A stretch of 62,354 nt of DNA, counting the filler, from Deltaproteobacteria bacterium (GTDB taxonomy: Bacteria > JAEEML01): NCBI GenBank assembly GCA_016283195.1. It is 5 parts of 5 records of this genome, joined end to end, with 100 filler letters (N's around TTAATTAATTAA, not from the genome) between each part and the next. Parts side by side here need not be neighbours in the genome. Positions count along the whole stretch, not along the records: positions 8,750 to 23,694 come from JAEEML010000165.1; 4 more parts are not named here. One strand, given 5' to 3'. The notes under the pieces are model-generated. The model saw only the letters and a program-made list of their open reading frames with translations. It did not search any database and had not been told where the DNA came from. Of this stretch, positions 1 to 62,354 are shown in pieces. The position numbers were made by a program, and so were the translations under genes. Numbering within the stretch: position 1 is the stretch's first letter; every line of letters starts with the position of its first letter.

Positions 1-1563
1 AGCAGAACTTGGCGCAACCGGAGCTACAGTTTGCACCGGGACGGTAGCCATGACCGGAGCCTGTTCGGCAGTAGGCTCAGGGCGCACCAGCAGGGAATCA
101 TCGGAAAAAGATGAATTGCCGGCAGGAGCGGCTGGGGCCTCATCGTCAGGCGGGGCAAAATCATTAGTGAGCTCCAAAGCTTGGGATGGATCAACGGCAA
201 AATCTAGGTCGCTACCGCCATCTGGTGCTAAGGAGGTTGGTTCTATAAGAGTAGCGCTACTGTCTTCGGCCGTAGTACCAATGGTGTCTAAGAGATCCGG
301 TGTGCTGTCAATGAGATCGCCTGCGGCATCTGAAGTTAAATCAATGTCTTCGGCCGGTAAATCGGGCAAATCTATTGAGGCATCAATAGCCGGAGCTGGG
401 GAAGGAGCAGGTGCCGGTTCCGGGGTTATCATGGTTAAAGTATCGGCCTTGGGCATTTCCGGCGGTGGTGGCAAGGGAACTTCCGGCAAGGGTAAATCAC
501 TGATAAAAGATGGAGCCTTTTTCGGCATATCCGGCAAAGCTATGGTATCGGAATTAGCAAATTCAAAGCTTTTGTTGCCTGCCGGAGGAATTGTCGGGAT
601 CTTAGTTTCATCTAAGAGAGAGGTGTCCTTGTCTAAGCCGGCAATGGCTCCCAAATCCGGGAGAGCAATCGGTGCTTCTTCCGGAGCCTTAGTCATAGCC
701 GGAGCCGGTGGTGGCGGCGGAGCAATTGGCACAAAATCCGGGAGAGCAATCGGTGCTTCTTCCGGCGCTTGTACCTGTGCCGGAGCGGGTGGCGGCGGCG
801 GAGCAATTGGCGCAAAATCAGGCAAGGCAATCGGAGCCTCTTCCTGTGCCTTAGGCGCAGCCGGAGCCGGTGGCGGCGGCGGGGGAGCAATCGGCGCAAA
901 ATCAGGTAAAGCAATTGGCGCCTCTTCCGGAGCCTTAGCTATAGCCGGAGCCGGTGGCGGCGGCGGAGCAATTGGCGCAAAATCAGGCAAAGCAATTGGC
1001 GCTTCTTCCGGCGCTTTAGCCATAGCCGGAGCCGGCGGCGGAGCAGATAGATCAGGTAATTCTATTGGAGCATTGGCAATTGGCGGCATTAGCGGATTAT
1101 CGGCCATACCGGCGCCCATTTCCGGCAATAGAGCGGCATCAAATGATGAATCAATATCACTTGATAAATCGCTGTCGGCTTGGTCACTGCCGCTGGCGGC
1201 AAACGGTGCAAAGCCCATTTCCGGAAAAAGCACCTCTTCATTGTTTTTTACTGTCGGCACAACAGGAGCCGAAGGAACAATCGGTGCCGAGGGCATTACC
1301 GGTGCCGCCGGCATAGTAGGTGCCGCCGAACCCAGTGGGGCAATGTCCAGCGATGGCAAATCAAAATGGGCTTCAGGCTTTAAAATTTCGGTTGGTAAAC
1401 GCCGAGCCTGCTTAATTTCGGCCGCACTTGGCGGTAAAATATCACTTAAATCCGGCAACTCAATGGCATTATCATTTTTTTGTATCGGTGCCCCGCAAAA
1501 CGGACAATGGGTTGGCGTGATAGCGGCAGCCGGCAACTGTTGTTTGCACTTGGAACATTGCAT
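1..1563 (-). CDS. Zinc-ribbon N-terminal protein with long Pro/Ala-rich repetitive linker (3' end runs off window)
   Basis: Not in ORF track because there is no stop in the window. Translation from ATG at 1563 gives MQCSKCKQQLPAAAITPTHCPFCGAP (CxxC..CPxC), then APEEAPIALPDFAPIAPPPPP repeats. Co-oriented with the cyclophilin operon, 13 bp after its stop. Confidence 0.85.
   Translation of the reverse strand, partial: MQCSKCKQQLPAAAITPTHCPFCGAPIQKNDNAIELPDLSDILPPSAAEIKQARRLPTEILKPEAHFDLPSLDIAPLGSAAPTMPAAPVMPSAPIVPSAPVVPTVKNNEEVLFPEMGFAPFAASGSDQADSDLSSDIDSSFDAALLPEMGAGMADNPLMPPIANAPIELPDLSAPPPAPAMAKAPEEAPIALPDFAPIAPPPPPAPAIAKAPEEAPIALPDFAPIAPPPPPPAPAAPKAQEEAPIALPDFAPIAPPPPPAPAQVQAPEEAPIALPDFVPIAPPPPPAPAMTKAPEEAPIALPDLGAIAGLDKDTSLLDETKIPTIPPAGNKSFEFANSDTIALPDMPKKAPSFISDLPLPEVPLPPPPEMPKADTLTMITPEPAPAPSPAPAIDASIDLPDLPAEDIDLTSDAAGDLIDSTPDLLDTIGTTAEDSSATLIEPTSLAPDGGSDLDFAVDPSQALELTNDFAPPDDEAPAAPAGNSSFSDDSLLVRPEPTAEQAPVMATVPVQTVAPVAPSSA
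655..1045 (-). repeat. Five coding tandem repeats of ~81 bp (27 aa, KAPEEAPIALPDFAPIAPPPPPAPA)
   Basis: The motif gcaatYggNgcYtcttcc recurs at 665, 746, 827, 911 and 992 (periods 81, 81, 84, 81). Confidence 0.9.
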
Positions 1564-1576
1564 TGTTTTGGCCTTT

Positions 1577-2170
1577 TTATTTGTTGTAATATTCTATTTC
1601 CACTTTTTCTAAAACAACATCATTTATAGGGCGATCACCAGGAAGAGTAGGAACATTAGCTATCCGGCTGACAACCTCTAAACCCTCGATAATTTTGCCA
1701 AATACGGCATGATGATCATCGAGCCACGGAGTGGCTACCTCGGTGATAAAAAATTGTGAGCCGTTGCTGGATGGGCCGGCATTGGCCATAGAGAGCACAC
1801 CGGGGCCATCATGGCGCAGAGCTTTGTTAAATTCATCGCCAAAGCGATAACCCGGGCCACCGCGGCCGTTACCGAGAGGATCGCCGCCCTGGATCATAAA
1901 TTCCGGAATAACACGGTGAAAAATGGTGCCATCATAGAGTGGGCGGTTGGTCTTTTCGCCGGTTTTGGGATCTTCCCAGGCGATTTTCCCCTGAGCCAGG
2001 CCGATAAAATTAGAGACTGTGCGCGGGGCATCGTGGCAGAATAGCTCGGCTGTCATGTCGCCGAGGTTAGTATGAAAATGGGCTCTAATACCTTGATTAG
2101 AGGCAAATTCTTCAACATATGGAGGCTCGTTACCGGTGAATTGTGGACCCTTTTTCCCAAATATTCCCAT
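1577..2170 (-). CDS. Cyclophilin-type peptidyl-prolyl cis-trans isomerase
   Basis: Motifs YDGTIFHRVIPEFMIQGGDP, LSMANAGPSSNGSQFFIT and WLDDHHAVFG. Confidence 0.97.
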   Translation of the reverse strand: MGIFGKKGPQFTGNEPPYVEEFASNQGIRAHFHTNLGDMTAELFCHDAPRTVSNFIGLAQGKIAWEDPKTGEKTNRPLYDGTIFHRVIPEFMIQGGDPLGNGRGGPGYRFGDEFNKALRHDGPGVLSMANAGPSSNGSQFFITEVATPWLDDHHAVFGKIIEGLEVVSRIANVPTLPGDRPINDVVLEKVEIEYYNK

Positions 2171-2925
2171 TAGTTACTCCTTAATACCCCTAGCTGGCTA
2201 TTGGGGCCGATTATTTTAGCCGCCTGTTTGCGGTGGCGAATAAAGGCAATTAAATTTACACAAAATACCAGGCCCAGAACAGAAAAAACAATCGCGTATG
2301 GCAGGCGGTTTTCTCCCGGCTTCTGGCCAACTTGGATAAAACGTACGTTGTCACCCACGTTAAAGAGGTACTTTGTGCGGTAAAAATCGAGCAAAGAATT
2401 AAAGCTGCGGTCTATGCGGGCATCAACTACGCGGCCGCTGACTTTAACTTCCTGCATTGGTTCATATTTTTTGCCTTCTTCGGCTTCCAGAAAAACTCGG
2501 CTGCCTGCCAGGTGAAAATAATGATACTCGCGAATATTGGGGTTTAAATTGCGCATTCTTTTTACGGAAGCTGCTCTGTGGTCGGTTACCCCTTCGATAG
2601 TTACAAAATCATTATGGTGCAATTTGTTAATATCGAGAGCATCGGCAGCCCCCAAAGCCAGAGGCTGGCGAACCGGGGCAAAGTGGTAGGCCAGCTCATC
2701 GCGCGTATCCAGCACAAAATAGGCTGAAAGAAGGCAAAAAGAAAACATAATCAACAAGTTAAAGCGCTCACGCTGGCGGTGACGACGAAATTTGCGAATC
2801 TTTTGATAGAGCTCTTCGTCATTGGCATTTTTGGCGGCTTCTTCCAAACTATCAAGATCCGCCACCAAGCGTTGATTACCAAAATAATCAAAATCTTTAA
2901 GAGAATGCACTTTCTTTTGGCTCAT
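2170..2925 (-). CDS. Hypothetical membrane protein (two hydrophobic helices flanking a soluble domain)
   Basis: 251-aa ORF with TM segments LLIMFSFCLLSAYFVL and YAIVFSVLGLVFCVNLIAF. Its stop overlaps the cyclophilin start. Confidence 0.8.
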   Translation of the reverse strand: MSQKKVHSLKDFDYFGNQRLVADLDSLEEAAKNANDEELYQKIRKFRRHRQRERFNLLIMFSFCLLSAYFVLDTRDELAYHFAPVRQPLALGAADALDINKLHHNDFVTIEGVTDHRAASVKRMRNLNPNIREYHYFHLAGSRVFLEAEEGKKYEPMQEVKVSGRVVDARIDRSFNSLLDFYRTKYLFNVGDNVRFIQVGQKPGENRLPYAIVFSVLGLVFCVNLIAFIRHRKQAAKIIGPNSQLGVLRSN

Positions 2926-3030
2926 AAAACTGCCTTACCTAAAGCGCCAATAGTCATGGCGATGCCAGAGAATAGCGGAAACAGAAGGAGTTTTAAAGGA
3001 ATTTTTTTTATCTGCAACATGGTGACCAAT

Positions 3031-5040
3031 TTAGCTTTTTTTATAACATTTTCCCACGATGGTAAGGCAGGAATAGCCGCCGGCGCAATGTTCATCCTTT
3101 TCGCAGCCGCAGCTACCGATAGACGAGTCTGCATCTTTATTGCATTTATGGCCAAGTGTTTCTGCGCAATCTTCATCTTTTTGGCAACCGCAAACGCGAT
3201 ATGGATCATCGCGCTCTACTGTGAGGCATAGCTTACCGGCATTATTTCCGGCGCATTGCTCATTTGTGAGGCAGACGTTGCAAGTTTTCCAGGTCGGATC
3301 GCAAACTGTAAAGCCCGGATTATTGGTACAATCGCTATCGGTGCGGCACTCTATGCAGCTGCCGGCCTGGCAATACTTATGATAGGCATCATTCCGCGGG
3401 CAATCATCGGCCGTATCGCAGGCCGAGTGGTAACAAAGATGGCCTGAGCAAATGTAGTCGCCGGCTTCTCCGCCGTGGAAGGAGGCACAATTAGCGGCAT
3501 TTTTACACTCAAAAGTGCAAAAGTTCTTCTCGGCGTTGGCGTTTGTGATGCTGCAAAAATAGTCAAAATTATCTCTTATATTGCAATCGAGATAATCCAG
3601 GCAAGGCTCGGAAACGGCAGCTTTATAGGCCCTGAAAGAGCTATCCAAATAGCAGTATTTATTGCACTTTGTTCTTGGATAAGCCACTTTGTTGCACTCG
3701 CTGCCTGTGGTGCAGGCTACACCGTTTTCGGCCTTTATATTTATTTCATAGGTGCTGGGAGTGTCAGCGGTGACATCGGTTAAGATAGCATTTAGGTCCT
3801 TGGAACCATCGTATTCCAGGGCCAGGGAAAATCTGGATACCATAAAGAGCAGGGGCTTTGAAGCCGGCCATTTGAGTGCGCGAAAAGTGATGAGTAGATT
3901 ACATTCTTTGGTGAATTTTGTGTCTGTGCAGGTCTCTTTGCCGCTTGCATCAGTGGTGCAATTTGCCGGTATTTGTTTGCCTTTTTGGCAAAGTTCCCAA
4001 TCAGCTATATCGAAGCTGCCGCCATCTAAAATACGTCCGCTGGCGGGGTCTAAAAGTGAGCCGATGAAGTAGAGCGAGGAAGAGCCGGTGACAGTGATTT
4101 CCACATCAATCACCGAGTCGCTGGAGCTATCTACCTCAATTTGATAAAAATCGCCTTCGCCCTTATTGCAAACCTTAAGATTTTTTTGCTCAAAGGATTC
4201 ACCGGGCTTTATTTTAATAGCGTAAGGTGCCAGAAAATTATCATTATTTTGCGTAGTTTCGGCAACTGCTTCCAGCAGATCATCATCGCCACCGCAGTGC
4301 TCGGCAATCTCTGCCTCCGACGTGCAATAGCGGGTAATGTCAAAATTCTGATCATCTCTGGTGATGGTGCATCTGGGTGAATTTTCTTTAAAAATAGCAC
4401 AATCATTATTTGTAAGGCATTCACCCCATACGCATTTTTTGCTATCAGGGGCGCAGGAGAGCTCCACATAATGGCAATCATCATTCGTTTGGCAATATGT
4501 GGTACAAACACCGCCTAAATAGATGTTGCAATATTTCCCGGTGTCGCATTCTTCATCGCTGGAGCAAGTCGGTATGCCGGTGACAGTTAGAGTGTAGGGC
4601 ACGCCATGCGAAGTTGATACTTTATAGCCAAAAGCGGCAATGTAATATTCTCCGGGCGCCAGTGATAAATCCTCAATAATTTCCGGGTTATTATAGTAAG
4701 TACTGGCCAGTTCCTCCTCATCTTCGTCTAAAATGTATAAATCCAGGTCATCGGCTTCGTCGAAGGAAAGAGTCACGGTGTAGATGGTGGCAATATCCAC
4801 GGTTAATTTGTACATCATAACGCCGTCATAACAAATATAACCACTGTGACTAAAATTGGTGCCATCGGTTATATTGATGGCATTTTCAAAAGTTTCATAA
4901 TCCTTAGAACACTTGGAAGAGGTGGGAGCAGGGGGAGCCGGAATGTTCGGTGGCCGCTTGATTTCGTCTTCGGGATGGTGACAAGCGGAGGCTAATAAGG
5001 AAAAAACAAAAGCAAGCGCTATGTATTTATTTTTGAACAT
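3031..5040 (-). CDS. Cys-rich lipoprotein with pre-peptidase C-terminal (PPC)-like domains
   Basis: Lipobox LASAC. DLDLYILD..E..LAPGEYYI is a PPC signature. Many C-x4-5-C repeats. Confidence 0.8.
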   Translation of the reverse strand: MFKNKYIALAFVFSLLASACHHPEDEIKRPPNIPAPPAPTSSKCSKDYETFENAINITDGTNFSHSGYICYDGVMMYKLTVDIATIYTVTLSFDEADDLDLYILDEDEEELASTYYNNPEIIEDLSLAPGEYYIAAFGYKVSTSHGVPYTLTVTGIPTCSSDEECDTGKYCNIYLGGVCTTYCQTNDDCHYVELSCAPDSKKCVWGECLTNNDCAIFKENSPRCTITRDDQNFDITRYCTSEAEIAEHCGGDDDLLEAVAETTQNNDNFLAPYAIKIKPGESFEQKNLKVCNKGEGDFYQIEVDSSSDSVIDVEITVTGSSSLYFIGSLLDPASGRILDGGSFDIADWELCQKGKQIPANCTTDASGKETCTDTKFTKECNLLITFRALKWPASKPLLFMVSRFSLALEYDGSKDLNAILTDVTADTPSTYEINIKAENGVACTTGSECNKVAYPRTKCNKYCYLDSSFRAYKAAVSEPCLDYLDCNIRDNFDYFCSITNANAEKNFCTFECKNAANCASFHGGEAGDYICSGHLCYHSACDTADDCPRNDAYHKYCQAGSCIECRTDSDCTNNPGFTVCDPTWKTCNVCLTNEQCAGNNAGKLCLTVERDDPYRVCGCQKDEDCAETLGHKCNKDADSSIGSCGCEKDEHCAGGYSCLTIVGKCYKKS

Positions 5041-5165
5041 AATTTATTGACTCCGATAAAATGGCGCAAAGAAAACGCGCAAACAAGCTGGTTATAGCCT
5101 TTTTTGTTAAAAGCTACAATGACAATTATCTAATTAAAGAGGTGAAAAAAATCTGAAAAAATAGC

Positions 5166-5194
5166 TTGACTTGGTAAAAGAACTTCACTAGAAG
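5166..5194 (+). promoter_or_regulatory. Putative sigma70 promoter for tRNA-Leu/glnS
   Basis: TTGACT-N17-TAGAAG, 10 bp before the tRNA, preceded by A-tracts. Confidence 0.55.
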
Positions 5195-5204
5195 GAGTTT
5201 CGGC

Positions 5205-5289
5205 GCCCAGATGGCGGAACTGGTAGACGCGCACGGTTCAGGTCCGTGTTCCTCACGGAATGGGAGTTCGATTCTCCCTCTGGGCACCA
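5205..5289 (+). tRNA. tRNA-Leu(CAG)
   Basis: Acceptor stem GCCCAGA/TCTGGGC with ACCA end, D-loop TGGTAGAC, anticodon arm CACGG-TTCAGGT-CCGTG, long variable arm, T-loop GTTCGATTC. 85 nt. Confidence 0.97.
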
Positions 5290-5331
5290 TTTAATTTGTT
5301 CCTCTCTTTTTTATTCAAAGGAAAATCACCC

Positions 5332-7038
5332 ATGGAAGCGGAAAAAACTTTGACCTCTGATGAAGCGTCAATGGCAAAAAGTTCTAATTTCATTAAGGAA
5401 ATAATAGCAGAAGATTTAAAGGCCGGGAAAAACGGCGGGCAGATTGTCACCAGATTTCCCCCTGAGCCCAACGGCTATTTGCACATCGGCCATGCCAAAG
5501 CTTTTTGCCTCGATTTTGGCCTGGCTAAAGAATTTGGCGGCCATTGCAACCTGCGCCTCGATGATACCAACCCCACCAAAGAAGATACCGAGTATGTGGA
5601 TGCTATTAAAGAGGATATTCACTGGCTGGGCTTTGATTGGGGCGACCATGAGTATTTTGCCTCCGACTATTTTGAGCAGCTTTATGAATGGGCTATCTAT
5701 TTGATTAAGCAGGGCAAAGCTTATGTGGATGATTCCACTGCCGAGGAGATCAAAGCCAGCCGTGGTACCCTCACTGAGCCGGGCAAACCCAGTAAATACC
5801 GCGATCGCTCAGTGGAGGAAAATCTGGATCTCTTTACCAGAATGCGGGCCGGCGAATTTGCTGATGGATCCAAGGTGCTAAGGGCCAAAATTGACATGGC
5901 TTCGCCCAATATTAACCTGCGTGACCCCACCATGTACCGCATTCGCCGCTTTCACCACCACCGCACCGGCGACAAATGGTGCATTTATCCTATGTATGAT
6001 TTTGCTCATGGCCAGAGCGATGCCATTGAAGGCGTGACGCACTCCATCTGTACTCTGGAATTTGAAATTCACCGCCCGCTTTACGACTGGTTTATTGCTA
6101 ACTTGCCGGTGCCGGCTAAGCCGCGCCAAATTGAGTTTGCCCGCCTTAATCTCACCTATACAGTTATGAGTAAGCGTAAGCTCTTAAAACTGGTGCAAGA
6201 AAAATATGTAAATGGCTGGGATGATCCGCGGATGCCCACTATTGCCGGACTCCGCCGCCGTGGCTATACTCCTGAATCTATTAGAAATTTTGCCGAGCGC
6301 ATTGGTGTGGCCAAGCGCGATTCCACGGTGGATGTAGCTCTTCTTGAGCACTGCGTGCGCGATGACCTTAATACCAAAGCGCCGCGCCTCATGGCAGTGC
6401 TCCATCCCCTAAAACTTATTATTGATAATTATCCGGAAGGGCAGGAAGAAAAGCTCACCGCTATCAATAACCCGGAAGATGAGAGCGCCGGCACCCGCGA
6501 GCTCACTTTTGGGCGCGAGCTCTTTATTGAGCGCGATGATTTTATGGAAGACCCGCCCAAAAAATATTTCCGCCTCTCTATTGGCAAAGAAGTGCGTCTG
6601 CGCTATGGCTACTATGTAACAGCTACCTCTGTTGATAAAGATGCCGAGGGCAATATCACGGCTGTGCACTGTACTTATGACCCGGCCACCAAGGGCGGCA
6701 GCTCGCCTGATGGGCGCAAAGTTAAAGGCACTATTCATTGGGTAAATGCCAAAACGGCGCTTTCAGCCGAAGTGCGCCTTTATGACCGCCTCTTTACTAA
6801 AGAAAACCCGGAAGAAGTGGCGGAAGGGGAAGACTTTACCGCCAATTTAAATCCCAATAGTCTGGAAATTCTGTCTGATGTGCTTATTGAGCCCGATTTG
6901 GCCAAAGTGCAAGTGGGCGACCATGTGCAATTTGAGCGCCAGGGCTATTTCACTTTAGATAAAGACAGCTCAAAAGAGCACCTCGTATTTAACCGCACTG
7001 TAGCGCTCAAAGATTCTTGGGCCAAGATAGCCGGGTAA
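5332..7038 (+). CDS. glnS: Glutamine--tRNA ligase
   Basis: [17 protein letters not shown] (HIGH), [24 protein letters not shown]. Start moved to ATG 5332 (RBS AAGGA) because the track ORF overlaps the tRNA. Confidence 0.97.
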
Positions 7039-7201
7039 GCTTGGATAAGCTTCTTCTTTCTTCCACCTCGTCAAAATAACTATATAACTATTTATAATAA
7101 TTATATATTATTTCTTTTTATAAAATTGGAAAATTGCTGGGGATGAACGAATATAAGGCGGTAAGTACCTTGTTGGTGATAAACTATTAGTCTGGTGAGG
7201 T

Positions 7202-8647
7202 TTAATAGATGTCAGTGCACATTCGGTGATAACAAGTGCCACCAAAGCAACAATAATTTCTACCGCCGCAACCGTTTCCTGTCTCATTTTCCAAATTGTA
7301 GCATGCATGTGTTGTTGTGTTGCATCCTTGGCAAGTACCGCAATCCCTATCATATGTGCAGCCCCCGTGGTGTTCACAAGAACCAGCACCATTGCAAGAA
7401 TAACCAGATGTGTTACAACCTTTACCAGTGCCGCCATATGAAACATTAGTACAGGTACCTGAGCTATTTCCATATGTGCAAGTACCGCAATCATAAGTAG
7501 TACAATAGTTATCGGAACAGTGATTACTTCTACATATAGTAGCCGCTCCTTCACTAGTATTTTTGAGATATGAATCGTAGCAATATGAACCATTAGTGGC
7601 TTTGTCTACACATAATCCGCTGCTATTGCAATATTTTCCACTGCCACATTGGTCACTTGATGTGCAATTAACACAAGCATCGCCGATACAAACGTGGTCT
7701 CCACAGCTGGAAGTGGAAGAACCGCAAACACCTTTGCCGGTGCAAGTAACAGTTGTCAAATAGCCATTTGAGCAGCTATTTGAGCCGCAGCTACTGGATA
7801 CTTCCGTGCAGGTACCGACAGAACCTAGCTGATTACAAGCATATATTACTTTATTGCTGCCGTTGCATTTGTCGTCTTGATTACAGGCGTTATCACAGCA
7901 AACACCATCTACACAGTGAGAGGTATCACATATATTATTGATATCGTCACCGGCTATTATTAATCCGCTATTACAATTGTCTCCCTGGCCGCGTTGTGAC
8001 ACACACTGGCCTTGTTTATTGCAAAAATAGCCGGTTGCGCAATCGCTGCTGGAAGTACATTTTGTGTTGCAAACGCCACCTTTACAAGCATAGGCCTGGC
8101 ATGAAATTGTGTTTGTGGTGCAAGTTCCCAAAGAATCATTTTTGTTGCAAATATGGGCCGAAACAGCATTGCCGGCGCAAGTATCAATATCGGCGCAGCT
8201 GTCATTACAGCACACACCATCCACGCAGTGGCCGGTTAAGCAAATAGAATCTATTCCATCGGTGGCTTCTTTAATCCTTCCGGCATTGCAGGTATCGCCG
8301 GCATTTAGTTTGGCAACACATATATTGGCTGAGCTGCAGTAATGGCCGGCAGAGCAATCGCTGTTTGCGGTACAGGTGGTGTTGCATTTGCCGCCGCTAC
8401 AGGTAAAAGCTTCACAGGAAGTCGGCACGGTGGTGCAGGTTCCAAGTGCGCTCTGGCTATTACAAACATAGGCAACAACCGAGCTGCCCTCGCAATAATC
8501 GTTTTCATTGCACTCTTTATTGCAGCACACCCCATCGGCGCAGTGTTTGGAAGAGCACTGGTTGTCGCCGGTGCAGCTTTCCCCCTGAGCCAGGAGCAGA
8601 GCGCAAGTGTCACCGGCGCAGTAAGTGGCGCTATTGCAATTGGCATC
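7202..8647 (-). CDS. Cys-rich repeat secreted protein, 5' end lost in assembly gap
   Basis: The frame stays open from the gap (DANCNSATYC...HCADGVCC). Repeated HCVDGVCCxxxC units of myxobacterial type. Confidence 0.85.
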   Translation of the reverse strand, partial: DANCNSATYCAGDTCALLLAQGESCTGDNQCSSKHCADGVCCNKECNENDYCEGSSVVAYVCNSQSALGTCTTVPTSCEAFTCSGGKCNTTCTANSDCSAGHYCSSANICVAKLNAGDTCNAGRIKEATDGIDSICLTGHCVDGVCCNDSCADIDTCAGNAVSAHICNKNDSLGTCTTNTISCQAYACKGGVCNTKCTSSSDCATGYFCNKQGQCVSQRGQGDNCNSGLIIAGDDINNICDTSHCVDGVCCDNACNQDDKCNGSNKVIYACNQLGSVGTCTEVSSSCGSNSCSNGYLTTVTCTGKGVCGSSTSSCGDHVCIGDACVNCTSSDQCGSGKYCNSSGLCVDKATNGSYCYDSYLKNTSEGAATICRSNHCSDNYCTTYDCGTCTYGNSSGTCTNVSYGGTGKGCNTSGYSCNGAGSCEHHGGCTYDRDCGTCQGCNTTTHACYNLENETGNGCGGRNYCCFGGTCYHRMCTDIY

Positions 8648-8649
8648 GC

Positions 8650-8749
8650 NNNNNNNNNNNNNNNNNNNNNNNNNNNNNNNNNNNNNNNNNNNNTTAATTA
8701 ATTAANNNNNNNNNNNNNNNNNNNNNNNNNNNNNNNNNNNNNNNNNNNN
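8650..8749. other. Artificial contig spacer
   Basis: N-run, TTAATTAATTAA (stops in six frames), N-run. 100 nt. Confidence 0.99.
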
Positions 8750-8998
8750 CATACCGATAACCGTGGCAATGCTGAGTTTAACCGCAAACTCTCCGATCAG
8801 CGCGCCAATGCCATCATGAAGAAACTGATACAAGACGGCGTTGATCCGGCGAGACTCAGTGCTATCGGGTATGTTAAGACAAAACCGATTAAGTCCAACA
8901 ACACTGCCGCCGGCCGTGCTGCCAACCGCCGTGTTGAGTTCAAGATTGTGGACGAAGACGGTTCAAATGCTACCCCTCAAGATTTCCCGCTACAATAA
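8750..8998 (+). CDS. OmpA-family peptidoglycan-binding C-terminal domain (5' truncated)
   Basis: HTDNRGNAEFNRKLSDQRA...GRAANRRVEF, read from the contig edge. Confidence 0.92.
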   Translation, partial: HTDNRGNAEFNRKLSDQRANAIMKKLIQDGVDPARLSAIGYVKTKPIKSNNTAAGRAANRRVEFKIVDEDGSNATPQDFPLQ

Positions 8999-9716
8999 GA
9001 TAATTGCTCTGATATCGGCTCTGGCACTGCATGGCGCAGTGCTGGGGCTCGATATAGAATCTCCGGCGCAGATTGCGCCTAAAGTAACTAAAATTGATTT
9101 CTACAAAATACCCAAACCCATCTCTGTAGAGCCTCTTCCGCCGCAAATAGAGCCGGTAATAAAACCCCAAAAAACGCCGCGCAAAAAAGCATTGCGGCCT
9201 AAAAAAGCTATTATTATGCCAGACCCGCCGGCAGTACTTGAAAAAACTCAGCTAGAACAGCCGGCTCCAACCCCGCCCGAACAACCGCCGGCTTTGGGAC
9301 TAAAACCAAGCGCCAATACCGCCAGCGATAATCAAGTAGTGGTAAATGCCGGCATTTCACTAAGCGGTATTGCCGGTGGTGCCGCTAATACCGAAAAAAA
9401 TGAAACAGCCCATAAAGTACGCACTGTTACCGCCGAAGCACTTAGCAAATTGCCAAAGCCCAAAGGCCCGTGCAATATTCCCTTTCCCGAAGAGGCTGAG
9501 CGGCTTGGTTTGGAAGGCGATGTAATTTTATCGCTCGATATTGATGAAAACGGAAAGGTATCTCATGTAAAATTATTAAAAGGTATCTCACCACTCTTGG
9601 ATCAAGCAGCCATTCGTGGTATTGAGAATTGTCGCTTTGTTCCGGCTCAAAGCGGCGGGGAAAAAGTAGCGGTTTTGGGCCTGACATACAGATATTCCTT
9701 TGTTCTGGAATTTTAA
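8967..9716 (+). CDS. tonB: Energy transducer TonB
   Basis: N-terminal TM with S-x3-H motif (ISALALH), Pro-rich linker, TonB_C domain FPEEAERLGLEGDV...FVPA. Start codon uncertain. Confidence 0.85.
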   Translation: MLPLKISRYNKIIALISALALHGAVLGLDIESPAQIAPKVTKIDFYKIPKPISVEPLPPQIEPVIKPQKTPRKKALRPKKAIIMPDPPAVLEKTQLEQPAPTPPEQPPALGLKPSANTASDNQVVVNAGISLSGIAGGAANTEKNETAHKVRTVTAEALSKLPKPKGPCNIPFPEEAERLGLEGDVILSLDIDENGKVSHVKLLKGISPLLDQAAIRGIENCRFVPAQSGGEKVAVLGLTYRYSFVLEF

Positions 9717-9736
9717 ACCGAAAGACAGGAGTTTAT

Positions 9737-11032
9737 ATGCGCTTTCCCGGTAACAGAATACCACAACACTATTTTCCGGTAGAAGAACGACCGAAACGTT
9801 TGCGCAATATCAGCGACCAGGAGGCACCCGGCGGGAGCACTTATGTAGTTGGCCTTGATCAGCTGATAGTAGATTTGGAAGTTATTTGCGGCCGCGATTT
9901 GCTCGATAGATTTCAAATTCCTCATGGTGAATCGGTGGTGCTCTCGGATGATCGTTTTGACACTTTAAAAGAATATATTACCGCCAATCAGCAAATTCAC
10001 ACGGTAACAGCCGGCGGTGCGGTGGGAAACACCTTAAATAATTACACTTTTTTATCCGGCGAGCGGGCTTACCTTTTGGGAGCGATTGATGATGTGATTC
10101 ACACCGGCAGCTTTGCCTTTCGCTATATCAACGACACTCCACGGGCAGTAGCTCTCGATCACTGCGTGCCGCGCCATGGGCACATTGCCACAGCAATTAC
10201 CTTTGTCACTCCGGACGGCGAGCGCAGTTTTGCCGTAAATATGGGCATTGCCAACAGCTTTCCGCCGGAAGCTATCCCAGCCGGTTTGGTAGAACATTCG
10301 GCCGGTGTACTGCTCACCGCTTTTTGCCTGCGTGACCCCGAAGCCCCCATCTACGAGGCGGCAATCAGCCTGATGAAGCTAGCCAAAGCCGCTCAAGTGC
10401 CGGTTATTTTTAGCCTGGGCACTTCCAGCTTAGTGCGCGAGAAGCAAGCCTACTTTAGAGATATTTTGCAGCGCTATGTCACCTGCGCAGCCATGAATAA
10501 TGAAGAAGCTCTGGCTCTTACCAACCATAGCGATACACTCTTAGCCTGCAACGACATTCTGGACCTGGTGGATATCGTGGTAATTACCGAAGGCGCCAAG
10601 GGGCTCACTATGGCCGGCTTTACCGATGACAAATTTAAGCGCCCCACCGATGCCGCTATTCGCAGCAAGGGTATTGAAAATTATAATGCCTGGGAATACA
10701 GCCGCCTGATGCGTAAGCGCGTTTGCGAAAAGCCTATTAAGATTTTTTCTCATATTCACCCATACCTGGGCGGTCCGCAAAAGGTGGTGAATACCAATGG
10801 CGCCGGTGATGCGGCAATAGCCGCCATTTTGCATGATATTGCCGCTAATAAATACCATAGAAACCGTTTGCCCGATTCGGAAAAACATAAAGGCGATTTT
10901 TTAACTTATTCATCACTGGCGCGCAATGCTCAATATGCCAATCGGGTAGCTTACCAGGTGCTTTTATCGGCCTCACCGCGCCTGGATGGCCAATTGCCCG
11001 ATGATACTCCATTGCAAAAGGAAGAAACATGA
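9737..11032 (+). CDS. gsk: Inosine/guanosine kinase (PfkB family)
   Basis: N-terminus MRFPGNRIPQHYFPV resembles enterobacterial Gsk. NTNGAGDA PfkB motif. Gsk-type C-terminus LTYSSLA..YANRVAYQVL..SPRL. RBS AGGAG. Confidence 0.9.
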   Translation: MRFPGNRIPQHYFPVEERPKRLRNISDQEAPGGSTYVVGLDQLIVDLEVICGRDLLDRFQIPHGESVVLSDDRFDTLKEYITANQQIHTVTAGGAVGNTLNNYTFLSGERAYLLGAIDDVIHTGSFAFRYINDTPRAVALDHCVPRHGHIATAITFVTPDGERSFAVNMGIANSFPPEAIPAGLVEHSAGVLLTAFCLRDPEAPIYEAAISLMKLAKAAQVPVIFSLGTSSLVREKQAYFRDILQRYVTCAAMNNEEALALTNHSDTLLACNDILDLVDIVVITEGAKGLTMAGFTDDKFKRPTDAAIRSKGIENYNAWEYSRLMRKRVCEKPIKIFSHIHPYLGGPQKVVNTNGAGDAAIAAILHDIAANKYHRNRLPDSEKHKGDFLTYSSLARNAQYANRVAYQVLLSASPRLDGQLPDDTPLQKEET

Positions 11033-12168
11033 CACTTGAATTTACCGTAAACGCCCGGGAATCACATTTTAAAGCCCGGGCGGGCACCTTAAAATTGCCG
11101 CATGCTACCGTGGAAACACCATGCTTTATGCCTGTTGGCACAGTAGCTTCGGTTAAATCACTGGCCGGTGACGATTTGGAATCACTGGGCTTTAACCTGA
11201 TGCTCTCCAATACATATCACCTTATGCTACGCCCCGGTGTCAAAACTATTGAAGAATGCGGCGGCTTGCACAACTTTATGGGCTGGCCGCACGCTATTTT
11301 GACCGACAGCGGCGGTTTTCAAGTATTCAGCCTGGCCAAAATTCGCAAACTCACCGAACAAGGTGTCACCTTCCGCAGCCACATCAATGGCGCCCTTAAC
11401 TTTTTGGGCCCGGAAGAGGCGGTATATCTCGAAGAGACTTATGGCGTGGACATCGCCATGATGCTCGATATTTGCCCGCCGGGAGATGCCCCCAAGCGCG
11501 ATGTGGTAAAAGCCATGGATCTCACTACACGCTGGGCCAAGCGCTGTATAGCCGCGCGCAAGCACCCGGACAAAACCAACTTTTTCGGCATTGTGCAAGG
11601 CGGCATTCACAATGACCTAAGAGCTAAACACGCCGAGGAAATATGCGCCCTGCCCTTTGATGGCTTTGCTATCGGCGGGGTGGCTGTGGGCGAAGATCCG
11701 GTGGAAATTGCCAAAACAGTGAACTATACCGCCCCGCTTTTGCCGGAAGACAAGCCGCGCTATCTCATGGGCGTTGGCACACCTAAAGATATTGCTCTGG
11801 CTGTAGCCGCCGGAGTGGATATGTTTGATTGCGTCATGCCCACAAGAAATGCCCGCAACGGCTATCTTTTTGTGCCCGGCGGCCATATCTCTATCAAGCG
11901 CCAGGAATACACCACCGATATGCGCCCACTGGATGAGACTTGCAATTGTCTCTGTTGTCGCCGCTTTAGCCGGGCTTACCTGCGCCACCTTTTTGTAGCC
12001 AAAGAGCTGCTTTACTACCGCCTGGCTTCGCTGCATAATCTGGCTTTTTACAAGCGGCATCTGGCTCAGCTCAGGCAGGCTATTATTGAAGATCGGCTGG
12101 CTGAGGTTATTGCTCCCTACCTAAAAGAACAGGAAATTCTGGAAGAAGAACAAAGGAGTAAAAAATGA
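11029..12168 (+). CDS. tgt: tRNA-guanine transglycosylase (queuosine pathway)
   Basis: TPCFMPVGT, NTYHL, LTDSGGFQVFSL, DMFDCVMPTRNAR and Zn site CNCLCC...HNL. Confidence 0.98.
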   Translation: MTLEFTVNARESHFKARAGTLKLPHATVETPCFMPVGTVASVKSLAGDDLESLGFNLMLSNTYHLMLRPGVKTIEECGGLHNFMGWPHAILTDSGGFQVFSLAKIRKLTEQGVTFRSHINGALNFLGPEEAVYLEETYGVDIAMMLDICPPGDAPKRDVVKAMDLTTRWAKRCIAARKHPDKTNFFGIVQGGIHNDLRAKHAEEICALPFDGFAIGGVAVGEDPVEIAKTVNYTAPLLPEDKPRYLMGVGTPKDIALAVAAGVDMFDCVMPTRNARNGYLFVPGGHISIKRQEYTTDMRPLDETCNCLCCRRFSRAYLRHLFVAKELLYYRLASLHNLAFYKRHLAQLRQAIIEDRLAEVIAPYLKEQEILEEEQRSKK

Positions 12169-13490
12169 ATATGCGCACCAGTGACTACAAAGCTCTCTTA
12201 TCTCTAGCTCTAATCATCGGTTTAATGGCCGGTTGCCGGGATGAGCCAAAATCTCCCAAAGAGCCTTTAAAAGTCACCGGTGATGATACTAAAAAACCTG
12301 GCGATGCCAGGAGCGATATTGATGCCCAAAGCGACACAGATGCGAAAAGCGATAGCGATACTCGAACAGATATCATAAATCCTCCTCCTGGCCCGGGCAA
12401 CGAGTGCACCTTGGATGAGGAGCCACCTGTTGATACAACCGGCGCTATCTGTAAAGCTCCGGCCGCTCCGGTGAAAAATCCCGATGGCTACCCTTGTTGC
12501 GGCCGCAATGACGACTGCATAAGCGGCTTTTGCCAGGATATCTGGGTGTGCGGAAAAAATGGCGAATATGAGGAAAATGTTACTGATTTAGAGCTCCATG
12601 CCCCCTGTTTATACGATGCTCAATGCGCCAGCGGCCGCTGTTGGTACGGCCGCGAAGTATATCGTTGTGCCACTACCTGCCAGCCCGGTGATAAAGGTGA
12701 CGGCCAGTATTATTGCGCTTTAAATCCCTATAGTGACAGTACTACAGACTATATCTGCCAACCGGACCCAAAAGTTGGCAAAAAGTGCTGCCAGCAGAGC
12801 GACTGCCCGGCTGAAAGCCTCTGTTATAGCCAGTATTGCGTAACTTCCTGCGAATATACCAACTGCCCAAGCGGCAGCAAGTGTTACAAAGATGTGCGTG
12901 TAGCCAATAAATCTATGGATATTTGCATAGCCGATGAGCTGATTGGCTCTTTGCCGGCCGGTGCGCAGTGTTTTAATGACCTATTTTGCCAGAGTGGCCA
13001 TTGTTTTAACCAAAAATGCCAAGACTTAAGCCAAGTTAATTGCTCCGGCCCAGCAGATTACCCCGATTTAGACCAGCCCGACGGCTATCCGTGCAATTTT
13101 GATCAGGATTGCCACAGCGGCAAATGCAGCATAGAGAATAATGATTTTGTCTGCACTTCCGGCGATAGTTATCAAGGGGCAACCAATCTGCCCAATAATG
13201 TTCCCTGCCTAATGAATGAAGAGTGCGCCAGCGGGTACTGCTGGTATAACGGCGGCAAAATGGCGGCCGATGGCATTTTCGATGCCTCTCTTTGTGCTCA
13301 GCCCTGTATGCCGGGTGTCGCCAAAAGTGATGGCAATTTTGCGTGCCAACAAGATTATTTTGGCAAATATCTCTGTTTGCCGGTGCGCACCAATAACGGC
13401 GGCAAAGGTACACCTTGTCTTTTCACCGAATTTGACTGCCAGGAAGGGCTCGTTTGCGACCGGGTAGAGAAAGTTTGCAAAGGGATGTAA
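12165..13490 (+). CDS. Cys-rich lipoprotein with internal duplication
   Basis: Lipobox LMAGC. Two related halves (PDGYPC..DC.SG.C / PCL...CASG.CWY). ATGA overlap with tgt. Confidence 0.85.
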   Translation: MNMRTSDYKALLSLALIIGLMAGCRDEPKSPKEPLKVTGDDTKKPGDARSDIDAQSDTDAKSDSDTRTDIINPPPGPGNECTLDEEPPVDTTGAICKAPAAPVKNPDGYPCCGRNDDCISGFCQDIWVCGKNGEYEENVTDLELHAPCLYDAQCASGRCWYGREVYRCATTCQPGDKGDGQYYCALNPYSDSTTDYICQPDPKVGKKCCQQSDCPAESLCYSQYCVTSCEYTNCPSGSKCYKDVRVANKSMDICIADELIGSLPAGAQCFNDLFCQSGHCFNQKCQDLSQVNCSGPADYPDLDQPDGYPCNFDQDCHSGKCSIENNDFVCTSGDSYQGATNLPNNVPCLMNEECASGYCWYNGGKMAADGIFDASLCAQPCMPGVAKSDGNFACQQDYFGKYLCLPVRTNNGGKGTPCLFTEFDCQEGLVCDRVEKVCKGM

Positions 13491-13492
13491 CC

Positions 13493-14593
13493 ATGAAAAA
13501 AGGCCTGTTTCCGCAAATAATTTTAGCTGCTTTGATTATTTTTAGCACTTCGCCGCTGCTTGCCGATGATGCCCCGCTGACCAAACAGGAAACAACTAAA
13601 ATTTGGCAAAAATTCAATAATGACCGAAAGGTACGCAAAATTTTGCCCTGCCGCCAGGATGATGACCTTGACGCTCTGGCCGCTAAAGAGCTCACTGCCA
13701 TGCTGGAAAAGCCGGAGCTGGCGCAAACCATGAAAACGCGCCTCAAAAATGAGCCCAAGCTTAAAGAGGGCTTTACCACCCTGCTCTTTGCCGTCAAAAA
13801 CGAAAAAGAGCTCATGGCCAAGCTGGTAAAACAAAAAAATTATGAGCGTTTTTTGGCCGCCGATATAGCTGCTCTGGGCATTGCCGGCATTAAGTTGGAT
13901 GCCGAGCCGCCATTTTGGCAAATTTTAATTATTGGCGGCAAAGAGGTGCCACTTGACCCCTGCAATGGCCAGCCAGGCCTTAGCGAAGCGCAGGTAGCCG
14001 GGACCAAGCGCAGCATAGAATCACGCATAACCGCTTGTTATAATAAGGCTATTGAAACAGGAGACCCTAATATATCCGGCAAAATAACCTATAGCCTGGA
14101 AGTAGCCCCCACCGGCGCCATCGCCGTTAAAAACCTCATCTTTGCCAGCGAAGATTTAAAAGCCGAAGTGCTTCCCTGCATCGAAGGCCTTATGAAAGGC
14201 CTGAAATTTCCCAAGCCATGTGGCAATAAACCAGTAAAAATACTAAGTTTTGGCTGGGATTTTACCCCGCCTCACGGCACCTCCAAACGCCTTGGCCGCC
14301 TAAGCAATGCGCTTATCACCAGTGCCATTCAGCGCAAGCGCCCACAAATGCAGCGCTGCTATGAAAAAGAATTGAAACGCAATAAAAAGCTGCAAGGTAA
14401 AATTGTTTTGCATTTTGCTCTGGAACCAAGCGGAAAAATTAAAGAACTCTCCTTAAAAGAAGATAGTATTAAAAGCCCTGCCGTCACCACTTGCGTTTTG
14501 CAAGAAGCGGGAAAAGTGCTCTTCCAGGCTCCAAAATATAACGGCGAAGTGGAATTTGACTTTCCGCTCGAATTTACCTCCGATGCCAAATAA
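13493..14593 (+). CDS. Secreted protein with two AgmX/PglI-type (TonB_C-like) domains
   Basis: Signal peptide. Two copies of xCY.....P.(L/I).GK.......G.......CV/I.......F..P. Confidence 0.8.
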   Translation: MKKGLFPQIILAALIIFSTSPLLADDAPLTKQETTKIWQKFNNDRKVRKILPCRQDDDLDALAAKELTAMLEKPELAQTMKTRLKNEPKLKEGFTTLLFAVKNEKELMAKLVKQKNYERFLAADIAALGIAGIKLDAEPPFWQILIIGGKEVPLDPCNGQPGLSEAQVAGTKRSIESRITACYNKAIETGDPNISGKITYSLEVAPTGAIAVKNLIFASEDLKAEVLPCIEGLMKGLKFPKPCGNKPVKILSFGWDFTPPHGTSKRLGRLSNALITSAIQRKRPQMQRCYEKELKRNKKLQGKIVLHFALEPSGKIKELSLKEDSIKSPAVTTCVLQEAGKVLFQAPKYNGEVEFDFPLEFTSDAK

Positions 14594-14602
14594 GGTCTTG
14601 TT

Positions 14603-15001
14603 ATGATTAAAACTAAAGGATTCTTAGTCCTTTTGGTCTTTTCTTGGCTGGCATTTTCGGCATCATGCCAGCGCCCAAAGGCTTTTTTTGCCCCCACCGG
14701 TCCGATTATGCATCCTGTTGATAAAAAGAGCCCGGTTGCTGTTTATTGTACAATGCCCTACCCGCCTTTTGTCGAACTCGGCATTTTAACTATGCGGATA
14801 AAAGACGGTAAATACCCGGATATCGGTGTTTATGTGCGCCGCTTGGGCGCCAATGGCATAGTTTATGATATTATACCGCCGGAAGATGATGTGCATAAAA
14901 TGCTTTTAATCGACCGCAACTGGCCTCATTGGTATAATGATGTTAACTCCGGAAATGCCACCGTTTTACAAGATGATATCCTGCATTGTGCAGCCAAGTA
15001 A
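14603..15001 (+). CDS. Hypothetical lipoprotein
   Basis: Hydrophobic N-terminus ending in SASC. Starts 9 bp after the previous stop. Confidence 0.65.
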   Translation: MIKTKGFLVLLVFSWLAFSASCQRPKAFFAPTGPIMHPVDKKSPVAVYCTMPYPPFVELGILTMRIKDGKYPDIGVYVRRLGANGIVYDIIPPEDDVHKMLLIDRNWPHWYNDVNSGNATVLQDDILHCAAK

Positions 15002-15401
15002 GCAGTTTACGGCCGGATTTAAGCGTGGAAAGCGGCCCTAAAAAAAGCACTTCACCATATTTTAAAAGCTCATAACGTTTTTTTTCCAAAGCAATGCGTT
15101 TGCTGTGGCGGGTGGCAAGAACAACCGCCCCCAAAACGGCGGCTATAGGCACCGGGCGGTCAAAAGCAATACAAGCATCTCCTTTAAAAATGAGGTGTTG
15201 GCCGCGCACCCGGTGGAGGCGGTGGCAAATTGTCTCGCCGTTTTCGTTTTTATATACATAGAGCTCACCGGGGCGAAAATGGCCCACCGGCCGCACAATA
15301 AGTAAATCGCCGCTTTTAAAGAGCGGCCACATAGAGGAGCCTTTAACAATAAAGGATATTGTTTTTATATTGCCGGAAGAGCGCTTTTTTCCACTTTCCA
15401 T
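14943..15401 (-). CDS. S24/S26 family peptidase (signal-peptidase-like, Ser-His type)
   Basis: Motifs GSSMWPLFKSGD, ICHRL and FKGDA. Confidence 0.8.
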   Translation of the reverse strand: MESGKKRSSGNIKTISFIVKGSSMWPLFKSGDLLIVRPVGHFRPGELYVYKNENGETICHRLHRVRGQHLIFKGDACIAFDRPVPIAAVLGAVVLATRHSKRIALEKKRYELLKYGEVLFLGPLSTLKSGRKLLTWLHNAGYHLVKRWHFRS

Positions 15402-15576
15402 TACAATATGCCAACCCGACAGCTGTTAAAATGCCAGAACCGTTTGCGCGGCCCTGGGGCCATTTTAGCATAATTTCATAAAAAAGCTTGGCTAATAGTT
15501 TTATCTTGAATGGAGGCTAAATTATCTTGATAAATCAGAGAGATATTATACTGACGGGGTTATGTTGACTTGCAGA

Positions 15577-16848
15577 TTAATATACTATTATAGCACATCT
15601 ATGACCATTTGCGTCACAGCCATCGTCACATTGGTCAGCCGCCTCGGCATCCCAGAAAGATTCGCCAACAAGAACAGGAACAGGGGGCATATCGCTGGGG
15701 GTAAGCAGCTGAGTAGCTTTGCCAAAGAGATTTACGCAAGCTTTTTCAACTTTTTCTTTGGCTACACCGCCTTCGGTAGTGCAAGACCAAACATGGTCTT
15801 TACAGCCATCGTCAACCAGTGTGCCATTATCATCTTTCACACAAACCGGGACATTTATGAAAGTAAAATTGTGATAGAAAGCGGCAGTTTCATTATTTCT
15901 TGCCAGCATTTGATCAATATCGGCATCATCAAAAGGAGCAGGTATTAAACGGCATTCGCGGTCGCTGGGGCAGGAATGTTCGGCAACTTTGCAAACAGTT
16001 TCACCATTATTATCTTCAACACAACCACAGTAAAGAGCCTTGGTTAGTTTACGAGTATCATTATCGTATCCGGAGCAGGAGTTGTTAAAGAGATACGGGT
16101 CACAAGGATCACCGACTTTTTTCCCTACACCAGAATCGGCATCGCTTACCACACACTTGGAGCCATCGCAAGACGAACAAGCTTTGATAGTGGTAACAAG
16201 CACATTATCGCCTGTCACACTCTTCATGCATTTTTGCTCAAGAGAGGAGACAAAGGAATCGTCATCAGTGTCGGCATCACATTGGGTATTATTATATGTA
16301 CTATTACACAGTTCATCTGTAAGCCCTGTGGGGTCCAAAACGCAGCGGCTACGCGGCTTGCCATCGCTAAGTTTAACGGTTTTACACACAGTTTCTTGGG
16401 CCTCAATAATTGGGCAGAATAATTTTGCTACTTTGTTATCTTTGCAAACAATGATGTTCTCGGTGCCATCGCAACGCGGAATAAAGGTAACGGGGTTGCA
16501 GGCGTCATTTTCTTTTACCGGCGTCACAGCAAATGGGTCATCAGGGACACAGGCATGGTGCTCAAGATCGCAGAACCAATCCTCACCGGTTTTCAGAGCC
16601 CCTTTTGTACAATCGGCAGGTCCTTCACAATAGGGATCAGGCTGCTGATTGTTATTGTTGTTCTGATTGTTTTGGTTATTGTTGTTCTGATTGTTTTGGT
16701 TATTGTTGTTCTGATTGTTGTTGTTCTGGTCTTTTTGGTTATTTTGATTGTTTTGGTTGTTCCCTTCGTTCTCGTTACCTTTGCAAGCACCAAGGGACAG
16801 TGCCAGCATCATGCTCATTAGAAACACATTCTTACTAAGTTTTTTCAT
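15577..16848 (-). CDS. Cys-rich lipoprotein with Asn/Gln low-complexity linker
   Basis: RBS AGGAG before ATG 16848. Lipobox LGAC. NNNNQNNQ run followed by Cys-rich domains. Confidence 0.85.
   Translation of the reverse strand: MKKLSKNVFLMSMMLALSLGACKGNENEGNNQNNQNNQKDQNNNNQNNNNQNNQNNNNQNNQNNNNNQQPDPYCEGPADCTKGALKTGEDWFCDLEHHACVPDDPFAVTPVKENDACNPVTFIPRCDGTENIIVCKDNKVAKLFCPIIEAQETVCKTVKLSDGKPRSRCVLDPTGLTDELCNSTYNNTQCDADTDDDSFVSSLEQKCMKSVTGDNVLVTTIKACSSCDGSKCVVSDADSGVGKKVGDPCDPYLFNNSCSGYDNDTRKLTKALYCGCVEDNNGETVCKVAEHSCPSDRECRLIPAPFDDADIDQMLARNNETAAFYHNFTFINVPVCVKDDNGTLVDDGCKDHVWSCTTEGGVAKEKVEKACVNLFGKATQLLTPSDMPPVPVLVGESFWDAEAADQCDDGCDANGHRCAIIVY
16645..16760 (-). repeat. Asn/Gln-coding simple repeat (24-bp period core)
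   Basis: Repeated gttattgttgttctgattgttttg units. Confidence 0.9.
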
Positions 16849-16926
16849 TTTTAAACTCCTTCGTCGCAAAATTTTTGCTATATGCGCGACAAGAGAAATG
16901 ATTAGCACAGCAGGAGAGAAAAAAGC

Positions 16927-17124
16927 AAACATTTTCGTCAGAAAAAGAAAGAAAAAAATAGTCTATAATATCAATGACTTATAAATTTTATATTTTATAA
17001 AATCAGCTCAAAAATCAGCGACATTTTTGTCATAATAAAAATGCCTTTTTGGCCACTTTAAACAGGTAATATTTGCTTTTGGACTCATTTTTCAGCACAA
17101 ATAAATGGTATGACATTTTTGTCA
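16927..17124. promoter_or_regulatory. Three phased TGACA-N4-TGTCA-like sites plus an IHF consensus site
   Basis: AAACATTTTCGTCA 16927-16940, CGACATTTTTGTCA 17019-17032, TGACATTTTTGTCA 17111-17124. TATCAATGACTTA at 16969-16981 matches WATCAANNNNTTR. Confidence 0.55.
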
Positions 17125-17156
17125 GGCAGCCGGCGGCTATTTAGCAATTTATGGCT

Positions 17157-18158
17157 TCAGCGCCAGATTTTCCCAGATTTTAAAAGTATGATCAAAAAGA
17201 GCGGCGAACCGATAAAGGCGGTGACAACACCTATCGGCAGCTCAACCGGAGTTAGACTCCTGGCTAAGGTATCCACCAGCAGCATAAAGAGTGCACCTAT
17301 TAGAGCGGCGGTAGGAATAAGGCGGCGGTGGGAGGCACCAACCAGAGCGCGGGCGGCGTGGGGTATCAAGAGGCCTACCCAGCCGATGGTGCCTACAAGA
17401 GCCACGACAGAGCCAGTCATCATGGTGGCCAAAATGACAAAAAGCAGCTTTAAAAGGCGCGTTTCGGCACCAAGAGCGCGGGCTTCCTCATCACCGCAGG
17501 ACAAAAGGTCCAGCCACCAGGAGATCATCACCAGCAGAAAAAAGCAAATAAACACAATAGCAGCGGTGATATAGCACTCTTTTTCACCAGCGGCGGAGAG
17601 GCTGCCAAGAAGCCAAAAATTGATGGTTTGCAGCTTGTTAAATGGGTCGGCCAGCACCTTTATGAGCGAGATGCCGGCGCTCGCCAGTGAGCCGATAACA
17701 ATACCGGCCAGCACCAATACAAAGACCGAAGATCGCGAATGGCCGATGAGCTTACCAACTAAAAGCGCCAGGCCAACGGTCAAAAGGCCGCCCAGAAAAG
17801 CGGCTATTTCTATTTGCCAGACGGTGGCGTCAAAATATATAGCGAGTGCCGCCCCAAAACCGGCACCGGCAGAAACTCCCAAAATATCGGAAGAAACCAA
17901 GGGGTTACGAAAAATAGCCTGGTAGGTGCCGCCGGCACTGGCGAGCGCAATACCGGTGATAATAGCGGCTAAAATACGCGGCAAGCGCAGGTGCAGAAGC
18001 ACCCAGCCCGGTGTGCCGGGCTCCATAGAAACACTAGCGGCAAGAGCGGAAAAATCAAAGCTAAAGCGCCCCATGAAAAGGGAAAAAACAGCGGTACTCA
18101 GCAAAATAAGGGCTAAAACAGCTACAAAGGCTTTAAAATGTTCGGTGATTTTTAGCAC
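17157..18158 (-). CDS. FecCD/BtuC-family iron-siderophore or cobalamin ABC permease
   Basis: LRLPRILAA, FRNPLVSSDILGVSAGA, GDEEARALG, IGWVGLLIPH, ELPIGVVTAFIGSP. Confidence 0.95.
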   Translation of the reverse strand: MLKITEHFKAFVAVLALILLSTAVFSLFMGRFSFDFSALAASVSMEPGTPGWVLLHLRLPRILAAIITGIALASAGGTYQAIFRNPLVSSDILGVSAGAGFGAALAIYFDATVWQIEIAAFLGGLLTVGLALLVGKLIGHSRSSVFVLVLAGIVIGSLASAGISLIKVLADPFNKLQTINFWLLGSLSAAGEKECYITAAIVFICFFLLVMISWWLDLLSCGDEEARALGAETRLLKLLFVILATMMTGSVVALVGTIGWVGLLIPHAARALVGASHRRLIPTAALIGALFMLLVDTLARSLTPVELPIGVVTAFIGSPLFLIILLKSGKIWR

Positions 18159-18383
18159 TTTGGCCTTTCTGGCGCAAACTTACCTTCAGCGGTTCCGCCA
18201 ATTTGCGGAGCCTATTTAGCACACTTAAGGCCGGGCGGCCAATAGGGAAGAAAGGATAACGATTTTTCTTAAGTAACACCAACCTACTTTAATAAAGCCA
18301 TTAACAAAATATTTTCTATTGCCGCACCGTTGTGGCTGTGTTAGCCTTTTACCTGTTTTTGTTTGGCTTTTAAGGAGCTTCAC

Positions 18384-21300
18384 ATGAAAAAAACGCAACT
18401 GGCTTTCACGTTTTTAATGGCCACAATTACTCTCTTCTACGCTGCCTGTGCCGGAAACGGCACTTTAGAGCCCGGTACCGCCATCTGCCCGGCCGGTACC
18501 ACCGCTCTGGAAAACGGTAAGTGCCAAATCAATGATTTTATCTGCCCGGCCGGCGCTGAGCTCAATTCAAGCGGCAAATGCGTGGTAAGCAAAGCTGCTT
18601 GCCCCGCTGGCACCAAAGAGGACGGCTCAGGTAATTGCCTGGCGCCCAAAATCTGCCCGCCCGGCACCGTGGAAAGCTATGTTATGGACGGCGCATCGGA
18701 AATTTTGAGCCACTGCGTCATCTTAGCTCGGGATTGCCCGCCAGGTAGCAAGCTCAACGATAACGGGCAGTGCATTATCAGCGAGAAACTGTGCCCGGCC
18801 GGCAGCAATTTTGATGGCACCTCTGGGTGTGTCATCGCTGAAACTTCCTGCCCCACTGGCTCTTTGGCTAATGAGGATGACGAGTGTATTGTTACCAGCC
18901 GTATTTGCTATGACGGCTCATCTTTAAATGCCCTGGGCCAATGTGTGATTAATACCAGTGAATGTAGCGAAGGCGTAAAAAACGGTGAAGGGAAATGCAT
19001 CATTACCAATGTTTCTTGCCCTGATGGCTCAGTTTCCGATGGCAACGGCTATTGTATAATTAGCGCTACAGAATGCCCCGAAGCCTCAGTAAAAGATGGC
19101 TCCAGCGAAGGCCGCTGCATTATCAGCCAGGCTGTCTGCCCGCCAGGCACCAATATTGACAGCAACTCCGATTGTGTCATCGCTGAAACTTCCTGCCCCG
19201 ATGGTTCAAGCGAAAATGAGCTCGGTGAATGTCTTATTTTGAGCCGCGTTTGCTCTGATGGCTCATCTTTAAATAGCCAAGGCCAGTGCATTATTAATGA
19301 ACGCCTTTGCCCGGAAGGCTCCAGCAAAAATGAGAACGGAGAGTGTGTTATCGCCGCTACTATCTGCCCGGAAGGCTCCAGTAAAAACAATAGCGGCGAG
19401 TGTGTTATCGCCGCCACTATCTGTCCAGAAGGCTCCAGCAAAAACAATAGCGGCGAGTGTGTTATTGCCGCCACTATCTGTCCAGAAGGCTCCAGCAAAA
19501 ACAATAACGGCGAGTGTGTTATTGCCGCCACTATCTGCCCGGAAGGCAGCACATTTATCGGCTCGGATTGTGTTGTTAATAGTACCTCGTGCCCGAGTGG
19601 CTCCACATTCAACAACCTGGGTCAATGTATCATCAACGAAACAGATTGCCCGGAAGGTTCTCTTAAAACAGCCGATAACAAGTGTTTAATCACGACCAAA
19701 ATTTGCCCGGAACACAGCACAATGAGCGCAGATGGCCTCTGCGTAATCAAAGCCACCATTTGCCCCACTGGCTCCGAAAAGAATGGCAACGGCGAATGTG
19801 TTATCAATTCAACAATTTGCCCGGAAGGCAGCGCTAAAGACGCTTCTGGCGTCTGTGTCATCTCGGCCTCAGAGTGTCCAGTCGGCACCAGCAAAAATGG
19901 CGAAGGTCGCTGCGTTATCTTAGCCACCATTTGCCCCAGCGGCTCAACAGGCAATAGCTCCGGCCAATGTATCATTGATGCCACCATCTGTCCGGAAGGC
20001 ACCAGCAAAAACGAGGCCGGGAAATGCGTCATCGCTGCCACCGAGTGCCCCAGCGGCACCAGCATGATTGGCCAGAATTGTGTGGTAACTAGCACGATTT
20101 GCCCGGTAAATTCCGACAAAAACGAGCTCGGCCAATGTGTGGTTGATCGCACTGTTTGCCCCGCCGGTTCCAGCGAAATAAATGGCCAGTGTGTAATAAA
20201 TGCCACTGTTTGTCCCGCTGGCAGCACTTTGATAGCCGGAGACTGTGTGCTGGATGATGTAGTGTGCCCACAGGGCAAAGTGCTGAAATATGGCGTTTGT
20301 GTGGAAGAAAAACTAGCTAACGGCACGCAGTGCAATTCAGCCAGTGAGTGCGAAAGCGGCTACTGTGTGGATGGCGTCTGCTGCAACAACAGCTGCCCCA
20401 CGCCGGATAGCTGCGTAAACGGCACACACATCAGCTACAGCTGCGCCACCAATCCAGGTGTGTGCGAGATGAGCGCCATCAGCTGCGGCAATTATATTTG
20501 CGAGCCAGGTGCAAATACTTGCAAAGATGTTTGTGCCGATGATCTTAATTGCCAAAATGGCGCTTTTTGCATCAGCGGCGAATGTGTTAACACCTGCCTA
20601 AAAGGCTCTGGTTTTTATGGTCGCGATTGCCATGCCTGCCCAGACTGCGGCCATGGCACTTGTGACGATGGGCGCAGTGGCAGCGGCAAGTGTATCTGCG
20701 AAGAAGGCTTTAGCGGCCAAAATTGTAATAACCAATTTCCAATGTGCACAAAAAAATACAATGTTTACGACCAGGTAAGTGCCAGCGATTGTTATTTTGT
20801 TGATACCCGCGCCACGCCAAGAAGCTACCCGGTAGTAGCCATAGGTAATCAAATCTGGCTAGCCGAAAATATGCGCTATGATGGTGTTGATTATCATCCT
20901 GCACCTTATGGTGGTGATTCTGGGTTCGCTAGCTATCTTTATAGTTGGGCTGATGCACAAAATGTTTGCCCAGATGGTTGGCATATGCCGTCAAGGCAAG
21001 AATATGGTATTCTCATAAGTTACGTAAAATCTAATAGTAATGATGGAAACACTGCCTTTTATTTAACTGCCCAATGTTCCGATTGGGATTATTGGTATGA
21101 TACATACCCATATTATACTAATTATTTTGGCTTTTCAGCTTATCCGACTGGTGGAGGATTACCCGCTCAAAATTGCCTTGATAACAACCATTATGACTAC
21201 AGTCAATGTTGGCGTAAAGATGATGGCAGTGTAATATGGAGTTCTACTAATGCTGGTGAGGATTCTTATGGAAAGTATGCTTATACACTGTCTATATACC

Positions 21301-22685
21301 GACCTGACGATACTCCGAATACTTGGGCCTCATATGTATTAGATAAATATGATGAATATGCTGTGTTTTATTGGCCAGTTCGCTGTCTTATGGATTATAG
21401 TTGCGGTGACCATGGCGAGTTTGATAACCAGCGTGGCTGCGTTTGCGCAACTGGCTGGAGTGGTGAAAGATGTGAAAAATGTGCCAGCGGCTTTAGTGGA
21501 CCAAATTGTGAATGGCAACATGGTTATGTACAAGATGAACGCGACGGTAATAAATATCGGACTGTTATGATTGGTGAACAAAAATGGTTAGCCGAAAATA
21601 TGCGTTACGCCGAAGTTACTCATTATTCAGTTGGTGGCGATAGTGCTAATGATGCGACATATGGCTATCTTTATACGGCACTCAATGCCCAAAATGTTTG
21701 CCCAGTCGGTTGGCATTTACCAACAAAAAGCGAATTTAATACATTAAATACCTATGTAACTGCTCATAAAACAAGTTCATCAAACTTTTTAGCTCTTATT
21801 GCCAACAGTGCTGATTGGTCTGCATATGCCTTACAGGGTGGGGATGATTTTGCTTTTGGAGCTCTTCCTAGTAGCAATAATAGCCAAGATTTTGGTACCA
21901 ATGCATATTTTTGGAGTAATACACCCAGAAGTGAAGCCAATCAATCATATCAATATTACTTCTATTTAAGTAATGGTAGTAGTACAAGTTATACCTCAGC
22001 AAATGGAAATTTTGCTGTACGTTGTGTTGAAAACTATAGCTGCCCAACTCATGCCAGATGGGATAATCGATTCGGTTGTATTTGCACAACAGGCTGGACT
22101 GGTGAAAGATGTGAGACTTGTGCTGTTGGTTATAGCGGAGAGGACTGTACTTGGTCTGGGGGTTATGTAGAAGATAGTCGAGATGGTGAAAGTTATAGAA
22201 CCATTACTATTGGTACTCAAACCTGGCTGGCTGAAAATATGCGTTATACAGGTGTTACTCATTATTCAGCTGGTGGGGAAAGTTCTAATGATGCTATTTA
22301 CGGTTATCTATATTCTTGGGATGATGCCCAAAATGTTTGCCCATCAGGTTGGCATTTACCCACACAAAATGAGTTTAATACACTATATACATATGCAAAT
22401 ACCCATAAAAGCAGCTCTTCTACATTTTTAGCTCTCATTGCCAAAAATGGTGACTGGTTGGAATATATGTATGAAGGTGGGGATGATTTTGGCTTTTCTG
22501 CGCTTCCAGCCGGCAATTACTACTCAGACAACTACAACTATTTAGGTATAAGCACCTTCTTCTGGTCTAGTACAGAGTACGATAGTTCCAACGCATACTA
22601 TTTGTACTACGTTGCTAATAACAATGCCAATGTGTCAAATACCAATAAGACACGCGGCTACTCCGTCCGCTGCGTAAAGAATTAA
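18384..22685 (+). CDS. Giant Cys-rich lipoprotein: ~32 CPxG-x8-C repeats, EGF-like modules and three FISUMP (Fib_succ_major) domains
   Basis: RBS AAGGAG. Lipobox YAAC. Three IGxQxWLAENMRY...CPxGWHxP...VRC domains. Confidence 0.9.
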   Translation: MKKTQLAFTFLMATITLFYAACAGNGTLEPGTAICPAGTTALENGKCQINDFICPAGAELNSSGKCVVSKAACPAGTKEDGSGNCLAPKICPPGTVESYVMDGASEILSHCVILARDCPPGSKLNDNGQCIISEKLCPAGSNFDGTSGCVIAETSCPTGSLANEDDECIVTSRICYDGSSLNALGQCVINTSECSEGVKNGEGKCIITNVSCPDGSVSDGNGYCIISATECPEASVKDGSSEGRCIISQAVCPPGTNIDSNSDCVIAETSCPDGSSENELGECLILSRVCSDGSSLNSQGQCIINERLCPEGSSKNENGECVIAATICPEGSSKNNSGECVIAATICPEGSSKNNSGECVIAATICPEGSSKNNNGECVIAATICPEGSTFIGSDCVVNSTSCPSGSTFNNLGQCIINETDCPEGSLKTADNKCLITTKICPEHSTMSADGLCVIKATICPTGSEKNGNGECVINSTICPEGSAKDASGVCVISASECPVGTSKNGEGRCVILATICPSGSTGNSSGQCIIDATICPEGTSKNEAGKCVIAATECPSGTSMIGQNCVVTSTICPVNSDKNELGQCVVDRTVCPAGSSEINGQCVINATVCPAGSTLIAGDCVLDDVVCPQGKVLKYGVCVEEKLANGTQCNSASECESGYCVDGVCCNNSCPTPDSCVNGTHISYSCATNPGVCEMSAISCGNYICEPGANTCKDVCADDLNCQNGAFCISGECVNTCLKGSGFYGRDCHACPDCGHGTCDDGRSGSGKCICEEGFSGQNCNNQFPMCTKKYNVYDQVSASDCYFVDTRATPRSYPVVAIGNQIWLAENMRYDGVDYHPAPYGGDSGFASYLYSWADAQNVCPDGWHMPSRQEYGILISYVKSNSNDGNTAFYLTAQCSDWDYWYDTYPYYTNYFGFSAYPTGGGLPAQNCLDNNHYDYSQCWRKDDGSVIWSSTNAGEDSYGKYAYTLSIYRPDDTPNTWASYVLDKYDEYAVFYWPVRCLMDYSCGDHGEFDNQRGCVCATGWSGERCEKCASGFSGPNCEWQHGYVQDERDGNKYRTVMIGEQKWLAENMRYAEVTHYSVGGDSANDATYGYLYTALNAQNVCPVGWHLPTKSEFNTLNTYVTAHKTSSSNFLALIANSADWSAYALQGGDDFAFGALPSSNNSQDFGTNAYFWSNTPRSEANQSYQYYFYLSNGSSTSYTSANGNFAVRCVENYSCPTHARWDNRFGCICTTGWTGERCETCAVGYSGEDCTWSGGYVEDSRDGESYRTITIGTQTWLAENMRYTGVTHYSAGGESSNDAIYGYLYSWDDAQNVCPSGWHLPTQNEFNTLYTYANTHKSSSSTFLALIAKNGDWLEYMYEGGDDFGFSALPAGNYYSDNYNYLGISTFFWSSTEYDSSNAYYLYYVANNNANVSNTNKTRGYSVRCVKN
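19308..19535 (+). repeat. Four near-identical 57-bp coding repeats (CPEGSSKNxxGECVIAATI)
   Basis: Directly visible. This is the youngest part of the degenerate array spanning about 18486-20300. Confidence 0.95.
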
Positions 22686-22694
22686 AGCTGAGCA

Positions 22695-22711
22695 GCCCGT
22701 CGCAGGCGGGT
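22695..22711 (+). other. GC-rich hairpin with GCA triloop just after the FISUMP gene stop
   Basis: GCCCGTC-GCA-GGCGGGT, with two G-T pairs. It has no U-tract, so it is not a typical terminator. Confidence 0.55.
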
Positions 22712-22801
22712 AGCCAGTCCTGCCCCACTTTCTTCTTGCCCCCATTCGCTAAGTCTGCTAAAAGCCATCCCACAACTTAAAAAAGCCACTAGGAGATTAT
22801 C

Positions 22802-23694
22802 ATGGCTAATGAAGTACCGTATTCCGTAGAAGAAGAAATAATCCACTTAACCCCGGAACAGCGCGCCACCATCACCGTCACCAATGACTATGTCTTTCGC
22901 TGCCTCTTCGGCGACACCAAAAATGAAAAGCTTTTACTCTCGCTAATAAACGCTGTCCTACGCGACAGCAAGCAGGAAGAAGTTAGCTCGGTAACCATCA
23001 CAAGCCCTTTTAATTATAAACAAACTTTTAATGATAAAGAATCCATAACCGATGTAAAAGCGGTGGCCAAAAGCGGCGAAATTTTTGATATTGAGATGCA
23101 GGTTTTAAAAGAGAGCGATTATATGAAGCGCATTCTTTACTACGCTGCCCACAATATCAGCTCGCAGCTGCCGAAGGGAGAACACTATTCCGCCATTCAT
23201 CCGGTTATTTGCATAAATGTGCTGGCTTTTGAGCTTTTTAAAGAGGACCGGCGGCCCCACCACTTTGCCGAGATTATGGAGGTGGAGAGCCAAAAAGTTT
23301 TAACCGATGATCTGGGTTTTCATTTTCTGGAGCTCACAAAGCTTAAAGATTGTGCTAATATTGACGGTGAGCTAAGTGAGTGGCTCAATTTCTTCCGGCA
23401 TGGGCACGAGGAGTATTATATGGTTAGCGGAGCTTATCAAGCCGTTGTTGATGCCAATAGCTGGTTTGAGAATTTCAAAGCCAATGACTATATGAGCAGC
23501 AAAGCCTTTCAAAGAGCCAAACACCTGCGCGATGAGGAAGCTATTCGCAAAGCCGGCTGGGAAGATGGTAGAGAAGAAGGGCTGATAGCGGGCAGGGAAG
23601 AAGGCAAGACTGAAGGCAAGCGCGAAGATGCCAGAAAAATGCTTGATTTTAACATGGAGATTGCCACTATTTCTGCCGTCACCGGTCTTTCAGC
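22802..23694 (+). CDS. Rpn family recombination-promoting nuclease / PD-(D/E)XK protein (3' end in gap)
   Basis: NDYVFRCLFG, KESITDVKA...DIEMQ, RILYY, HFLEL and C-terminal GREEG repeats. RBS AGGAG. Confidence 0.92.
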
Positions 23695-23794
23695 NNNNNN
23701 NNNNNNNNNNNNNNNNNNNNNNNNNNNNNNNNNNNNNNTTAATTAATTAANNNNNNNNNNNNNNNNNNNNNNNNNNNNNNNNNNNNNNNNNNNN
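23695..23794. other. Artificial contig spacer
   Basis: N-run, TTAATTAATTAA, N-run. Confidence 0.99.
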
Positions 23795-23796
23795 AA

Positions 23797-25227
23797 GACG
23801 AAGAACTGGTATTAGGCCATGAAACCACCCTGCCGCCGGAATCGGTGGAAAAAGACACGGTTGAGCGCCTGCACTCCAACTGGGAAATGCGCGAAACACT
23901 GGCCGACGGCCGCCGCGTGGCCTGGGTGCCCGGCGTGGATGATATTGATGTTATCTTAGGCGGCCACCTGCACATAGTTTTGAATCCTTCCAAGGTTTTG
24001 ACCGCCCCCAACGGGCGCACCACCATCGTCTGCCACTCCGGCGCTTTTGCCAAATATGTCGGCCGCCTCGATGTGATGCTACGCGATGATATAGTGGGCG
24101 ATGACGGCCGCGATTTGACGGAAGCGGAAATGGGCGACCCGGATGTCACCAAGATAAAACGCCCCGGCAAGCGCATCGTCTCGCACAAATATCAAATCTT
24201 CCCCATTGATAATCGCCTGAAAAATCAAGAAGATCGGGCTGTTGCCAAAGTTATGGAGCCCTTCCTCTTCAGCATGAACCAGGATCTTGACCTGGCCCGG
24301 GTATTTGCTTACGCGCCGCACAACATTCACCGCACCTCAAAGCATGGCAACGGTGATTCGGCCCTCGGCAACCTCATCACCGAATCGATGCGCCAGCGCC
24401 GCCGCGTGGAGGCCGAGTTTGCCGTCACCAATACTCTGGGTATGCGCGATTCCATCTACGCCGGCCCCGTCTCTTTGGAAGACCTTTTCAACATTTTCCC
24501 CTTTGAAAACACCGTCACCGTTATGTATGTCAACGGCCGCGAAGTGCAGGACCTCTTTAATTACATGACCGAGCGCTCGGCGAGCCGCGGTTGCCAAAGC
24601 CAGGCCATGTGTTCCGGCGCGAGCTATGTGCAAAACTGCGCCCAGGTAAAACTCAATCAGCATCTCTATGCCTGTAACGCGCCCACCGATTGCTGCCAAT
24701 ATCGCGATAACGGCTGCACCTGCGCCCCCGGCAAAGAAGAAGAGTGCAAAAACGCGCCCAACACTCCGGGCATCTGGAGCGATGCCGGCAAGTGGGAATG
24801 CAATCTGCACGCCTGCTACATGGACCCGGCCGAAGATATCATGATCAACGGCGTGCCGCTCATCAAAGATTCCACTTACAAACTGGCCACCAATGACTAT
24901 CTGGCCGCCGGCGGCAGTGGTTTCAAAGTCTTAAAGCGCAACACCACTAAATTCGACACCGGTGTCTCTCTGCGCGACAACTTAATTGAATTTTTGGGCA
25001 CTTTCCCCACTTGCAAACAGTGGGCGGAAGCGCATGGCACCTGCTCGCACAGCGACTCGGTGAGCCAGGCTCTTTGCGAGGATTTAACGGTTAAATACCC
25101 CAACGTCTCCTGCGTCGATACCGAAGAAGACGGGCGCATCAAAATCAGAGTCAGCCAGGAATCCATGTCCGGCGGCATCCACAGCGGCTGCACCGGCCCC
25201 GGCTGTGACGAAGAGGGAGGCACCTGA
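23797..25227 (+). CDS. Bifunctional metallophosphatase/5'-nucleotidase (5' truncated) with Cys-rich insertion
   Basis: IDVILGGHLH, DSALGNLITESM, IFPFENT, YKLATNDYLAAGGSGF. Frame is open from the contig edge. Confidence 0.9.
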   Translation, partial: DEELVLGHETTLPPESVEKDTVERLHSNWEMRETLADGRRVAWVPGVDDIDVILGGHLHIVLNPSKVLTAPNGRTTIVCHSGAFAKYVGRLDVMLRDDIVGDDGRDLTEAEMGDPDVTKIKRPGKRIVSHKYQIFPIDNRLKNQEDRAVAKVMEPFLFSMNQDLDLARVFAYAPHNIHRTSKHGNGDSALGNLITESMRQRRRVEAEFAVTNTLGMRDSIYAGPVSLEDLFNIFPFENTVTVMYVNGREVQDLFNYMTERSASRGCQSQAMCSGASYVQNCAQVKLNQHLYACNAPTDCCQYRDNGCTCAPGKEEECKNAPNTPGIWSDAGKWECNLHACYMDPAEDIMINGVPLIKDSTYKLATNDYLAAGGSGFKVLKRNTTKFDTGVSLRDNLIEFLGTFPTCKQWAEAHGTCSHSDSVSQALCEDLTVKYPNVSCVDTEEDGRIKIRVSQESMSGGIHSGCTGPGCDEEGGT

Positions 25228-27176
25228 TGAAACACACCTCTTGGTTAATAATAGCCCTTTTACCTCTCCTCCTGGCTGCTTGCGAAGTAAAAAAGCCTGG
25301 GGCTCCTGAAGGCTTTGGCGGGCCCGACACATACACTGCTTTTAGGACTTTTCGGCCTAGCAGTTTGCCGGCTGCTACGGAAGTTGGCAGCTTTGCTGTG
25401 CATATTAACGGTGTAAACGAAGGTTTGGTGCCGGCCGAGTGCAACGGTAGCTCCGTTGACAGAGCCAATATTTGTAATTGCGACCCTTCCCAGCGCGGTA
25501 AAAGCCCCAGATGCCCTTATGAATTTCCAACAGCGGACACTCCGGTTACCGTTACTATCACGGCTGAAGCTTTAGACCATAACGGCAACTTTTTACCGAC
25601 TTATACCGGCTACGCCATGATAACTCCCCGTTCGGGCAAAATAGCTAGCAAATGCGACCCGTTGGGACCAAACGACCCTATTTGGTGTAACAAGAAGGCA
25701 AACACCGATCCTACAGCTTATTCACCGAGCCCCGAAGGCGAGATGCTTTATTTTGAAAACGGCCTTTCCGAGGCCAAAACTTTCCAAATAATACATGCTT
25801 ACGGCCCCATGCGCATTTGGGTAGAAGATTGCGGTTCTTGGTGGAATGTCGCTGGAGGCACCAGCGTCAATACCGTCTTTGGCACCTTTGCCAGCGGTAT
25901 TTCCGATGCTGTCTATTTTGCCGGCCCCACTATTAAGCAAATGCAAATGACCGATGACAATACCACCAGCCCCTTGGTGCCTCACAGCGCCGATATTTGC
26001 GCTATTTTGTCCGACCCGCGCTATGCTTACGGCGAGGATGTCTCCCAGCAAGGTTATTCGAGTGAGCCCGTTTTGGGTATTGTGGGCACTTTTGTTGATG
26101 ATAACGGCGAGTTACAAAATTCCGGCCCGCCGAACATGGGCGAATTTTTTACTATAAACCGCGGACGCATGGTGGTAACCGCTCTCGATAACGCCGGCTT
26201 CTTTGTTACCGATATTTCACCGGATTTTTCCACCGAAGGCTTTAACCACCTTTATATCTTTAATTTCAATTATCCCGAAGGGCTGGAAGTGGGCACGGAA
26301 CTTGCCTCTTTGCAAGGAGCGCCGATTGAATTTACCGGCACCACCCAGTTGCAACAGCCTTCCTGGACTGTAGCCAAAGTGGAACCCAGCGAAGCCGCAC
26401 CGTTGCCTGCGCCCATCAATATAAGCGCCAGTATGTATGCCAGCAGCTTAAATACTTATGGGCGCAATCTTTCCGACAAAATGAATTTGGAAAAACTTGA
26501 AGGGGCACTGGTTACTATGGATAATCTGGCTCCGGCCACTGATTTTGCCATCCATTTTGCCGACGGCTCCTCACTTTCCGCCAATTGCGATTCGAACAAT
26601 TCCGGCAGTATCGAGCGCGCCAACAGCCAAGTCGAAGGTGAACTCAGCCCAACTATCGAGGAGCTTAATGTAAATTATCCAAGCCTGGCTAAAGCTTGCG
26701 GTATTTCTGCTTATAACGGCAAAATCACCAACCCGCAAAACGCTTTTGAATATTGTTGCGAGCGCGTTTGCTACGAAGATATCAATTGCACCGAAGAGAG
26801 CTCTTTCATCTCCTATTATCAATGGGCCGCCGGCGTCACCGGTAAATACGAGGATGACGGCACTTGCAAAACCACCAACAAGGACGGCTCCCCCGGCCCC
26901 CAATGCCCGGTTATGCCCAAAGCCGGCAAGGAATATACCTCTTGTCCTAAAAATGACGGCGGCGAGGCCTGCTTTGCCAAAATTGCCATCATCAGCACCT
27001 ATGCCAAACCGGAATTTGACCCGCTGGCCTTTGCCCGCGAGCAAATCAAAAAGCCCTTAAATGAGCGCAAATGTCTAAAAGTTACCGGTAATTTGCGGCA
27101 GGTACTGGCTGCCAGGCCGGTGTGGGTAATAGTTTTAAGAGGCCCGGATGATTTAGTGGAACACGATTGTTACTGA
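25227..27176 (+). CDS. Hypothetical lipoprotein, possibly with an OB-fold nucleic-acid-binding region
   Basis: Lipobox LLAAC. GFFVTD...G...EFTGTTQL...LEKLEGALVT resembles OB-fold modules of extracellular nucleases (weak). TGATG overlap with the nucleotidase. Confidence 0.75.
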   Translation: MKHTSWLIIALLPLLLAACEVKKPGAPEGFGGPDTYTAFRTFRPSSLPAATEVGSFAVHINGVNEGLVPAECNGSSVDRANICNCDPSQRGKSPRCPYEFPTADTPVTVTITAEALDHNGNFLPTYTGYAMITPRSGKIASKCDPLGPNDPIWCNKKANTDPTAYSPSPEGEMLYFENGLSEAKTFQIIHAYGPMRIWVEDCGSWWNVAGGTSVNTVFGTFASGISDAVYFAGPTIKQMQMTDDNTTSPLVPHSADICAILSDPRYAYGEDVSQQGYSSEPVLGIVGTFVDDNGELQNSGPPNMGEFFTINRGRMVVTALDNAGFFVTDISPDFSTEGFNHLYIFNFNYPEGLEVGTELASLQGAPIEFTGTTQLQQPSWTVAKVEPSEAAPLPAPINISASMYASSLNTYGRNLSDKMNLEKLEGALVTMDNLAPATDFAIHFADGSSLSANCDSNNSGSIERANSQVEGELSPTIEELNVNYPSLAKACGISAYNGKITNPQNAFEYCCERVCYEDINCTEESSFISYYQWAAGVTGKYEDDGTCKTTNKDGSPGPQCPVMPKAGKEYTSCPKNDGGEACFAKIAIISTYAKPEFDPLAFAREQIKKPLNERKCLKVTGNLRQVLAARPVWVIVLRGPDDLVEHDCY

Positions 27177-27222
27177 GTTTTAAACGTTTATTAGCCCGCA
27201 AAGGGTTTTAAGGGAGTAGCCA

Positions 27223-29007
27223 ATGAAAAAAATGCTAGCAGGTTTGGGATTCATCTTCTTATTAACCCAAGCCACCCCGCTTCAGGCCCAAGTTGCCGAT
27301 GCCTCTTCGGAAGAGGCAGAAGTAAAAGCCGCCGAAAACGATGCCGCAAGTGAGGCTCAAGAAGAGGCTCAAGAGCCTACGGCCGCAGAGACCCCGGCTG
27401 AGCCGGACACAGCCGACACCGAAGCCGAACTTGAAGCCATGGCCGCTGCTTCTTCAGCTGCCATAGCCGCCAAAGAAGAAAAAGACAGCATTGACGCCTT
27501 AACTGATAAAGAAGAAAAGAAAAAAGCCAAAATGACCTTTACCCAGTGGGCTCGCGACTTTTTGGATACCCGCGTCACCTTTGGCTTTGCCGATGATAAC
27601 GTTTTGGCCGGCCCGCAGGAGAGTAATCCTTCTTCGCCATCGGCACCGAACTTTACCCCTTCTAATTCCAACAACCTCTTCTTTGATAATTATGACACCA
27701 AAGACAGCGGCTTTGAAACTTTAACCCACCTGGCCGTTTATGCCAAAGATCCAGGCTTCTTCCGGCACTGGCAAACCGAAGCCGGCTTGGTCATTCGCGC
27801 CCAGATTAACGCCGAAGCCAATATCGCCCTCTCTGATGCCGGCTCCTTTATCCAGATTCACCGCTACCTGGCCAGGAGCGAAGGCAAGAAAAATAAAGAA
27901 GGCTTTACTCTGACTCTCTTTCCCATGAGCGCCGACCGCTTCCGCCTCGGTTACTCCTATGCCATCTCCTGGGGCGGCTCCAAGATCTTCCGCAATGCCG
28001 GTGCCGTACCCGGCCTGAAATTCCAATTTAATACCGACCGCATGTATGCCTTTTTGGGCTTTAAAACCGGCCTCACCCAGCAAGATATGGACGACGGCAC
28101 CAAAGAAAAAGATACCGTTTGGGGCATTTTAGCCGGCTTTGGTGTAGATATCATCCCCATGCTGCGCTTTGAGATGAACGGCGGTTTCTTTGACCGCGGC
28201 ACCATCGATAAACAAGAAGTGCGCACCGCTCCCTTCCAGGGCTTTGGCGGCAGTGCCCAACTGGCCTTCCATAAAGGTATGGATATCGGTACTTCCATCG
28301 ACTTCCGCCTTTACAAAAACGATCCCGATGTAGCTACCACCTTCTTTAAAGAAGAGCGCTATGCCGATACAGTCTCCGTGGAAGCCAAAACCGAATTCTC
28401 ACTCTTAGGGCAAACTTTGCAAAATCCGGAAAAGGCTTCAGCGACCGTCATCCAAAAAGCCAAAGCCTGGGATATCAATTTCAAATTAAAGAGCGGCTTT
28501 TTGCGCGTCCATGCCGATTTCCTTATGCGCGACCTCTCTTTCTTACTCTTTAATGTGCCTTCAAGCCCCTCTTATATGGATTTCCCCAGTGGTATCGAAC
28601 CGCACCCGGAAATTTTCTTTGCTGCCGGTTTTGATTACTATTTTGAAAAACCGCGCCTCACTCCCGGCCTCGTTTTGGGTATTCAGCGCCCGGCCAACTT
28701 CACCGGCAAAGCTAATACCGGTAACTTAACCAACAGCACTTTAGGTATTCAAACCTTTGTCTTCAGAAGCGACACCGATGTGGATATTCTTGATGCCAAC
28801 GACAAAGTGGGCATAGTTTTTGCCGCCAAAGCCACCCTAAAATGGGATCTTTCGCGCATTATTTCCAGTGCCTTTGAACTCCAATATAGTTATGACCCCA
28901 ACAAAACAACCTTTAAACAGGATGCCACCGGTATTGTAGCTCCCGAACGTGAACACTTATCTCCGCATATTTTGGGTTTCAATATACTGGTCAGAGCTAA
29001 ATTTTAA
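27223..29007 (+). CDS. Putative outer-membrane beta-barrel protein with acidic N-terminal extension
   Basis: Signal peptide, amphipathic alternating strands, C-terminal beta-signal-like GFNILVRAKF. Confidence 0.75.
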   Translation: MKKMLAGLGFIFLLTQATPLQAQVADASSEEAEVKAAENDAASEAQEEAQEPTAAETPAEPDTADTEAELEAMAAASSAAIAAKEEKDSIDALTDKEEKKKAKMTFTQWARDFLDTRVTFGFADDNVLAGPQESNPSSPSAPNFTPSNSNNLFFDNYDTKDSGFETLTHLAVYAKDPGFFRHWQTEAGLVIRAQINAEANIALSDAGSFIQIHRYLARSEGKKNKEGFTLTLFPMSADRFRLGYSYAISWGGSKIFRNAGAVPGLKFQFNTDRMYAFLGFKTGLTQQDMDDGTKEKDTVWGILAGFGVDIIPMLRFEMNGGFFDRGTIDKQEVRTAPFQGFGGSAQLAFHKGMDIGTSIDFRLYKNDPDVATTFFKEERYADTVSVEAKTEFSLLGQTLQNPEKASATVIQKAKAWDINFKLKSGFLRVHADFLMRDLSFLLFNVPSSPSYMDFPSGIEPHPEIFFAAGFDYYFEKPRLTPGLVLGIQRPANFTGKANTGNLTNSTLGIQTFVFRSDTDVDILDANDKVGIVFAAKATLKWDLSRIISSAFELQYSYDPNKTTFKQDATGIVAPEREHLSPHILGFNILVRAKF

Positions 29008-30734
29008 TGACTGATTCCACTACTCCTATTTCCAATACCGCAGAAAATAATAATGCCACTTATATAGCCCCCTGTCAGGGGCCGGCCGATAAGTGGACGG
29101 ATATGGAAAAACTATTTTTCAAGATCATGCTCTCGGAAGCCGGCCGGGAACTCATGGCCGCCGGCTATAATGAAGATGTCATCGTCTTTCACGAGCGCCC
29201 CAAAAAGCATACTAATATACTCATGCGCTATGATGAGGCCCGCCTCAAGGAAATGCAGGATTTTTTGCTGCACCACCTCGCGGCGGGGGGGGATCCGGCC
29301 ACTGTGGTGCTTTTAGGCGGTGAGAGCGAAAAAGCTGCCGCTTTTTTTGAGCTCCCCGATTCAGGCAAGGTGCGAAGAAAATTACAGTTTATCCATATTG
29401 ATGATAATCAAAAGCGCCATATTATAAGAGGAAAAGATGGCGGGCTGGCGGCCGCGGAAGCGCGTAATTTGAATTTACCGCCCCCGACGCTGGCCCAAAT
29501 AACCGCTTATCAACATCGCCTTTTTGTGGCCAAAGTGCGCTTTTTTGAAGAATGCCGCGCAGTGGCCCTTTTTCAAAATAGGCTGGCAAGCGTTACGCCC
29601 TGGGGCACTTATGCCATTTTAGCCATTTTGGCTATTTACGCCGCTTTAACTATGTTTCTCGGCGGTTTTGATAATACCCCCACGCTGGTGCGCCTGGGTG
29701 CCCTGGTGCCGGACAAAGTGCGGGCCGGCGAGTGGTGGCGTCTTGTCACCTGCGGCTTTTTGCATGGCGGGTTTATCCATCTTTTGGTTAATAGCTATGC
29801 CTTTTTTATCCTGGGCGGATTTTTGGAGCGCCTCCTGGGTAACTGGCGCTTTTTAGTCCTTTATTTTACGTCTCTACTGGCCGGCGCGCTCTCTTCCACC
29901 TTTTTTATGGATGGCGGGCTCAGTGTTGGGGCCTCCGGAGCCATTTGGGGGCTCATGGCCGCCGAAGCGGTGCTCATCTTTTTACCGCGCGGCCTCTTGC
30001 CGGAAATGGTGACCGATAACGCCAAAAGGAGCGTTATTTACTGCCTGGCCATCAACCTGCTCATCTCCTTTACGCCCTCCATTGACATGAGCGCGCACCT
30101 GGGCGGCGGTTTTGCCGGAGCCATTCTCATGGCCAGCGGCCTTTTGACTTACGGCCTGCCGCAAATCGGCCAAAGAGCCACACCCCACATGCAGTTTTCG
30201 GCCCGCCTGTACCAGATTTTGGGCGCTATAGTCACTGCTCTCGCGGCGGCAACTCTCCTCATTGCTCTGCAAGAAGGGCGGCCCTTCAGCCTGCACGAAT
30301 TGCCAAAACTGGTTAAAACCGAAGCCTTTGGCGCCGAGCTGCAATATCCGGCTTATCCCGGCAAAAAGCCAATTTTAGAAGCCGATAATGCCTTAAATTC
30401 CGGCGATTTACGCCAAGACCCGGCGGTATTTTCCTTAACTGTCTCTGACCTCCCGGCCGGGGGTAAAACAGAAATAGACGCCTATATGCAAACTCTGCTC
30501 TCAGAGATTATGCGTAACTCCAAGGGCGATAAAGATTTCCCCAAACCCCATGTGCGCTCCATTAACGGGCCAAAGCAGATTATTGAGCTCACTTTTAAGG
30601 GCCGCTACACTATAAAACGCTACTTTTGGCCGGCCTGCGGCCACCTCTGGCGCCTCGATATGATGGTGTGGCCAATCTATGAGCAAGACTTTAGAGGCCT
30701 TCCCGAGCGCATTATAAATGCAACCTGCAAATAA
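29007..30734 (+). CDS. Rhomboid family intramembrane serine protease with soluble N- and C-terminal domains
   Basis: EWWRLVT, FLHGGFIHLLVN, GASGA and AHLGG. Confidence 0.93.
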   Translation: MTDSTTPISNTAENNNATYIAPCQGPADKWTDMEKLFFKIMLSEAGRELMAAGYNEDVIVFHERPKKHTNILMRYDEARLKEMQDFLLHHLAAGGDPATVVLLGGESEKAAAFFELPDSGKVRRKLQFIHIDDNQKRHIIRGKDGGLAAAEARNLNLPPPTLAQITAYQHRLFVAKVRFFEECRAVALFQNRLASVTPWGTYAILAILAIYAALTMFLGGFDNTPTLVRLGALVPDKVRAGEWWRLVTCGFLHGGFIHLLVNSYAFFILGGFLERLLGNWRFLVLYFTSLLAGALSSTFFMDGGLSVGASGAIWGLMAAEAVLIFLPRGLLPEMVTDNAKRSVIYCLAINLLISFTPSIDMSAHLGGGFAGAILMASGLLTYGLPQIGQRATPHMQFSARLYQILGAIVTALAAATLLIALQEGRPFSLHELPKLVKTEAFGAELQYPAYPGKKPILEADNALNSGDLRQDPAVFSLTVSDLPAGGKTEIDAYMQTLLSEIMRNSKGDKDFPKPHVRSINGPKQIIELTFKGRYTIKRYFWPACGHLWRLDMMVWPIYEQDFRGLPERIINATCK

Positions 30735-30748
30735 TTTTATAATTTTAG

Positions 30749-31117
30749 CTAGTTGGTAGGAAGTGCCAGCTGCCAGGCCGGCTCCGGCAAACGCCCCAGA
30801 GCAGTGTGCTCTTTTTGTGCACTAAGGCGGCGATAATTATAGTTTTTTTGCCATGGATGGCTAAGTTCCTCCTTGGTAATAAAGCCGTTTTCATAAAGAG
30901 CCTTAAGCTCTGCCGGATATTCGCCAAAGGTTAAATAGTAAGCCTCAAGAGCCTCAGCTAAAACAGTCAGGCGCTCTCTACTTAGAGATTCTTCCAAAAA
31001 TGTCTCGCTATATGCCCTAAAAGCGGCTCTATTTTCCGCCTTTTCACAAGCCGGCATAAAGAGCATATTAAGCAAAAATAAGCCGCAAAACCCCATTTTT
31101 AAAATGCTGTTTCTCAT
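30749..31117 (-). CDS. Small exported protein with GspG/pseudopilin-like C-terminal domain
   Basis: ALEAYYLTFGEYPAELKAL...HPWQKNYNY resembles the T2SS-G domain. Signal or lipobox-like MPAC. ATGA overlap with the upstream gene. Confidence 0.6.
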   Translation of the reverse strand: MRNSILKMGFCGLFLLNMLFMPACEKAENRAAFRAYSETFLEESLSRERLTVLAEALEAYYLTFGEYPAELKALYENGFITKEELSHPWQKNYNYRRLSAQKEHTALGRLPEPAWQLALPTN

Positions 31118-33105
31118 TTTTCCGCCTCCAGACAGCTGCCGCGGATACCCACAATAAGAGTTATTAAAAGAATAAGAATACCGCTTACTTTTAAAAAGAA
31201 GAGACCGCCGGCGGCAATCATAAACGGCAAGTCTATAAAGTTAAAGCCGAGCGCCAAATTTATAATGGCCAGTGTATAAAGCAAAAGATAGATAAGAGAG
31301 CGCTTGCGACCGGTAAAAAACAAAGTGGCCGGCGGAAAGACAAACGCTAAAATTTTTAAAAAGTGTCGCATAAGTTTCTGGCGCTTAAAATAAGAAACAG
31401 TAAACCATCTTTTAGGTTTAACCTCTGGATTTTTAAGGCCGTTTTGCCGATAAGCCTCCTCTTGATAACAATCATAACAAAGCTCCCGGTGAATCATACG
31501 CGGGTGGCAACGCCGGCAAACCGGGCGGCCGCAGCGTTTGCATTTAGTGGGAGCTTCGCGGCGCACAAAAGAGGTATAGGCAAAGAGGATAAGCCACAAT
31601 AAAGCACTGAAAATCATATAATTAGCTCGCGGCAAGGGCGATAATTGCTGCCAAATCTGCGGCGCTAAATATTCTTTGTTATAATGCGCATAGTCGCTAT
31701 GAGCGCTAAAAAAAGACTTCTCGTATGGCGGGTAAGCCATATAAAGCTCCTCATATTTGGCTGCAATATCACTTAGTTTTACCGTTTCGGCAGTATTTAA
31801 AGCGCTGGCCTGTTGCAAATAAAGCGCGGCCTCGCTGGTCTTTATATTGGCATAATAAAGGCGTACTAAATCAAAATAAGCCGTTAAATTATCACCATTT
31901 AGTTGTATGGCCGTTTCTAAGCTGTGTTTGGCGCCAGCAAAATCATCGAGCAATTTTGCGGCAATAGCCACCCCAACCGCCGCATCGGAGGCCAAAGCCG
32001 GCTTAGTCCCTGCGAGTTCCAAATAGCGCCGGGCATGTTCATAACTGGCCTTCAAGGTTAGATTAGCCAAGTTACCTGATTTTAAGGCTTTTAGCCCGAG
32101 CACATAAAGTTCCTCTGGGCTAAAAACGGTTGCCGGATCTTCACCTTTTTCCCGACTTTTCAGCTCCCTGGCCAAAAGTCTGTTATTGTGCGGTGAGGCC
32201 ATAGGATCCATAGCCACCATGTATAAATCGAAGTCTCTGCTACCGACAGCATTAAGCGGGGCCACAAGGCGGGGCATGAGGAGAGAAAAAAGAAGCATTA
32301 TTGCTAATAATATCGAATAGATAAAGCGTTCATAGCCACTCATTACCACCCAAATAAGCGCCCCATAGAGCAGCAAATACCATGGCCAGCCCAGCTTAAA
32401 AAGCGGCGGCAGAATAAGAAGCACAAGAAAAACAAGCAGCACTAAAAGAGGGGAAGTTCCGCTAGGGAAAAGATGGCCAAATTCGTGAATTATAAGGCGA
32501 AAACGGTGCATATATGTAAGCAGGAGGAAAAACAGACTAAAAATGAAGAAAAAGCGGAGGGCAATCATGAGCATATTGCCCTTAAAATGGTTACTCTCGC
32601 GCCAATCGGCAAATTGCAAAGCCAAAACGGAGGCTAATTCTTCTAAATAAACCGGCGGATTTAAAAAGTGATTTTTTACATTAAAAAGAAAGAGCGCCAG
32701 GTGATTTTCAATATCATCGGGGGCCAGTTCTTTGGCTTTTTGCAGATATTTTTCGGCCAGTAGCGTATCGTTGCGCTTTTCTGCTTTAGTTGCCTCCTGG
32801 CGCAAAACCCGCCCAAGAGCAAAAACATCGGCCCAACCGGCGAGCTCTTTCATGGCCAGAGCTTTATCAATAAGTTGGTCGGCGGCTTCATCTTTACTCT
32901 TTTGCATTAAAAAGCGCCGCTCCTCCCAAAGGCGCTCAAAATCCTGCCAGGAATAGCTGCTGCTTTTGAGGGCAAAAACGTTTTTTTTGCCCACCGCGGA
33001 ATTTTCTTCCTGAGCCCGGGCTACAGCGGGAAGAAGAGCTAAAAAGCTGCAAATTATTAGCGAGAGAAATGTTTTTGTCTTATTCGTCATAGTATGATTT
33101 CCCAT
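31114..33105 (-). CDS. TPR-containing multi-pass membrane protein with Cys-rich Zn finger
   Basis: Signal peptide, TPR-like helices, TM clusters, CKRCGRPVCRRC...LCYDC. Start could be 33123, 33105 or 33090. Confidence 0.8.
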   Translation of the reverse strand: MGNHTMTNKTKTFLSLIICSFLALLPAVARAQEENSAVGKKNVFALKSSSYSWQDFERLWEERRFLMQKSKDEAADQLIDKALAMKELAGWADVFALGRVLRQEATKAEKRNDTLLAEKYLQKAKELAPDDIENHLALFLFNVKNHFLNPPVYLEELASVLALQFADWRESNHFKGNMLMIALRFFFIFSLFFLLLTYMHRFRLIIHEFGHLFPSGTSPLLVLLVFLVLLILPPLFKLGWPWYLLLYGALIWVVMSGYERFIYSILLAIMLLFSLLMPRLVAPLNAVGSRDFDLYMVAMDPMASPHNNRLLARELKSREKGEDPATVFSPEELYVLGLKALKSGNLANLTLKASYEHARRYLELAGTKPALASDAAVGVAIAAKLLDDFAGAKHSLETAIQLNGDNLTAYFDLVRLYYANIKTSEAALYLQQASALNTAETVKLSDIAAKYEELYMAYPPYEKSFFSAHSDYAHYNKEYLAPQIWQQLSPLPRANYMIFSALLWLILFAYTSFVRREAPTKCKRCGRPVCRRCHPRMIHRELCYDCYQEEAYRQNGLKNPEVKPKRWFTVSYFKRQKLMRHFLKILAFVFPPATLFFTGRKRSLIYLLLYTLAIINLALGFNFIDLPFMIAAGGLFFLKVSGILILLITLIVGIRGSCLEAEK

Positions 33106-33109
33106 AAAT

Positions 33110-33841
33110 TCACGCAGATACACATCTATTCACAAAACTTTTTATCACCGGCAAATCGGCGGCAAAAAAGCTCTCCACCGAGCCGTTAAAATATAATTTT
33201 GTCTCGTACAAAAAAGAGACAGCTGTAGCAATATTTTTAACTGAAGTCATATCATGACTCACTACTACCGCCGTAACATTATGCTCTTTGGCCAGGCGGC
33301 TTATTAAGGCATCGATATGGCGGGCAATTTTGGGCGAAAGTCCGGTAGTCGGCTCATCATAGAGAATATAGCGCGGTTTAAGAGCCATGGCCCTGGCAAT
33401 AGCCACCCGCTTTTGCACCCCGCTACCCACCTGCGCCGGAAGCTCATCGGCCACCTTTTCACAATCTACCATTTCCAGGTATTTTATGGCCTTTTGTGCC
33501 GCCTCTTTGCGGCTCATCTTAAAGCGCTTGCGCATGGGCATAGCCACATTCTCCGCCAGGGAGAGTGAATCAAAAAGATTGGCATGTTGAAAAACCATCT
33601 GGCACCGCTCACGCACCGGGCTTAATTTATCTTCATTTAGAGCCGAAACTTCCATTTCATCAACAAAACACTTACCTTTATCCGGCTTTAAAAGGCCGAT
33701 GGCATGGCGGATAAGCACACTTTTGCCCGCTCCGCTAAAGCCCACAATAAAATGCACGCCACCTTCGGGAATGGTGAGCGAAAAATCATCTAAAACCTTT
33801 TTCGCCCCAAAAGCTTTGCACACATGAGAAAAAACAATCAT
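33110..33841 (-). CDS. ABC transporter ATP-binding protein, MlaF/Ttg2A-like
   Basis: Walker A GFSGAGKS, VFQHANLFDS, ILYDEPTTGL, VSHD. Signature motif is divergent (VGSGV). Confidence 0.85.
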   Translation of the reverse strand: MIVFSHVCKAFGAKKVLDDFSLTIPEGGVHFIVGFSGAGKSVLIRHAIGLLKPDKGKCFVDEMEVSALNEDKLSPVRERCQMVFQHANLFDSLSLAENVAMPMRKRFKMSRKEAAQKAIKYLEMVDCEKVADELPAQVGSGVQKRVAIARAMALKPRYILYDEPTTGLSPKIARHIDALISRLAKEHNVTAVVVSHDMTSVKNIATAVSFLYETKLYFNGSVESFFAADLPVIKSFVNRCVSA

Positions 33842-33980
33842 CAGTAAGCCTATACGGCCAAGTAAGGCCAAGCGCATACTATGATAATTTTTTGGGAAAT
33901 TACAGTGCTATTTTTTAAAGCTCTTAACCTCTACATCGCCCGCCTGCTTGCTACTCGGAAATAGCCGGGCTTAAGAGTAA

Positions 33981-34301
33981 TTATTTATTTCCCGATAGTT
34001 TTAGGCCTATTATGCCGATAGCTATCAAGAGCACACAGATAATTTGCGAAACCGAGAGCTCTTCTTTAAATAAAAACACCCCCAGAACCGATGTTCCCAT
34101 TATCCCAAAGCCTGTCCACATGGCATAGGCTGTGCCGAGAGGCAATTTTTTTAGGGCCATAGCCAAAAAGAGAGCGCTGGCAATATAAGCGCCGAAAGTT
34201 ATTATAGAGGGTACCACTTTAGTAAACCCGGCCGACCATTTCATGGCCAAAGCCCAAGTTACTTCCAAAATAGCCGCTATAGCGAGCATAAACCATTCCA
34301 T
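33981..34301 (-). CDS. sugE: SMR family transporter, Gdx/SugE-like
   Basis: 106 aa, four TM. Membrane Glu in ILEVTWA, SAGFTK, LPLGTAYAMWTGFG. Confidence 0.85.
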   Translation of the reverse strand: MEWFMLAIAAILEVTWALAMKWSAGFTKVVPSIITFGAYIASALFLAMALKKLPLGTAYAMWTGFGIMGTSVLGVFLFKEELSVSQIICVLLIAIGIIGLKLSGNK

Positions 34302-34507
34302 TTTGCACCTTTTCCCTGGCCCAGAGGCCCAAAACCAAGCCCACATACTATGGCAAATTTTTATAAAATTGTAGGAGAACTTTTAGGCAGCTGCCAAGGG
34401 CAGTAACAAGGCCCTATATAGTTGAACCTTGCCCTTAATAGGCAACTTTAGTAAAAGGCTAAGAGCTGCCCGGCAGGCCGGCGTTGCCGCACAAGAAAGC
34501 CTTATGG

Positions 34508-37297
34508 ATGAGCGAAGAACAGAGCAAAAATTTTATCGATAGCTGGCTGACCCGTGACCACAAAGAGTGTGAAACTGCGCTATTTTGGGTTTCTCTGCTC
34601 CAGGATGTGTTAGAAATTGACCGCCCGGCCGACTATCTGCAATTTGCTAAACCGCTGCCGCTATTGCCAAAGTGTTATATAGATGTTTACCTGCCCAAGG
34701 CCGAGGTTTTGGTGGCCATGCAAAACGCCGGCTGCGATCTGGATAAAGAGCAAGCAAGAGCCGACGGTTTTGTTACAACGCCCTATGGCCGGGCTTTAAG
34801 GTATGCCGCGGCCTTACCTCCAGAAGAAAAGCCAAGATATATAATTACTTGTAATTTCAAAGAGTTTAGAATTTATAATCAAGAAGATCCACCAAAGCCG
34901 CCGGTGGTTATCAAATTGGCGAATCTCACTAAAGAGGCCTATAAGTTAAATTTTATTACCGATGCCCATAAAGCGGCGCTGCGTCATGAATTTGCTTTGT
35001 CCATAAAAGCGGGCGAAATTGTCGGCGCTTTATATAAAGGCTTTTTAGAAGAATATCGCCAGCCGGAAGCAGAAAAAACGCTGAAAAGTTTAAATATTCT
35101 TTGCGTACGCTTGGTTTTTTGTCTTTTTGCCGAAAAGGCCGGGATTTTTGGCAAAAAAGGCCTATTTCTCAATTATCTTCAAAGCTTTGCTGCCTCTGGT
35201 ATGCAGCGGGCATTACTGGCTCTATTCAAAACTTTGGCGACAAAAGAGCCAGATCGCGCTCCTGATATTGATAAAAAGCTGGCGGCTTTTCCACATATTA
35301 AGGGCGGCCTTTTTACCGAAGAGAAGATTGAAATTCCAATTTTTAGCGAAAAGCTGAAAAGTTTATTATTAAATAAGGCAGCCGCCGATTTTGACTGGTC
35401 TGGTATTTCTCCGACAATTTTTGGGGCAATTTTTGAAAGCACTTTAAACCGCAAGACGCGCCAAAATAATGGTATGCACTATACGGCGCCGGAAAATATC
35501 CACAAGGTAATAGGTCCCTTATTTCTTAATGACCTCAAAGCCGAACTAGCTGAAATCAGGCTAATAAAACAAGCTGATACGCGCCGGAAGCGTTTAAAAA
35601 ATTTTAGAACAAAACTGGCAAATTTGACATTTTTGGATCCGGCCTGCGGTGCCGGCAATTTTTTAACCGCAGCCTATTTGTCACTAAGAGAGCTGGAAAA
35701 CGAAACTCTTTTGCTTATGCCGATTAAGCAAATTAAATCAGCCGATAAAGCTATTATTCAAGTAAAAACTACGCAGTTTTACGGTATTGAAATCAATAGT
35801 TTTGCCGTTAGCGTTGCCCGCACCGCGCTCTTAATTGCCGAAAACCAAATGCTGAACAAAACCAGGGCTATCGTTCATAACCATTTGGATTTTCTGACAT
35901 TATCAAGTTTATCAAATATTATTCATGGCAATGCTTTAAGAATGAATTGGAATAATGTAGTGCCCAAAGATAAAATTAATTATATCATTGGCAATCCGCC
36001 GTTTATAGGAAAAAGCTATCAAACAAATGAACAAAAAAAAGATTTACAAATAGTTTTTAAGGGAATTAATGGTTTCGGCAACCTTGATTATGTTACATGC
36101 TGGTATAAAAAAGCGGCCGATTTTATGGAGAAAAGTAATATCAGGGCCGCTTTGGTTTCTACTAATTCTATTTGCCAGGGAATTGCTGTTTATCCTTTAT
36201 GGAATTATTTGCAAGCCAAGGGAATAATTATTAATTTTGCCTATAAAAGTTTTCGCTGGAATAGTGAAGCCAGTGCTGTAGCCAGGGTTCATTGTGTTAT
36301 TATCGGCTTTAGTTATAAAAAATATCAATATGCTGAACTTGTTGATAGCCAGGGGGAAAAAAAGAGAGTTCAAAATATTAACGCCTATCTTTTGGCTTTG
36401 CCCAATATTATTGTCAAACAGCGAGAGCAGCCTTTTTATAATGATTTACCGCCAATGACTGTTGGCTCTTGCCCCACAGACGGCGGCGGATTTATTTTTA
36501 CCGCCGGCGAATATCAGGATTTCATAAAAAAAGAGCCACAGGCCAAGAAATTTTTTCATCAGTATATCGGTTCGCAGGAGTTTTTACACGGGAAAAGCCG
36601 TTATTGCTTATGGTTAAAAGATATAAAACCCAGCGAAATTCAAAACTTGCCGCTCATAAAGGAAAGAATTTCTATTGTGCAAAACAGTAGATTAAAAAGC
36701 AACAAAAAGGCCACCAGAGATAAAGCTTCATCGCCGACACTATTTGCCGAAGACCGCTACATTCCTGCCCGCTCATTATTTATTCCTATGCGCTCATCGG
36801 AACTTAGAGCTTATATTCCGATGGGCTTTATTGATGCTAAGGTAATAGCCAGTAATTTGGGCTCGGTTATTCCCCATGCCGACTTATACCATTTTGGCAT
36901 ATTAACAAGCCATATCCACATGGTTTGGGTGGCCTATGTCGGTTGCCGCCTGGAGACTCGTTTAAGCTACGGCCCCAAAGTGATATACAACACCTTTCCC
37001 TGGCCGCAAATAGCTGAAAAAGCCAAAGAAATTATAAGAGAAAGTGCAAAAAAAATTTTAGCTGTTAGAAGCAAATATTCTCAAAATACTTATCATACTC
37101 TTTACACCAATAAATTTATGCCGCCGGACCTACGCGCCGCCCACCAAGAAAATGACAGAGCCGTAAGCTTAGCCTACGGCCTGGCGGAAAAGGCCACAGA
37201 TGAGGAGATATTTGCAGCTCTTTTGCTTAAATATCAGGAGCTAGAGGATAAAGAAGCCGCTATAGAAGCCGAAAAGAAAAAGCCTTTCACCATTTAG
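34508..37297 (+). CDS. MmeI-like type IIL restriction-modification enzyme (N6-adenine MTase) with degenerate nuclease motif
   Basis: FDWSGISPTIFGAIFE, GMHYT, motif I LDPACGAGNFL, motif IV GNPPF, C-terminal YNTFPWP and LRAAHQENDRAV. Confidence 0.9.
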   Translation: MSEEQSKNFIDSWLTRDHKECETALFWVSLLQDVLEIDRPADYLQFAKPLPLLPKCYIDVYLPKAEVLVAMQNAGCDLDKEQARADGFVTTPYGRALRYAAALPPEEKPRYIITCNFKEFRIYNQEDPPKPPVVIKLANLTKEAYKLNFITDAHKAALRHEFALSIKAGEIVGALYKGFLEEYRQPEAEKTLKSLNILCVRLVFCLFAEKAGIFGKKGLFLNYLQSFAASGMQRALLALFKTLATKEPDRAPDIDKKLAAFPHIKGGLFTEEKIEIPIFSEKLKSLLLNKAAADFDWSGISPTIFGAIFESTLNRKTRQNNGMHYTAPENIHKVIGPLFLNDLKAELAEIRLIKQADTRRKRLKNFRTKLANLTFLDPACGAGNFLTAAYLSLRELENETLLLMPIKQIKSADKAIIQVKTTQFYGIEINSFAVSVARTALLIAENQMLNKTRAIVHNHLDFLTLSSLSNIIHGNALRMNWNNVVPKDKINYIIGNPPFIGKSYQTNEQKKDLQIVFKGINGFGNLDYVTCWYKKAADFMEKSNIRAALVSTNSICQGIAVYPLWNYLQAKGIIINFAYKSFRWNSEASAVARVHCVIIGFSYKKYQYAELVDSQGEKKRVQNINAYLLALPNIIVKQREQPFYNDLPPMTVGSCPTDGGGFIFTAGEYQDFIKKEPQAKKFFHQYIGSQEFLHGKSRYCLWLKDIKPSEIQNLPLIKERISIVQNSRLKSNKKATRDKASSPTLFAEDRYIPARSLFIPMRSSELRAYIPMGFIDAKVIASNLGSVIPHADLYHFGILTSHIHMVWVAYVGCRLETRLSYGPKVIYNTFPWPQIAEKAKEIIRESAKKILAVRSKYSQNTYHTLYTNKFMPPDLRAAHQENDRAVSLAYGLAEKATDEEIFAALLLKYQELEDKEAAIEAEKKKPFTI

Positions 37298-37333
37298 TGC
37301 GGCTTGCTATAAAGAAGCCGGAGGTTTTTTAAA

Positions 37334-38128
37334 ATGTTTAGTTATATAGACCCCAAAATACGCCAGGAGCTCATCGCCAAAAACAAGCTCATCTTTTTAG
37401 ATAAAAGCGGCACGCCGGTGGCCCAGGAAAAGGCCGATTTTTCGCTACTTGGGCCGGTGCCTCTGCCGGTAAACGCCCACGGCCAGGAGCTCAAATTTCT
37501 CTGGTGGACCTTTGTGCCCAAACTCGAGCTCTCAGAAGTACAAGCAGCCGCCAGCCGCGCCCAAAACGGCGGGGCTGAAGCATTAAGGCAACTGTTACAA
37601 AGTTCCATGACAGTAAATTCCGTTTTAATTACCCAAGATTACGAAAGTTTAGCTTCGCCTTTGGTGCGCGTACACTCCTGCTGTGTCACCGGCGATGTCT
37701 TTGGTTCCAAGCGCTGCGAGTGCGGGCCGCAGCTTAGCGATGCCCTGGTGCAGATTGCCGCTACCGGCGGGGCTTTGGTTTATATGTCCGGCCATGAGGG
37801 GCGGGGCATCGGCCTCTGGGCCAAAGCCATCACTTATATGTTGCAAGACGACGGCCAGGATACTTACCAGGCCAACCGCTCGCTGGGCCTGCCCGAAGAT
37901 TCGCGCGACTTTCACGCCGCCGGGGCCGTTTTGCGCTATTTTTTTAAAGGCAAGCCAATCCGCCTTTTGAGCAATAATCCCTTAAAAAAAGCACAGTTGG
38001 AAGAAGCAGGCCAACCGGTTGAGGCCATGGTGCAGCTCTTTACCGGCCTTACGCCCTATAACCGGCGCTATATGGAAAGTAAGCGGGAAAATGGGCATTT
38101 ATTGCCGAAGATAGATGAAAATCCTTAA
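37334..38128 (+). CDS. ribA: GTP cyclohydrolase II (RibA-like) with ~100-aa N-terminal extension
   Basis: LVRVHSCCVTGDVFGSKRCECGPQL, EGRGIGL, DSRDF, LLSNNPLK. RBS GGAGG. Confidence 0.85.
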   Translation: MFSYIDPKIRQELIAKNKLIFLDKSGTPVAQEKADFSLLGPVPLPVNAHGQELKFLWWTFVPKLELSEVQAAASRAQNGGAEALRQLLQSSMTVNSVLITQDYESLASPLVRVHSCCVTGDVFGSKRCECGPQLSDALVQIAATGGALVYMSGHEGRGIGLWAKAITYMLQDDGQDTYQANRSLGLPEDSRDFHAAGAVLRYFFKGKPIRLLSNNPLKKAQLEEAGQPVEAMVQLFTGLTPYNRRYMESKRENGHLLPKIDENP

Positions 38129-38151
38129 CTAAATGGCAGCTGGCCGGCCGC

Positions 38152-39312
38152 TCAGCCGCGCCGCTCTTCGATTTTAGCGATGAGCTCCTCGAGCTCAATA
38201 CGGTTTTCGTGGCGAATTACATAGAGGAAGTTGCCCATAGCGGCGCTAAAAATTGGCGGAATTTCGCAGGAATAGACCAGAGAATCCTTAATAATGGGCA
38301 TGATTTCATCATAAGAATAGCGGTAATTAAAGTGGTAGCGCCGCGCCACATGAGCCACATAATATTTGCGCTCAAGGTGCGGCTCCACACTCCGACCCAT
38401 CATAATCTCCGCCCACATGGCAAAAAGATTAATATCGGCCGAATAATTCATCATATCAATAATATAGCCACCCGGTGGGCGGATATTTATCTCTAAAATC
38501 TGGTACTTTTCCGGGGCCAGTTTAAAAAACTCAATGTGGAAAAAGCGCTCTTTTAAATTAAAAGCGGCGACAACTTTGCGCCCCATCTCTTCCAATTTGG
38601 GATTGATATCGCGCACCGAGTAAAAATGGATGGGCAGATTCTCGGTGACTATCTCCATCACGCCGGCATTGTATTCATGCGATGTTTTGAAAACTATTTC
38701 GCCCGTGCTATCAGTCAGGCCGTCGAAGGTGACAATCTGCCCATTTACAAAGGGCTCCATCACATAATTACTTAGGCCATAGCGGGCTACTTCATCGAGC
38801 TGACTGCGGCTTACAATTTTATAAGTGGCCTGGGCCCCAACACCGATATCCGGCTTTAAGACGATGGGCAGGCCGAACTCTTCCAGATGGCTCTCCACAT
38901 CTTCTTGGGAATTAACCAGATAACCCGGGCTACAGGGGATTTTGTGCTTTTGAAAGACCTTTTTCATGCCCATCTTGCTGCGCGAAATGGCTTGATCTTC
39001 CACTGTTGGGCCGGGAATATTAAACATGCGCCTAAGCTCGGCTTCAATACCCAGCCAGTGCTCGGTGAGCGACTCGATATGTTTTATACGTCCACAGCGG
39101 TGGATAAAATAGCCGGTAGCCCGCACCATGGCATCTAAATTCAGCATATTGGTCACCTGGAAATAGTCGCTGATATTCTCCTTAACTTCCTGGCGCAGCT
39201 CATCATAAGAGGAATCACCAATAGCGAGAACATTGGCCCCGGCCTCTTTCAAGGCTTTACAAAACCCCACCCAGTTGGGGGGAAAATTAGGGGAAAGAAA
39301 GATAATATTCAT
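38152..39312 (-). CDS. ATP-grasp domain protein, paralog 2
   Basis: MNIIFLSPNFP, VLKPDIGVGA, FFHIEFF, LEINIRPPGG. Confidence 0.88.
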   Translation of the reverse strand: MNIIFLSPNFPPNWVGFCKALKEAGANVLAIGDSSYDELRQEVKENISDYFQVTNMLNLDAMVRATGYFIHRCGRIKHIESLTEHWLGIEAELRRMFNIPGPTVEDQAISRSKMGMKKVFQKHKIPCSPGYLVNSQEDVESHLEEFGLPIVLKPDIGVGAQATYKIVSRSQLDEVARYGLSNYVMEPFVNGQIVTFDGLTDSTGEIVFKTSHEYNAGVMEIVTENLPIHFYSVRDINPKLEEMGRKVVAAFNLKERFFHIEFFKLAPEKYQILEINIRPPGGYIIDMMNYSADINLFAMWAEIMMGRSVEPHLERKYYVAHVARRYHFNYRYSYDEIMPIIKDSLVYSCEIPPIFSAAMGNFLYVIRHENRIELEELIAKIEERRG

Positions 39313-39332
39313 CCTAAAACCTCACTTAAAGA

Positions 39333-40490
39333 TTAGTCCCAGCACTCTTCGATTTTGGCAATAGCCTCTTTTAAAACCGGAAGTTCCGGGTGGCGAATCA
39401 TATAGACAAAATCGCCCATGGCACCGGAAAGAGCCACCGGCACTTCCATAGCGGTGATACACATATCGCCCAGCATGGCAATTATCTCTTCGTGAGAATA
39501 GCGATAATTAAAGCCGTAGCGGCGCGAGGCGTGGGCCACATGGTAGCGACGCTCATATTCTATCTTATTGACATTATTAACTAATAAGTCGGCCCAGATT
39601 TGATAAACATTGAAATCGCAGGCCCAGTTCATCATGTCGGTGGTAAAGCCGCCGGGAGTACGGATATTAACCTCGAGACCAAAATACTGGCCTTTATTTT
39701 CAAAAAATTCCAGGTGGAAGAAGCGCTCTTTAATGCCAAAAGCCTTAACTGTAGCAAAACCCACTTTTTTGAGCGCTTCGGGAATCTCCCGCGAAGAATA
39801 ATAGTGCATGGAGGTGTGGCCGGTAACCACTTCCATAATGCCGTTATTAAAATTGTGGCTGGTGTAAAACATAATATTGCCTTCGCGATCAGTGAGGCCG
39901 TCAAAGCTCACCAAATTGCCGAAAAGGCAGCTTTCCACCATGTAACCATCGGGAATAAGTGGCATAATTTCCGCTAGTTCCTCTTCGTTGTTCACTTTGT
40001 AAGTGGCCGCAGCCCCTACCCCCAAATCGGGCTTTAAAATAACGGGATAGCCGTTTTTCTTTATAAAAGCTCTAAGCCCCTCTTCCGATTCAATCATCTC
40101 CCCGGCGGCACAGGGAATATTATTGGCCTGGTAAACCCGTTTCATGCCCATTTTGTGGCGGTTAATGGCCACATCGGCCGGCTTTTGGCCAAAAATATTG
40201 AAATCCTGGCGGATTTCCGCCTCTTCGCCCATCCAGAATTCATTGTTGGAATCGATGCGGTCGATATGGCCGTGGCGGTAGGTGAGGTAACCGATAGCCC
40301 GCATAAGGGCATCATAATCCACCATATTAGGCTCATAATAATACTCGGTGAGAGCCTCTTTGAGCTCCGGGCGCAGCGAATCATAAGGCGCATCGCCCAC
40401 AGCCAGCACATTGGCGCCGGCCCGTTTTAAAGCGGTGCAAAACTGATAATAATTAGGGGGAAAACTGGGCGACAAAAAAACAACGTTCAT
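39333..40490 (-). CDS. ATP-grasp domain protein, paralog 1
   Basis: MNVVFLSPSFP, ILKPDLGVGA, FFHLEFF, LEVNIRTPGG. RBS GAGGAGG. Confidence 0.88.
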   Translation of the reverse strand: MNVVFLSPSFPPNYYQFCTALKRAGANVLAVGDAPYDSLRPELKEALTEYYYEPNMVDYDALMRAIGYLTYRHGHIDRIDSNNEFWMGEEAEIRQDFNIFGQKPADVAINRHKMGMKRVYQANNIPCAAGEMIESEEGLRAFIKKNGYPVILKPDLGVGAAATYKVNNEEELAEIMPLIPDGYMVESCLFGNLVSFDGLTDREGNIMFYTSHNFNNGIMEVVTGHTSMHYYSSREIPEALKKVGFATVKAFGIKERFFHLEFFENKGQYFGLEVNIRTPGGFTTDMMNWACDFNVYQIWADLLVNNVNKIEYERRYHVAHASRRYGFNYRYSHEEIIAMLGDMCITAMEVPVALSGAMGDFVYMIRHPELPVLKEAIAKIEECWD

Positions 40491-40618
40491 CAAAGGACCT
40501 CCTCGGCCTGGGCAAAAAATCCGGGGGGTATTTTAGGCAATAATAGGGCGTATTTCAAGTGATATTGTGGCTTTTGCGCCCATTTTTACAGCTCATGCCG
40601 CTATTCGATAAAAGTGCT

Positions 40619-41050
40619 CTAGCCACCCGCAGCTTTACTTCTTCCCGCACAGGAATCATTTATGCTCTTTTCCAGCGGTTTAGGGGCTTCTTCGCAAATA
40701 GCCACGGTATAAACATACTCAACGGGTACACCACAGTGGTCGCGCTCCCAAGTTAATTCAAAAGCGGCAAGTTCCTTATCTCCTCTTTTTATCACCGCAT
40801 TATAGGTTCCTTCACTGATGTTGCTGTTATTAAAGAGCCTTAGTTCTCCGGTGTGTTCGTTTCTCTTTATGGTGCTGGTAAATGGCTGGCTGTAAACGAT
40901 TAGCTCATCCTCTTGGTCACCTAGCTTATTGCCATCACAATCAACGAGATTAACTATGGCTACTCCGCTGATACAAGTAGCGTACCCACCGCAGCAGGAA
41001 GATAAGAGGAGAGCAATAATACTAAGTAATAATTTTCTATTATTATTCAT
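40619..41050 (-). CDS. Hypothetical lipoprotein
   Basis: Lipobox LLSSC. 143 aa. Confidence 0.65.
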   Translation of the reverse strand: MNNNRKLLLSIIALLLSSCCGGYATCISGVAIVNLVDCDGNKLGDQEDELIVYSQPFTSTIKRNEHTGELRLFNNSNISEGTYNAVIKRGDKELAAFELTWERDHCGVPVEYVYTVAICEEAPKPLEKSINDSCAGRSKAAGG

Positions 41051-41366
41051 TGATAGTATCCAACCGAGTTCGCAAATTCCCCACCCCAGTATTAATGAAA
41101 CTCCGAACTATGTTTAAGCCTGCTGCTTAAGATTAGCAGAACAGCCTTAGGTAACTTTTTACCTACTAACGAGGTTAGAGGCAAATACTATTTTGCGCTG
41201 CTAACTTATGTTTCCTGCTAAATCGATTCTCATAACTCAGCAATTCCTGCCATTGCAACCGATTCTTTTTGAGATATTTTTTCTCACCCCCACTTGACAG
41301 CGCTTCTTTCGGCCTTACGTTACAGTTTGCCGCCGGGAAACTGGCAGGCAAAATGCAGAAATACCC

Positions 41367-41466
41367 NNNNNNNNNNNNNNNNNNNNNNNNNNNNNNNNNN
41401 NNNNNNNNNNTTAATTAATTAANNNNNNNNNNNNNNNNNNNNNNNNNNNNNNNNNNNNNNNNNNNN
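41367..41466. other. Artificial contig spacer
   Basis: N-run, TTAATTAATTAA, N-run. Confidence 0.99.
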
Positions 41467-41467
41467 C

Positions 41468-41842
41468 ACAGATAACTTTATTAGCCATTTCGGCATGTTC
41501 GGCCGCTATGGCGTAAGGCACGCTGTTGATAGGGAGACGCGGCGAGAGTTCTTCACCATCAACACTTATGGCCAGTTCCAGCCTGGTGGCCCCAGCTACT
41601 AAAGCAGCGTCAACATTGGGGATAACCAAAGTATAAAGGCCGGATTCAATTTCCATCTGTTCTTCGTTTTCGGCTATGACAGTGTCACGTTCGTTATAAA
41701 TAGCTGCGTGGATGGTATGCTGGCCATTTACTAATTCGCCATCTTCTTTAAGCACTCCATGGTGGGTAAAAGAGAGCGGTACTGCCCCATAAGCTGAGCT
41801 ACTTAAAAGTAGGGCCAGAGCGGTAATAATGAAGCTGCGCAT
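41468..41842 (-). CDS. Secreted fibre-protein N-terminal domain (MAT/tail-fibre-like), 3' truncated
   Basis: RBS AAGGAGG, signal peptide, then VPLSFTHHGVL...GLYTL...ELSPRLPINSVPYA. Confidence 0.75.
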
Positions 41843-42110
41843 ATCATACCTCCTTAGGCAAAATGGCTTGGTTAGGCGCAACTAAGGCAGTCTAACAAAA
41901 AATAGTCTATGTCTTTTCTTTTTTGAGTCAATTAAAAAGATAATTTTTTGAAAATATAGGGAAATTGCCGATTTGATTTTGTTGACACTTTGCCAACGGC
42001 CATTGACTAGGCAAAAAATAACTAAGCGATTTACAAGTGCTCTCCTTTGGAGTAGATTTCCCCCCGCCAAAAAGCCGCCATAAAGGCAAGGGCGGCGCTA
42101 GTGGAGCTAA

Positions 42111-43901
42111 GTGATGATTATTGATGGCAAAAAGTTGGAAAGAAGCTGTTACTGCGGCGATTTAAGAGGTAGTGACGTTGGTAAAAAGGTGGTTTTAACC
42201 GGCTGGGTGCACCATAAGCGCGATTTACCGAGCTGTATTTTTATAGTTCTCCGCGATAGAAGCGGGGTGGTGCAGCTGGTTATTGACCCGAATGTGAGCA
42301 AAGAAGCTTATGAGCTGGCCCAAAATGTGCGCAACGAATTTTGCCTCTGCGCCGAGGGCGAAGTTATCTCCCGCGGGGAGAATATCAATAAAGACCAGGC
42401 AACCGGTGAAATTGAGATTAAAGTTACTACTTTGCATATTGTCTCCAGTTGCCCGGTTTTGCCCTTTAATTTGAAAGATGCCGCCGATGCCAAAGAAGAG
42501 ACGCGCCTCAAATACCGCTATCTCGATTTGCGCCGCCCGGAACTGGCGGAAAAATTCCTCTTCCGCCACAAATTTAACCAGGTGGTGCGCCGCCACATGA
42601 GCGAAAACGGCTTTGCCGAGCTGGAGACGCCATACCTCATCAACAGCACGCCGGAAGGGGCGCGTGATTTTGTGGTGCCGAGCCGCAAATATGCCGGCCA
42701 CTTCTTTGCCCTCCCGCAATCGCCGCAGCTCTTTAAGCAGCTCTTTATGATTGCCGGCTTTGACCGCTATTTCCAAATTGTGCGCTGCTTCCGCGACGAA
42801 GATCTCAGGGCTGACCGCCAGCCGGAATTTACCCAGATTGATATGGAGATGTCCTTTATCGACGAAGATGAGATCATGGGCTTTGTGGAGACCCTCATCG
42901 CCAAAATTTGGGAACTCATCGGCGTAAAAGTGACTCTCCCCATTAAGCACATGACTTATGCCGAAAGTATGGATAGATTTGGCGTGGATGCGCCCGATTT
43001 GCGCTATGGCCTCGAGCTCAAAAACTTAAATGATGTGCTGGCCGGCACATCCTTTGGGGTTTTCCAAAATGTTTTGGCCGAAAAGGGTTTAATTAAGGCT
43101 ATTTGCGTGCCAAATTGCAGCTTCTCGCGCAAAGAGATAGATGGCCTCGCCGCGGTAGTTGAGCCTTATGGAGCCAAAGGGGTGATGAGCGCCAAAGTGG
43201 GGGCCGGTAATACCATCAGCGGTAGCCTGGCCAAGCAGTTATCAGCTGAGGAACAGGCCGCGCTCTGTGCCCGTATGGAGGCCAAAGAGGGCGATCTCAT
43301 TCTCATTATTGCCGCCAGTGCCAAGGTGACCACCGCCTCTCTTGGCGCACTCCGCAAGCACCTGGCCAATAAATTGGGCCTTCTAGACAAAAACCGCTAT
43401 GAATTTGTCTGGATAACCGATTTTCCGCTGCTCGAGTGGGATGACGAAGAGGGGCGCTATGTGGCCGCCCACCACCCCTTTACTTCGCCTAAGCTCGATC
43501 AGCTGCACCTTTTGGAGACCGACCCAGGCAAAGTCTTGGCCAGAGCTTATGATATTGTGTGCAACGGCTATGAAATCGGCGGCGGCTCTATTCGTATCAA
43601 CGACCCGGAAGTGCAGCGCCTCATGTTTAAGACTTTGGGCATTACCCCTGAAGCGGTGAAGCGCAAATTCGGCTACTTTGTGGAAGCTCTTAATTACGGT
43701 GCGCCTATCCACGGTGGCCTGGCACTTGGCGCCGACCGCGTGGTGATGCTACTCACCAAGACCGATGCCATCCGCGATGTTATTGCCTTCCCCAAGACTC
43801 AAAGAGCCACCGATTTAATGCTGGAAGCGCCAACACTTCTCGAGAGCGACCAACTGGAAGAACTGCATCTTGAAGTAGCTAAAGATAGCGCCGAAGAGTA
43901 A
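42111..43901 (+). CDS. aspS: Aspartate--tRNA ligase
   Basis: RLKYRYLDLRR, STPEGARDF, ALPQSPQLFKQ, FRDEDLRADRQPEFTQ, EIGGGSIRI, IRDVIAFPKT. Confidence 0.98.
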   Translation: MMIIDGKKLERSCYCGDLRGSDVGKKVVLTGWVHHKRDLPSCIFIVLRDRSGVVQLVIDPNVSKEAYELAQNVRNEFCLCAEGEVISRGENINKDQATGEIEIKVTTLHIVSSCPVLPFNLKDAADAKEETRLKYRYLDLRRPELAEKFLFRHKFNQVVRRHMSENGFAELETPYLINSTPEGARDFVVPSRKYAGHFFALPQSPQLFKQLFMIAGFDRYFQIVRCFRDEDLRADRQPEFTQIDMEMSFIDEDEIMGFVETLIAKIWELIGVKVTLPIKHMTYAESMDRFGVDAPDLRYGLELKNLNDVLAGTSFGVFQNVLAEKGLIKAICVPNCSFSRKEIDGLAAVVEPYGAKGVMSAKVGAGNTISGSLAKQLSAEEQAALCARMEAKEGDLILIIAASAKVTTASLGALRKHLANKLGLLDKNRYEFVWITDFPLLEWDDEEGRYVAAHHPFTSPKLDQLHLLETDPGKVLARAYDIVCNGYEIGGGSIRINDPEVQRLMFKTLGITPEAVKRKFGYFVEALNYGAPIHGGLALGADRVVMLLTKTDAIRDVIAFPKTQRATDLMLEAPTLLESDQLEELHLEVAKDSAEE

Positions 43902-43931
43902 GCACGCCGTTTTTCTTTGCCCCTTACCCCA

Positions 43932-43992
43932 TTAATAAGCTCGCTGTAATCAATTTTTGTGGCTAGCCACAAATTTCGTCTGTAGGAATAGC
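43932..43992. repeat. Direct repeat copy 1 (61 bp) with perfect 18-bp palindrome TTTGTGGCTAGCCACAAA
   Basis: 52/61 identical to 45264-45324 (42/45 over the last 45 bp). Palindrome at 43956-43973. Confidence 0.9.
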
Positions 43993-44014
43993 TAATGCAT
44001 TAAATTTAAACAAT

Positions 44015-45274
44015 TTATTTTGCTGTTAGACTGTCCGGTTTTAGCAAAAAATCAAACAGGCCAAGCATAAGGTAGCCATTATCATCGTAGTATGGTGCTA
44101 TATCGTCTTTTACAATGATAATCCGTTTAAAAGAATCATTTATTTGTCTAAAAGAGGCTGTTTCCTGGGCCCGTTTTTCTTCATTACCAATGGTTAAAGC
44201 GGCCTGAATATAGTAGCGCGCATCACTATCATTTACCACAAAATCCACTTCCAAATTACGGCGCATAGAGGTGCCGTTTTTGTCTTTACCCCAGGCTTCG
44301 ACTAAACCGACATCAACGGAGCATCCGCGGCGACGCAGCTCATTATAGATAATATTTTCCATGAGATGCGTTTCTTCCAGTTGGCGAAAATTGAGAATTA
44401 CATTGCGCAGTCCCGGATCCAAAAAATAGTATTTTGTTTCGGTGCCGATATATTTTCGCCCTTTTACATCATACCTAAGCGCTTCTTCCAGCAAAAAGGC
44501 ATCTTTTAAATGGGCCAGGTAATCGCATATTGTATTGCGGCCAATAGACAAGTTTTCCCTGGAAAGAAAAGTATTACTTATGCGCCCCGGGTTGGTGGAA
44601 GAGCCGATTCCAGAGGCCAGAATTTGAATCAGCTGTCTAAGCCCAGCTTCGCTACGTAAATGATTTCTTTCAATAATATCGCGCAAATAGGTGAGCTCAT
44701 ACAAATTATGTAAATACTCTTTTTTCTTCTTTTCGTTATTAAAAAGCAGCACTTGCGGCAAGCCGCCGAAGGTATAGTAATCCTTCCAGGCGCTTTGCTT
44801 ATCCCCTCCAAGAGCGGCATAATATTCGGCAAAAGAGAGCGGCCAAACTCTTATTTCCTCACCGCGGCCGCGGAATTCTGTCACCACATCGCTGGAAAGA
44901 AAGCGCGAATTACTGCCGGAAACATAGACCTCAAGCTGGCGGCTATGAGTTAGCGAAAGAAGAACTTCCACAAAATTATCAACAAGTTGTACTTCATCTA
45001 AAATGATGTAATGTGTTTTTCCATCGTTTTGCAAATGGGCATCTATATAATCCAGGAGCAAATCGGGGTTGCGCAGTTTCATGCTGCGGCGGTCATCAAA
45101 AGAAAGCTCAATAATATGAGCAGGATCGGTGATGTTTTTCACCAAGTGGTCGTGAAAGATATTGAAGAGCAAAAAGGATTTGCCAGAGCGGCGCCCACCG
45201 GTGACAATTTTTACCAGGCCATTGCCCAGCCCGGCCAGCAATTCGTTTAGATATTCATCACGTTTAATAAGCAT
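44015..45274 (-). CDS. AAA_14 ATPase with DUF4143 C-terminal domain
   Basis: Walker A TGGRRSGKS, Walker B ILDEVQ, KYYFLDPGLRN, EVDFVV. Confidence 0.92.
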   Translation of the reverse strand: MLIKRDEYLNELLAGLGNGLVKIVTGGRRSGKSFLLFNIFHDHLVKNITDPAHIIELSFDDRRSMKLRNPDLLLDYIDAHLQNDGKTHYIILDEVQLVDNFVEVLLSLTHSRQLEVYVSGSNSRFLSSDVVTEFRGRGEEIRVWPLSFAEYYAALGGDKQSAWKDYYTFGGLPQVLLFNNEKKKKEYLHNLYELTYLRDIIERNHLRSEAGLRQLIQILASGIGSSTNPGRISNTFLSRENLSIGRNTICDYLAHLKDAFLLEEALRYDVKGRKYIGTETKYYFLDPGLRNVILNFRQLEETHLMENIIYNELRRRGCSVDVGLVEAWGKDKNGTSMRRNLEVDFVVNDSDARYYIQAALTIGNEEKRAQETASFRQINDSFKRIIIVKDDIAPYYDDNGYLMLGLFDFLLKPDSLTAK

Positions 45275-45324
45275 CTTACAATCAATTTCTGTGGCTAGCC
45301 ACAAATTTAGTCTGTAGAAATAGC
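45264..45324. repeat. Direct repeat copy 2, overlapping the promoter and start of the AAA gene
   Basis: Contains palindrome TGTGGCTAGCCACA at 45290-45303. Minus-strand TTGACA-N17-TATTTC at 45345-45317. Confidence 0.9.
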
Positions 45325-45433
45325 GATGTATTGGAATTTTGTCAAGAGTTTTAGTAAGTTATCATGAAACTGGCCCAAAAGTTCTGCCGCTCTTTGGAGA
45401 AATTTAGAAAATAGAGCCAGGGTGTAAGGGCGG

Positions 45434-46105
45434 CTAGTCCTTAACGCAGCGGACGGAAAAGGCCATTTTTTTGCCAAATTCCAGTGTTACTGGAATGCCA
45501 TAATCAATATGCATTAAATAAGCTTTTTGCTTATCAGCGGTGCTCTCTGTTGCCGACCAGAAAAAGGCTCCTTCACCGAAGTTATAGTGCGTGCCATGCT
45601 CAGCCCGCCAACCGGCAGGAAGAGCCGCAAAACCATAAGCATCTATGCCGCCCCAACTTTGAGCGCGTAAGTTTTGGGCACTTGATTCTTGCGGCCCGCC
45701 GGCATGTTTTATAAGAGCATCAAATTCTTCTTTAGTGGGTAAATGCCAACCTTTGGGGCAGGCTTTCACCGCATCCTGCCAGGTATAAAGACAGCCATAG
45801 TTTTTCATAAAACTTATATCTTGTTCCGTATGGGCATTGGCTGTGCGGAGCTGGCATTTGATTCTTTTGCCATCGCGGCCGATATAGGCATCCATGTTTT
45901 TGGCCATCCATGTTTGGCCATCTATAACCACAGTGTCGATGTCGCAATTGCGGCCGATTTTGCCATTTTGGCACTCGGTACAAGTTTCGCCGGTCATAAG
46001 TGAATTTTTACATTCACCGGTGGCTTTTACGCGCAGCTGTTGCCCGCCACAGGCCGCCAAGGTAACCACTGAAAAAATAAAACATATTTTGGTAAATTTG
46101 CTCAT
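45434..46105 (-). CDS. FISUMP (Fib_succ_major) domain lipoprotein
   Basis: Lipobox LAAC, IDGQTWMAKNM, CPKGWHLPT, GFAALPAG, FSVRCVKD. Confidence 0.9.
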   Translation of the reverse strand: MSKFTKICFIFSVVTLAACGGQQLRVKATGECKNSLMTGETCTECQNGKIGRNCDIDTVVIDGQTWMAKNMDAYIGRDGKRIKCQLRTANAHTEQDISFMKNYGCLYTWQDAVKACPKGWHLPTKEEFDALIKHAGGPQESSAQNLRAQSWGGIDAYGFAALPAGWRAEHGTHYNFGEGAFFWSATESTADKQKAYLMHIDYGIPVTLEFGKKMAFSVRCVKD

Positions 46106-46303
46106 GATACTTCCTTTTGGTTAGTAGCTGAAGCGAACATGATCTCTATACCCCTAAAGGCTAATAACAACAAAGAGAATGATAGCATGACTTACTGGGG
46201 CCGGGCAAGCGGAAAGTGTGGGGCTGCGCTCTTGTTCTGCCTTGCCCAATATGCTAAAATGCCTAAATCCTTAGCGCTCCCGGGCGCATATTGAAAGGCA
46301 AAA

Positions 46304-47854
46304 ATGGCGCAAAAATACCCTATCGGCATTCAAACATTTGAACGGATTCGTTTAGAAGGTTACGATTACGCCGACAAAACCGATCTTGTCTATAAGCTGG
46401 CTCATGGGGCTATTTTTAACTTTCTTTCTCGCCCGCGCCGCTTTGGCAAGAGCCTTTTGGTTTCCACTTTAGAGGCCTATTTTAAAGGGCAAAAAGAGCT
46501 TTTTAAAGGGCTTTTCATGGAAAAACTGGAAAAGGAGTGGCTTTCTTACCCGGTTTTGCACCTCGATCTTTCCGGCGCTGCCTATATTAGGCCGGAAGCG
46601 CTGGAAAATCTGCTCAATGAGAGCCTGGTACTTTGGGAAAGAGAGTATGGCCTTTCGGAAACAGGCAAAGATCTGGAAACGCGCTTTAAAGCCGTTATCA
46701 AGAGGGCAAACGAAAAGACCGGCCAAAAAGTGGTTATTTTAATTGATGAATATGAAAAGCCCATTTTGGATACCATTGGCAATGAGAGTTTACAAAATAT
46801 TTATCGCTCCATGCTGCACGGCTTTTACGGCTGTTTAAAATCCTCAGAAAGCCTCATTAAATTTGCTCTTTTAACCGGCGTTACCAAAATAGGAAAACTA
46901 AGTGTTTTTAGTGCCTTAAATAATCTTTTTGATATTACTTTCGATGCCCGTTACAGCACCATTTGCGGTATTTGCGAAGAAGAAATTCGCCCGCTTTTTG
47001 CCGAGGGACTAAAGGAGATGGCGGAAGCTAATAATACCACGGTGGATGATATTTGCGCTAAGCTAAAAGAGCGCTACGATGGTTACCATTTTAAAAAAAA
47101 TAGCCCCGATGTCTATAATCCCTTTAGCCTTCTAACTGCTCTATATAGAAAAGAAATTTCCGATTATTGGTTTGCTACCGGCACCCCAACATACCTGGTA
47201 GAACTCTTTAAAGCCAATCATTATCAAATAGGCAAAATAGATGCCAAGCTCTATAGCGAAGAGGAATTAAGCGAGATTAATTCTTTTGATAGTGATGTAA
47301 TTCCGCTGCTTTATCAGAGCGGATACCTCACTTTAAAGGAATATGATGCTGAATTTAAAAGCTATAAACTGGGCTTTCCCAATAAGGAAGTGGAAAAGGG
47401 CCTTTTAAACTTTTTTGTGCCCTTTTATTCGCGGGCCAGAGGGGCTTCAGAGTTTGATGTGCCTAATTTTATTGAAGATATTCGCAAGGGAGATGCCACA
47501 TCTTTTATGGAGCGCATAGCCGCGCTCATGGCCGATACGCCCTATGAAATAGAGAGCGACCTGGAAGTGCATGTGCAAAATTTTTGCTATCTCCTCTTTA
47601 AACTTTTGGGCTACTATGTGGAGGCCGAATATCGCACCAATATCGGGCGCATAGATTTGATATTTAAAACAAAGGGTTACATATATATCATGGAATTTAA
47701 AAACGGCCGCTCGGCTAAAGAAGCTTTAAAGCAGATAAAAGCCCGCGGCTACGATGCCCCCTTTAAGAGCGACCCGCGCAAAAAGTTTCTCATAGGCGCC
47801 AATTTCAGCCTAAAGGCGCGGGGCCTGGGCAAGTTTATTATTGAAGAAGGCTAA
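46304..47854 (+). CDS. AAA-ATPase-like protein with C-terminal PD-(D/E)XK nuclease (PDDEXK_9 type)
   Basis: YPIGIQTFE, SRPRRFGKS, LIDEYEKP, YWFATGTP, GRIDL...IMEFK. Confidence 0.93.
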   Translation: MAQKYPIGIQTFERIRLEGYDYADKTDLVYKLAHGAIFNFLSRPRRFGKSLLVSTLEAYFKGQKELFKGLFMEKLEKEWLSYPVLHLDLSGAAYIRPEALENLLNESLVLWEREYGLSETGKDLETRFKAVIKRANEKTGQKVVILIDEYEKPILDTIGNESLQNIYRSMLHGFYGCLKSSESLIKFALLTGVTKIGKLSVFSALNNLFDITFDARYSTICGICEEEIRPLFAEGLKEMAEANNTTVDDICAKLKERYDGYHFKKNSPDVYNPFSLLTALYRKEISDYWFATGTPTYLVELFKANHYQIGKIDAKLYSEEELSEINSFDSDVIPLLYQSGYLTLKEYDAEFKSYKLGFPNKEVEKGLLNFFVPFYSRARGASEFDVPNFIEDIRKGDATSFMERIAALMADTPYEIESDLEVHVQNFCYLLFKLLGYYVEAEYRTNIGRIDLIFKTKGYIYIMEFKNGRSAKEALKQIKARGYDAPFKSDPRKKFLIGANFSLKARGLGKFIIEEG

Positions 47855-47913
47855 ATTTAGGCATAATAAATAGTTATTGCCTTTTAAAACTTTAATATGA
47901 GGCTATAAACAGC

Positions 47914-48570
47914 GTGATTGATCTATTTCATGTCTCTTTTAAATATCCCGGCAGCCGTGAAGAGGCTTTAAGAGATCTCACTTTGCACCTGGAGAAGGGC
48001 GAGCTGGCCTTTTTAACCGGCCCTTCAGGAGCCGGTAAGTCCTCTCTTTTACGCCTTATTTTCGGTGCCGAAAAGCCGAGTAGAGGCCAGGTTGTTATTG
48101 CCGGCCACAATGTCTCGCGTTTAACCAATGAGAGCCTGCCTTATCTGCGGCGCAATATCGGCATGGTTTTTCAGGATTTTAAGCTCCTGCCGGGACGCAC
48201 CGTTTTTGACAATGTGGCCATAGTGCTGGAAGTTTTAGGTAAATCGCGCTCTTATATCCGCCCCAAAGTGCTGAATATGCTTAAAGAAGTTGGTCTCACC
48301 CATAAAGCCGAAAGCCTGCCGGAGACGCTTTCCGGCGGTGAGCAGCAACGGGTGGCTATGGCCAGGGCGCTGGTGGGCGATCCGCAAATTCTTCTCTGCG
48401 ATGAGCCAACCGGCAATTTGGATAAAAGGCAGGCCGGGGAAATAATGGCGCTCATTAAAAAGGCCAGTATTCGTGGCACTACCATACTCATAGCCACTCA
48501 TGACCCCACGCTGTTATCAGGTAATGAGCGCCTTTTTCGCTTGGAAGAGGGGCGGCTGGTGGCCGATTAG
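47914..48570 (+). CDS. ftsE: Cell division ATP-binding protein FtsE
   Basis: GPSGAGKS, LPYLRRNIGMVFQDFKLL, LSGGEQQRV, DEPTGNLD. Followed by ftsX. Confidence 0.93.
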   Translation: MIDLFHVSFKYPGSREEALRDLTLHLEKGELAFLTGPSGAGKSSLLRLIFGAEKPSRGQVVIAGHNVSRLTNESLPYLRRNIGMVFQDFKLLPGRTVFDNVAIVLEVLGKSRSYIRPKVLNMLKEVGLTHKAESLPETLSGGEQQRVAMARALVGDPQILLCDEPTGNLDKRQAGEIMALIKKASIRGTTILIATHDPTLLSGNERLFRLEEGRLVAD

Positions 48571-48576
48571 GAGAGC

Positions 48577-49449
48577 TTGATGCGTGCTTTAAAACGGGCG
48601 CTTTTAAATATAAGCTACAACAGACAGGTCTTTTTTTTAAACGGCCTGATTTTGGCGGCCGCCCTGATGTTGCTTGGTTTTGCCGCTTTGGCACTTTTTA
48701 ATGTTCATTTTCTCACTGCCTCCTGGGAAGAAGTTAATAATGTTGTTCTTTATTTAGATAACACTCTGGAAGAAGGTGAGCAGAAAAAACTAGCCGCTTT
48801 GTTAAAAAACTGGCCGGAAGTGGCGGAAGTGCGTCTGGTGAATCCGGAAACGGCTATTAAGGAATTTACTCAGCTTTCGGCTGAGGCCAAAGAACTGATG
48901 AGCGGCTTGCCGGCTACTATTTTCCCGCCGGCTTTGGATCTCACAATCCATAATATGGCCCAGGATGATTTTAAGAGCTTTATTTTAAAGCTTGGAAGCA
49001 CCCCCGGCCTTATTTATCTGGATTACGGCCAAAATATTTATGAGGAAGTGGGTAAAATTTCCGGCTTTTTACGCGTAGTTGCCCTGGTGGCGGCCCTTAT
49101 TATTATGCTGCTTATTATGGTTATAGCCGCTTTTACCATAAAAGTGGCGCTTTACCAGCGGCGCCGCGAAATAGAAGTGGAATGGTTAGTCGGCGCTACG
49201 CCAGCTTTTATAAAAATGCCTTTTTTGTGGGAAGGTGGCATCATGGGGCTTTTCTCCGGCTTGGTGGCGGCCGCTGTTTTTGCCGCTTTTAGCCTGGTTG
49301 CTCCCATCGGGGAAGAAATTTTAGCTACTTTTTTGCCGGCCATACCCATAAAACTTTTTGACGCGCGTCTCTGCCCGCTTTTGCTTTTAGCCGGTCCGTT
49401 TCTCGCTCTGCCGGGCACCTTTTGGGGGCTTAGGAGAGTTTTAAAATAA
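48577..49449 (+). CDS. ftsX: Cell division permease FtsX
   Basis: Four-TM topology, RRREIEVEWLVGATPAFIKMPFLWEG. Confidence 0.9.
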   Translation: MMRALKRALLNISYNRQVFFLNGLILAAALMLLGFAALALFNVHFLTASWEEVNNVVLYLDNTLEEGEQKKLAALLKNWPEVAEVRLVNPETAIKEFTQLSAEAKELMSGLPATIFPPALDLTIHNMAQDDFKSFILKLGSTPGLIYLDYGQNIYEEVGKISGFLRVVALVAALIIMLLIMVIAAFTIKVALYQRRREIEVEWLVGATPAFIKMPFLWEGGIMGLFSGLVAAAVFAAFSLVAPIGEEILATFLPAIPIKLFDARLCPLLLLAGPFLALPGTFWGLRRVLK

Positions 49450-50456
49450 TGATAAAAACTTTTTGCCTTCTCACTTCTTTACTGGCGTTAGCGCTGCCAA
49501 CGGCGGCCGAAAGTGCGCTTAATAGCGAGATAGCTCAGCTGGAGGAGGCAGTAGCTGAAACGGAAAAAAAGCGCCTGCTTTTGGCAACGCAGCTTAATAT
49601 TTTGGAAAATGAAGTCAATTTAAGCACTAACGAGCTAAAGATAAAAGAAAATGAGCAAAAGGAGAGCGAAAGCAGGCTGGGACAGCGCCTCTTAATCATT
49701 AGAGAATATATGCCGGTAATAAAAAGCCAGGTTTTTTTAAAATCGCAAAATATAAGCGGAATTTTAAGAAATAATGCTTTATTTAAGCAAATAGCCCGGT
49801 ATGAAAAAGAGAATTTTGAGCGCCTTTCGGCCGATAAGTTGCGTTTAACTTTGCGGCGCGACGAGCTCCTGAGAAAACGTGAGCAGCTGGCTGTGCTTAC
49901 GGCAGAGCTCGCCGAAAAAGAAGAAGAGCTGGCTGAAAAGCGCTTTGCTCTCATCAATAAAATAGCGCATAAAAAGCAGCTTTTAGGTAATATAAGCGGC
50001 CGTAATTTCAGCAATTTAAAGGGTAAATTGCCTTGGCCGCTCACCGGCGAGGTGCTCTCCACATTTGGCAAAGTCACCGAAGGCAAATATAAAAGCGCTT
50101 TAATGAATAACGGGCTGCTCATGGCTACCGGCGCCGGAGCCATGGTTAGCGCCGTAGCCGGCGGCACAGTTTTGCACAGCGCACCGCTGGAAGGCTATGG
50201 CACGGTAGTGATAATTGACCACGGTGAGGGCTTTTTGTCTATTTATGCTCATCTTTCGCGAGCTATGGTGAGTAGCGGTGATAAGGTGCTCATGCGCCAG
50301 AGTGTTGGCCTGGTGGCCCCGGCTGAGGATCCGGAAGCCGTAGCCGCTTTAGCAGCGGCGGCAGGGAAAGCGCCGGCCACTTTTTATTTTGAGCTCAGGC
50401 AACGCGGAGTGGCCATTGACCCCATGCCATGGCTGCAAAGTGGCGATTTATTGTGA
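49449..50456 (+). CDS. envC: EnvC-like coiled-coil plus degenerate M23 domain (murein hydrolase activator)
   Basis: Coiled coil, KGKLPWP, GYGTVVIIDHG, YFELR. Zn ligand motifs HxxxD and HxH are not intact. Follows ftsEX. Confidence 0.8.
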   Translation: MIKTFCLLTSLLALALPTAAESALNSEIAQLEEAVAETEKKRLLLATQLNILENEVNLSTNELKIKENEQKESESRLGQRLLIIREYMPVIKSQVFLKSQNISGILRNNALFKQIARYEKENFERLSADKLRLTLRRDELLRKREQLAVLTAELAEKEEELAEKRFALINKIAHKKQLLGNISGRNFSNLKGKLPWPLTGEVLSTFGKVTEGKYKSALMNNGLLMATGAGAMVSAVAGGTVLHSAPLEGYGTVVIIDHGEGFLSIYAHLSRAMVSSGDKVLMRQSVGLVAPAEDPEAVAALAAAAGKAPATFYFELRQRGVAIDPMPWLQSGDLL

Positions 50457-50484
50457 CTTTTTAAAAGCTTTATGGTAGGTGCGA

Positions 50485-52665
50485 TTAATTATCTTTTACG
50501 CAGCGTACTGAAAGCAGGGCACTTTGGGTAAAGTTATTGTTAAATGCTGTGGAGCCATCAAGCAACACACTATACGGATAGCTGATGTTTACGGTAGCTG
50601 TCCACAAAGTGCTATATTCGCTAGGTGAGCAGGTGATTTCTTGCTCGCTGGTTTGCAAACAGGTTCCCGGGCCGGCTGTTGCAAAGTCATATTCGCTATT
50701 TAAGGTACTGAAAACAACGTGGGCTAAAGTTTCCTCATTGGGATTAATGGCTGTGGTTAACTGCACCGCTACATAGTTAAACATAGTATTGAAGTCTGTT
50801 TTGGTAGGTAAATGCCAGCCGGCTGGACAGGCCTCTTTGGCGCTTTCCCAATTGTAGAGAAAATCTGACTGGCCATCATCAGCACCGGGAAGAGTATGAT
50901 AAGTTATTTGGTGGCCGCCAGAGCCGGCGTAGCGCAGGTTTTCGGCCATCCAGATTTGGTCGCCGATGCCCACTATATTGTATTTATTGCCGTCGCGCTT
51001 ATCCACCATAGTGCTCTTGTGGCATTTATCGCCGCTAAAGCCTTTGGCGCATTTATCGCAGTTTTCGCCGGTATAGCCTTTTTGACATACTTTACAGGTA
51101 GCTCCGGCCCAGCCCTTGGCACATTTACATTTAGTTTTGTCGGTTGTTAAATCCCCATGAGTGCCGCAGTATAAATCTTTTATACAGCGGGCCGAAAGAT
51201 GAGGGGAGGGGAAATTTGTCCACTTAAGAGATGTTTCGCCTTTAACTAATCTTAGAAAAGTATACGAACCTTTAGGCTCAGCGCACCAGAAATAAGCGGC
51301 CTCCCCAGTTTGGGAAACCAAAAAATTGCCTTGCGGGATAACGCCGTAGCCGCCGGCCCTTGCGGCAAAGCCCACAGCGTTTTCAGCTAAAGCGGCCCAA
51401 TCATCTGCCCAGCCGCCGGCCGCTTCTTTATCTATCAGGGCACCAAAGAGTTTAGTGGGACTTGCCGGAGCCGTGCTGCTGTCTTCCGCAAAAGCAAGAA
51501 GCTCTTCAAACTCTTCTTCATTTGGTAAATGCCAGCCGCTTGGACAGAGGTTTTTAACGTCGTTTTCTTTGTATAAACAGCCGTATTTATCAAGAAAATT
51601 TTCATCATTCGGATTGGTCTTGCAAGCTATATTAGTAGAGCTGTAAGCGGCATTTTCAGCCATCCAAATTTGGTTACCGATAGCAACTGTTTTATACATT
51701 TTCGAGTTACCTGGAAATTGCATTTTATCACATTCTGGGCCCATGAGCCCGGTGGCGCAGCTATTGCAATTCTCGCTTTCAAAACCAAGATCGCACAAGC
51801 AGGAAGAGAGGCCGTTTTCATCGGTGCAGGTCCCGTGTTTACAATCTAAATTGGCAGTTTCGCAATCCGGCAGGCAGGAACCGTCGCTATCGTTATCCTG
51901 ATAACCGGCGGTACATTTGGTGCATCCTTCATCGGCGCTCCAGTTTTCTTCACAGGAGCAGGAACCGTCGCCGCTGGCTCCGTCCAGGCAGTTGCCATGG
52001 CCGCCGCAAATACCGGCTTCAGTGCCAAGGCCGGGGCAGGCCGCGCAGGTAGAGCCGTAATAGCCGGCTTTGCAAGTGCAAACTGCTCGGCCCTTGCCAT
52101 CATCAGCGCAGGTAAAGCCCTCTTTTAGAGAGCAAGTGGAGCGCCCAATATTATTCTCCTGGCAAGTATAACCTGTACTTATCCGGCACTCATGGCAACC
52201 GTCGTTAGGATTGTCATTGCCATCGTCGCAATCTTCTACGGGCAGTTTAAGACCATCGCCGCATTTGGGAGTGCAAACGGATTTTTCACCTTCCTTGTTT
52301 ATACATTTATAGCCTTCTTCCAAAGCGCAAAGAGAAGAGCAGCCGTTGCCGCTTATCTCGTCGCCGTCATCACAGCCTTCGCTGTATTCCAGGCGGCCGT
52401 TGCCGCATTTGATGCTGCTGCCTTCGGTGCAGACATTATCCTGGCAATGCTGCAAGAGAGAACAATCGGCGTCATTTAAACACATTTTGCGGCAGGTGCC
52501 GCCCTTGCAAGTGAGGCCCGGGGCTCCCTGGCAGTTTTCCGCTTGAGTGCATAAATCCCCTTCGGTTAAATTAGTGACTTCTACTTTGCTACAGGCACTT
52601 AGTGCAAAAGTCAGAAATAGAGCCGATATTGCTTTTAAGCTTTTCAAATGTAGCGGCTTATTCAT
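50485..52665 (-). CDS. Cys-rich lipoprotein with Myxococcus-type CGNG/CGDG repeats, EGF-like modules and two FISUMP domains
   Basis: Lipobox LSAC, CGNG..EGCDDG, CGDG..EDCDDG, two IGxQIWMAEN...CPxGWHLP domains, ends SVRCVKDN. Confidence 0.88.
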   Translation of the reverse strand: MNKPLHLKSLKAISALFLTFALSACSKVEVTNLTEGDLCTQAENCQGAPGLTCKGGTCRKMCLNDADCSLLQHCQDNVCTEGSSIKCGNGRLEYSEGCDDGDEISGNGCSSLCALEEGYKCINKEGEKSVCTPKCGDGLKLPVEDCDDGNDNPNDGCHECRISTGYTCQENNIGRSTCSLKEGFTCADDGKGRAVCTCKAGYYGSTCAACPGLGTEAGICGGHGNCLDGASGDGSCSCEENWSADEGCTKCTAGYQDNDSDGSCLPDCETANLDCKHGTCTDENGLSSCLCDLGFESENCNSCATGLMGPECDKMQFPGNSKMYKTVAIGNQIWMAENAAYSSTNIACKTNPNDENFLDKYGCLYKENDVKNLCPSGWHLPNEEEFEELLAFAEDSSTAPASPTKLFGALIDKEAAGGWADDWAALAENAVGFAARAGGYGVIPQGNFLVSQTGEAAYFWCAEPKGSYTFLRLVKGETSLKWTNFPSPHLSARCIKDLYCGTHGDLTTDKTKCKCAKGWAGATCKVCQKGYTGENCDKCAKGFSGDKCHKSTMVDKRDGNKYNIVGIGDQIWMAENLRYAGSGGHQITYHTLPGADDGQSDFLYNWESAKEACPAGWHLPTKTDFNTMFNYVAVQLTTAINPNEETLAHVVFSTLNSEYDFATAGPGTCLQTSEQEITCSPSEYSTLWTATVNISYPYSVLLDGSTAFNNNFTQSALLSVRCVKDN

Positions 52666-52823
52666 AGCGCCTCCTTGCTTCTAAAGCCGGCTTATAGCCG
52701 GTAGTGTATTTATTACACTCTCGCAGCACATTATTCTATTGGTTATTTTGCGCTTTCGCAATAGCTATAAATTTATAGATAAGAAGTAAAAAGAGAGGCT
52801 TGGTAGCGGCTAGATGCTAAAAA

Positions 52824-54194
<1,371 letters not shown>

Positions 54195-54311
54195 TTAAGA
54201 AAACAAAGGAAAAGTTACTTTTTAAGAAGTAACCAAAGCTCATTGAAAAGTGTAGTATGTTGTGCTACTATGCCGGCCCGGCGGCCGGGCTCAATCGGCC
54301 ATGGGAATTTT

Positions 54312-54671
54312 ATGAGCGGTTTGGAAAATTTGCCCCAAGTGGGGGATATGCTTGGGCGTTTTAGGTTGGTGCGCCAACAGGGGCGCGGTGGAATGGGCGT
54401 GGTTTTTCTGGCCACCGATACCCAGCTCCATATTGATGTAGCCCTAAAAGTGCTCTCCCTGCCCGATGCCGATCAAACAGTTATTTCCCGTTTTAAACAT
54501 GAAGTTCTTTTGGCTCGCCGCGTTTCTCACCCGGGAATTTGCCGTATTTTTGATTTACATCACGAAAACGGCCTTTTCTTTATCACCATGGAATTTTGCA
54601 ACGGGATGCTTTTGGAGAGCTTATTACAAAAAGTAGGAGTTTTATCTCCCTGGCACACGGGGCAGATTATC
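54312..54671 (+). CDS. Hanks-type Ser/Thr protein kinase (3' truncated)
   Basis: GRGGMGVVF, VALKVL, RFKHEV, HPGICRIFD, ITMEF. Confidence 0.9.
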
Positions 54672-54771
54672 NNNNNNNNNNNNNNNNNNNNNNNNNNNNN
54701 NNNNNNNNNNNNNNNTTAATTAATTAANNNNNNNNNNNNNNNNNNNNNNNNNNNNNNNNNNNNNNNNNNNN
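54672..54771. other. Artificial contig spacer
   Basis: N-run, TTAATTAATTAA, N-run. Confidence 0.99.
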
Positions 54772-56772
54772 CCAGATGGGGCTTCCGATTGCTCCTGTGA
54801 TCTCGATGTGGAAAAAGCCGATTGTAACTCTGCCGGCTTCACCGCCGATAAAGATGAAGGCGATAAATGTTATGACAAATTTGGGGAATATTATGTAGTA
54901 TTTGAGCGCCAGGCTATTTTAGCCGCCCAAGATGCCGCCGCTTTTGATGGTGGTAAATTGGGCCTGGGCACCACTAGCCCGGCCGCTCCACTGGATATTC
55001 TTTCCAGTGGCGGTGAAAATAATTACGAAGCCGTTATTGCTGACACCGCCCCGGAAATTCTCTTTAAAGATCTGGATGACAGTAATTACGTGGTAAAAGT
55101 AAATGATGGCGATATGTCTATTGTGCCAGTGGATGAAAATGGCACTTTGGGTGCTCCCATCATCACCATCGGCAGCACCGGTATTGTTATCAATGGCACC
55201 ATCGGCGCCACCGATGGCTTTGCCAGCGATTTGCAAATTAGTAGCAACGATATTAGCTTTAACTATGCTGCTTCTAACAGCAAAGGCGGCCCGGCTAGTT
55301 CTATTGATGATAATATTGTAACGAGCGCTAAAATTGCCGATGGCACCATAGTAGCTGCTGACATAAACGCGACTGCTGGCATCGCCAAAACACAACTTGA
55401 TAACTCAGTGCAAACTTCTCTCGATAAGGCCGATAACGCCCTGCCAAACACTACAAAATATGCCGCTTCCAGTGAAGTTGCCGGCGCAGCCAACTATGCT
55501 GCAGCCATTGGTACAGCCAGCAGTCATCCGGCTATTGGTAGTGCAATTCAGCCTGTTTATGTTGATAGCAATGGTAAAATTCAAAAAGCTACTGCCTATA
55601 GCGATGCCAATGTGAAACACGCTGACAGTGCCGATTCAGCCACCAAAGCCACTCAAGATGCCAATGGCAATGTTATTACTTCAACCTATGCTACAGCAGT
55701 AGCGGTAAATGCCATTAAATATGCCGCTTCCAGTGAAGTTGGCGGCGCAGCCAACTATGCTGTAGCTATTGGTACAGCCAGCAGTCACCCACAGATTGGT
55801 AGTGCAACTCAGCCTGTTTATGTTGATAGCAATGGTAAAATTCAAAAAGCTACTGCCTATAGCGATGCCAATGTAAAACACGCTGATAGTGCCGATACTG
55901 CTACCAACGCCACCAATGCGACGAATGCCACCAATGCCACCAACGCCACTAACGCGACGAATGCCACCAATGCCAATCTAAGTATTACCAATAACACCAC
56001 TAGTGGCGACACCATTAAGATAGGTAATGGTACACCAGTGACAATCACCAACGCTAAATATGCGGCTAGTGCTGGGGTGGCTAATTCAATAGCCAACAAT
56101 ACAGTCAACTCAGACAAGATAGTAGATGGTTCCATTACCGCAGCTGATTTGAATTTAGTTTCAGTTATGCAAAAGATTTATCCTGTGGGCTCCATTTATA
56201 TTTCAACGGAATTGTCATCTCCAGCTCAAGTTAAAGCGGCTTTAGGTGGAACGTGGGTGGCGTTTGGGCAAGGTCGGGTGCTGGTAGGTCAGAATACTAG
56301 CGGAACTTTTAATGTTACACCTGGTACTACCGGTGGTTCTGAGACCAAGACTTATACCCCGGCTGGCACAGTTGGCTCTCATACTTTGACTGAGGCTGAA
56401 ATCCCCAAGCATACTCATACATTTACCGGTTCTAGCGTTACCACTGGCAGCAGTGGTTCTCATTATCATGAATATTATGATCGTTATTATATAGAAAACG
56501 ACAGCAGCATGACTGGAAAAACTGGTATTACTTATATGGGTTCCAATCTTTCCGGTAGTAGCGCTACAGATAAAGATAATACCTATTCACCATATTACAA
56601 GGATACTACCTATTCTGCCGGCTCACATACCCATTCTGTTACTGCTGCTGGTACCAACTCTTACTATGGTGGTGGAGGGGGCCACAATCACACATTTGCT
56701 GGTACTAGTGCCAGCATAAATGTTCTTCAGCCCTATGTTGTTGTCTATATGTATAAACGTACTGCCTTGTAA
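54772..56772 (+). CDS. Phage tail-fibre-like trimeric adhesin (5' truncated) with collar/baseplate-type C-terminus and HxH motifs
   Basis: GKLGLGTTSPAAPLDI, VTSAKIADGTI-type repeats, IYPVGSIYIS...GTWVAFGQGRVLVG, HTH/HYH/HTH/HNH, LQPYVVVYMYKRTA. Confidence 0.85.
   Translation, partial: PDGASDCSCDLDVEKADCNSAGFTADKDEGDKCYDKFGEYYVVFERQAILAAQDAAAFDGGKLGLGTTSPAAPLDILSSGGENNYEAVIADTAPEILFKDLDDSNYVVKVNDGDMSIVPVDENGTLGAPIITIGSTGIVINGTIGATDGFASDLQISSNDISFNYAASNSKGGPASSIDDNIVTSAKIADGTIVAADINATAGIAKTQLDNSVQTSLDKADNALPNTTKYAASSEVAGAANYAAAIGTASSHPAIGSAIQPVYVDSNGKIQKATAYSDANVKHADSADSATKATQDANGNVITSTYATAVAVNAIKYAASSEVGGAANYAVAIGTASSHPQIGSATQPVYVDSNGKIQKATAYSDANVKHADSADTATNATNATNATNATNATNATNATNANLSITNNTTSGDTIKIGNGTPVTITNAKYAASAGVANSIANNTVNSDKIVDGSITAADLNLVSVMQKIYPVGSIYISTELSSPAQVKAALGGTWVAFGQGRVLVGQNTSGTFNVTPGTTGGSETKTYTPAGTVGSHTLTEAEIPKHTHTFTGSSVTTGSSGSHYHEYYDRYYIENDSSMTGKTGITYMGSNLSGSSATDKDNTYSPYYKDTTYSAGSHTHSVTAAGTNSYYGGGGGHNHTFAGTSASINVLQPYVVVYMYKRTAL
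55456..55896 (+). repeat. Two 180-bp coding repeats (55456-55635 and 55717-55896)
   Basis: KYAASSEV...HADSAD duplicated at a 261-bp offset. Confidence 0.92.
55900..55971 (+). repeat. (Ala-Thr-Asn)x8 coding repeat
   Basis: gcN acN aaY repeated eight times. Confidence 0.92.
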
Positions 56773-57037
56773 ACTGCCGTTGCTGTTAAAACCCATTTAA
56801 TTTTGGACAGTCCAAAGAGCCGTTAATTTGTAATAAATCACCAAAATTAGGTGAACATTTCAGGCGCTACATAGGTAGCAAAAAACAAATTGGTGGGACG
56901 TGCCCAAAAATTAATGGGGCAAATGTGCACGAAAATTATTGGGCCCTCACAATCAACTATTGTCTCTTGCCATATAGCAAAAATTGTTATAAGCTCCCCG
57001 CCGGTTGCCAATGATAAGCGGCACTAAGGAGGAATCA

Positions 57038-58165
57038 ATGGGACTTTGGAATTTTGTAAAAAGTCAAGTAATTGAAGTAATTGAATGGCTCGACGAATCA
57101 CGCGATACCATGGTTTATCGCTTTCCGGTGGCCGGCCAGGAAATTAAAATGGGTGCCAAACTCATCGTGCGTGAAGGGCAGGCGGCCTGTTTTGTAAATA
57201 AAGGTGAACTGGCCGATGTTTTTGAGCCGGGCACTTATACTCTTTCTACCGAGAATATGCCCTTTTTAACCAAAATTATGAGCTGGAAACATGGCTTTAA
57301 CTCCCCCTTTAAAGCGGAAGTTTACTTTGTTACCACGCGCCAATTTACCAACCAGGCTTGGGGCACTCAAAATCCTATTTTACTGCGCGATCCGGAATTT
57401 GGCTATGTGCGTCTGCGCGCTTTTGGTACCTATGCCATTAAAGTGGCCGACCCGGCTACTCTACTTAAAAATGTGGTTGGTACTGCCGGGCAGTTCTCCG
57501 TTGAAGAGCTTTCGCAACAACTGCGCCGCATGGTTGTTTCTTCCTTTAGCGATGCTCTCGGCGAGATGAAAATAGCCGCTGTTGATTTGGCTTCGCACTA
57601 TGAAGAGCTGGGCGACAAGCTGCGCGAGAAAATGAATAAGAAATTCGAGGAATACGGCGTTGTCGTGGCCTCGTTTGTGGTGGAAAATATCTCTCTGCCC
57701 AAGAATGTGGAAGAGGTGCTCGATAAGCGCACTTCCATGGGCATTGTGGGCAATATCGGCCAATATGCCGCTTTTAATGCTGCCGAAGCTATGGGCAAAA
57801 TGGGTGATAACGGTGGCGGTGGCGTGGCTGGCCTTGGTGCGCAGATGGCCGCCGGTATGGGCATGGGCCAGATGATGGCCGGCGCCATGGGTATGATGAA
57901 TAATGCCATGGGCCAGCCGATGATGGGTGGCCAAATGATGCCTCAGGGCCAAATGATGGGCGGGCCCATGATGGGCGGCATGATGATGCAACAACCCATG
58001 CAACAACAGGCCGCTCCGGCTCCCGCTGCTCCCGCTCCGGCAGCTGCTGACCCAATGGCCGAAATCAAAGCAAAGCTCTCCAAATTGAAAGAACTTCAGG
58101 AAATGGGCCTTATTTCCGAAGAAGAGTTTAATGCTAAACGCAGTGCTCTTTTAGCTTCCATCTGA
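57038..58165 (+). CDS. SPFH-domain (YdjI-like) protein with Met/Gly/Gln-rich linker and SHOCT-like C-terminus
   Basis: GAKLIVREGQ, SPFKAEVYF, WGTQNPI..RDPEFG, KLKELQEMGLISEEEFNAKR. RBS AGGAGG. Confidence 0.9.
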   Translation: MGLWNFVKSQVIEVIEWLDESRDTMVYRFPVAGQEIKMGAKLIVREGQAACFVNKGELADVFEPGTYTLSTENMPFLTKIMSWKHGFNSPFKAEVYFVTTRQFTNQAWGTQNPILLRDPEFGYVRLRAFGTYAIKVADPATLLKNVVGTAGQFSVEELSQQLRRMVVSSFSDALGEMKIAAVDLASHYEELGDKLREKMNKKFEEYGVVVASFVVENISLPKNVEEVLDKRTSMGIVGNIGQYAAFNAAEAMGKMGDNGGGGVAGLGAQMAAGMGMGQMMAGAMGMMNNAMGQPMMGGQMMPQGQMMGGPMMGGMMMQQPMQQQAAPAPAAPAPAAADPMAEIKAKLSKLKELQEMGLISEEEFNAKRSALLASI

Positions 58166-58320
58166 TTGCTCTCCTCTTTCTGCGGCCTTTAAATAGTTTA
58201 ATATACAAATTGTTACAAATAAAATCAACAAATTAACTCGTTAGTTGAATATGCTGGCCTTTTTGCTTCTTGAGATAAAGCGGCAAAATAAAAAGTTATA
58301 CCAAGAAGGAGAGTAAAAAA

Positions 58321-59928
58321 ATGGAAAAGAGATGGCAAGTAAGTGGGCTATTGACAGTAGTCTTGAGCGCTTTTGTGTTTTTCGGCGCTTGTAATAATGA
58401 GCCCAAGGAAGATCCGAAGCCTGGGAATCAAGAAGGGCAGGGTGAAAGCAAAGAGCCCAAGGAGACAGAGCCTTTTAAAGCTTTTCCTGATGCCTCCTCC
58501 GACACCAACCGCATGATGAGCGAGACTTTGCCTTATTTTCAGGCAGTTATTGATGGCAAGGGCAGCCTGGGTTCGGTAGTGGCTATTGTCAGACCGGACG
58601 GCGTAACCATTAAAGGCCTTGGCACTTTTGCCGCCGAAAAAGACCCGGGCAGTATTAACTTTGAACTGGCCAGTATCACTAAGGTTTTTACCGGTATGGC
58701 CTTTGCTTCCATGGTAAATGACGGCATTCTTAAGCTGGATACTAAATTGGCCGCTTGTAAGCCACAAAATCTTGATATTGAAGTGCCGGATATTACGCTC
58801 GGGCAACTTACTTCGCATACATCCGGTTTGCCCTTTGATATGAAAGAAGTAGATAACAGCAGCGTAACTTTTTATACCAAAACCAGCGATAAAGCACTCT
58901 GGGAAGGACTCGCGACCAACAAGCAGTCTAAATCGAAAATCGGTAAGTATAATTACAGCAACTACGGCGTGGCGCTTTTAGGTTCGGCACTGGCTCACTG
59001 TGACGGCGAGGAAAACTGGCTTAAAGTGGTGGAAAAGCGGGTTTTAAAACCGCTCGGCTTGGAAGGTATTTCCCCCAGTGCGGTGAAAACTGCCGATCAT
59101 GATATTAATTTTGAAGAAATTCCCGGGTGGGATTGGAGCGTTATTGATGCCGGCGCTCATGCCGCTTTGCGCGGCAATGCCAAACAGCTCGCCCGCCTGG
59201 CGCAGATGATGATGTCGAGTGATAATTTTATCGGCCACAGAATGCTGAAAAAATCGCAAGAACATGTTTTTGAATTTCCAAACCCGCTGGAAGAGATTTA
59301 TTCGGCTATTGGGTTCAACTGGCTTATCGGTTACAATAACAACTTTGTGAATTATATATTTACCGACAAAGATGGCGAAGAATTGCTTGAGGGGCTGGTG
59401 GAAAGCTTTACTGGTATGGTTTATCATGGCGGCTCTGCCCGCGGGCATTTAACTGAATTTATTGTGGCCCCGGAGCAAAAACTGGCAATTATCATGTTAA
59501 GCGATTCGCGGAGTAGCAGTGGTATTGACCAGGCATACGCTTTAATTTTTGCTTTTGGCTATCTGCTGGGCTTAAATAGCGATGAAGATAAAGAATTATT
59601 GCAACATTACAGTGATGTTCTCCTGCCGCCGGTTGTGGATTTGCCCGCCGATAAAAAAGCCCGCCTTGTAGGTGATTATAATAAAAGATTCAGCGATGGT
59701 GTGGAAACTCTCTCGATATCTCTTGATGCCAGTAGCGATATTTGGTTCTCCATGACCAGTTGGGAAGGTGAAAAGTATCGCGCCTGGCCGCTTTCGGAAA
59801 GTGTACTTACTTCAGCTGCTGTCGGCGATATTACCTTCACTCTGCCTGAAGATTCCCAGGAAGGCGCTTCGTCTGCATCTATACAGTTTGATCAGGGGAC
59901 GAATTATGTATTTAATCGCGCCGACTAA
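58321..59928 (+). CDS. Serine hydrolase lipoprotein (class C beta-lactamase/DD-peptidase fold), paralog 1
   Basis: Lipobox FGAC, FELASITK (SxxK), LTSHTSGL, YSN, HGG. Confidence 0.9.
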   Translation: MEKRWQVSGLLTVVLSAFVFFGACNNEPKEDPKPGNQEGQGESKEPKETEPFKAFPDASSDTNRMMSETLPYFQAVIDGKGSLGSVVAIVRPDGVTIKGLGTFAAEKDPGSINFELASITKVFTGMAFASMVNDGILKLDTKLAACKPQNLDIEVPDITLGQLTSHTSGLPFDMKEVDNSSVTFYTKTSDKALWEGLATNKQSKSKIGKYNYSNYGVALLGSALAHCDGEENWLKVVEKRVLKPLGLEGISPSAVKTADHDINFEEIPGWDWSVIDAGAHAALRGNAKQLARLAQMMMSSDNFIGHRMLKKSQEHVFEFPNPLEEIYSAIGFNWLIGYNNNFVNYIFTDKDGEELLEGLVESFTGMVYHGGSARGHLTEFIVAPEQKLAIIMLSDSRSSSGIDQAYALIFAFGYLLGLNSDEDKELLQHYSDVLLPPVVDLPADKKARLVGDYNKRFSDGVETLSISLDASSDIWFSMTSWEGEKYRAWPLSESVLTSAAVGDITFTLPEDSQEGASSASIQFDQGTNYVFNRAD

Positions 59929-60105
59929 GGTTTTTAGAATTTATTAGCTTATGAAATAATTGAATTACTAGGGATAGCCGCCGGAGAAAATTTTTTTGAA
60001 AAAGTGAAAAAAAGCAACTTCACAAGAACTCGCAACTTACTATAGGGTAGTCCTTTGTGTTTTTGGCGCTATGCTAAAACGAAATATTGAATATAGGAGT
60101 GAAAA

Positions 60106-61698
60106 ATGAAAAAGAGATGGAAAATTAGTGGTTTATTGCCAATTGCCTTGAGCGCTTTCGTGTTTTTCGGCGCTTGTGGCAATGAGCCAAAAATTGAGCC
60201 GAAACCCAATAATCAAGAAGAGCCGAGTGAGCCCAAAGAGACAGAGCCTTTTAAGGCTTTTCCCGAGGCTACTTCCAAGACCAACAGCATTATGGAAGAT
60301 GTGAGTCAATATTTTCAGGCTTATATCGATGCTAAAGGTTCTCCCGGTTCGGTCGCGGCTATTGTCACACCGACCGGCGTAACCATTAAGGGTTTTGGTA
60401 CTTTTGCTGCCGAAAAAGACCCGGGCAGTATTAATTTTGAACTGGCCAGTATTACTAAGGTTTTTGTTGGCATGGCCTTTGCTTCCATGGTAAATGATGG
60501 CATTCTTAAGCTGGATACTAAATTGGCCGATTGTAAGCCTAAAGATCTTGATATTGAAGTGCCGGATATTACGCTCGGGCAACTTACTTCGCATACATCC
60601 GGTTTGCCTATGGATATGAAGGGCATTGTCAATGGTGATATGAATGATACTGTTTTTTATACCAAAACCACCGATAAGGAGCTTTGGGAGGGACTTAAGA
60701 CTACTAAGCGCTCAAAATCTAAAATCGGCAAATATGAATATAGTAACTACGGCGTAGCGCTTTTGGGCTCGGCCTTGGCGCATTGCGATAACGAGGCAAA
60801 CTGGTTCAAAGTGGTGGAAAAGAGAGTCTTAAAGCCACTCGGGCTGGAGGGTATGTCCACTACTGTTAAGGTTACGGACGGCTTTTCTCCTAATTTGGAC
60901 AAAATAGGCTGGAACTGGGAATCAATTGATGCCGGTGCTCATGCTGCTTTGCGCGGCAATGCCAAACAGCTCGCCCGCTTGGCACAGATGATAATGTCGA
61001 AAGATAATTTTATCGGCCATAAAATGATTAAAAAGTCGCTGGAGCATACTTATGAATTTGCCAACCCGGCGACTGATTATTACTCTGCTGTCGGTTATAA
61101 CTGGCTCATCGGCTTTCATAATGCTTTTGCCGACTATGTTTGGCGTGATGAAAATGAAGATGAATTCCTTGATGGCCTTATTGATGTATTTTTTGCTATG
61201 ATTCACCATGAAGGCGGCAGTGCCGGCCATGAAACCAGTATTGTAGTATCCCAAGATCCCCCAATGGCTATTATATATCTTAATAATTCGCGCGCCGGTA
61301 GCTATGTCAGTGCTTACGATGTTGTGGCTCTGGCTTTTGGGCACGCTTTTGGTATGGGCGATGTGGAAGAATATGCCGACATGATGGAGGGTTATAAAAA
61401 TTTCTTTACACCGGCGGTAATAGAGCTTAGCGCTGCCCAAAAAGAGCGTTTTCTCGGCGATTATAAATTAACTATTCAGGGTCAATCAATGGTAGCCACT
61501 GTTTCTTTAGATGCCAGTAGCGATCTTTGGTTTGGTATTGATACTTGGGGCGATGATCAGTACCGCGCTTGGCCGATAGCCGAGAATACATTAACCAGCC
61601 CTGTAGGCAAGTTCATATTTACTCTACCGGAAGATATAACCGAGCCGGCGTCTGTTTTGACGTTTCAGGAATATGACTTCCTAAGAGTAAAAGACTAA
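60106..61698 (+). CDS. Serine hydrolase lipoprotein, paralog 2
   Basis: Lipobox FGAC, FELASITK, YSN, HEG. Confidence 0.9.
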   Translation: MKKRWKISGLLPIALSAFVFFGACGNEPKIEPKPNNQEEPSEPKETEPFKAFPEATSKTNSIMEDVSQYFQAYIDAKGSPGSVAAIVTPTGVTIKGFGTFAAEKDPGSINFELASITKVFVGMAFASMVNDGILKLDTKLADCKPKDLDIEVPDITLGQLTSHTSGLPMDMKGIVNGDMNDTVFYTKTTDKELWEGLKTTKRSKSKIGKYEYSNYGVALLGSALAHCDNEANWFKVVEKRVLKPLGLEGMSTTVKVTDGFSPNLDKIGWNWESIDAGAHAALRGNAKQLARLAQMIMSKDNFIGHKMIKKSLEHTYEFANPATDYYSAVGYNWLIGFHNAFADYVWRDENEDEFLDGLIDVFFAMIHHEGGSAGHETSIVVSQDPPMAIIYLNNSRAGSYVSAYDVVALAFGHAFGMGDVEEYADMMEGYKNFFTPAVIELSAAQKERFLGDYKLTIQGQSMVATVSLDASSDLWFGIDTWGDDQYRAWPIAENTLTSPVGKFIFTLPEDITEPASVLTFQEYDFLRVKD

Positions 61699-61838
61699 TT
61701 ATTTGTAACTCGCCTGATTTATAAGCATTAATCCATTTACTTAATACTATTAAAGCATTATACTCAGTAAGTTGGACTCTTGATAAGGCTATTAACAAGG
61801 GTTTGTGGTTTTTACTATCTTTGATAGGAGGTAAGAAG

Positions 61839-62354
61839 ATGCAAAACCGTTTATGTTGCTACCTGGCTCTTGGCGCTCTTTTTGTGCTATCTTGCAAAGA
61901 TAAGCCGGAGATAACCAATGAACAGCAAGAGAACCAAGCCTGTAATGAGCTTAAACAGTGCGCATCCGGCCTAAGATGCGTGGATGATGTCTGCCACCGC
62001 ATTTGCACGGTTGATAAAGATTGCGATGCCACGCAAAAGTGTGCTGATTCCATTTGCATAAGCGGCAATGCCAGTGAATGTGCCTCCGATGATAATTGCA
62101 AAAATCCGCCGCCATGTAAGTCTGCCGGCGGAGCTTCCTGTGTTGCCGGCAAGTGCCAATATCCTGAGGAACTTATTTGTAATACCCCGCCGGCGGCCGA
62201 ATGTGTGGAAAACGATACTGTTTACCGCACCTATAGCCCATCCGGTACTTGCCATGCAGAGGGCGAAACACTGGGCTGTGTTTATGAACACAGCGATACT
62301 CCCTGTGCCGAGTGCAGCAAAAATTGCCTTGATTTTTGCGAAAATGTCACTTGC
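61839..62354 (+). CDS. Cys-rich lipoprotein (3' end runs off window)
   Basis: Not in ORF track. RBS AGGAGG, then MQNRLCCYLALGALFVLSCKDKPE...CASGLRCVDDVC, open to the window end. Confidence 0.85.
   Translation, partial: MQNRLCCYLALGALFVLSCKDKPEITNEQQENQACNELKQCASGLRCVDDVCHRICTVDKDCDATQKCADSICISGNASECASDDNCKNPPPCKSAGGASCVAGKCQYPEELICNTPPAAECVENDTVYRTYSPSGTCHAEGETLGCVYEHSDTPCAECSKNCLDFCENVTC

What the first reader, a model, noticed from the sequence alone, without database searches (positions are those of the whole stretch)
22512..22711. C-terminus of the giant lipoprotein looks like a remote DGR variable region with downstream GNA-triloop hairpin
Seen: the last 57 codons (GNYYSDNYNY...FWSSTEYDSSNAYYLYYVANNNANVSNTNKTRGYSVRCVKN) are rich in AAY codons and NNY codons derivable from AAY. 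Tyr codons switch from 10 TAT:1 TAC in the preceding ~120 codons to 2 TAT:8 TAC. A GC-rich CTCCGTCCGCTGCG tract ends the gene, and GCCCGTC-GCA-GGCGGGT follows 9 bp after the stop. Knowledge: DGR targets are C-type-lectin-fold domains including Fib_succ_major, with a C-terminal VR mutated at template adenines and a downstream hairpin. I found no RT, Avd or TR in this window. Inference: a trans-acting DGR diversifies the tip of a ~1400-aa stalked surface lipoprotein, an antibody-like receptor in a myxobacteria-like cell.
Basis: partly seen in the sequence, partly recalled or inferred. Interest (0 to 1): 0.78.

Follow-up and report, generated by a model that had tools for sequence, protein, structure and literature searches.

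The report
Probable retroelement-written tip of a lectin lipoprotein
The last ~190 bases of a giant surface-protein gene look like a patch rewritten by a known bacterial hypermutation system (a diversity-generating retroelement), but the template and enzyme that would prove it are not on this short metagenome contig.

Summary
The last 57 codons of the 1,433-aa gene (18384-22685) switch codon usage sharply: C-ending codons 0.49 against 0.12 upstream (p=1.9e-7), and Tyr TAC:TAT 8:2 against 1:10. Similarity to the paralogous second lectin domain drops at the same point, from 0.73 to 0.47 nucleotide identity. So the segment 22497-22685 has a separate history.

That span, from the ALPAG motif to the stop, is the template/variable repeat span in real FISUMP-type DGRs I found in other genomes (L134, L140, G001-G003). 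Three of six other strongly shifted FISUMP ends have an adenine-biased template in their own genome, and a fourth matches another genome's template. Zero of three unshifted controls do.

No template repeat or reverse transcriptase is in the window, which is five unrelated metagenome contigs joined by N spacers. None turned up in the collections with the patterns I could scan. No reads or alleles cover the site. The hairpin is weak and misses the published criteria.

Verdict: probably (about 0.6) a DGR-written variable repeat of the known DUF1566/Fib_succ_major class, active or orphaned. The main rival is gene conversion from a paralogue.

This scan has noted similar orphan variable repeats in FISUMP genes on other DNA. 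It is a new member of a known kind, of modest interest.

The parts
18384..22685 (+). Gene for a 1,433-aa probable surface lipoprotein. It has a signal peptide ending ...LFYAAC, a Cys-rich repeat stalk, EGF-like linkers and three Fib_succ_major (FISUMP) lectin-fold domains.
   Evidence: ORF 18363-22685 and its translation. The database copy P0002 starts at the Met, 1,433 aa. Pfam PF09603 E 8.5e-57 in 3 stretches, and PF07603 Lcl_C. The lipobox was read from the sequence and not tested with a tool.
20880..22496 (+). Low-GC3 block holding lectin domains 1 and 2 and the first two thirds of domain 3.
   Evidence: GC3 is 0.13-0.33 in 30-codon windows here, against 0.37-0.80 in the stalk windows, 0.55 over the whole stalk (18363-20630) and 0.41-0.56 in other contig genes. 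Domains 2 and 3 are 0.73 identical in nucleotides over 116 codons.
22164..22682 (+). Third and last FISUMP domain.
   Evidence: Pfam best stretch at residues 1281-1439. Domain limits.
22497..22685 (+). Candidate DGR variable repeat, from the ALPAG motif through the stop.
   Evidence: C3 0.49 vs 0.12, p=1.9e-7. Identity to domain 2 falls to aa 0.34 / nt 0.47. N content is top 3, and N+Y top 2, of 749 homologous domain ends. Same span as the template/variable repeats of L134, L140, G001 and G002.
22661..22674 (+). A-free, GC-rich 14-mer encoding (Y)SVRC(V). Possible start of an IMH.
   Evidence: Read; 11 of 14 bases are G/C. It is not independent of the codon shift: domains 1 and 2 write VRC with T-ending codons.
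22696..22710 (+). Inverted repeat CCCGTC-GCA-GGCGGG, 10 nt after the stop. It extends to 22695-22711 with a G-T pair.
   Evidence: One of 4 six-bp hairpins with GNA/GRNA loops on the + strand of the 62 kb window. Fold z -0.75. A proven remote variable repeat (L103) has TCCACC-GAA-GGTGGA 3 nt after its stop.
22802..23694 (+). PD-(D/E)XK family transposase-like gene, cut off by the end of the contig. It marks the limit of linked sequence downstream.
   Evidence: Pfam PF12784 E 3.5e-49. The contig ends at 23694.

Best explanation
The last ~190 nt (22497-22685) of the gene are a variable repeat written by a diversity-generating retroelement of the DUF1566/Fib_succ_major ('category d', CLec2) kind.

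Mechanism, inferred from the known system:
- A reverse transcriptase copies a template repeat elsewhere in the genome.
- It misreads the template's adenines.
- The cDNA replaces the stretch from the conserved ALPAG motif to the 3' end of the gene.
- This re-codes the ligand-binding face of the outermost of three lectin domains on a long Cys-rich stalk.

Shown: the segment has a separate history, the right place and span, and a codon and Asn/Tyr signature like such repeats. Real FISUMP-type DGRs with remote targets exist.

Inferred: this segment's own template and RT exist or once existed. Whether the system is active now or the repeat is orphaned is open; I put activity now at roughly 0.3 of the total.
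For: 1. A sharp break at about 22495-22511.
- C3 is 0.49 vs 0.12, p=1.9e-7.
- Tyr TAC:TAT is 8:2, against 1:10 just upstream and 32:62 summed over ten other rows (eight other contig genes, the stalk and the downstream transposase gene).
- Domain 3 against domain 2 drops from aa 0.67 / nt 0.73 over 116 codons to aa 0.34 / nt 0.47 over 53 codons. Identical codons at identical residues fall from 55 of 78 to 6 of 18.

2. My A-bias repeat finder recovered the template and both variable repeats of Bacteroides phage Bacuni F1 as a positive control.
- In 79 newly fetched genome loci with FISUMP ends it found 2 cis pairs, L134 and L140.
- Both run from ALPGG to the stop, the same span as here.

3. Six other strongly shifted terminal ends (the five strongest, L112, L103, L137, L141 and L139, and L101, seventh of the 109 ends) were each used as a query against their own genome, and three have an adenine-biased template there. 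The sixth-ranked, L102, was only compared locally (see Tried and rejected).
- L103/G002: 31 of 40 mismatches at template A. The template sits beside an RVT_1 gene with IGNLTSQ...YVDD.
- L137/G003: 28 of 36, with an RT beside it.
- L112/G001: 27 of 40, with 36 matches to the query at E<=0.001 in the genome, the query's own locus included.
- L101 has no template in its own MAG, but matches the non-A positions of the G002 template at 0.96.
- L141 and L139 have none.
- Of 3 unshifted controls, 0 have one.

4. Asn content is top 3, and Asn+Tyr top 2, of 749 homologous domain ends. The peptide aligns to the G002 template with the scaffold residues kept.

5. A 6-bp stem with a G-N-A triloop lies 10 nt after the stop. 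The proven remote repeat L103 has a 6-bp stem with a GAA loop 3 nt after its stop.

6. Published surveys place DGR variable repeats at the C-termini of DUF1566/DUF823/Fib_succ_major proteins (51 of 372 DGRs) and record remote targets (PMC5758913, passages and section 10 read).
Against: - No template repeat in the window, by blastn with word size 7 or by an adenine-tolerant ungapped scan. The best non-self match was 122 of 184 positions, in an A-rich stretch.
- No YxDD RT motif in six frames, apart from a GlnRS-like hit.
- The 22-mer spanning the GC tract, with W at the Tyr codon, found 0 places in genome contigs, only this contig in metagenome contigs and 0 in viral contigs. A second 24-mer found 0 in genome contigs.
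- The protein is a singleton. No alleles were found, and no template-like ORF and no hit listing an RT family among the best 120 of 925 shorter proteins.
- No reads cover 22541-22782.
- The tail's composition equals that of the gene's own stalk, so a native donor could explain it.
- 7 of 11 Asn codons are AAT, not AAC. By my own hand alignment to the G002 template, three codons at variable positions end in A.
- Identity to the Fibrobacter template at non-A positions is only 0.65, rank 44 of 173.
- At protein level the tail is as conserved as the rest of the domain: mean 0.42 vs 0.44 over 232 homologues.
- Similar tails are invariant among alleles of an unrelated 374-aa protein family.
- 2 of the 6 strongly shifted ends tested have no template and match none.
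- The hairpin misses the published criteria and is thermodynamically unremarkable.
Confidence: 0.6

Rival explanations
1. Gene conversion or recombination. The tail was copied from another FISUMP paralogue of the same organism that has the genome's usual codon usage, with crossovers in the two most conserved motifs (FSALPAG and SVRCV). No retroelement is involved.
For: The tail's GC3 and C3 (0.58 / 0.47) match the stalk (0.55 / 0.43) and lie near the contig's genes (GC3 0.41-0.56); the block upstream is the odd one. The break lies at the family's most conserved motif (invariant columns L112 P113 A114 G115), where recombination is also easiest. Two strongly shifted ends in other genomes (L141, L139) have paralogous copies but no template. 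No template or RT was found here.
Against: Tyr 8 TAC: 2 TAT does not fit the contig's usage, 32:62 summed over ten other rows. Asn and Asn+Tyr content is at the extreme of 749 domain ends. The only place found with the tail's 22-mer is the contig itself. Four of the six other strongly shifted ends tested are linked to a DGR template.
Confidence: 0.27
2. Nothing special: an ordinary conserved FISUMP C-terminus whose codon usage and Asn/Tyr content vary by chance or follow from its amino-acid make-up.
For: The peptide is a typical family tail, up to 62% identical to other proteins' tails. It is as conserved as the rest of the domain. Tyr positions are shared with homologues. Many terminal ends in other genomes show a mild rise in C3.
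Against: The equivalent tails of domains 1 and 2 of the same gene, of like make-up, have C3 of 0.09 and 0.15. The shift has p=1.9e-7. Nucleotide identity to the paralogous domain collapses at the same point, including at identical residues.
Confidence: 0.03
3. Assembly chimera: the metagenome assembler joined the 3' end of a different organism's FISUMP gene onto this gene at the conserved ALPAG motif.
For: The contig comes from a metagenome and ends 1 kb further on inside a repeated transposase-type gene. The break lies at a conserved motif. I saw no second assembly of this stretch: the window's own protein has one database member on one contig.
Against: The sequence downstream (GC 0.45, GC3 0.49 in the transposase gene) is like the upstream contig genes. 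The reading frame and the domain continue without a flaw. The shared motif is only about 15-20 nt long, which is short for a mis-join.
Confidence: 0.1

Closest known systems
DGR 'category d' targets with CLec2-type variable repeats (DUF1566 / DUF823 / Fib_succ_major), exemplified by Legionella LdtA (Wu et al. 2018, PMC5758913; passages and section 10 read)
   Same: A surface lipoprotein with a C-terminal lectin-fold domain carrying Fib_succ_major and Lcl_C (DUF1566) matches. The candidate repeat is at the very C-terminus, with a GC-rich start of a possible IMH and an inverted repeat downstream.
   Different: No template repeat, RT or accessory gene is in view. The protein is far larger (1,433 aa), with a long Cys-rich stalk and three lectin domains, of which only the last bears the signature.
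FISUMP-type DGR cassettes found here: G002:C47 (target-ORF-template-RT), G003:C18, L134 and L140, with remote variable repeats L103 and L137 on other contigs
   Same: The repeat spans the same stretch (ALP[A/G]G to the stop, about 190 nt) on the same scaffold (FWSSTE ... NA[Y/W] ... G[FY]SVRC). Remote targets show a C-rich codon shift against the rest of the gene. L103 has a 6-bp, G-N-A triloop hairpin just after its stop.
   Different: Those repeats match a template at 0.86-0.96 of its non-adenine positions; ours matches that template at only 0.65, so it belongs to another, unseen template. Asn codons here are mostly AAT, whereas those templates use mostly AAC.
Treponema denticola DGR with seven non-adjacent targets (as described in PMC5758913 and PMC6602519; passages read)
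   Same: One cassette acts on target genes far away in the chromosome, which is what a remote variable repeat here would need.
   Different: A different organism. I did not compare its sequences here.
Bacteroides phage Bacuni F1 DGR (MT635598; PMC8143477, passages read; L091)
   Same: DUF1566/Fib_succ_major-type variable repeats at gene ends. It served as the positive control for my repeat finder.
   Different: The phage repeats are short (108-111 nt, 35 aa) and start after the FWSSTE motif. Their hairpins are strong, with 7-8 bp stems and GAAA/GCAA loops. The template and RT are present.

Membership tests
DGR variable repeat | A template repeat in the same genome that differs from it (almost) only at template adenines | tested here: inconclusive
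   None in the window. Pattern scans found none in genome contigs, metagenome contigs or viral contigs. No whole genome is held, the contig is 14.9 kb, and the scans needed an exact 22- or 24-mer.
DGR variable repeat | A DGR-class reverse transcriptase (with or without Avd) in the genome | tested here: inconclusive
   No YxDD motif in six frames of the window except a GlnRS-like hit. Pfam on the contig's 10 ORFs gave no RVT_1 and no Avd-like family. The rest of the genome is not available.
DGR variable repeat | Lies at the C-terminal end of a C-type-lectin-fold (or Ig) domain of the target protein | tested here: met
   PF09603 at residues 1281-1439 of 1440, and PF07603 Lcl_C at 1323-1439.
DGR variable repeat | Same extent and scaffold as repeats of the same class | tested here: met
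   Templates of G001, G002, L134 and L140 all begin at [AS]LP[AG]G and end a few codons after SVRC/SARC, 183-195 nt extracted. Here the break is at 22495-22511 and the stop at 22685.
DGR variable repeat | AAY-derived codon signature and a compositional break from the rest of the gene | tested here: met
   11 AAY and 27 NNC codons of 57; C3 0.49 vs 0.12. But 7 of 11 Asn codons are AAT, and the composition equals the stalk's.
DGR variable repeat | IMH: a GC-rich segment at the 3' end of the repeat, with a near-copy at the template | tested here: inconclusive
   An A-free 14-mer with 11 of 14 G/C at 22661-22674. It is the SVRC motif in C-ending codons. Without a template, IMH cannot be set against IMH*.
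DGR variable repeat | Downstream inverted repeat: 7-10 bp GC-rich stem, 4-nt GRNA loop, 4-34 bp from the repeat (PMC3240598, PMC6602519) | tested here: not met
   The stem has 6 pairs, one of them G-T (7 pairs with a second G-T), and the loop is 3 nt (GCA). It lies 10 nt from the stop. Fold z -0.75. Only 127 of 372 DGRs have a good repeat (PMC5758913), so this feature is not obligatory. L103 has a like 6-bp triloop hairpin.
DGR variable repeat | Localised hypervariability among reads, strains or alleles | not testable with these tools
   Three runs hold only scraps and none covers 22541-22782. The protein is a singleton cluster.
Fib_succ_major (FISUMP, PF09603) domain protein | Match to the Pfam model above its gathering score | tested here: met
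   192.9 bits against a cut-off of 33.9, in three stretches.
Bacterial lipoprotein | Signal peptide with a lipobox Cys | not tested
   The sequence reads MKKTQLAFTFLMATITLFYAAC|AGNG. Position -3 is Tyr, not the usual Leu. No predictor was run.

The most novel reading that the evidence does not exclude
An active DGR encoded elsewhere in a deep-branching, uncultured bacterium keeps rewriting only the outermost of three lectin domains, held on a stalk of about three dozen disulfide beads. No relative in the genome collection has a TGT gene above 54% identity. The result would be a long-reach, antibody-like variable receptor, with two constant lectin domains beneath the variable one.
Probability: 0.25. 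Interest if true: 0.45.

Novelty: new member of a known kind. Interest (0 to 1): 0.3.

Why it matters
If the template exists, this adds a DGR target with an unusual build to the known set: a very long Cys-rich stalk and three lectin domains, of which only the tip is variable. It comes from a lineage with no close sequenced relative.

The session also gives a practical recipe. In FISUMP genes, a C-rich codon shift that starts at the ALPxG motif flags remote DGR targets. Four of six such ends tested in other genomes were tied to a template. That can help find targets that cassette-centred DGR finders miss.

The system itself and its class of targets are already known.

Tried and rejected
- Reads: the look-up of sequencing runs gave 3 gut runs with 0.05-0.07 of the words. 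Laid at 80% likeness, they gave only short scraps of other FISUMP genes and of the transposase gene, with nothing over 22541-22782. No test of hypervariability was possible.
- Whole genome: none is held.
- Template search in the window: blastn with word size 7 and an adenine-tolerant scan found only self.
- Pattern scans: searches found only the contig itself.
- Phage tblastn with domain 3: 2 records, the same 735-kb uncultured phage filed twice, 32% identity, no annotation. Not followed.
- Cis template search around relatives: 0 of 9 genome loci, and 0 real pairs in 9 IMG/VR loci, where the one AT-rich hit in L095 is not a DGR pair.
- Protein search for alleles or a template ORF among shorter proteins: the best hit was 62% identical and none of the best 120 lists an RT family.
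- A cluster of 374-aa proteins with similar tails looked like possible DGR alleles, but their tails are nearly invariant.
- Likeness to the Fibrobacter template: rank 44 of 173, so it does not show that ours comes from that template family.
- L102 against the G003 template: 24 of 43 mismatches at A, 68% identity. Ambiguous, so not counted.
- My first 'G003 template' extraction picked the cis variable repeat instead, so I make no use of that row.
- The N-rich ORF 15577-16932 (-) is a lipoprotein with an N/Q linker, not a template.
- Earlier-findings look-ups by place and by sequence returned nothing for this contig.
- Supplements of PMC5758913 (variable-repeat alignments, DGR tables) are closed. 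They may hold FISUMP-type templates closer to this repeat.
Full report
**What the window is.** The 62,354-base window holds four pairs of 44-N blocks. The metagenome contig JAEEGL016596121.1 (14,945 bp, L001) equals window 8750-23694 exactly. So the window is a chain of five separate metagenome contigs, and only 8750-23694 is physically linked to the finding. No whole genome is held.

On this contig lie genes for TonB-like proteins, a PfkB kinase, queuine tRNA-ribosyltransferase (TGT), an S24 peptidase and a FecCD permease. Then comes the large gene, and then a PD-(D/E)XK transposase-like gene cut by the contig end. The TGT gene is at most 53-54% identical to any of the 80 best loci in the genome collection, with Polyangia/Myxococcales MAGs first. 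The organism therefore has no close sequenced relative, and 'myxobacteria-like' is not established.

**The gene.** ORF 18363-22685 matches a database protein that starts at the Met (1,433 aa, a singleton). It has a signal peptide ending LFYAAC, a long stalk of Cys-rich repeats, EGF-like linkers and three Fib_succ_major (FISUMP) domains. The last domain also matches Lcl_C/DUF1566.

- The last 57 codons have GC3 0.58, 27 NNC codons and 11 AAY codons. The eleven preceding blocks of 57 codons have GC3 0.18-0.47 (0.18-0.33 from 20802 on), 5-23 NNC (5-12 from 20802 on) and 2-6 AAY.
- Tyr is 8 TAC: 2 TAT, against 1:10 in the previous 120 codons.
- Measured as C-ending codons, the last 55 codons have 0.49 against 0.12 (p=1.9e-7). 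The equivalent tails of domains 1 and 2 of the same gene, of like amino-acid make-up, have 0.09 and 0.15.
- Domains 2 and 3 are close paralogues up to this point, aa 0.67 and nt 0.73 over 116 codons. They then fall to aa 0.34 and nt 0.47 over 53 codons.
- Identical codons at identical residues drop from 55 of 78 to 6 of 18. A sliding window places the break at about 22494-22511.

The tail therefore has a history of its own. This is not a chance fluctuation.

- Set against the contig's other genes (GC3 0.41-0.56) and the gene's stalk (GC3 0.55, C3 0.43), the odd part is the low-GC3 block 20880-22496. The tail looks 'native'.
- The GC-rich 14-mer is just SVRC in C-ending codons. Domains 1 and 2 write the same residues with T-ending codons, and a similar 18-mer ends another FISUMP gene on another contig.
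- The inverted repeat has a 6-pair stem, one pair G-T, and a GCA loop. It folds no better than shuffled sequence (z -0.75). Thirty-one six-pair hairpins of this kind, four of them with GNA/GRNA loops, occur on one strand of the window.
- The published target-site rule is a 7-10 bp GC-rich stem, a 4-nt GRNA loop, and 4-34 bp from the variable repeat (PMC3240598 and PMC6602519, passages). This one does not meet it. Only 127 of 372 DGRs have a good inverted repeat (PMC5758913, passage).
- At the protein level the tail is a typical family tail. It is up to 62% identical to other proteins' tails and as conserved as the rest of the domain: mean 0.42 vs 0.44 over 232 homologues, with the tail the more conserved in 92 of 232.
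- Like tails are nearly invariant among alleles of one 374-aa protein family.

**Direct search for the retroelement failed.**
- No template repeat in the window and no RT motif.
- No hit but the contig itself for a 22-mer across the GC tract in the metagenome collection. None in the genome or viral collections, and none for a second 24-mer.
- No allele or template-like ORF among proteins.
- No reads over the site.

**Comparative test.** I wrote a finder for repeat pairs whose mismatches fall at A (or T) in one copy. It recovers the template and both variable repeats of Bacteroides phage Bacuni F1.
- Among 79 newly fetched genome loci with FISUMP ends it found two cis pairs: L134 (30 of 31 mismatches at A) and L140 (25 of 26). 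In 9 earlier genome loci and 9 viral loci it found none.
- Both templates run from the ALPGG motif to just past the stop, about 190-200 nt. That is the same span as the anomalous segment here (22497-22685).
- I ranked 109 terminal FISUMP ends from these loci by the same C3-shift test. Ours would be third.

I then searched the whole genomes of six other strongly shifted ends (the five strongest and the seventh; the sixth, L102, was only compared locally), each with its own tail as query:

| End / genome | Result |
|---|---|
| L103 / G002 | Template on another contig, 31 of 40 mismatches at template A. A cis variable repeat lies 1.3 kb away, and an RVT_1 gene with IGNLTSQ...YVDD lies beside it |
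| L137 / G003 | Template with 28 of 36 mismatches at A, RT beside it |
| L112 / G001 | Template-like copy with 27 of 40 at A; 36 matches in the genome, the query's own locus included |
| L101 / G009 | No template in its own MAG, but matches the non-A positions of the G002 template at 0.96 |
| L141 / G004 | None |
| L139 / G005 | None |

Three unshifted controls (L110, L143, L083) have no adenine-biased match.

So in this family a C-rich shift that begins at ALPxG is a fair marker of a DGR-written tail, often a remote one. The numbers are small, though, and two shifted ends remain unexplained. The cis pair L134 shows little shift (p=0.11), so the marker is not a necessary feature either.

**How close ours is to those systems.**
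- The peptide aligns to the G002 template with the scaffold kept: ALPAG, Y, S, LG, T, FWSSTE, S, NAY, L, NNANV, K, G, SVRC. Differences fall mostly where the template has Asn. Any family member would share that scaffold, so this alone is weak.
- At the nucleotide level ours matches the non-A positions of that template at 0.65 (73 of 113), against 0.45 and 0.44 for domains 2 and 1. That is only rank 44 of 173 ends. It was not written from that template family.
- Asn content (0.18) is in the top 3, and Asn+Tyr (0.36) in the top 2, of 749 domain ends in 239 homologues. This fits a lightly mutated copy of an Asn-rich template.
- 7 of 11 Asn codons are AAT, whereas the templates seen here use mostly AAC.
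- The proven remote repeat L103 has a 6-bp stem with a GAA triloop 3 nt after its stop. That resembles ours, 10 nt after the stop. Other proven repeats have different or no clear hairpins.

**Weighing.**
- A separate origin for 22497-22685 is secure.
- For a DGR origin: the span, the position in the outermost lectin domain of a surface protein, the Tyr codon bias that fits no other part of the contig, the Asn/Tyr extreme, the behaviour of like-shifted ends elsewhere, and the weak triloop hairpin.
- Against: the missing template and RT (a limited test), the native-like composition, the AAT codons and the lack of any variation data.
- I put a DGR-written variable repeat at about 0.6, with perhaps half of that still active.
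- The rivals are gene conversion from a paralogue with crossovers in the two conserved motifs (about 0.27), an assembly mis-join at the conserved motif (about 0.1), and an ordinary tail (about 0.03).

**Novelty.** DGR targets of the DUF1566/DUF823/Fib_succ_major class, remote targets and lipoprotein targets are all in print (PMC5758913, PMC4159848, PMC8143477; passages read). Earlier notes of this scan report orphan variable repeats in FISUMP genes on other DNA (e1-2134818, e1-5120703, e1-2145790). I did not check those loci. I found my own examples independently.

What is particular here is the build of the protein and the lineage. It is a new member of a known kind.

Noticed in passing
window 8650-8749, 23695-23794, 41367-41466, 54672-54771: Four spacers of the form N44 + 12 bases + N44. 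The window is a chain of five separate metagenome contigs, so neighbourhood across these points means nothing.
   Followed up: yes
L180-L187 (G001, a Chitinispirillia MAG); template-like copy at L183:7-178: One small genome (2.9 Mb) holds 36 matches at E<=0.001 to a 196-nt FISUMP tail (the query's own locus included), at least a dozen of them near full length, on many contigs and some in tandem. It also holds one Asn-rich template-like copy. This looks like a DGR with an unusually large set of remote targets.
   Followed up: partly
L101, L103, L105 (end 5661), L137 against the template at G002:C47:87392-87582: Tails of FISUMP genes from four different Fibrobacter genomes match the non-adenine positions of one genome's template at 0.86-0.96. 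One of these genomes (G009) showed no template of its own. A conserved template family is shared across Fibrobacter species, or orphaned targets exist.
   Followed up: partly
L193:7708-8475 (-): In the G002 cassette, a 255-aa ORF with no Pfam match lies between the target gene and the template, where an accessory gene (Avd) would be expected.
   Followed up: no
window 20880-22496: The block with lectin domains 1-3 (minus the tail) has GC3 of about 0.13-0.33, far below the stalk of the same gene and every other gene on the contig. This suggests the lectin block itself is of foreign or separate origin.
   Followed up: partly
window 15577-16932 (-): A 451-aa probable lipoprotein with a long Asn/Gln linker (NNQNN repeats) and many Cys. 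No Pfam match.
   Followed up: no
window 45434-46105 (-) and 50485-52665 (-): Two more FISUMP-type proteins on another contig of the window, with no codon shift at their ends (C3 0.27 vs 0.31 and 0.35 vs 0.38).
   Followed up: partly
window 19308-19547: Near-identical tandem stalk units (CPEGSSKNxxGECVIAATI, 87-88% nucleotide identity between neighbours), which points to recent expansion of the Cys-rich stalk.
   Followed up: no
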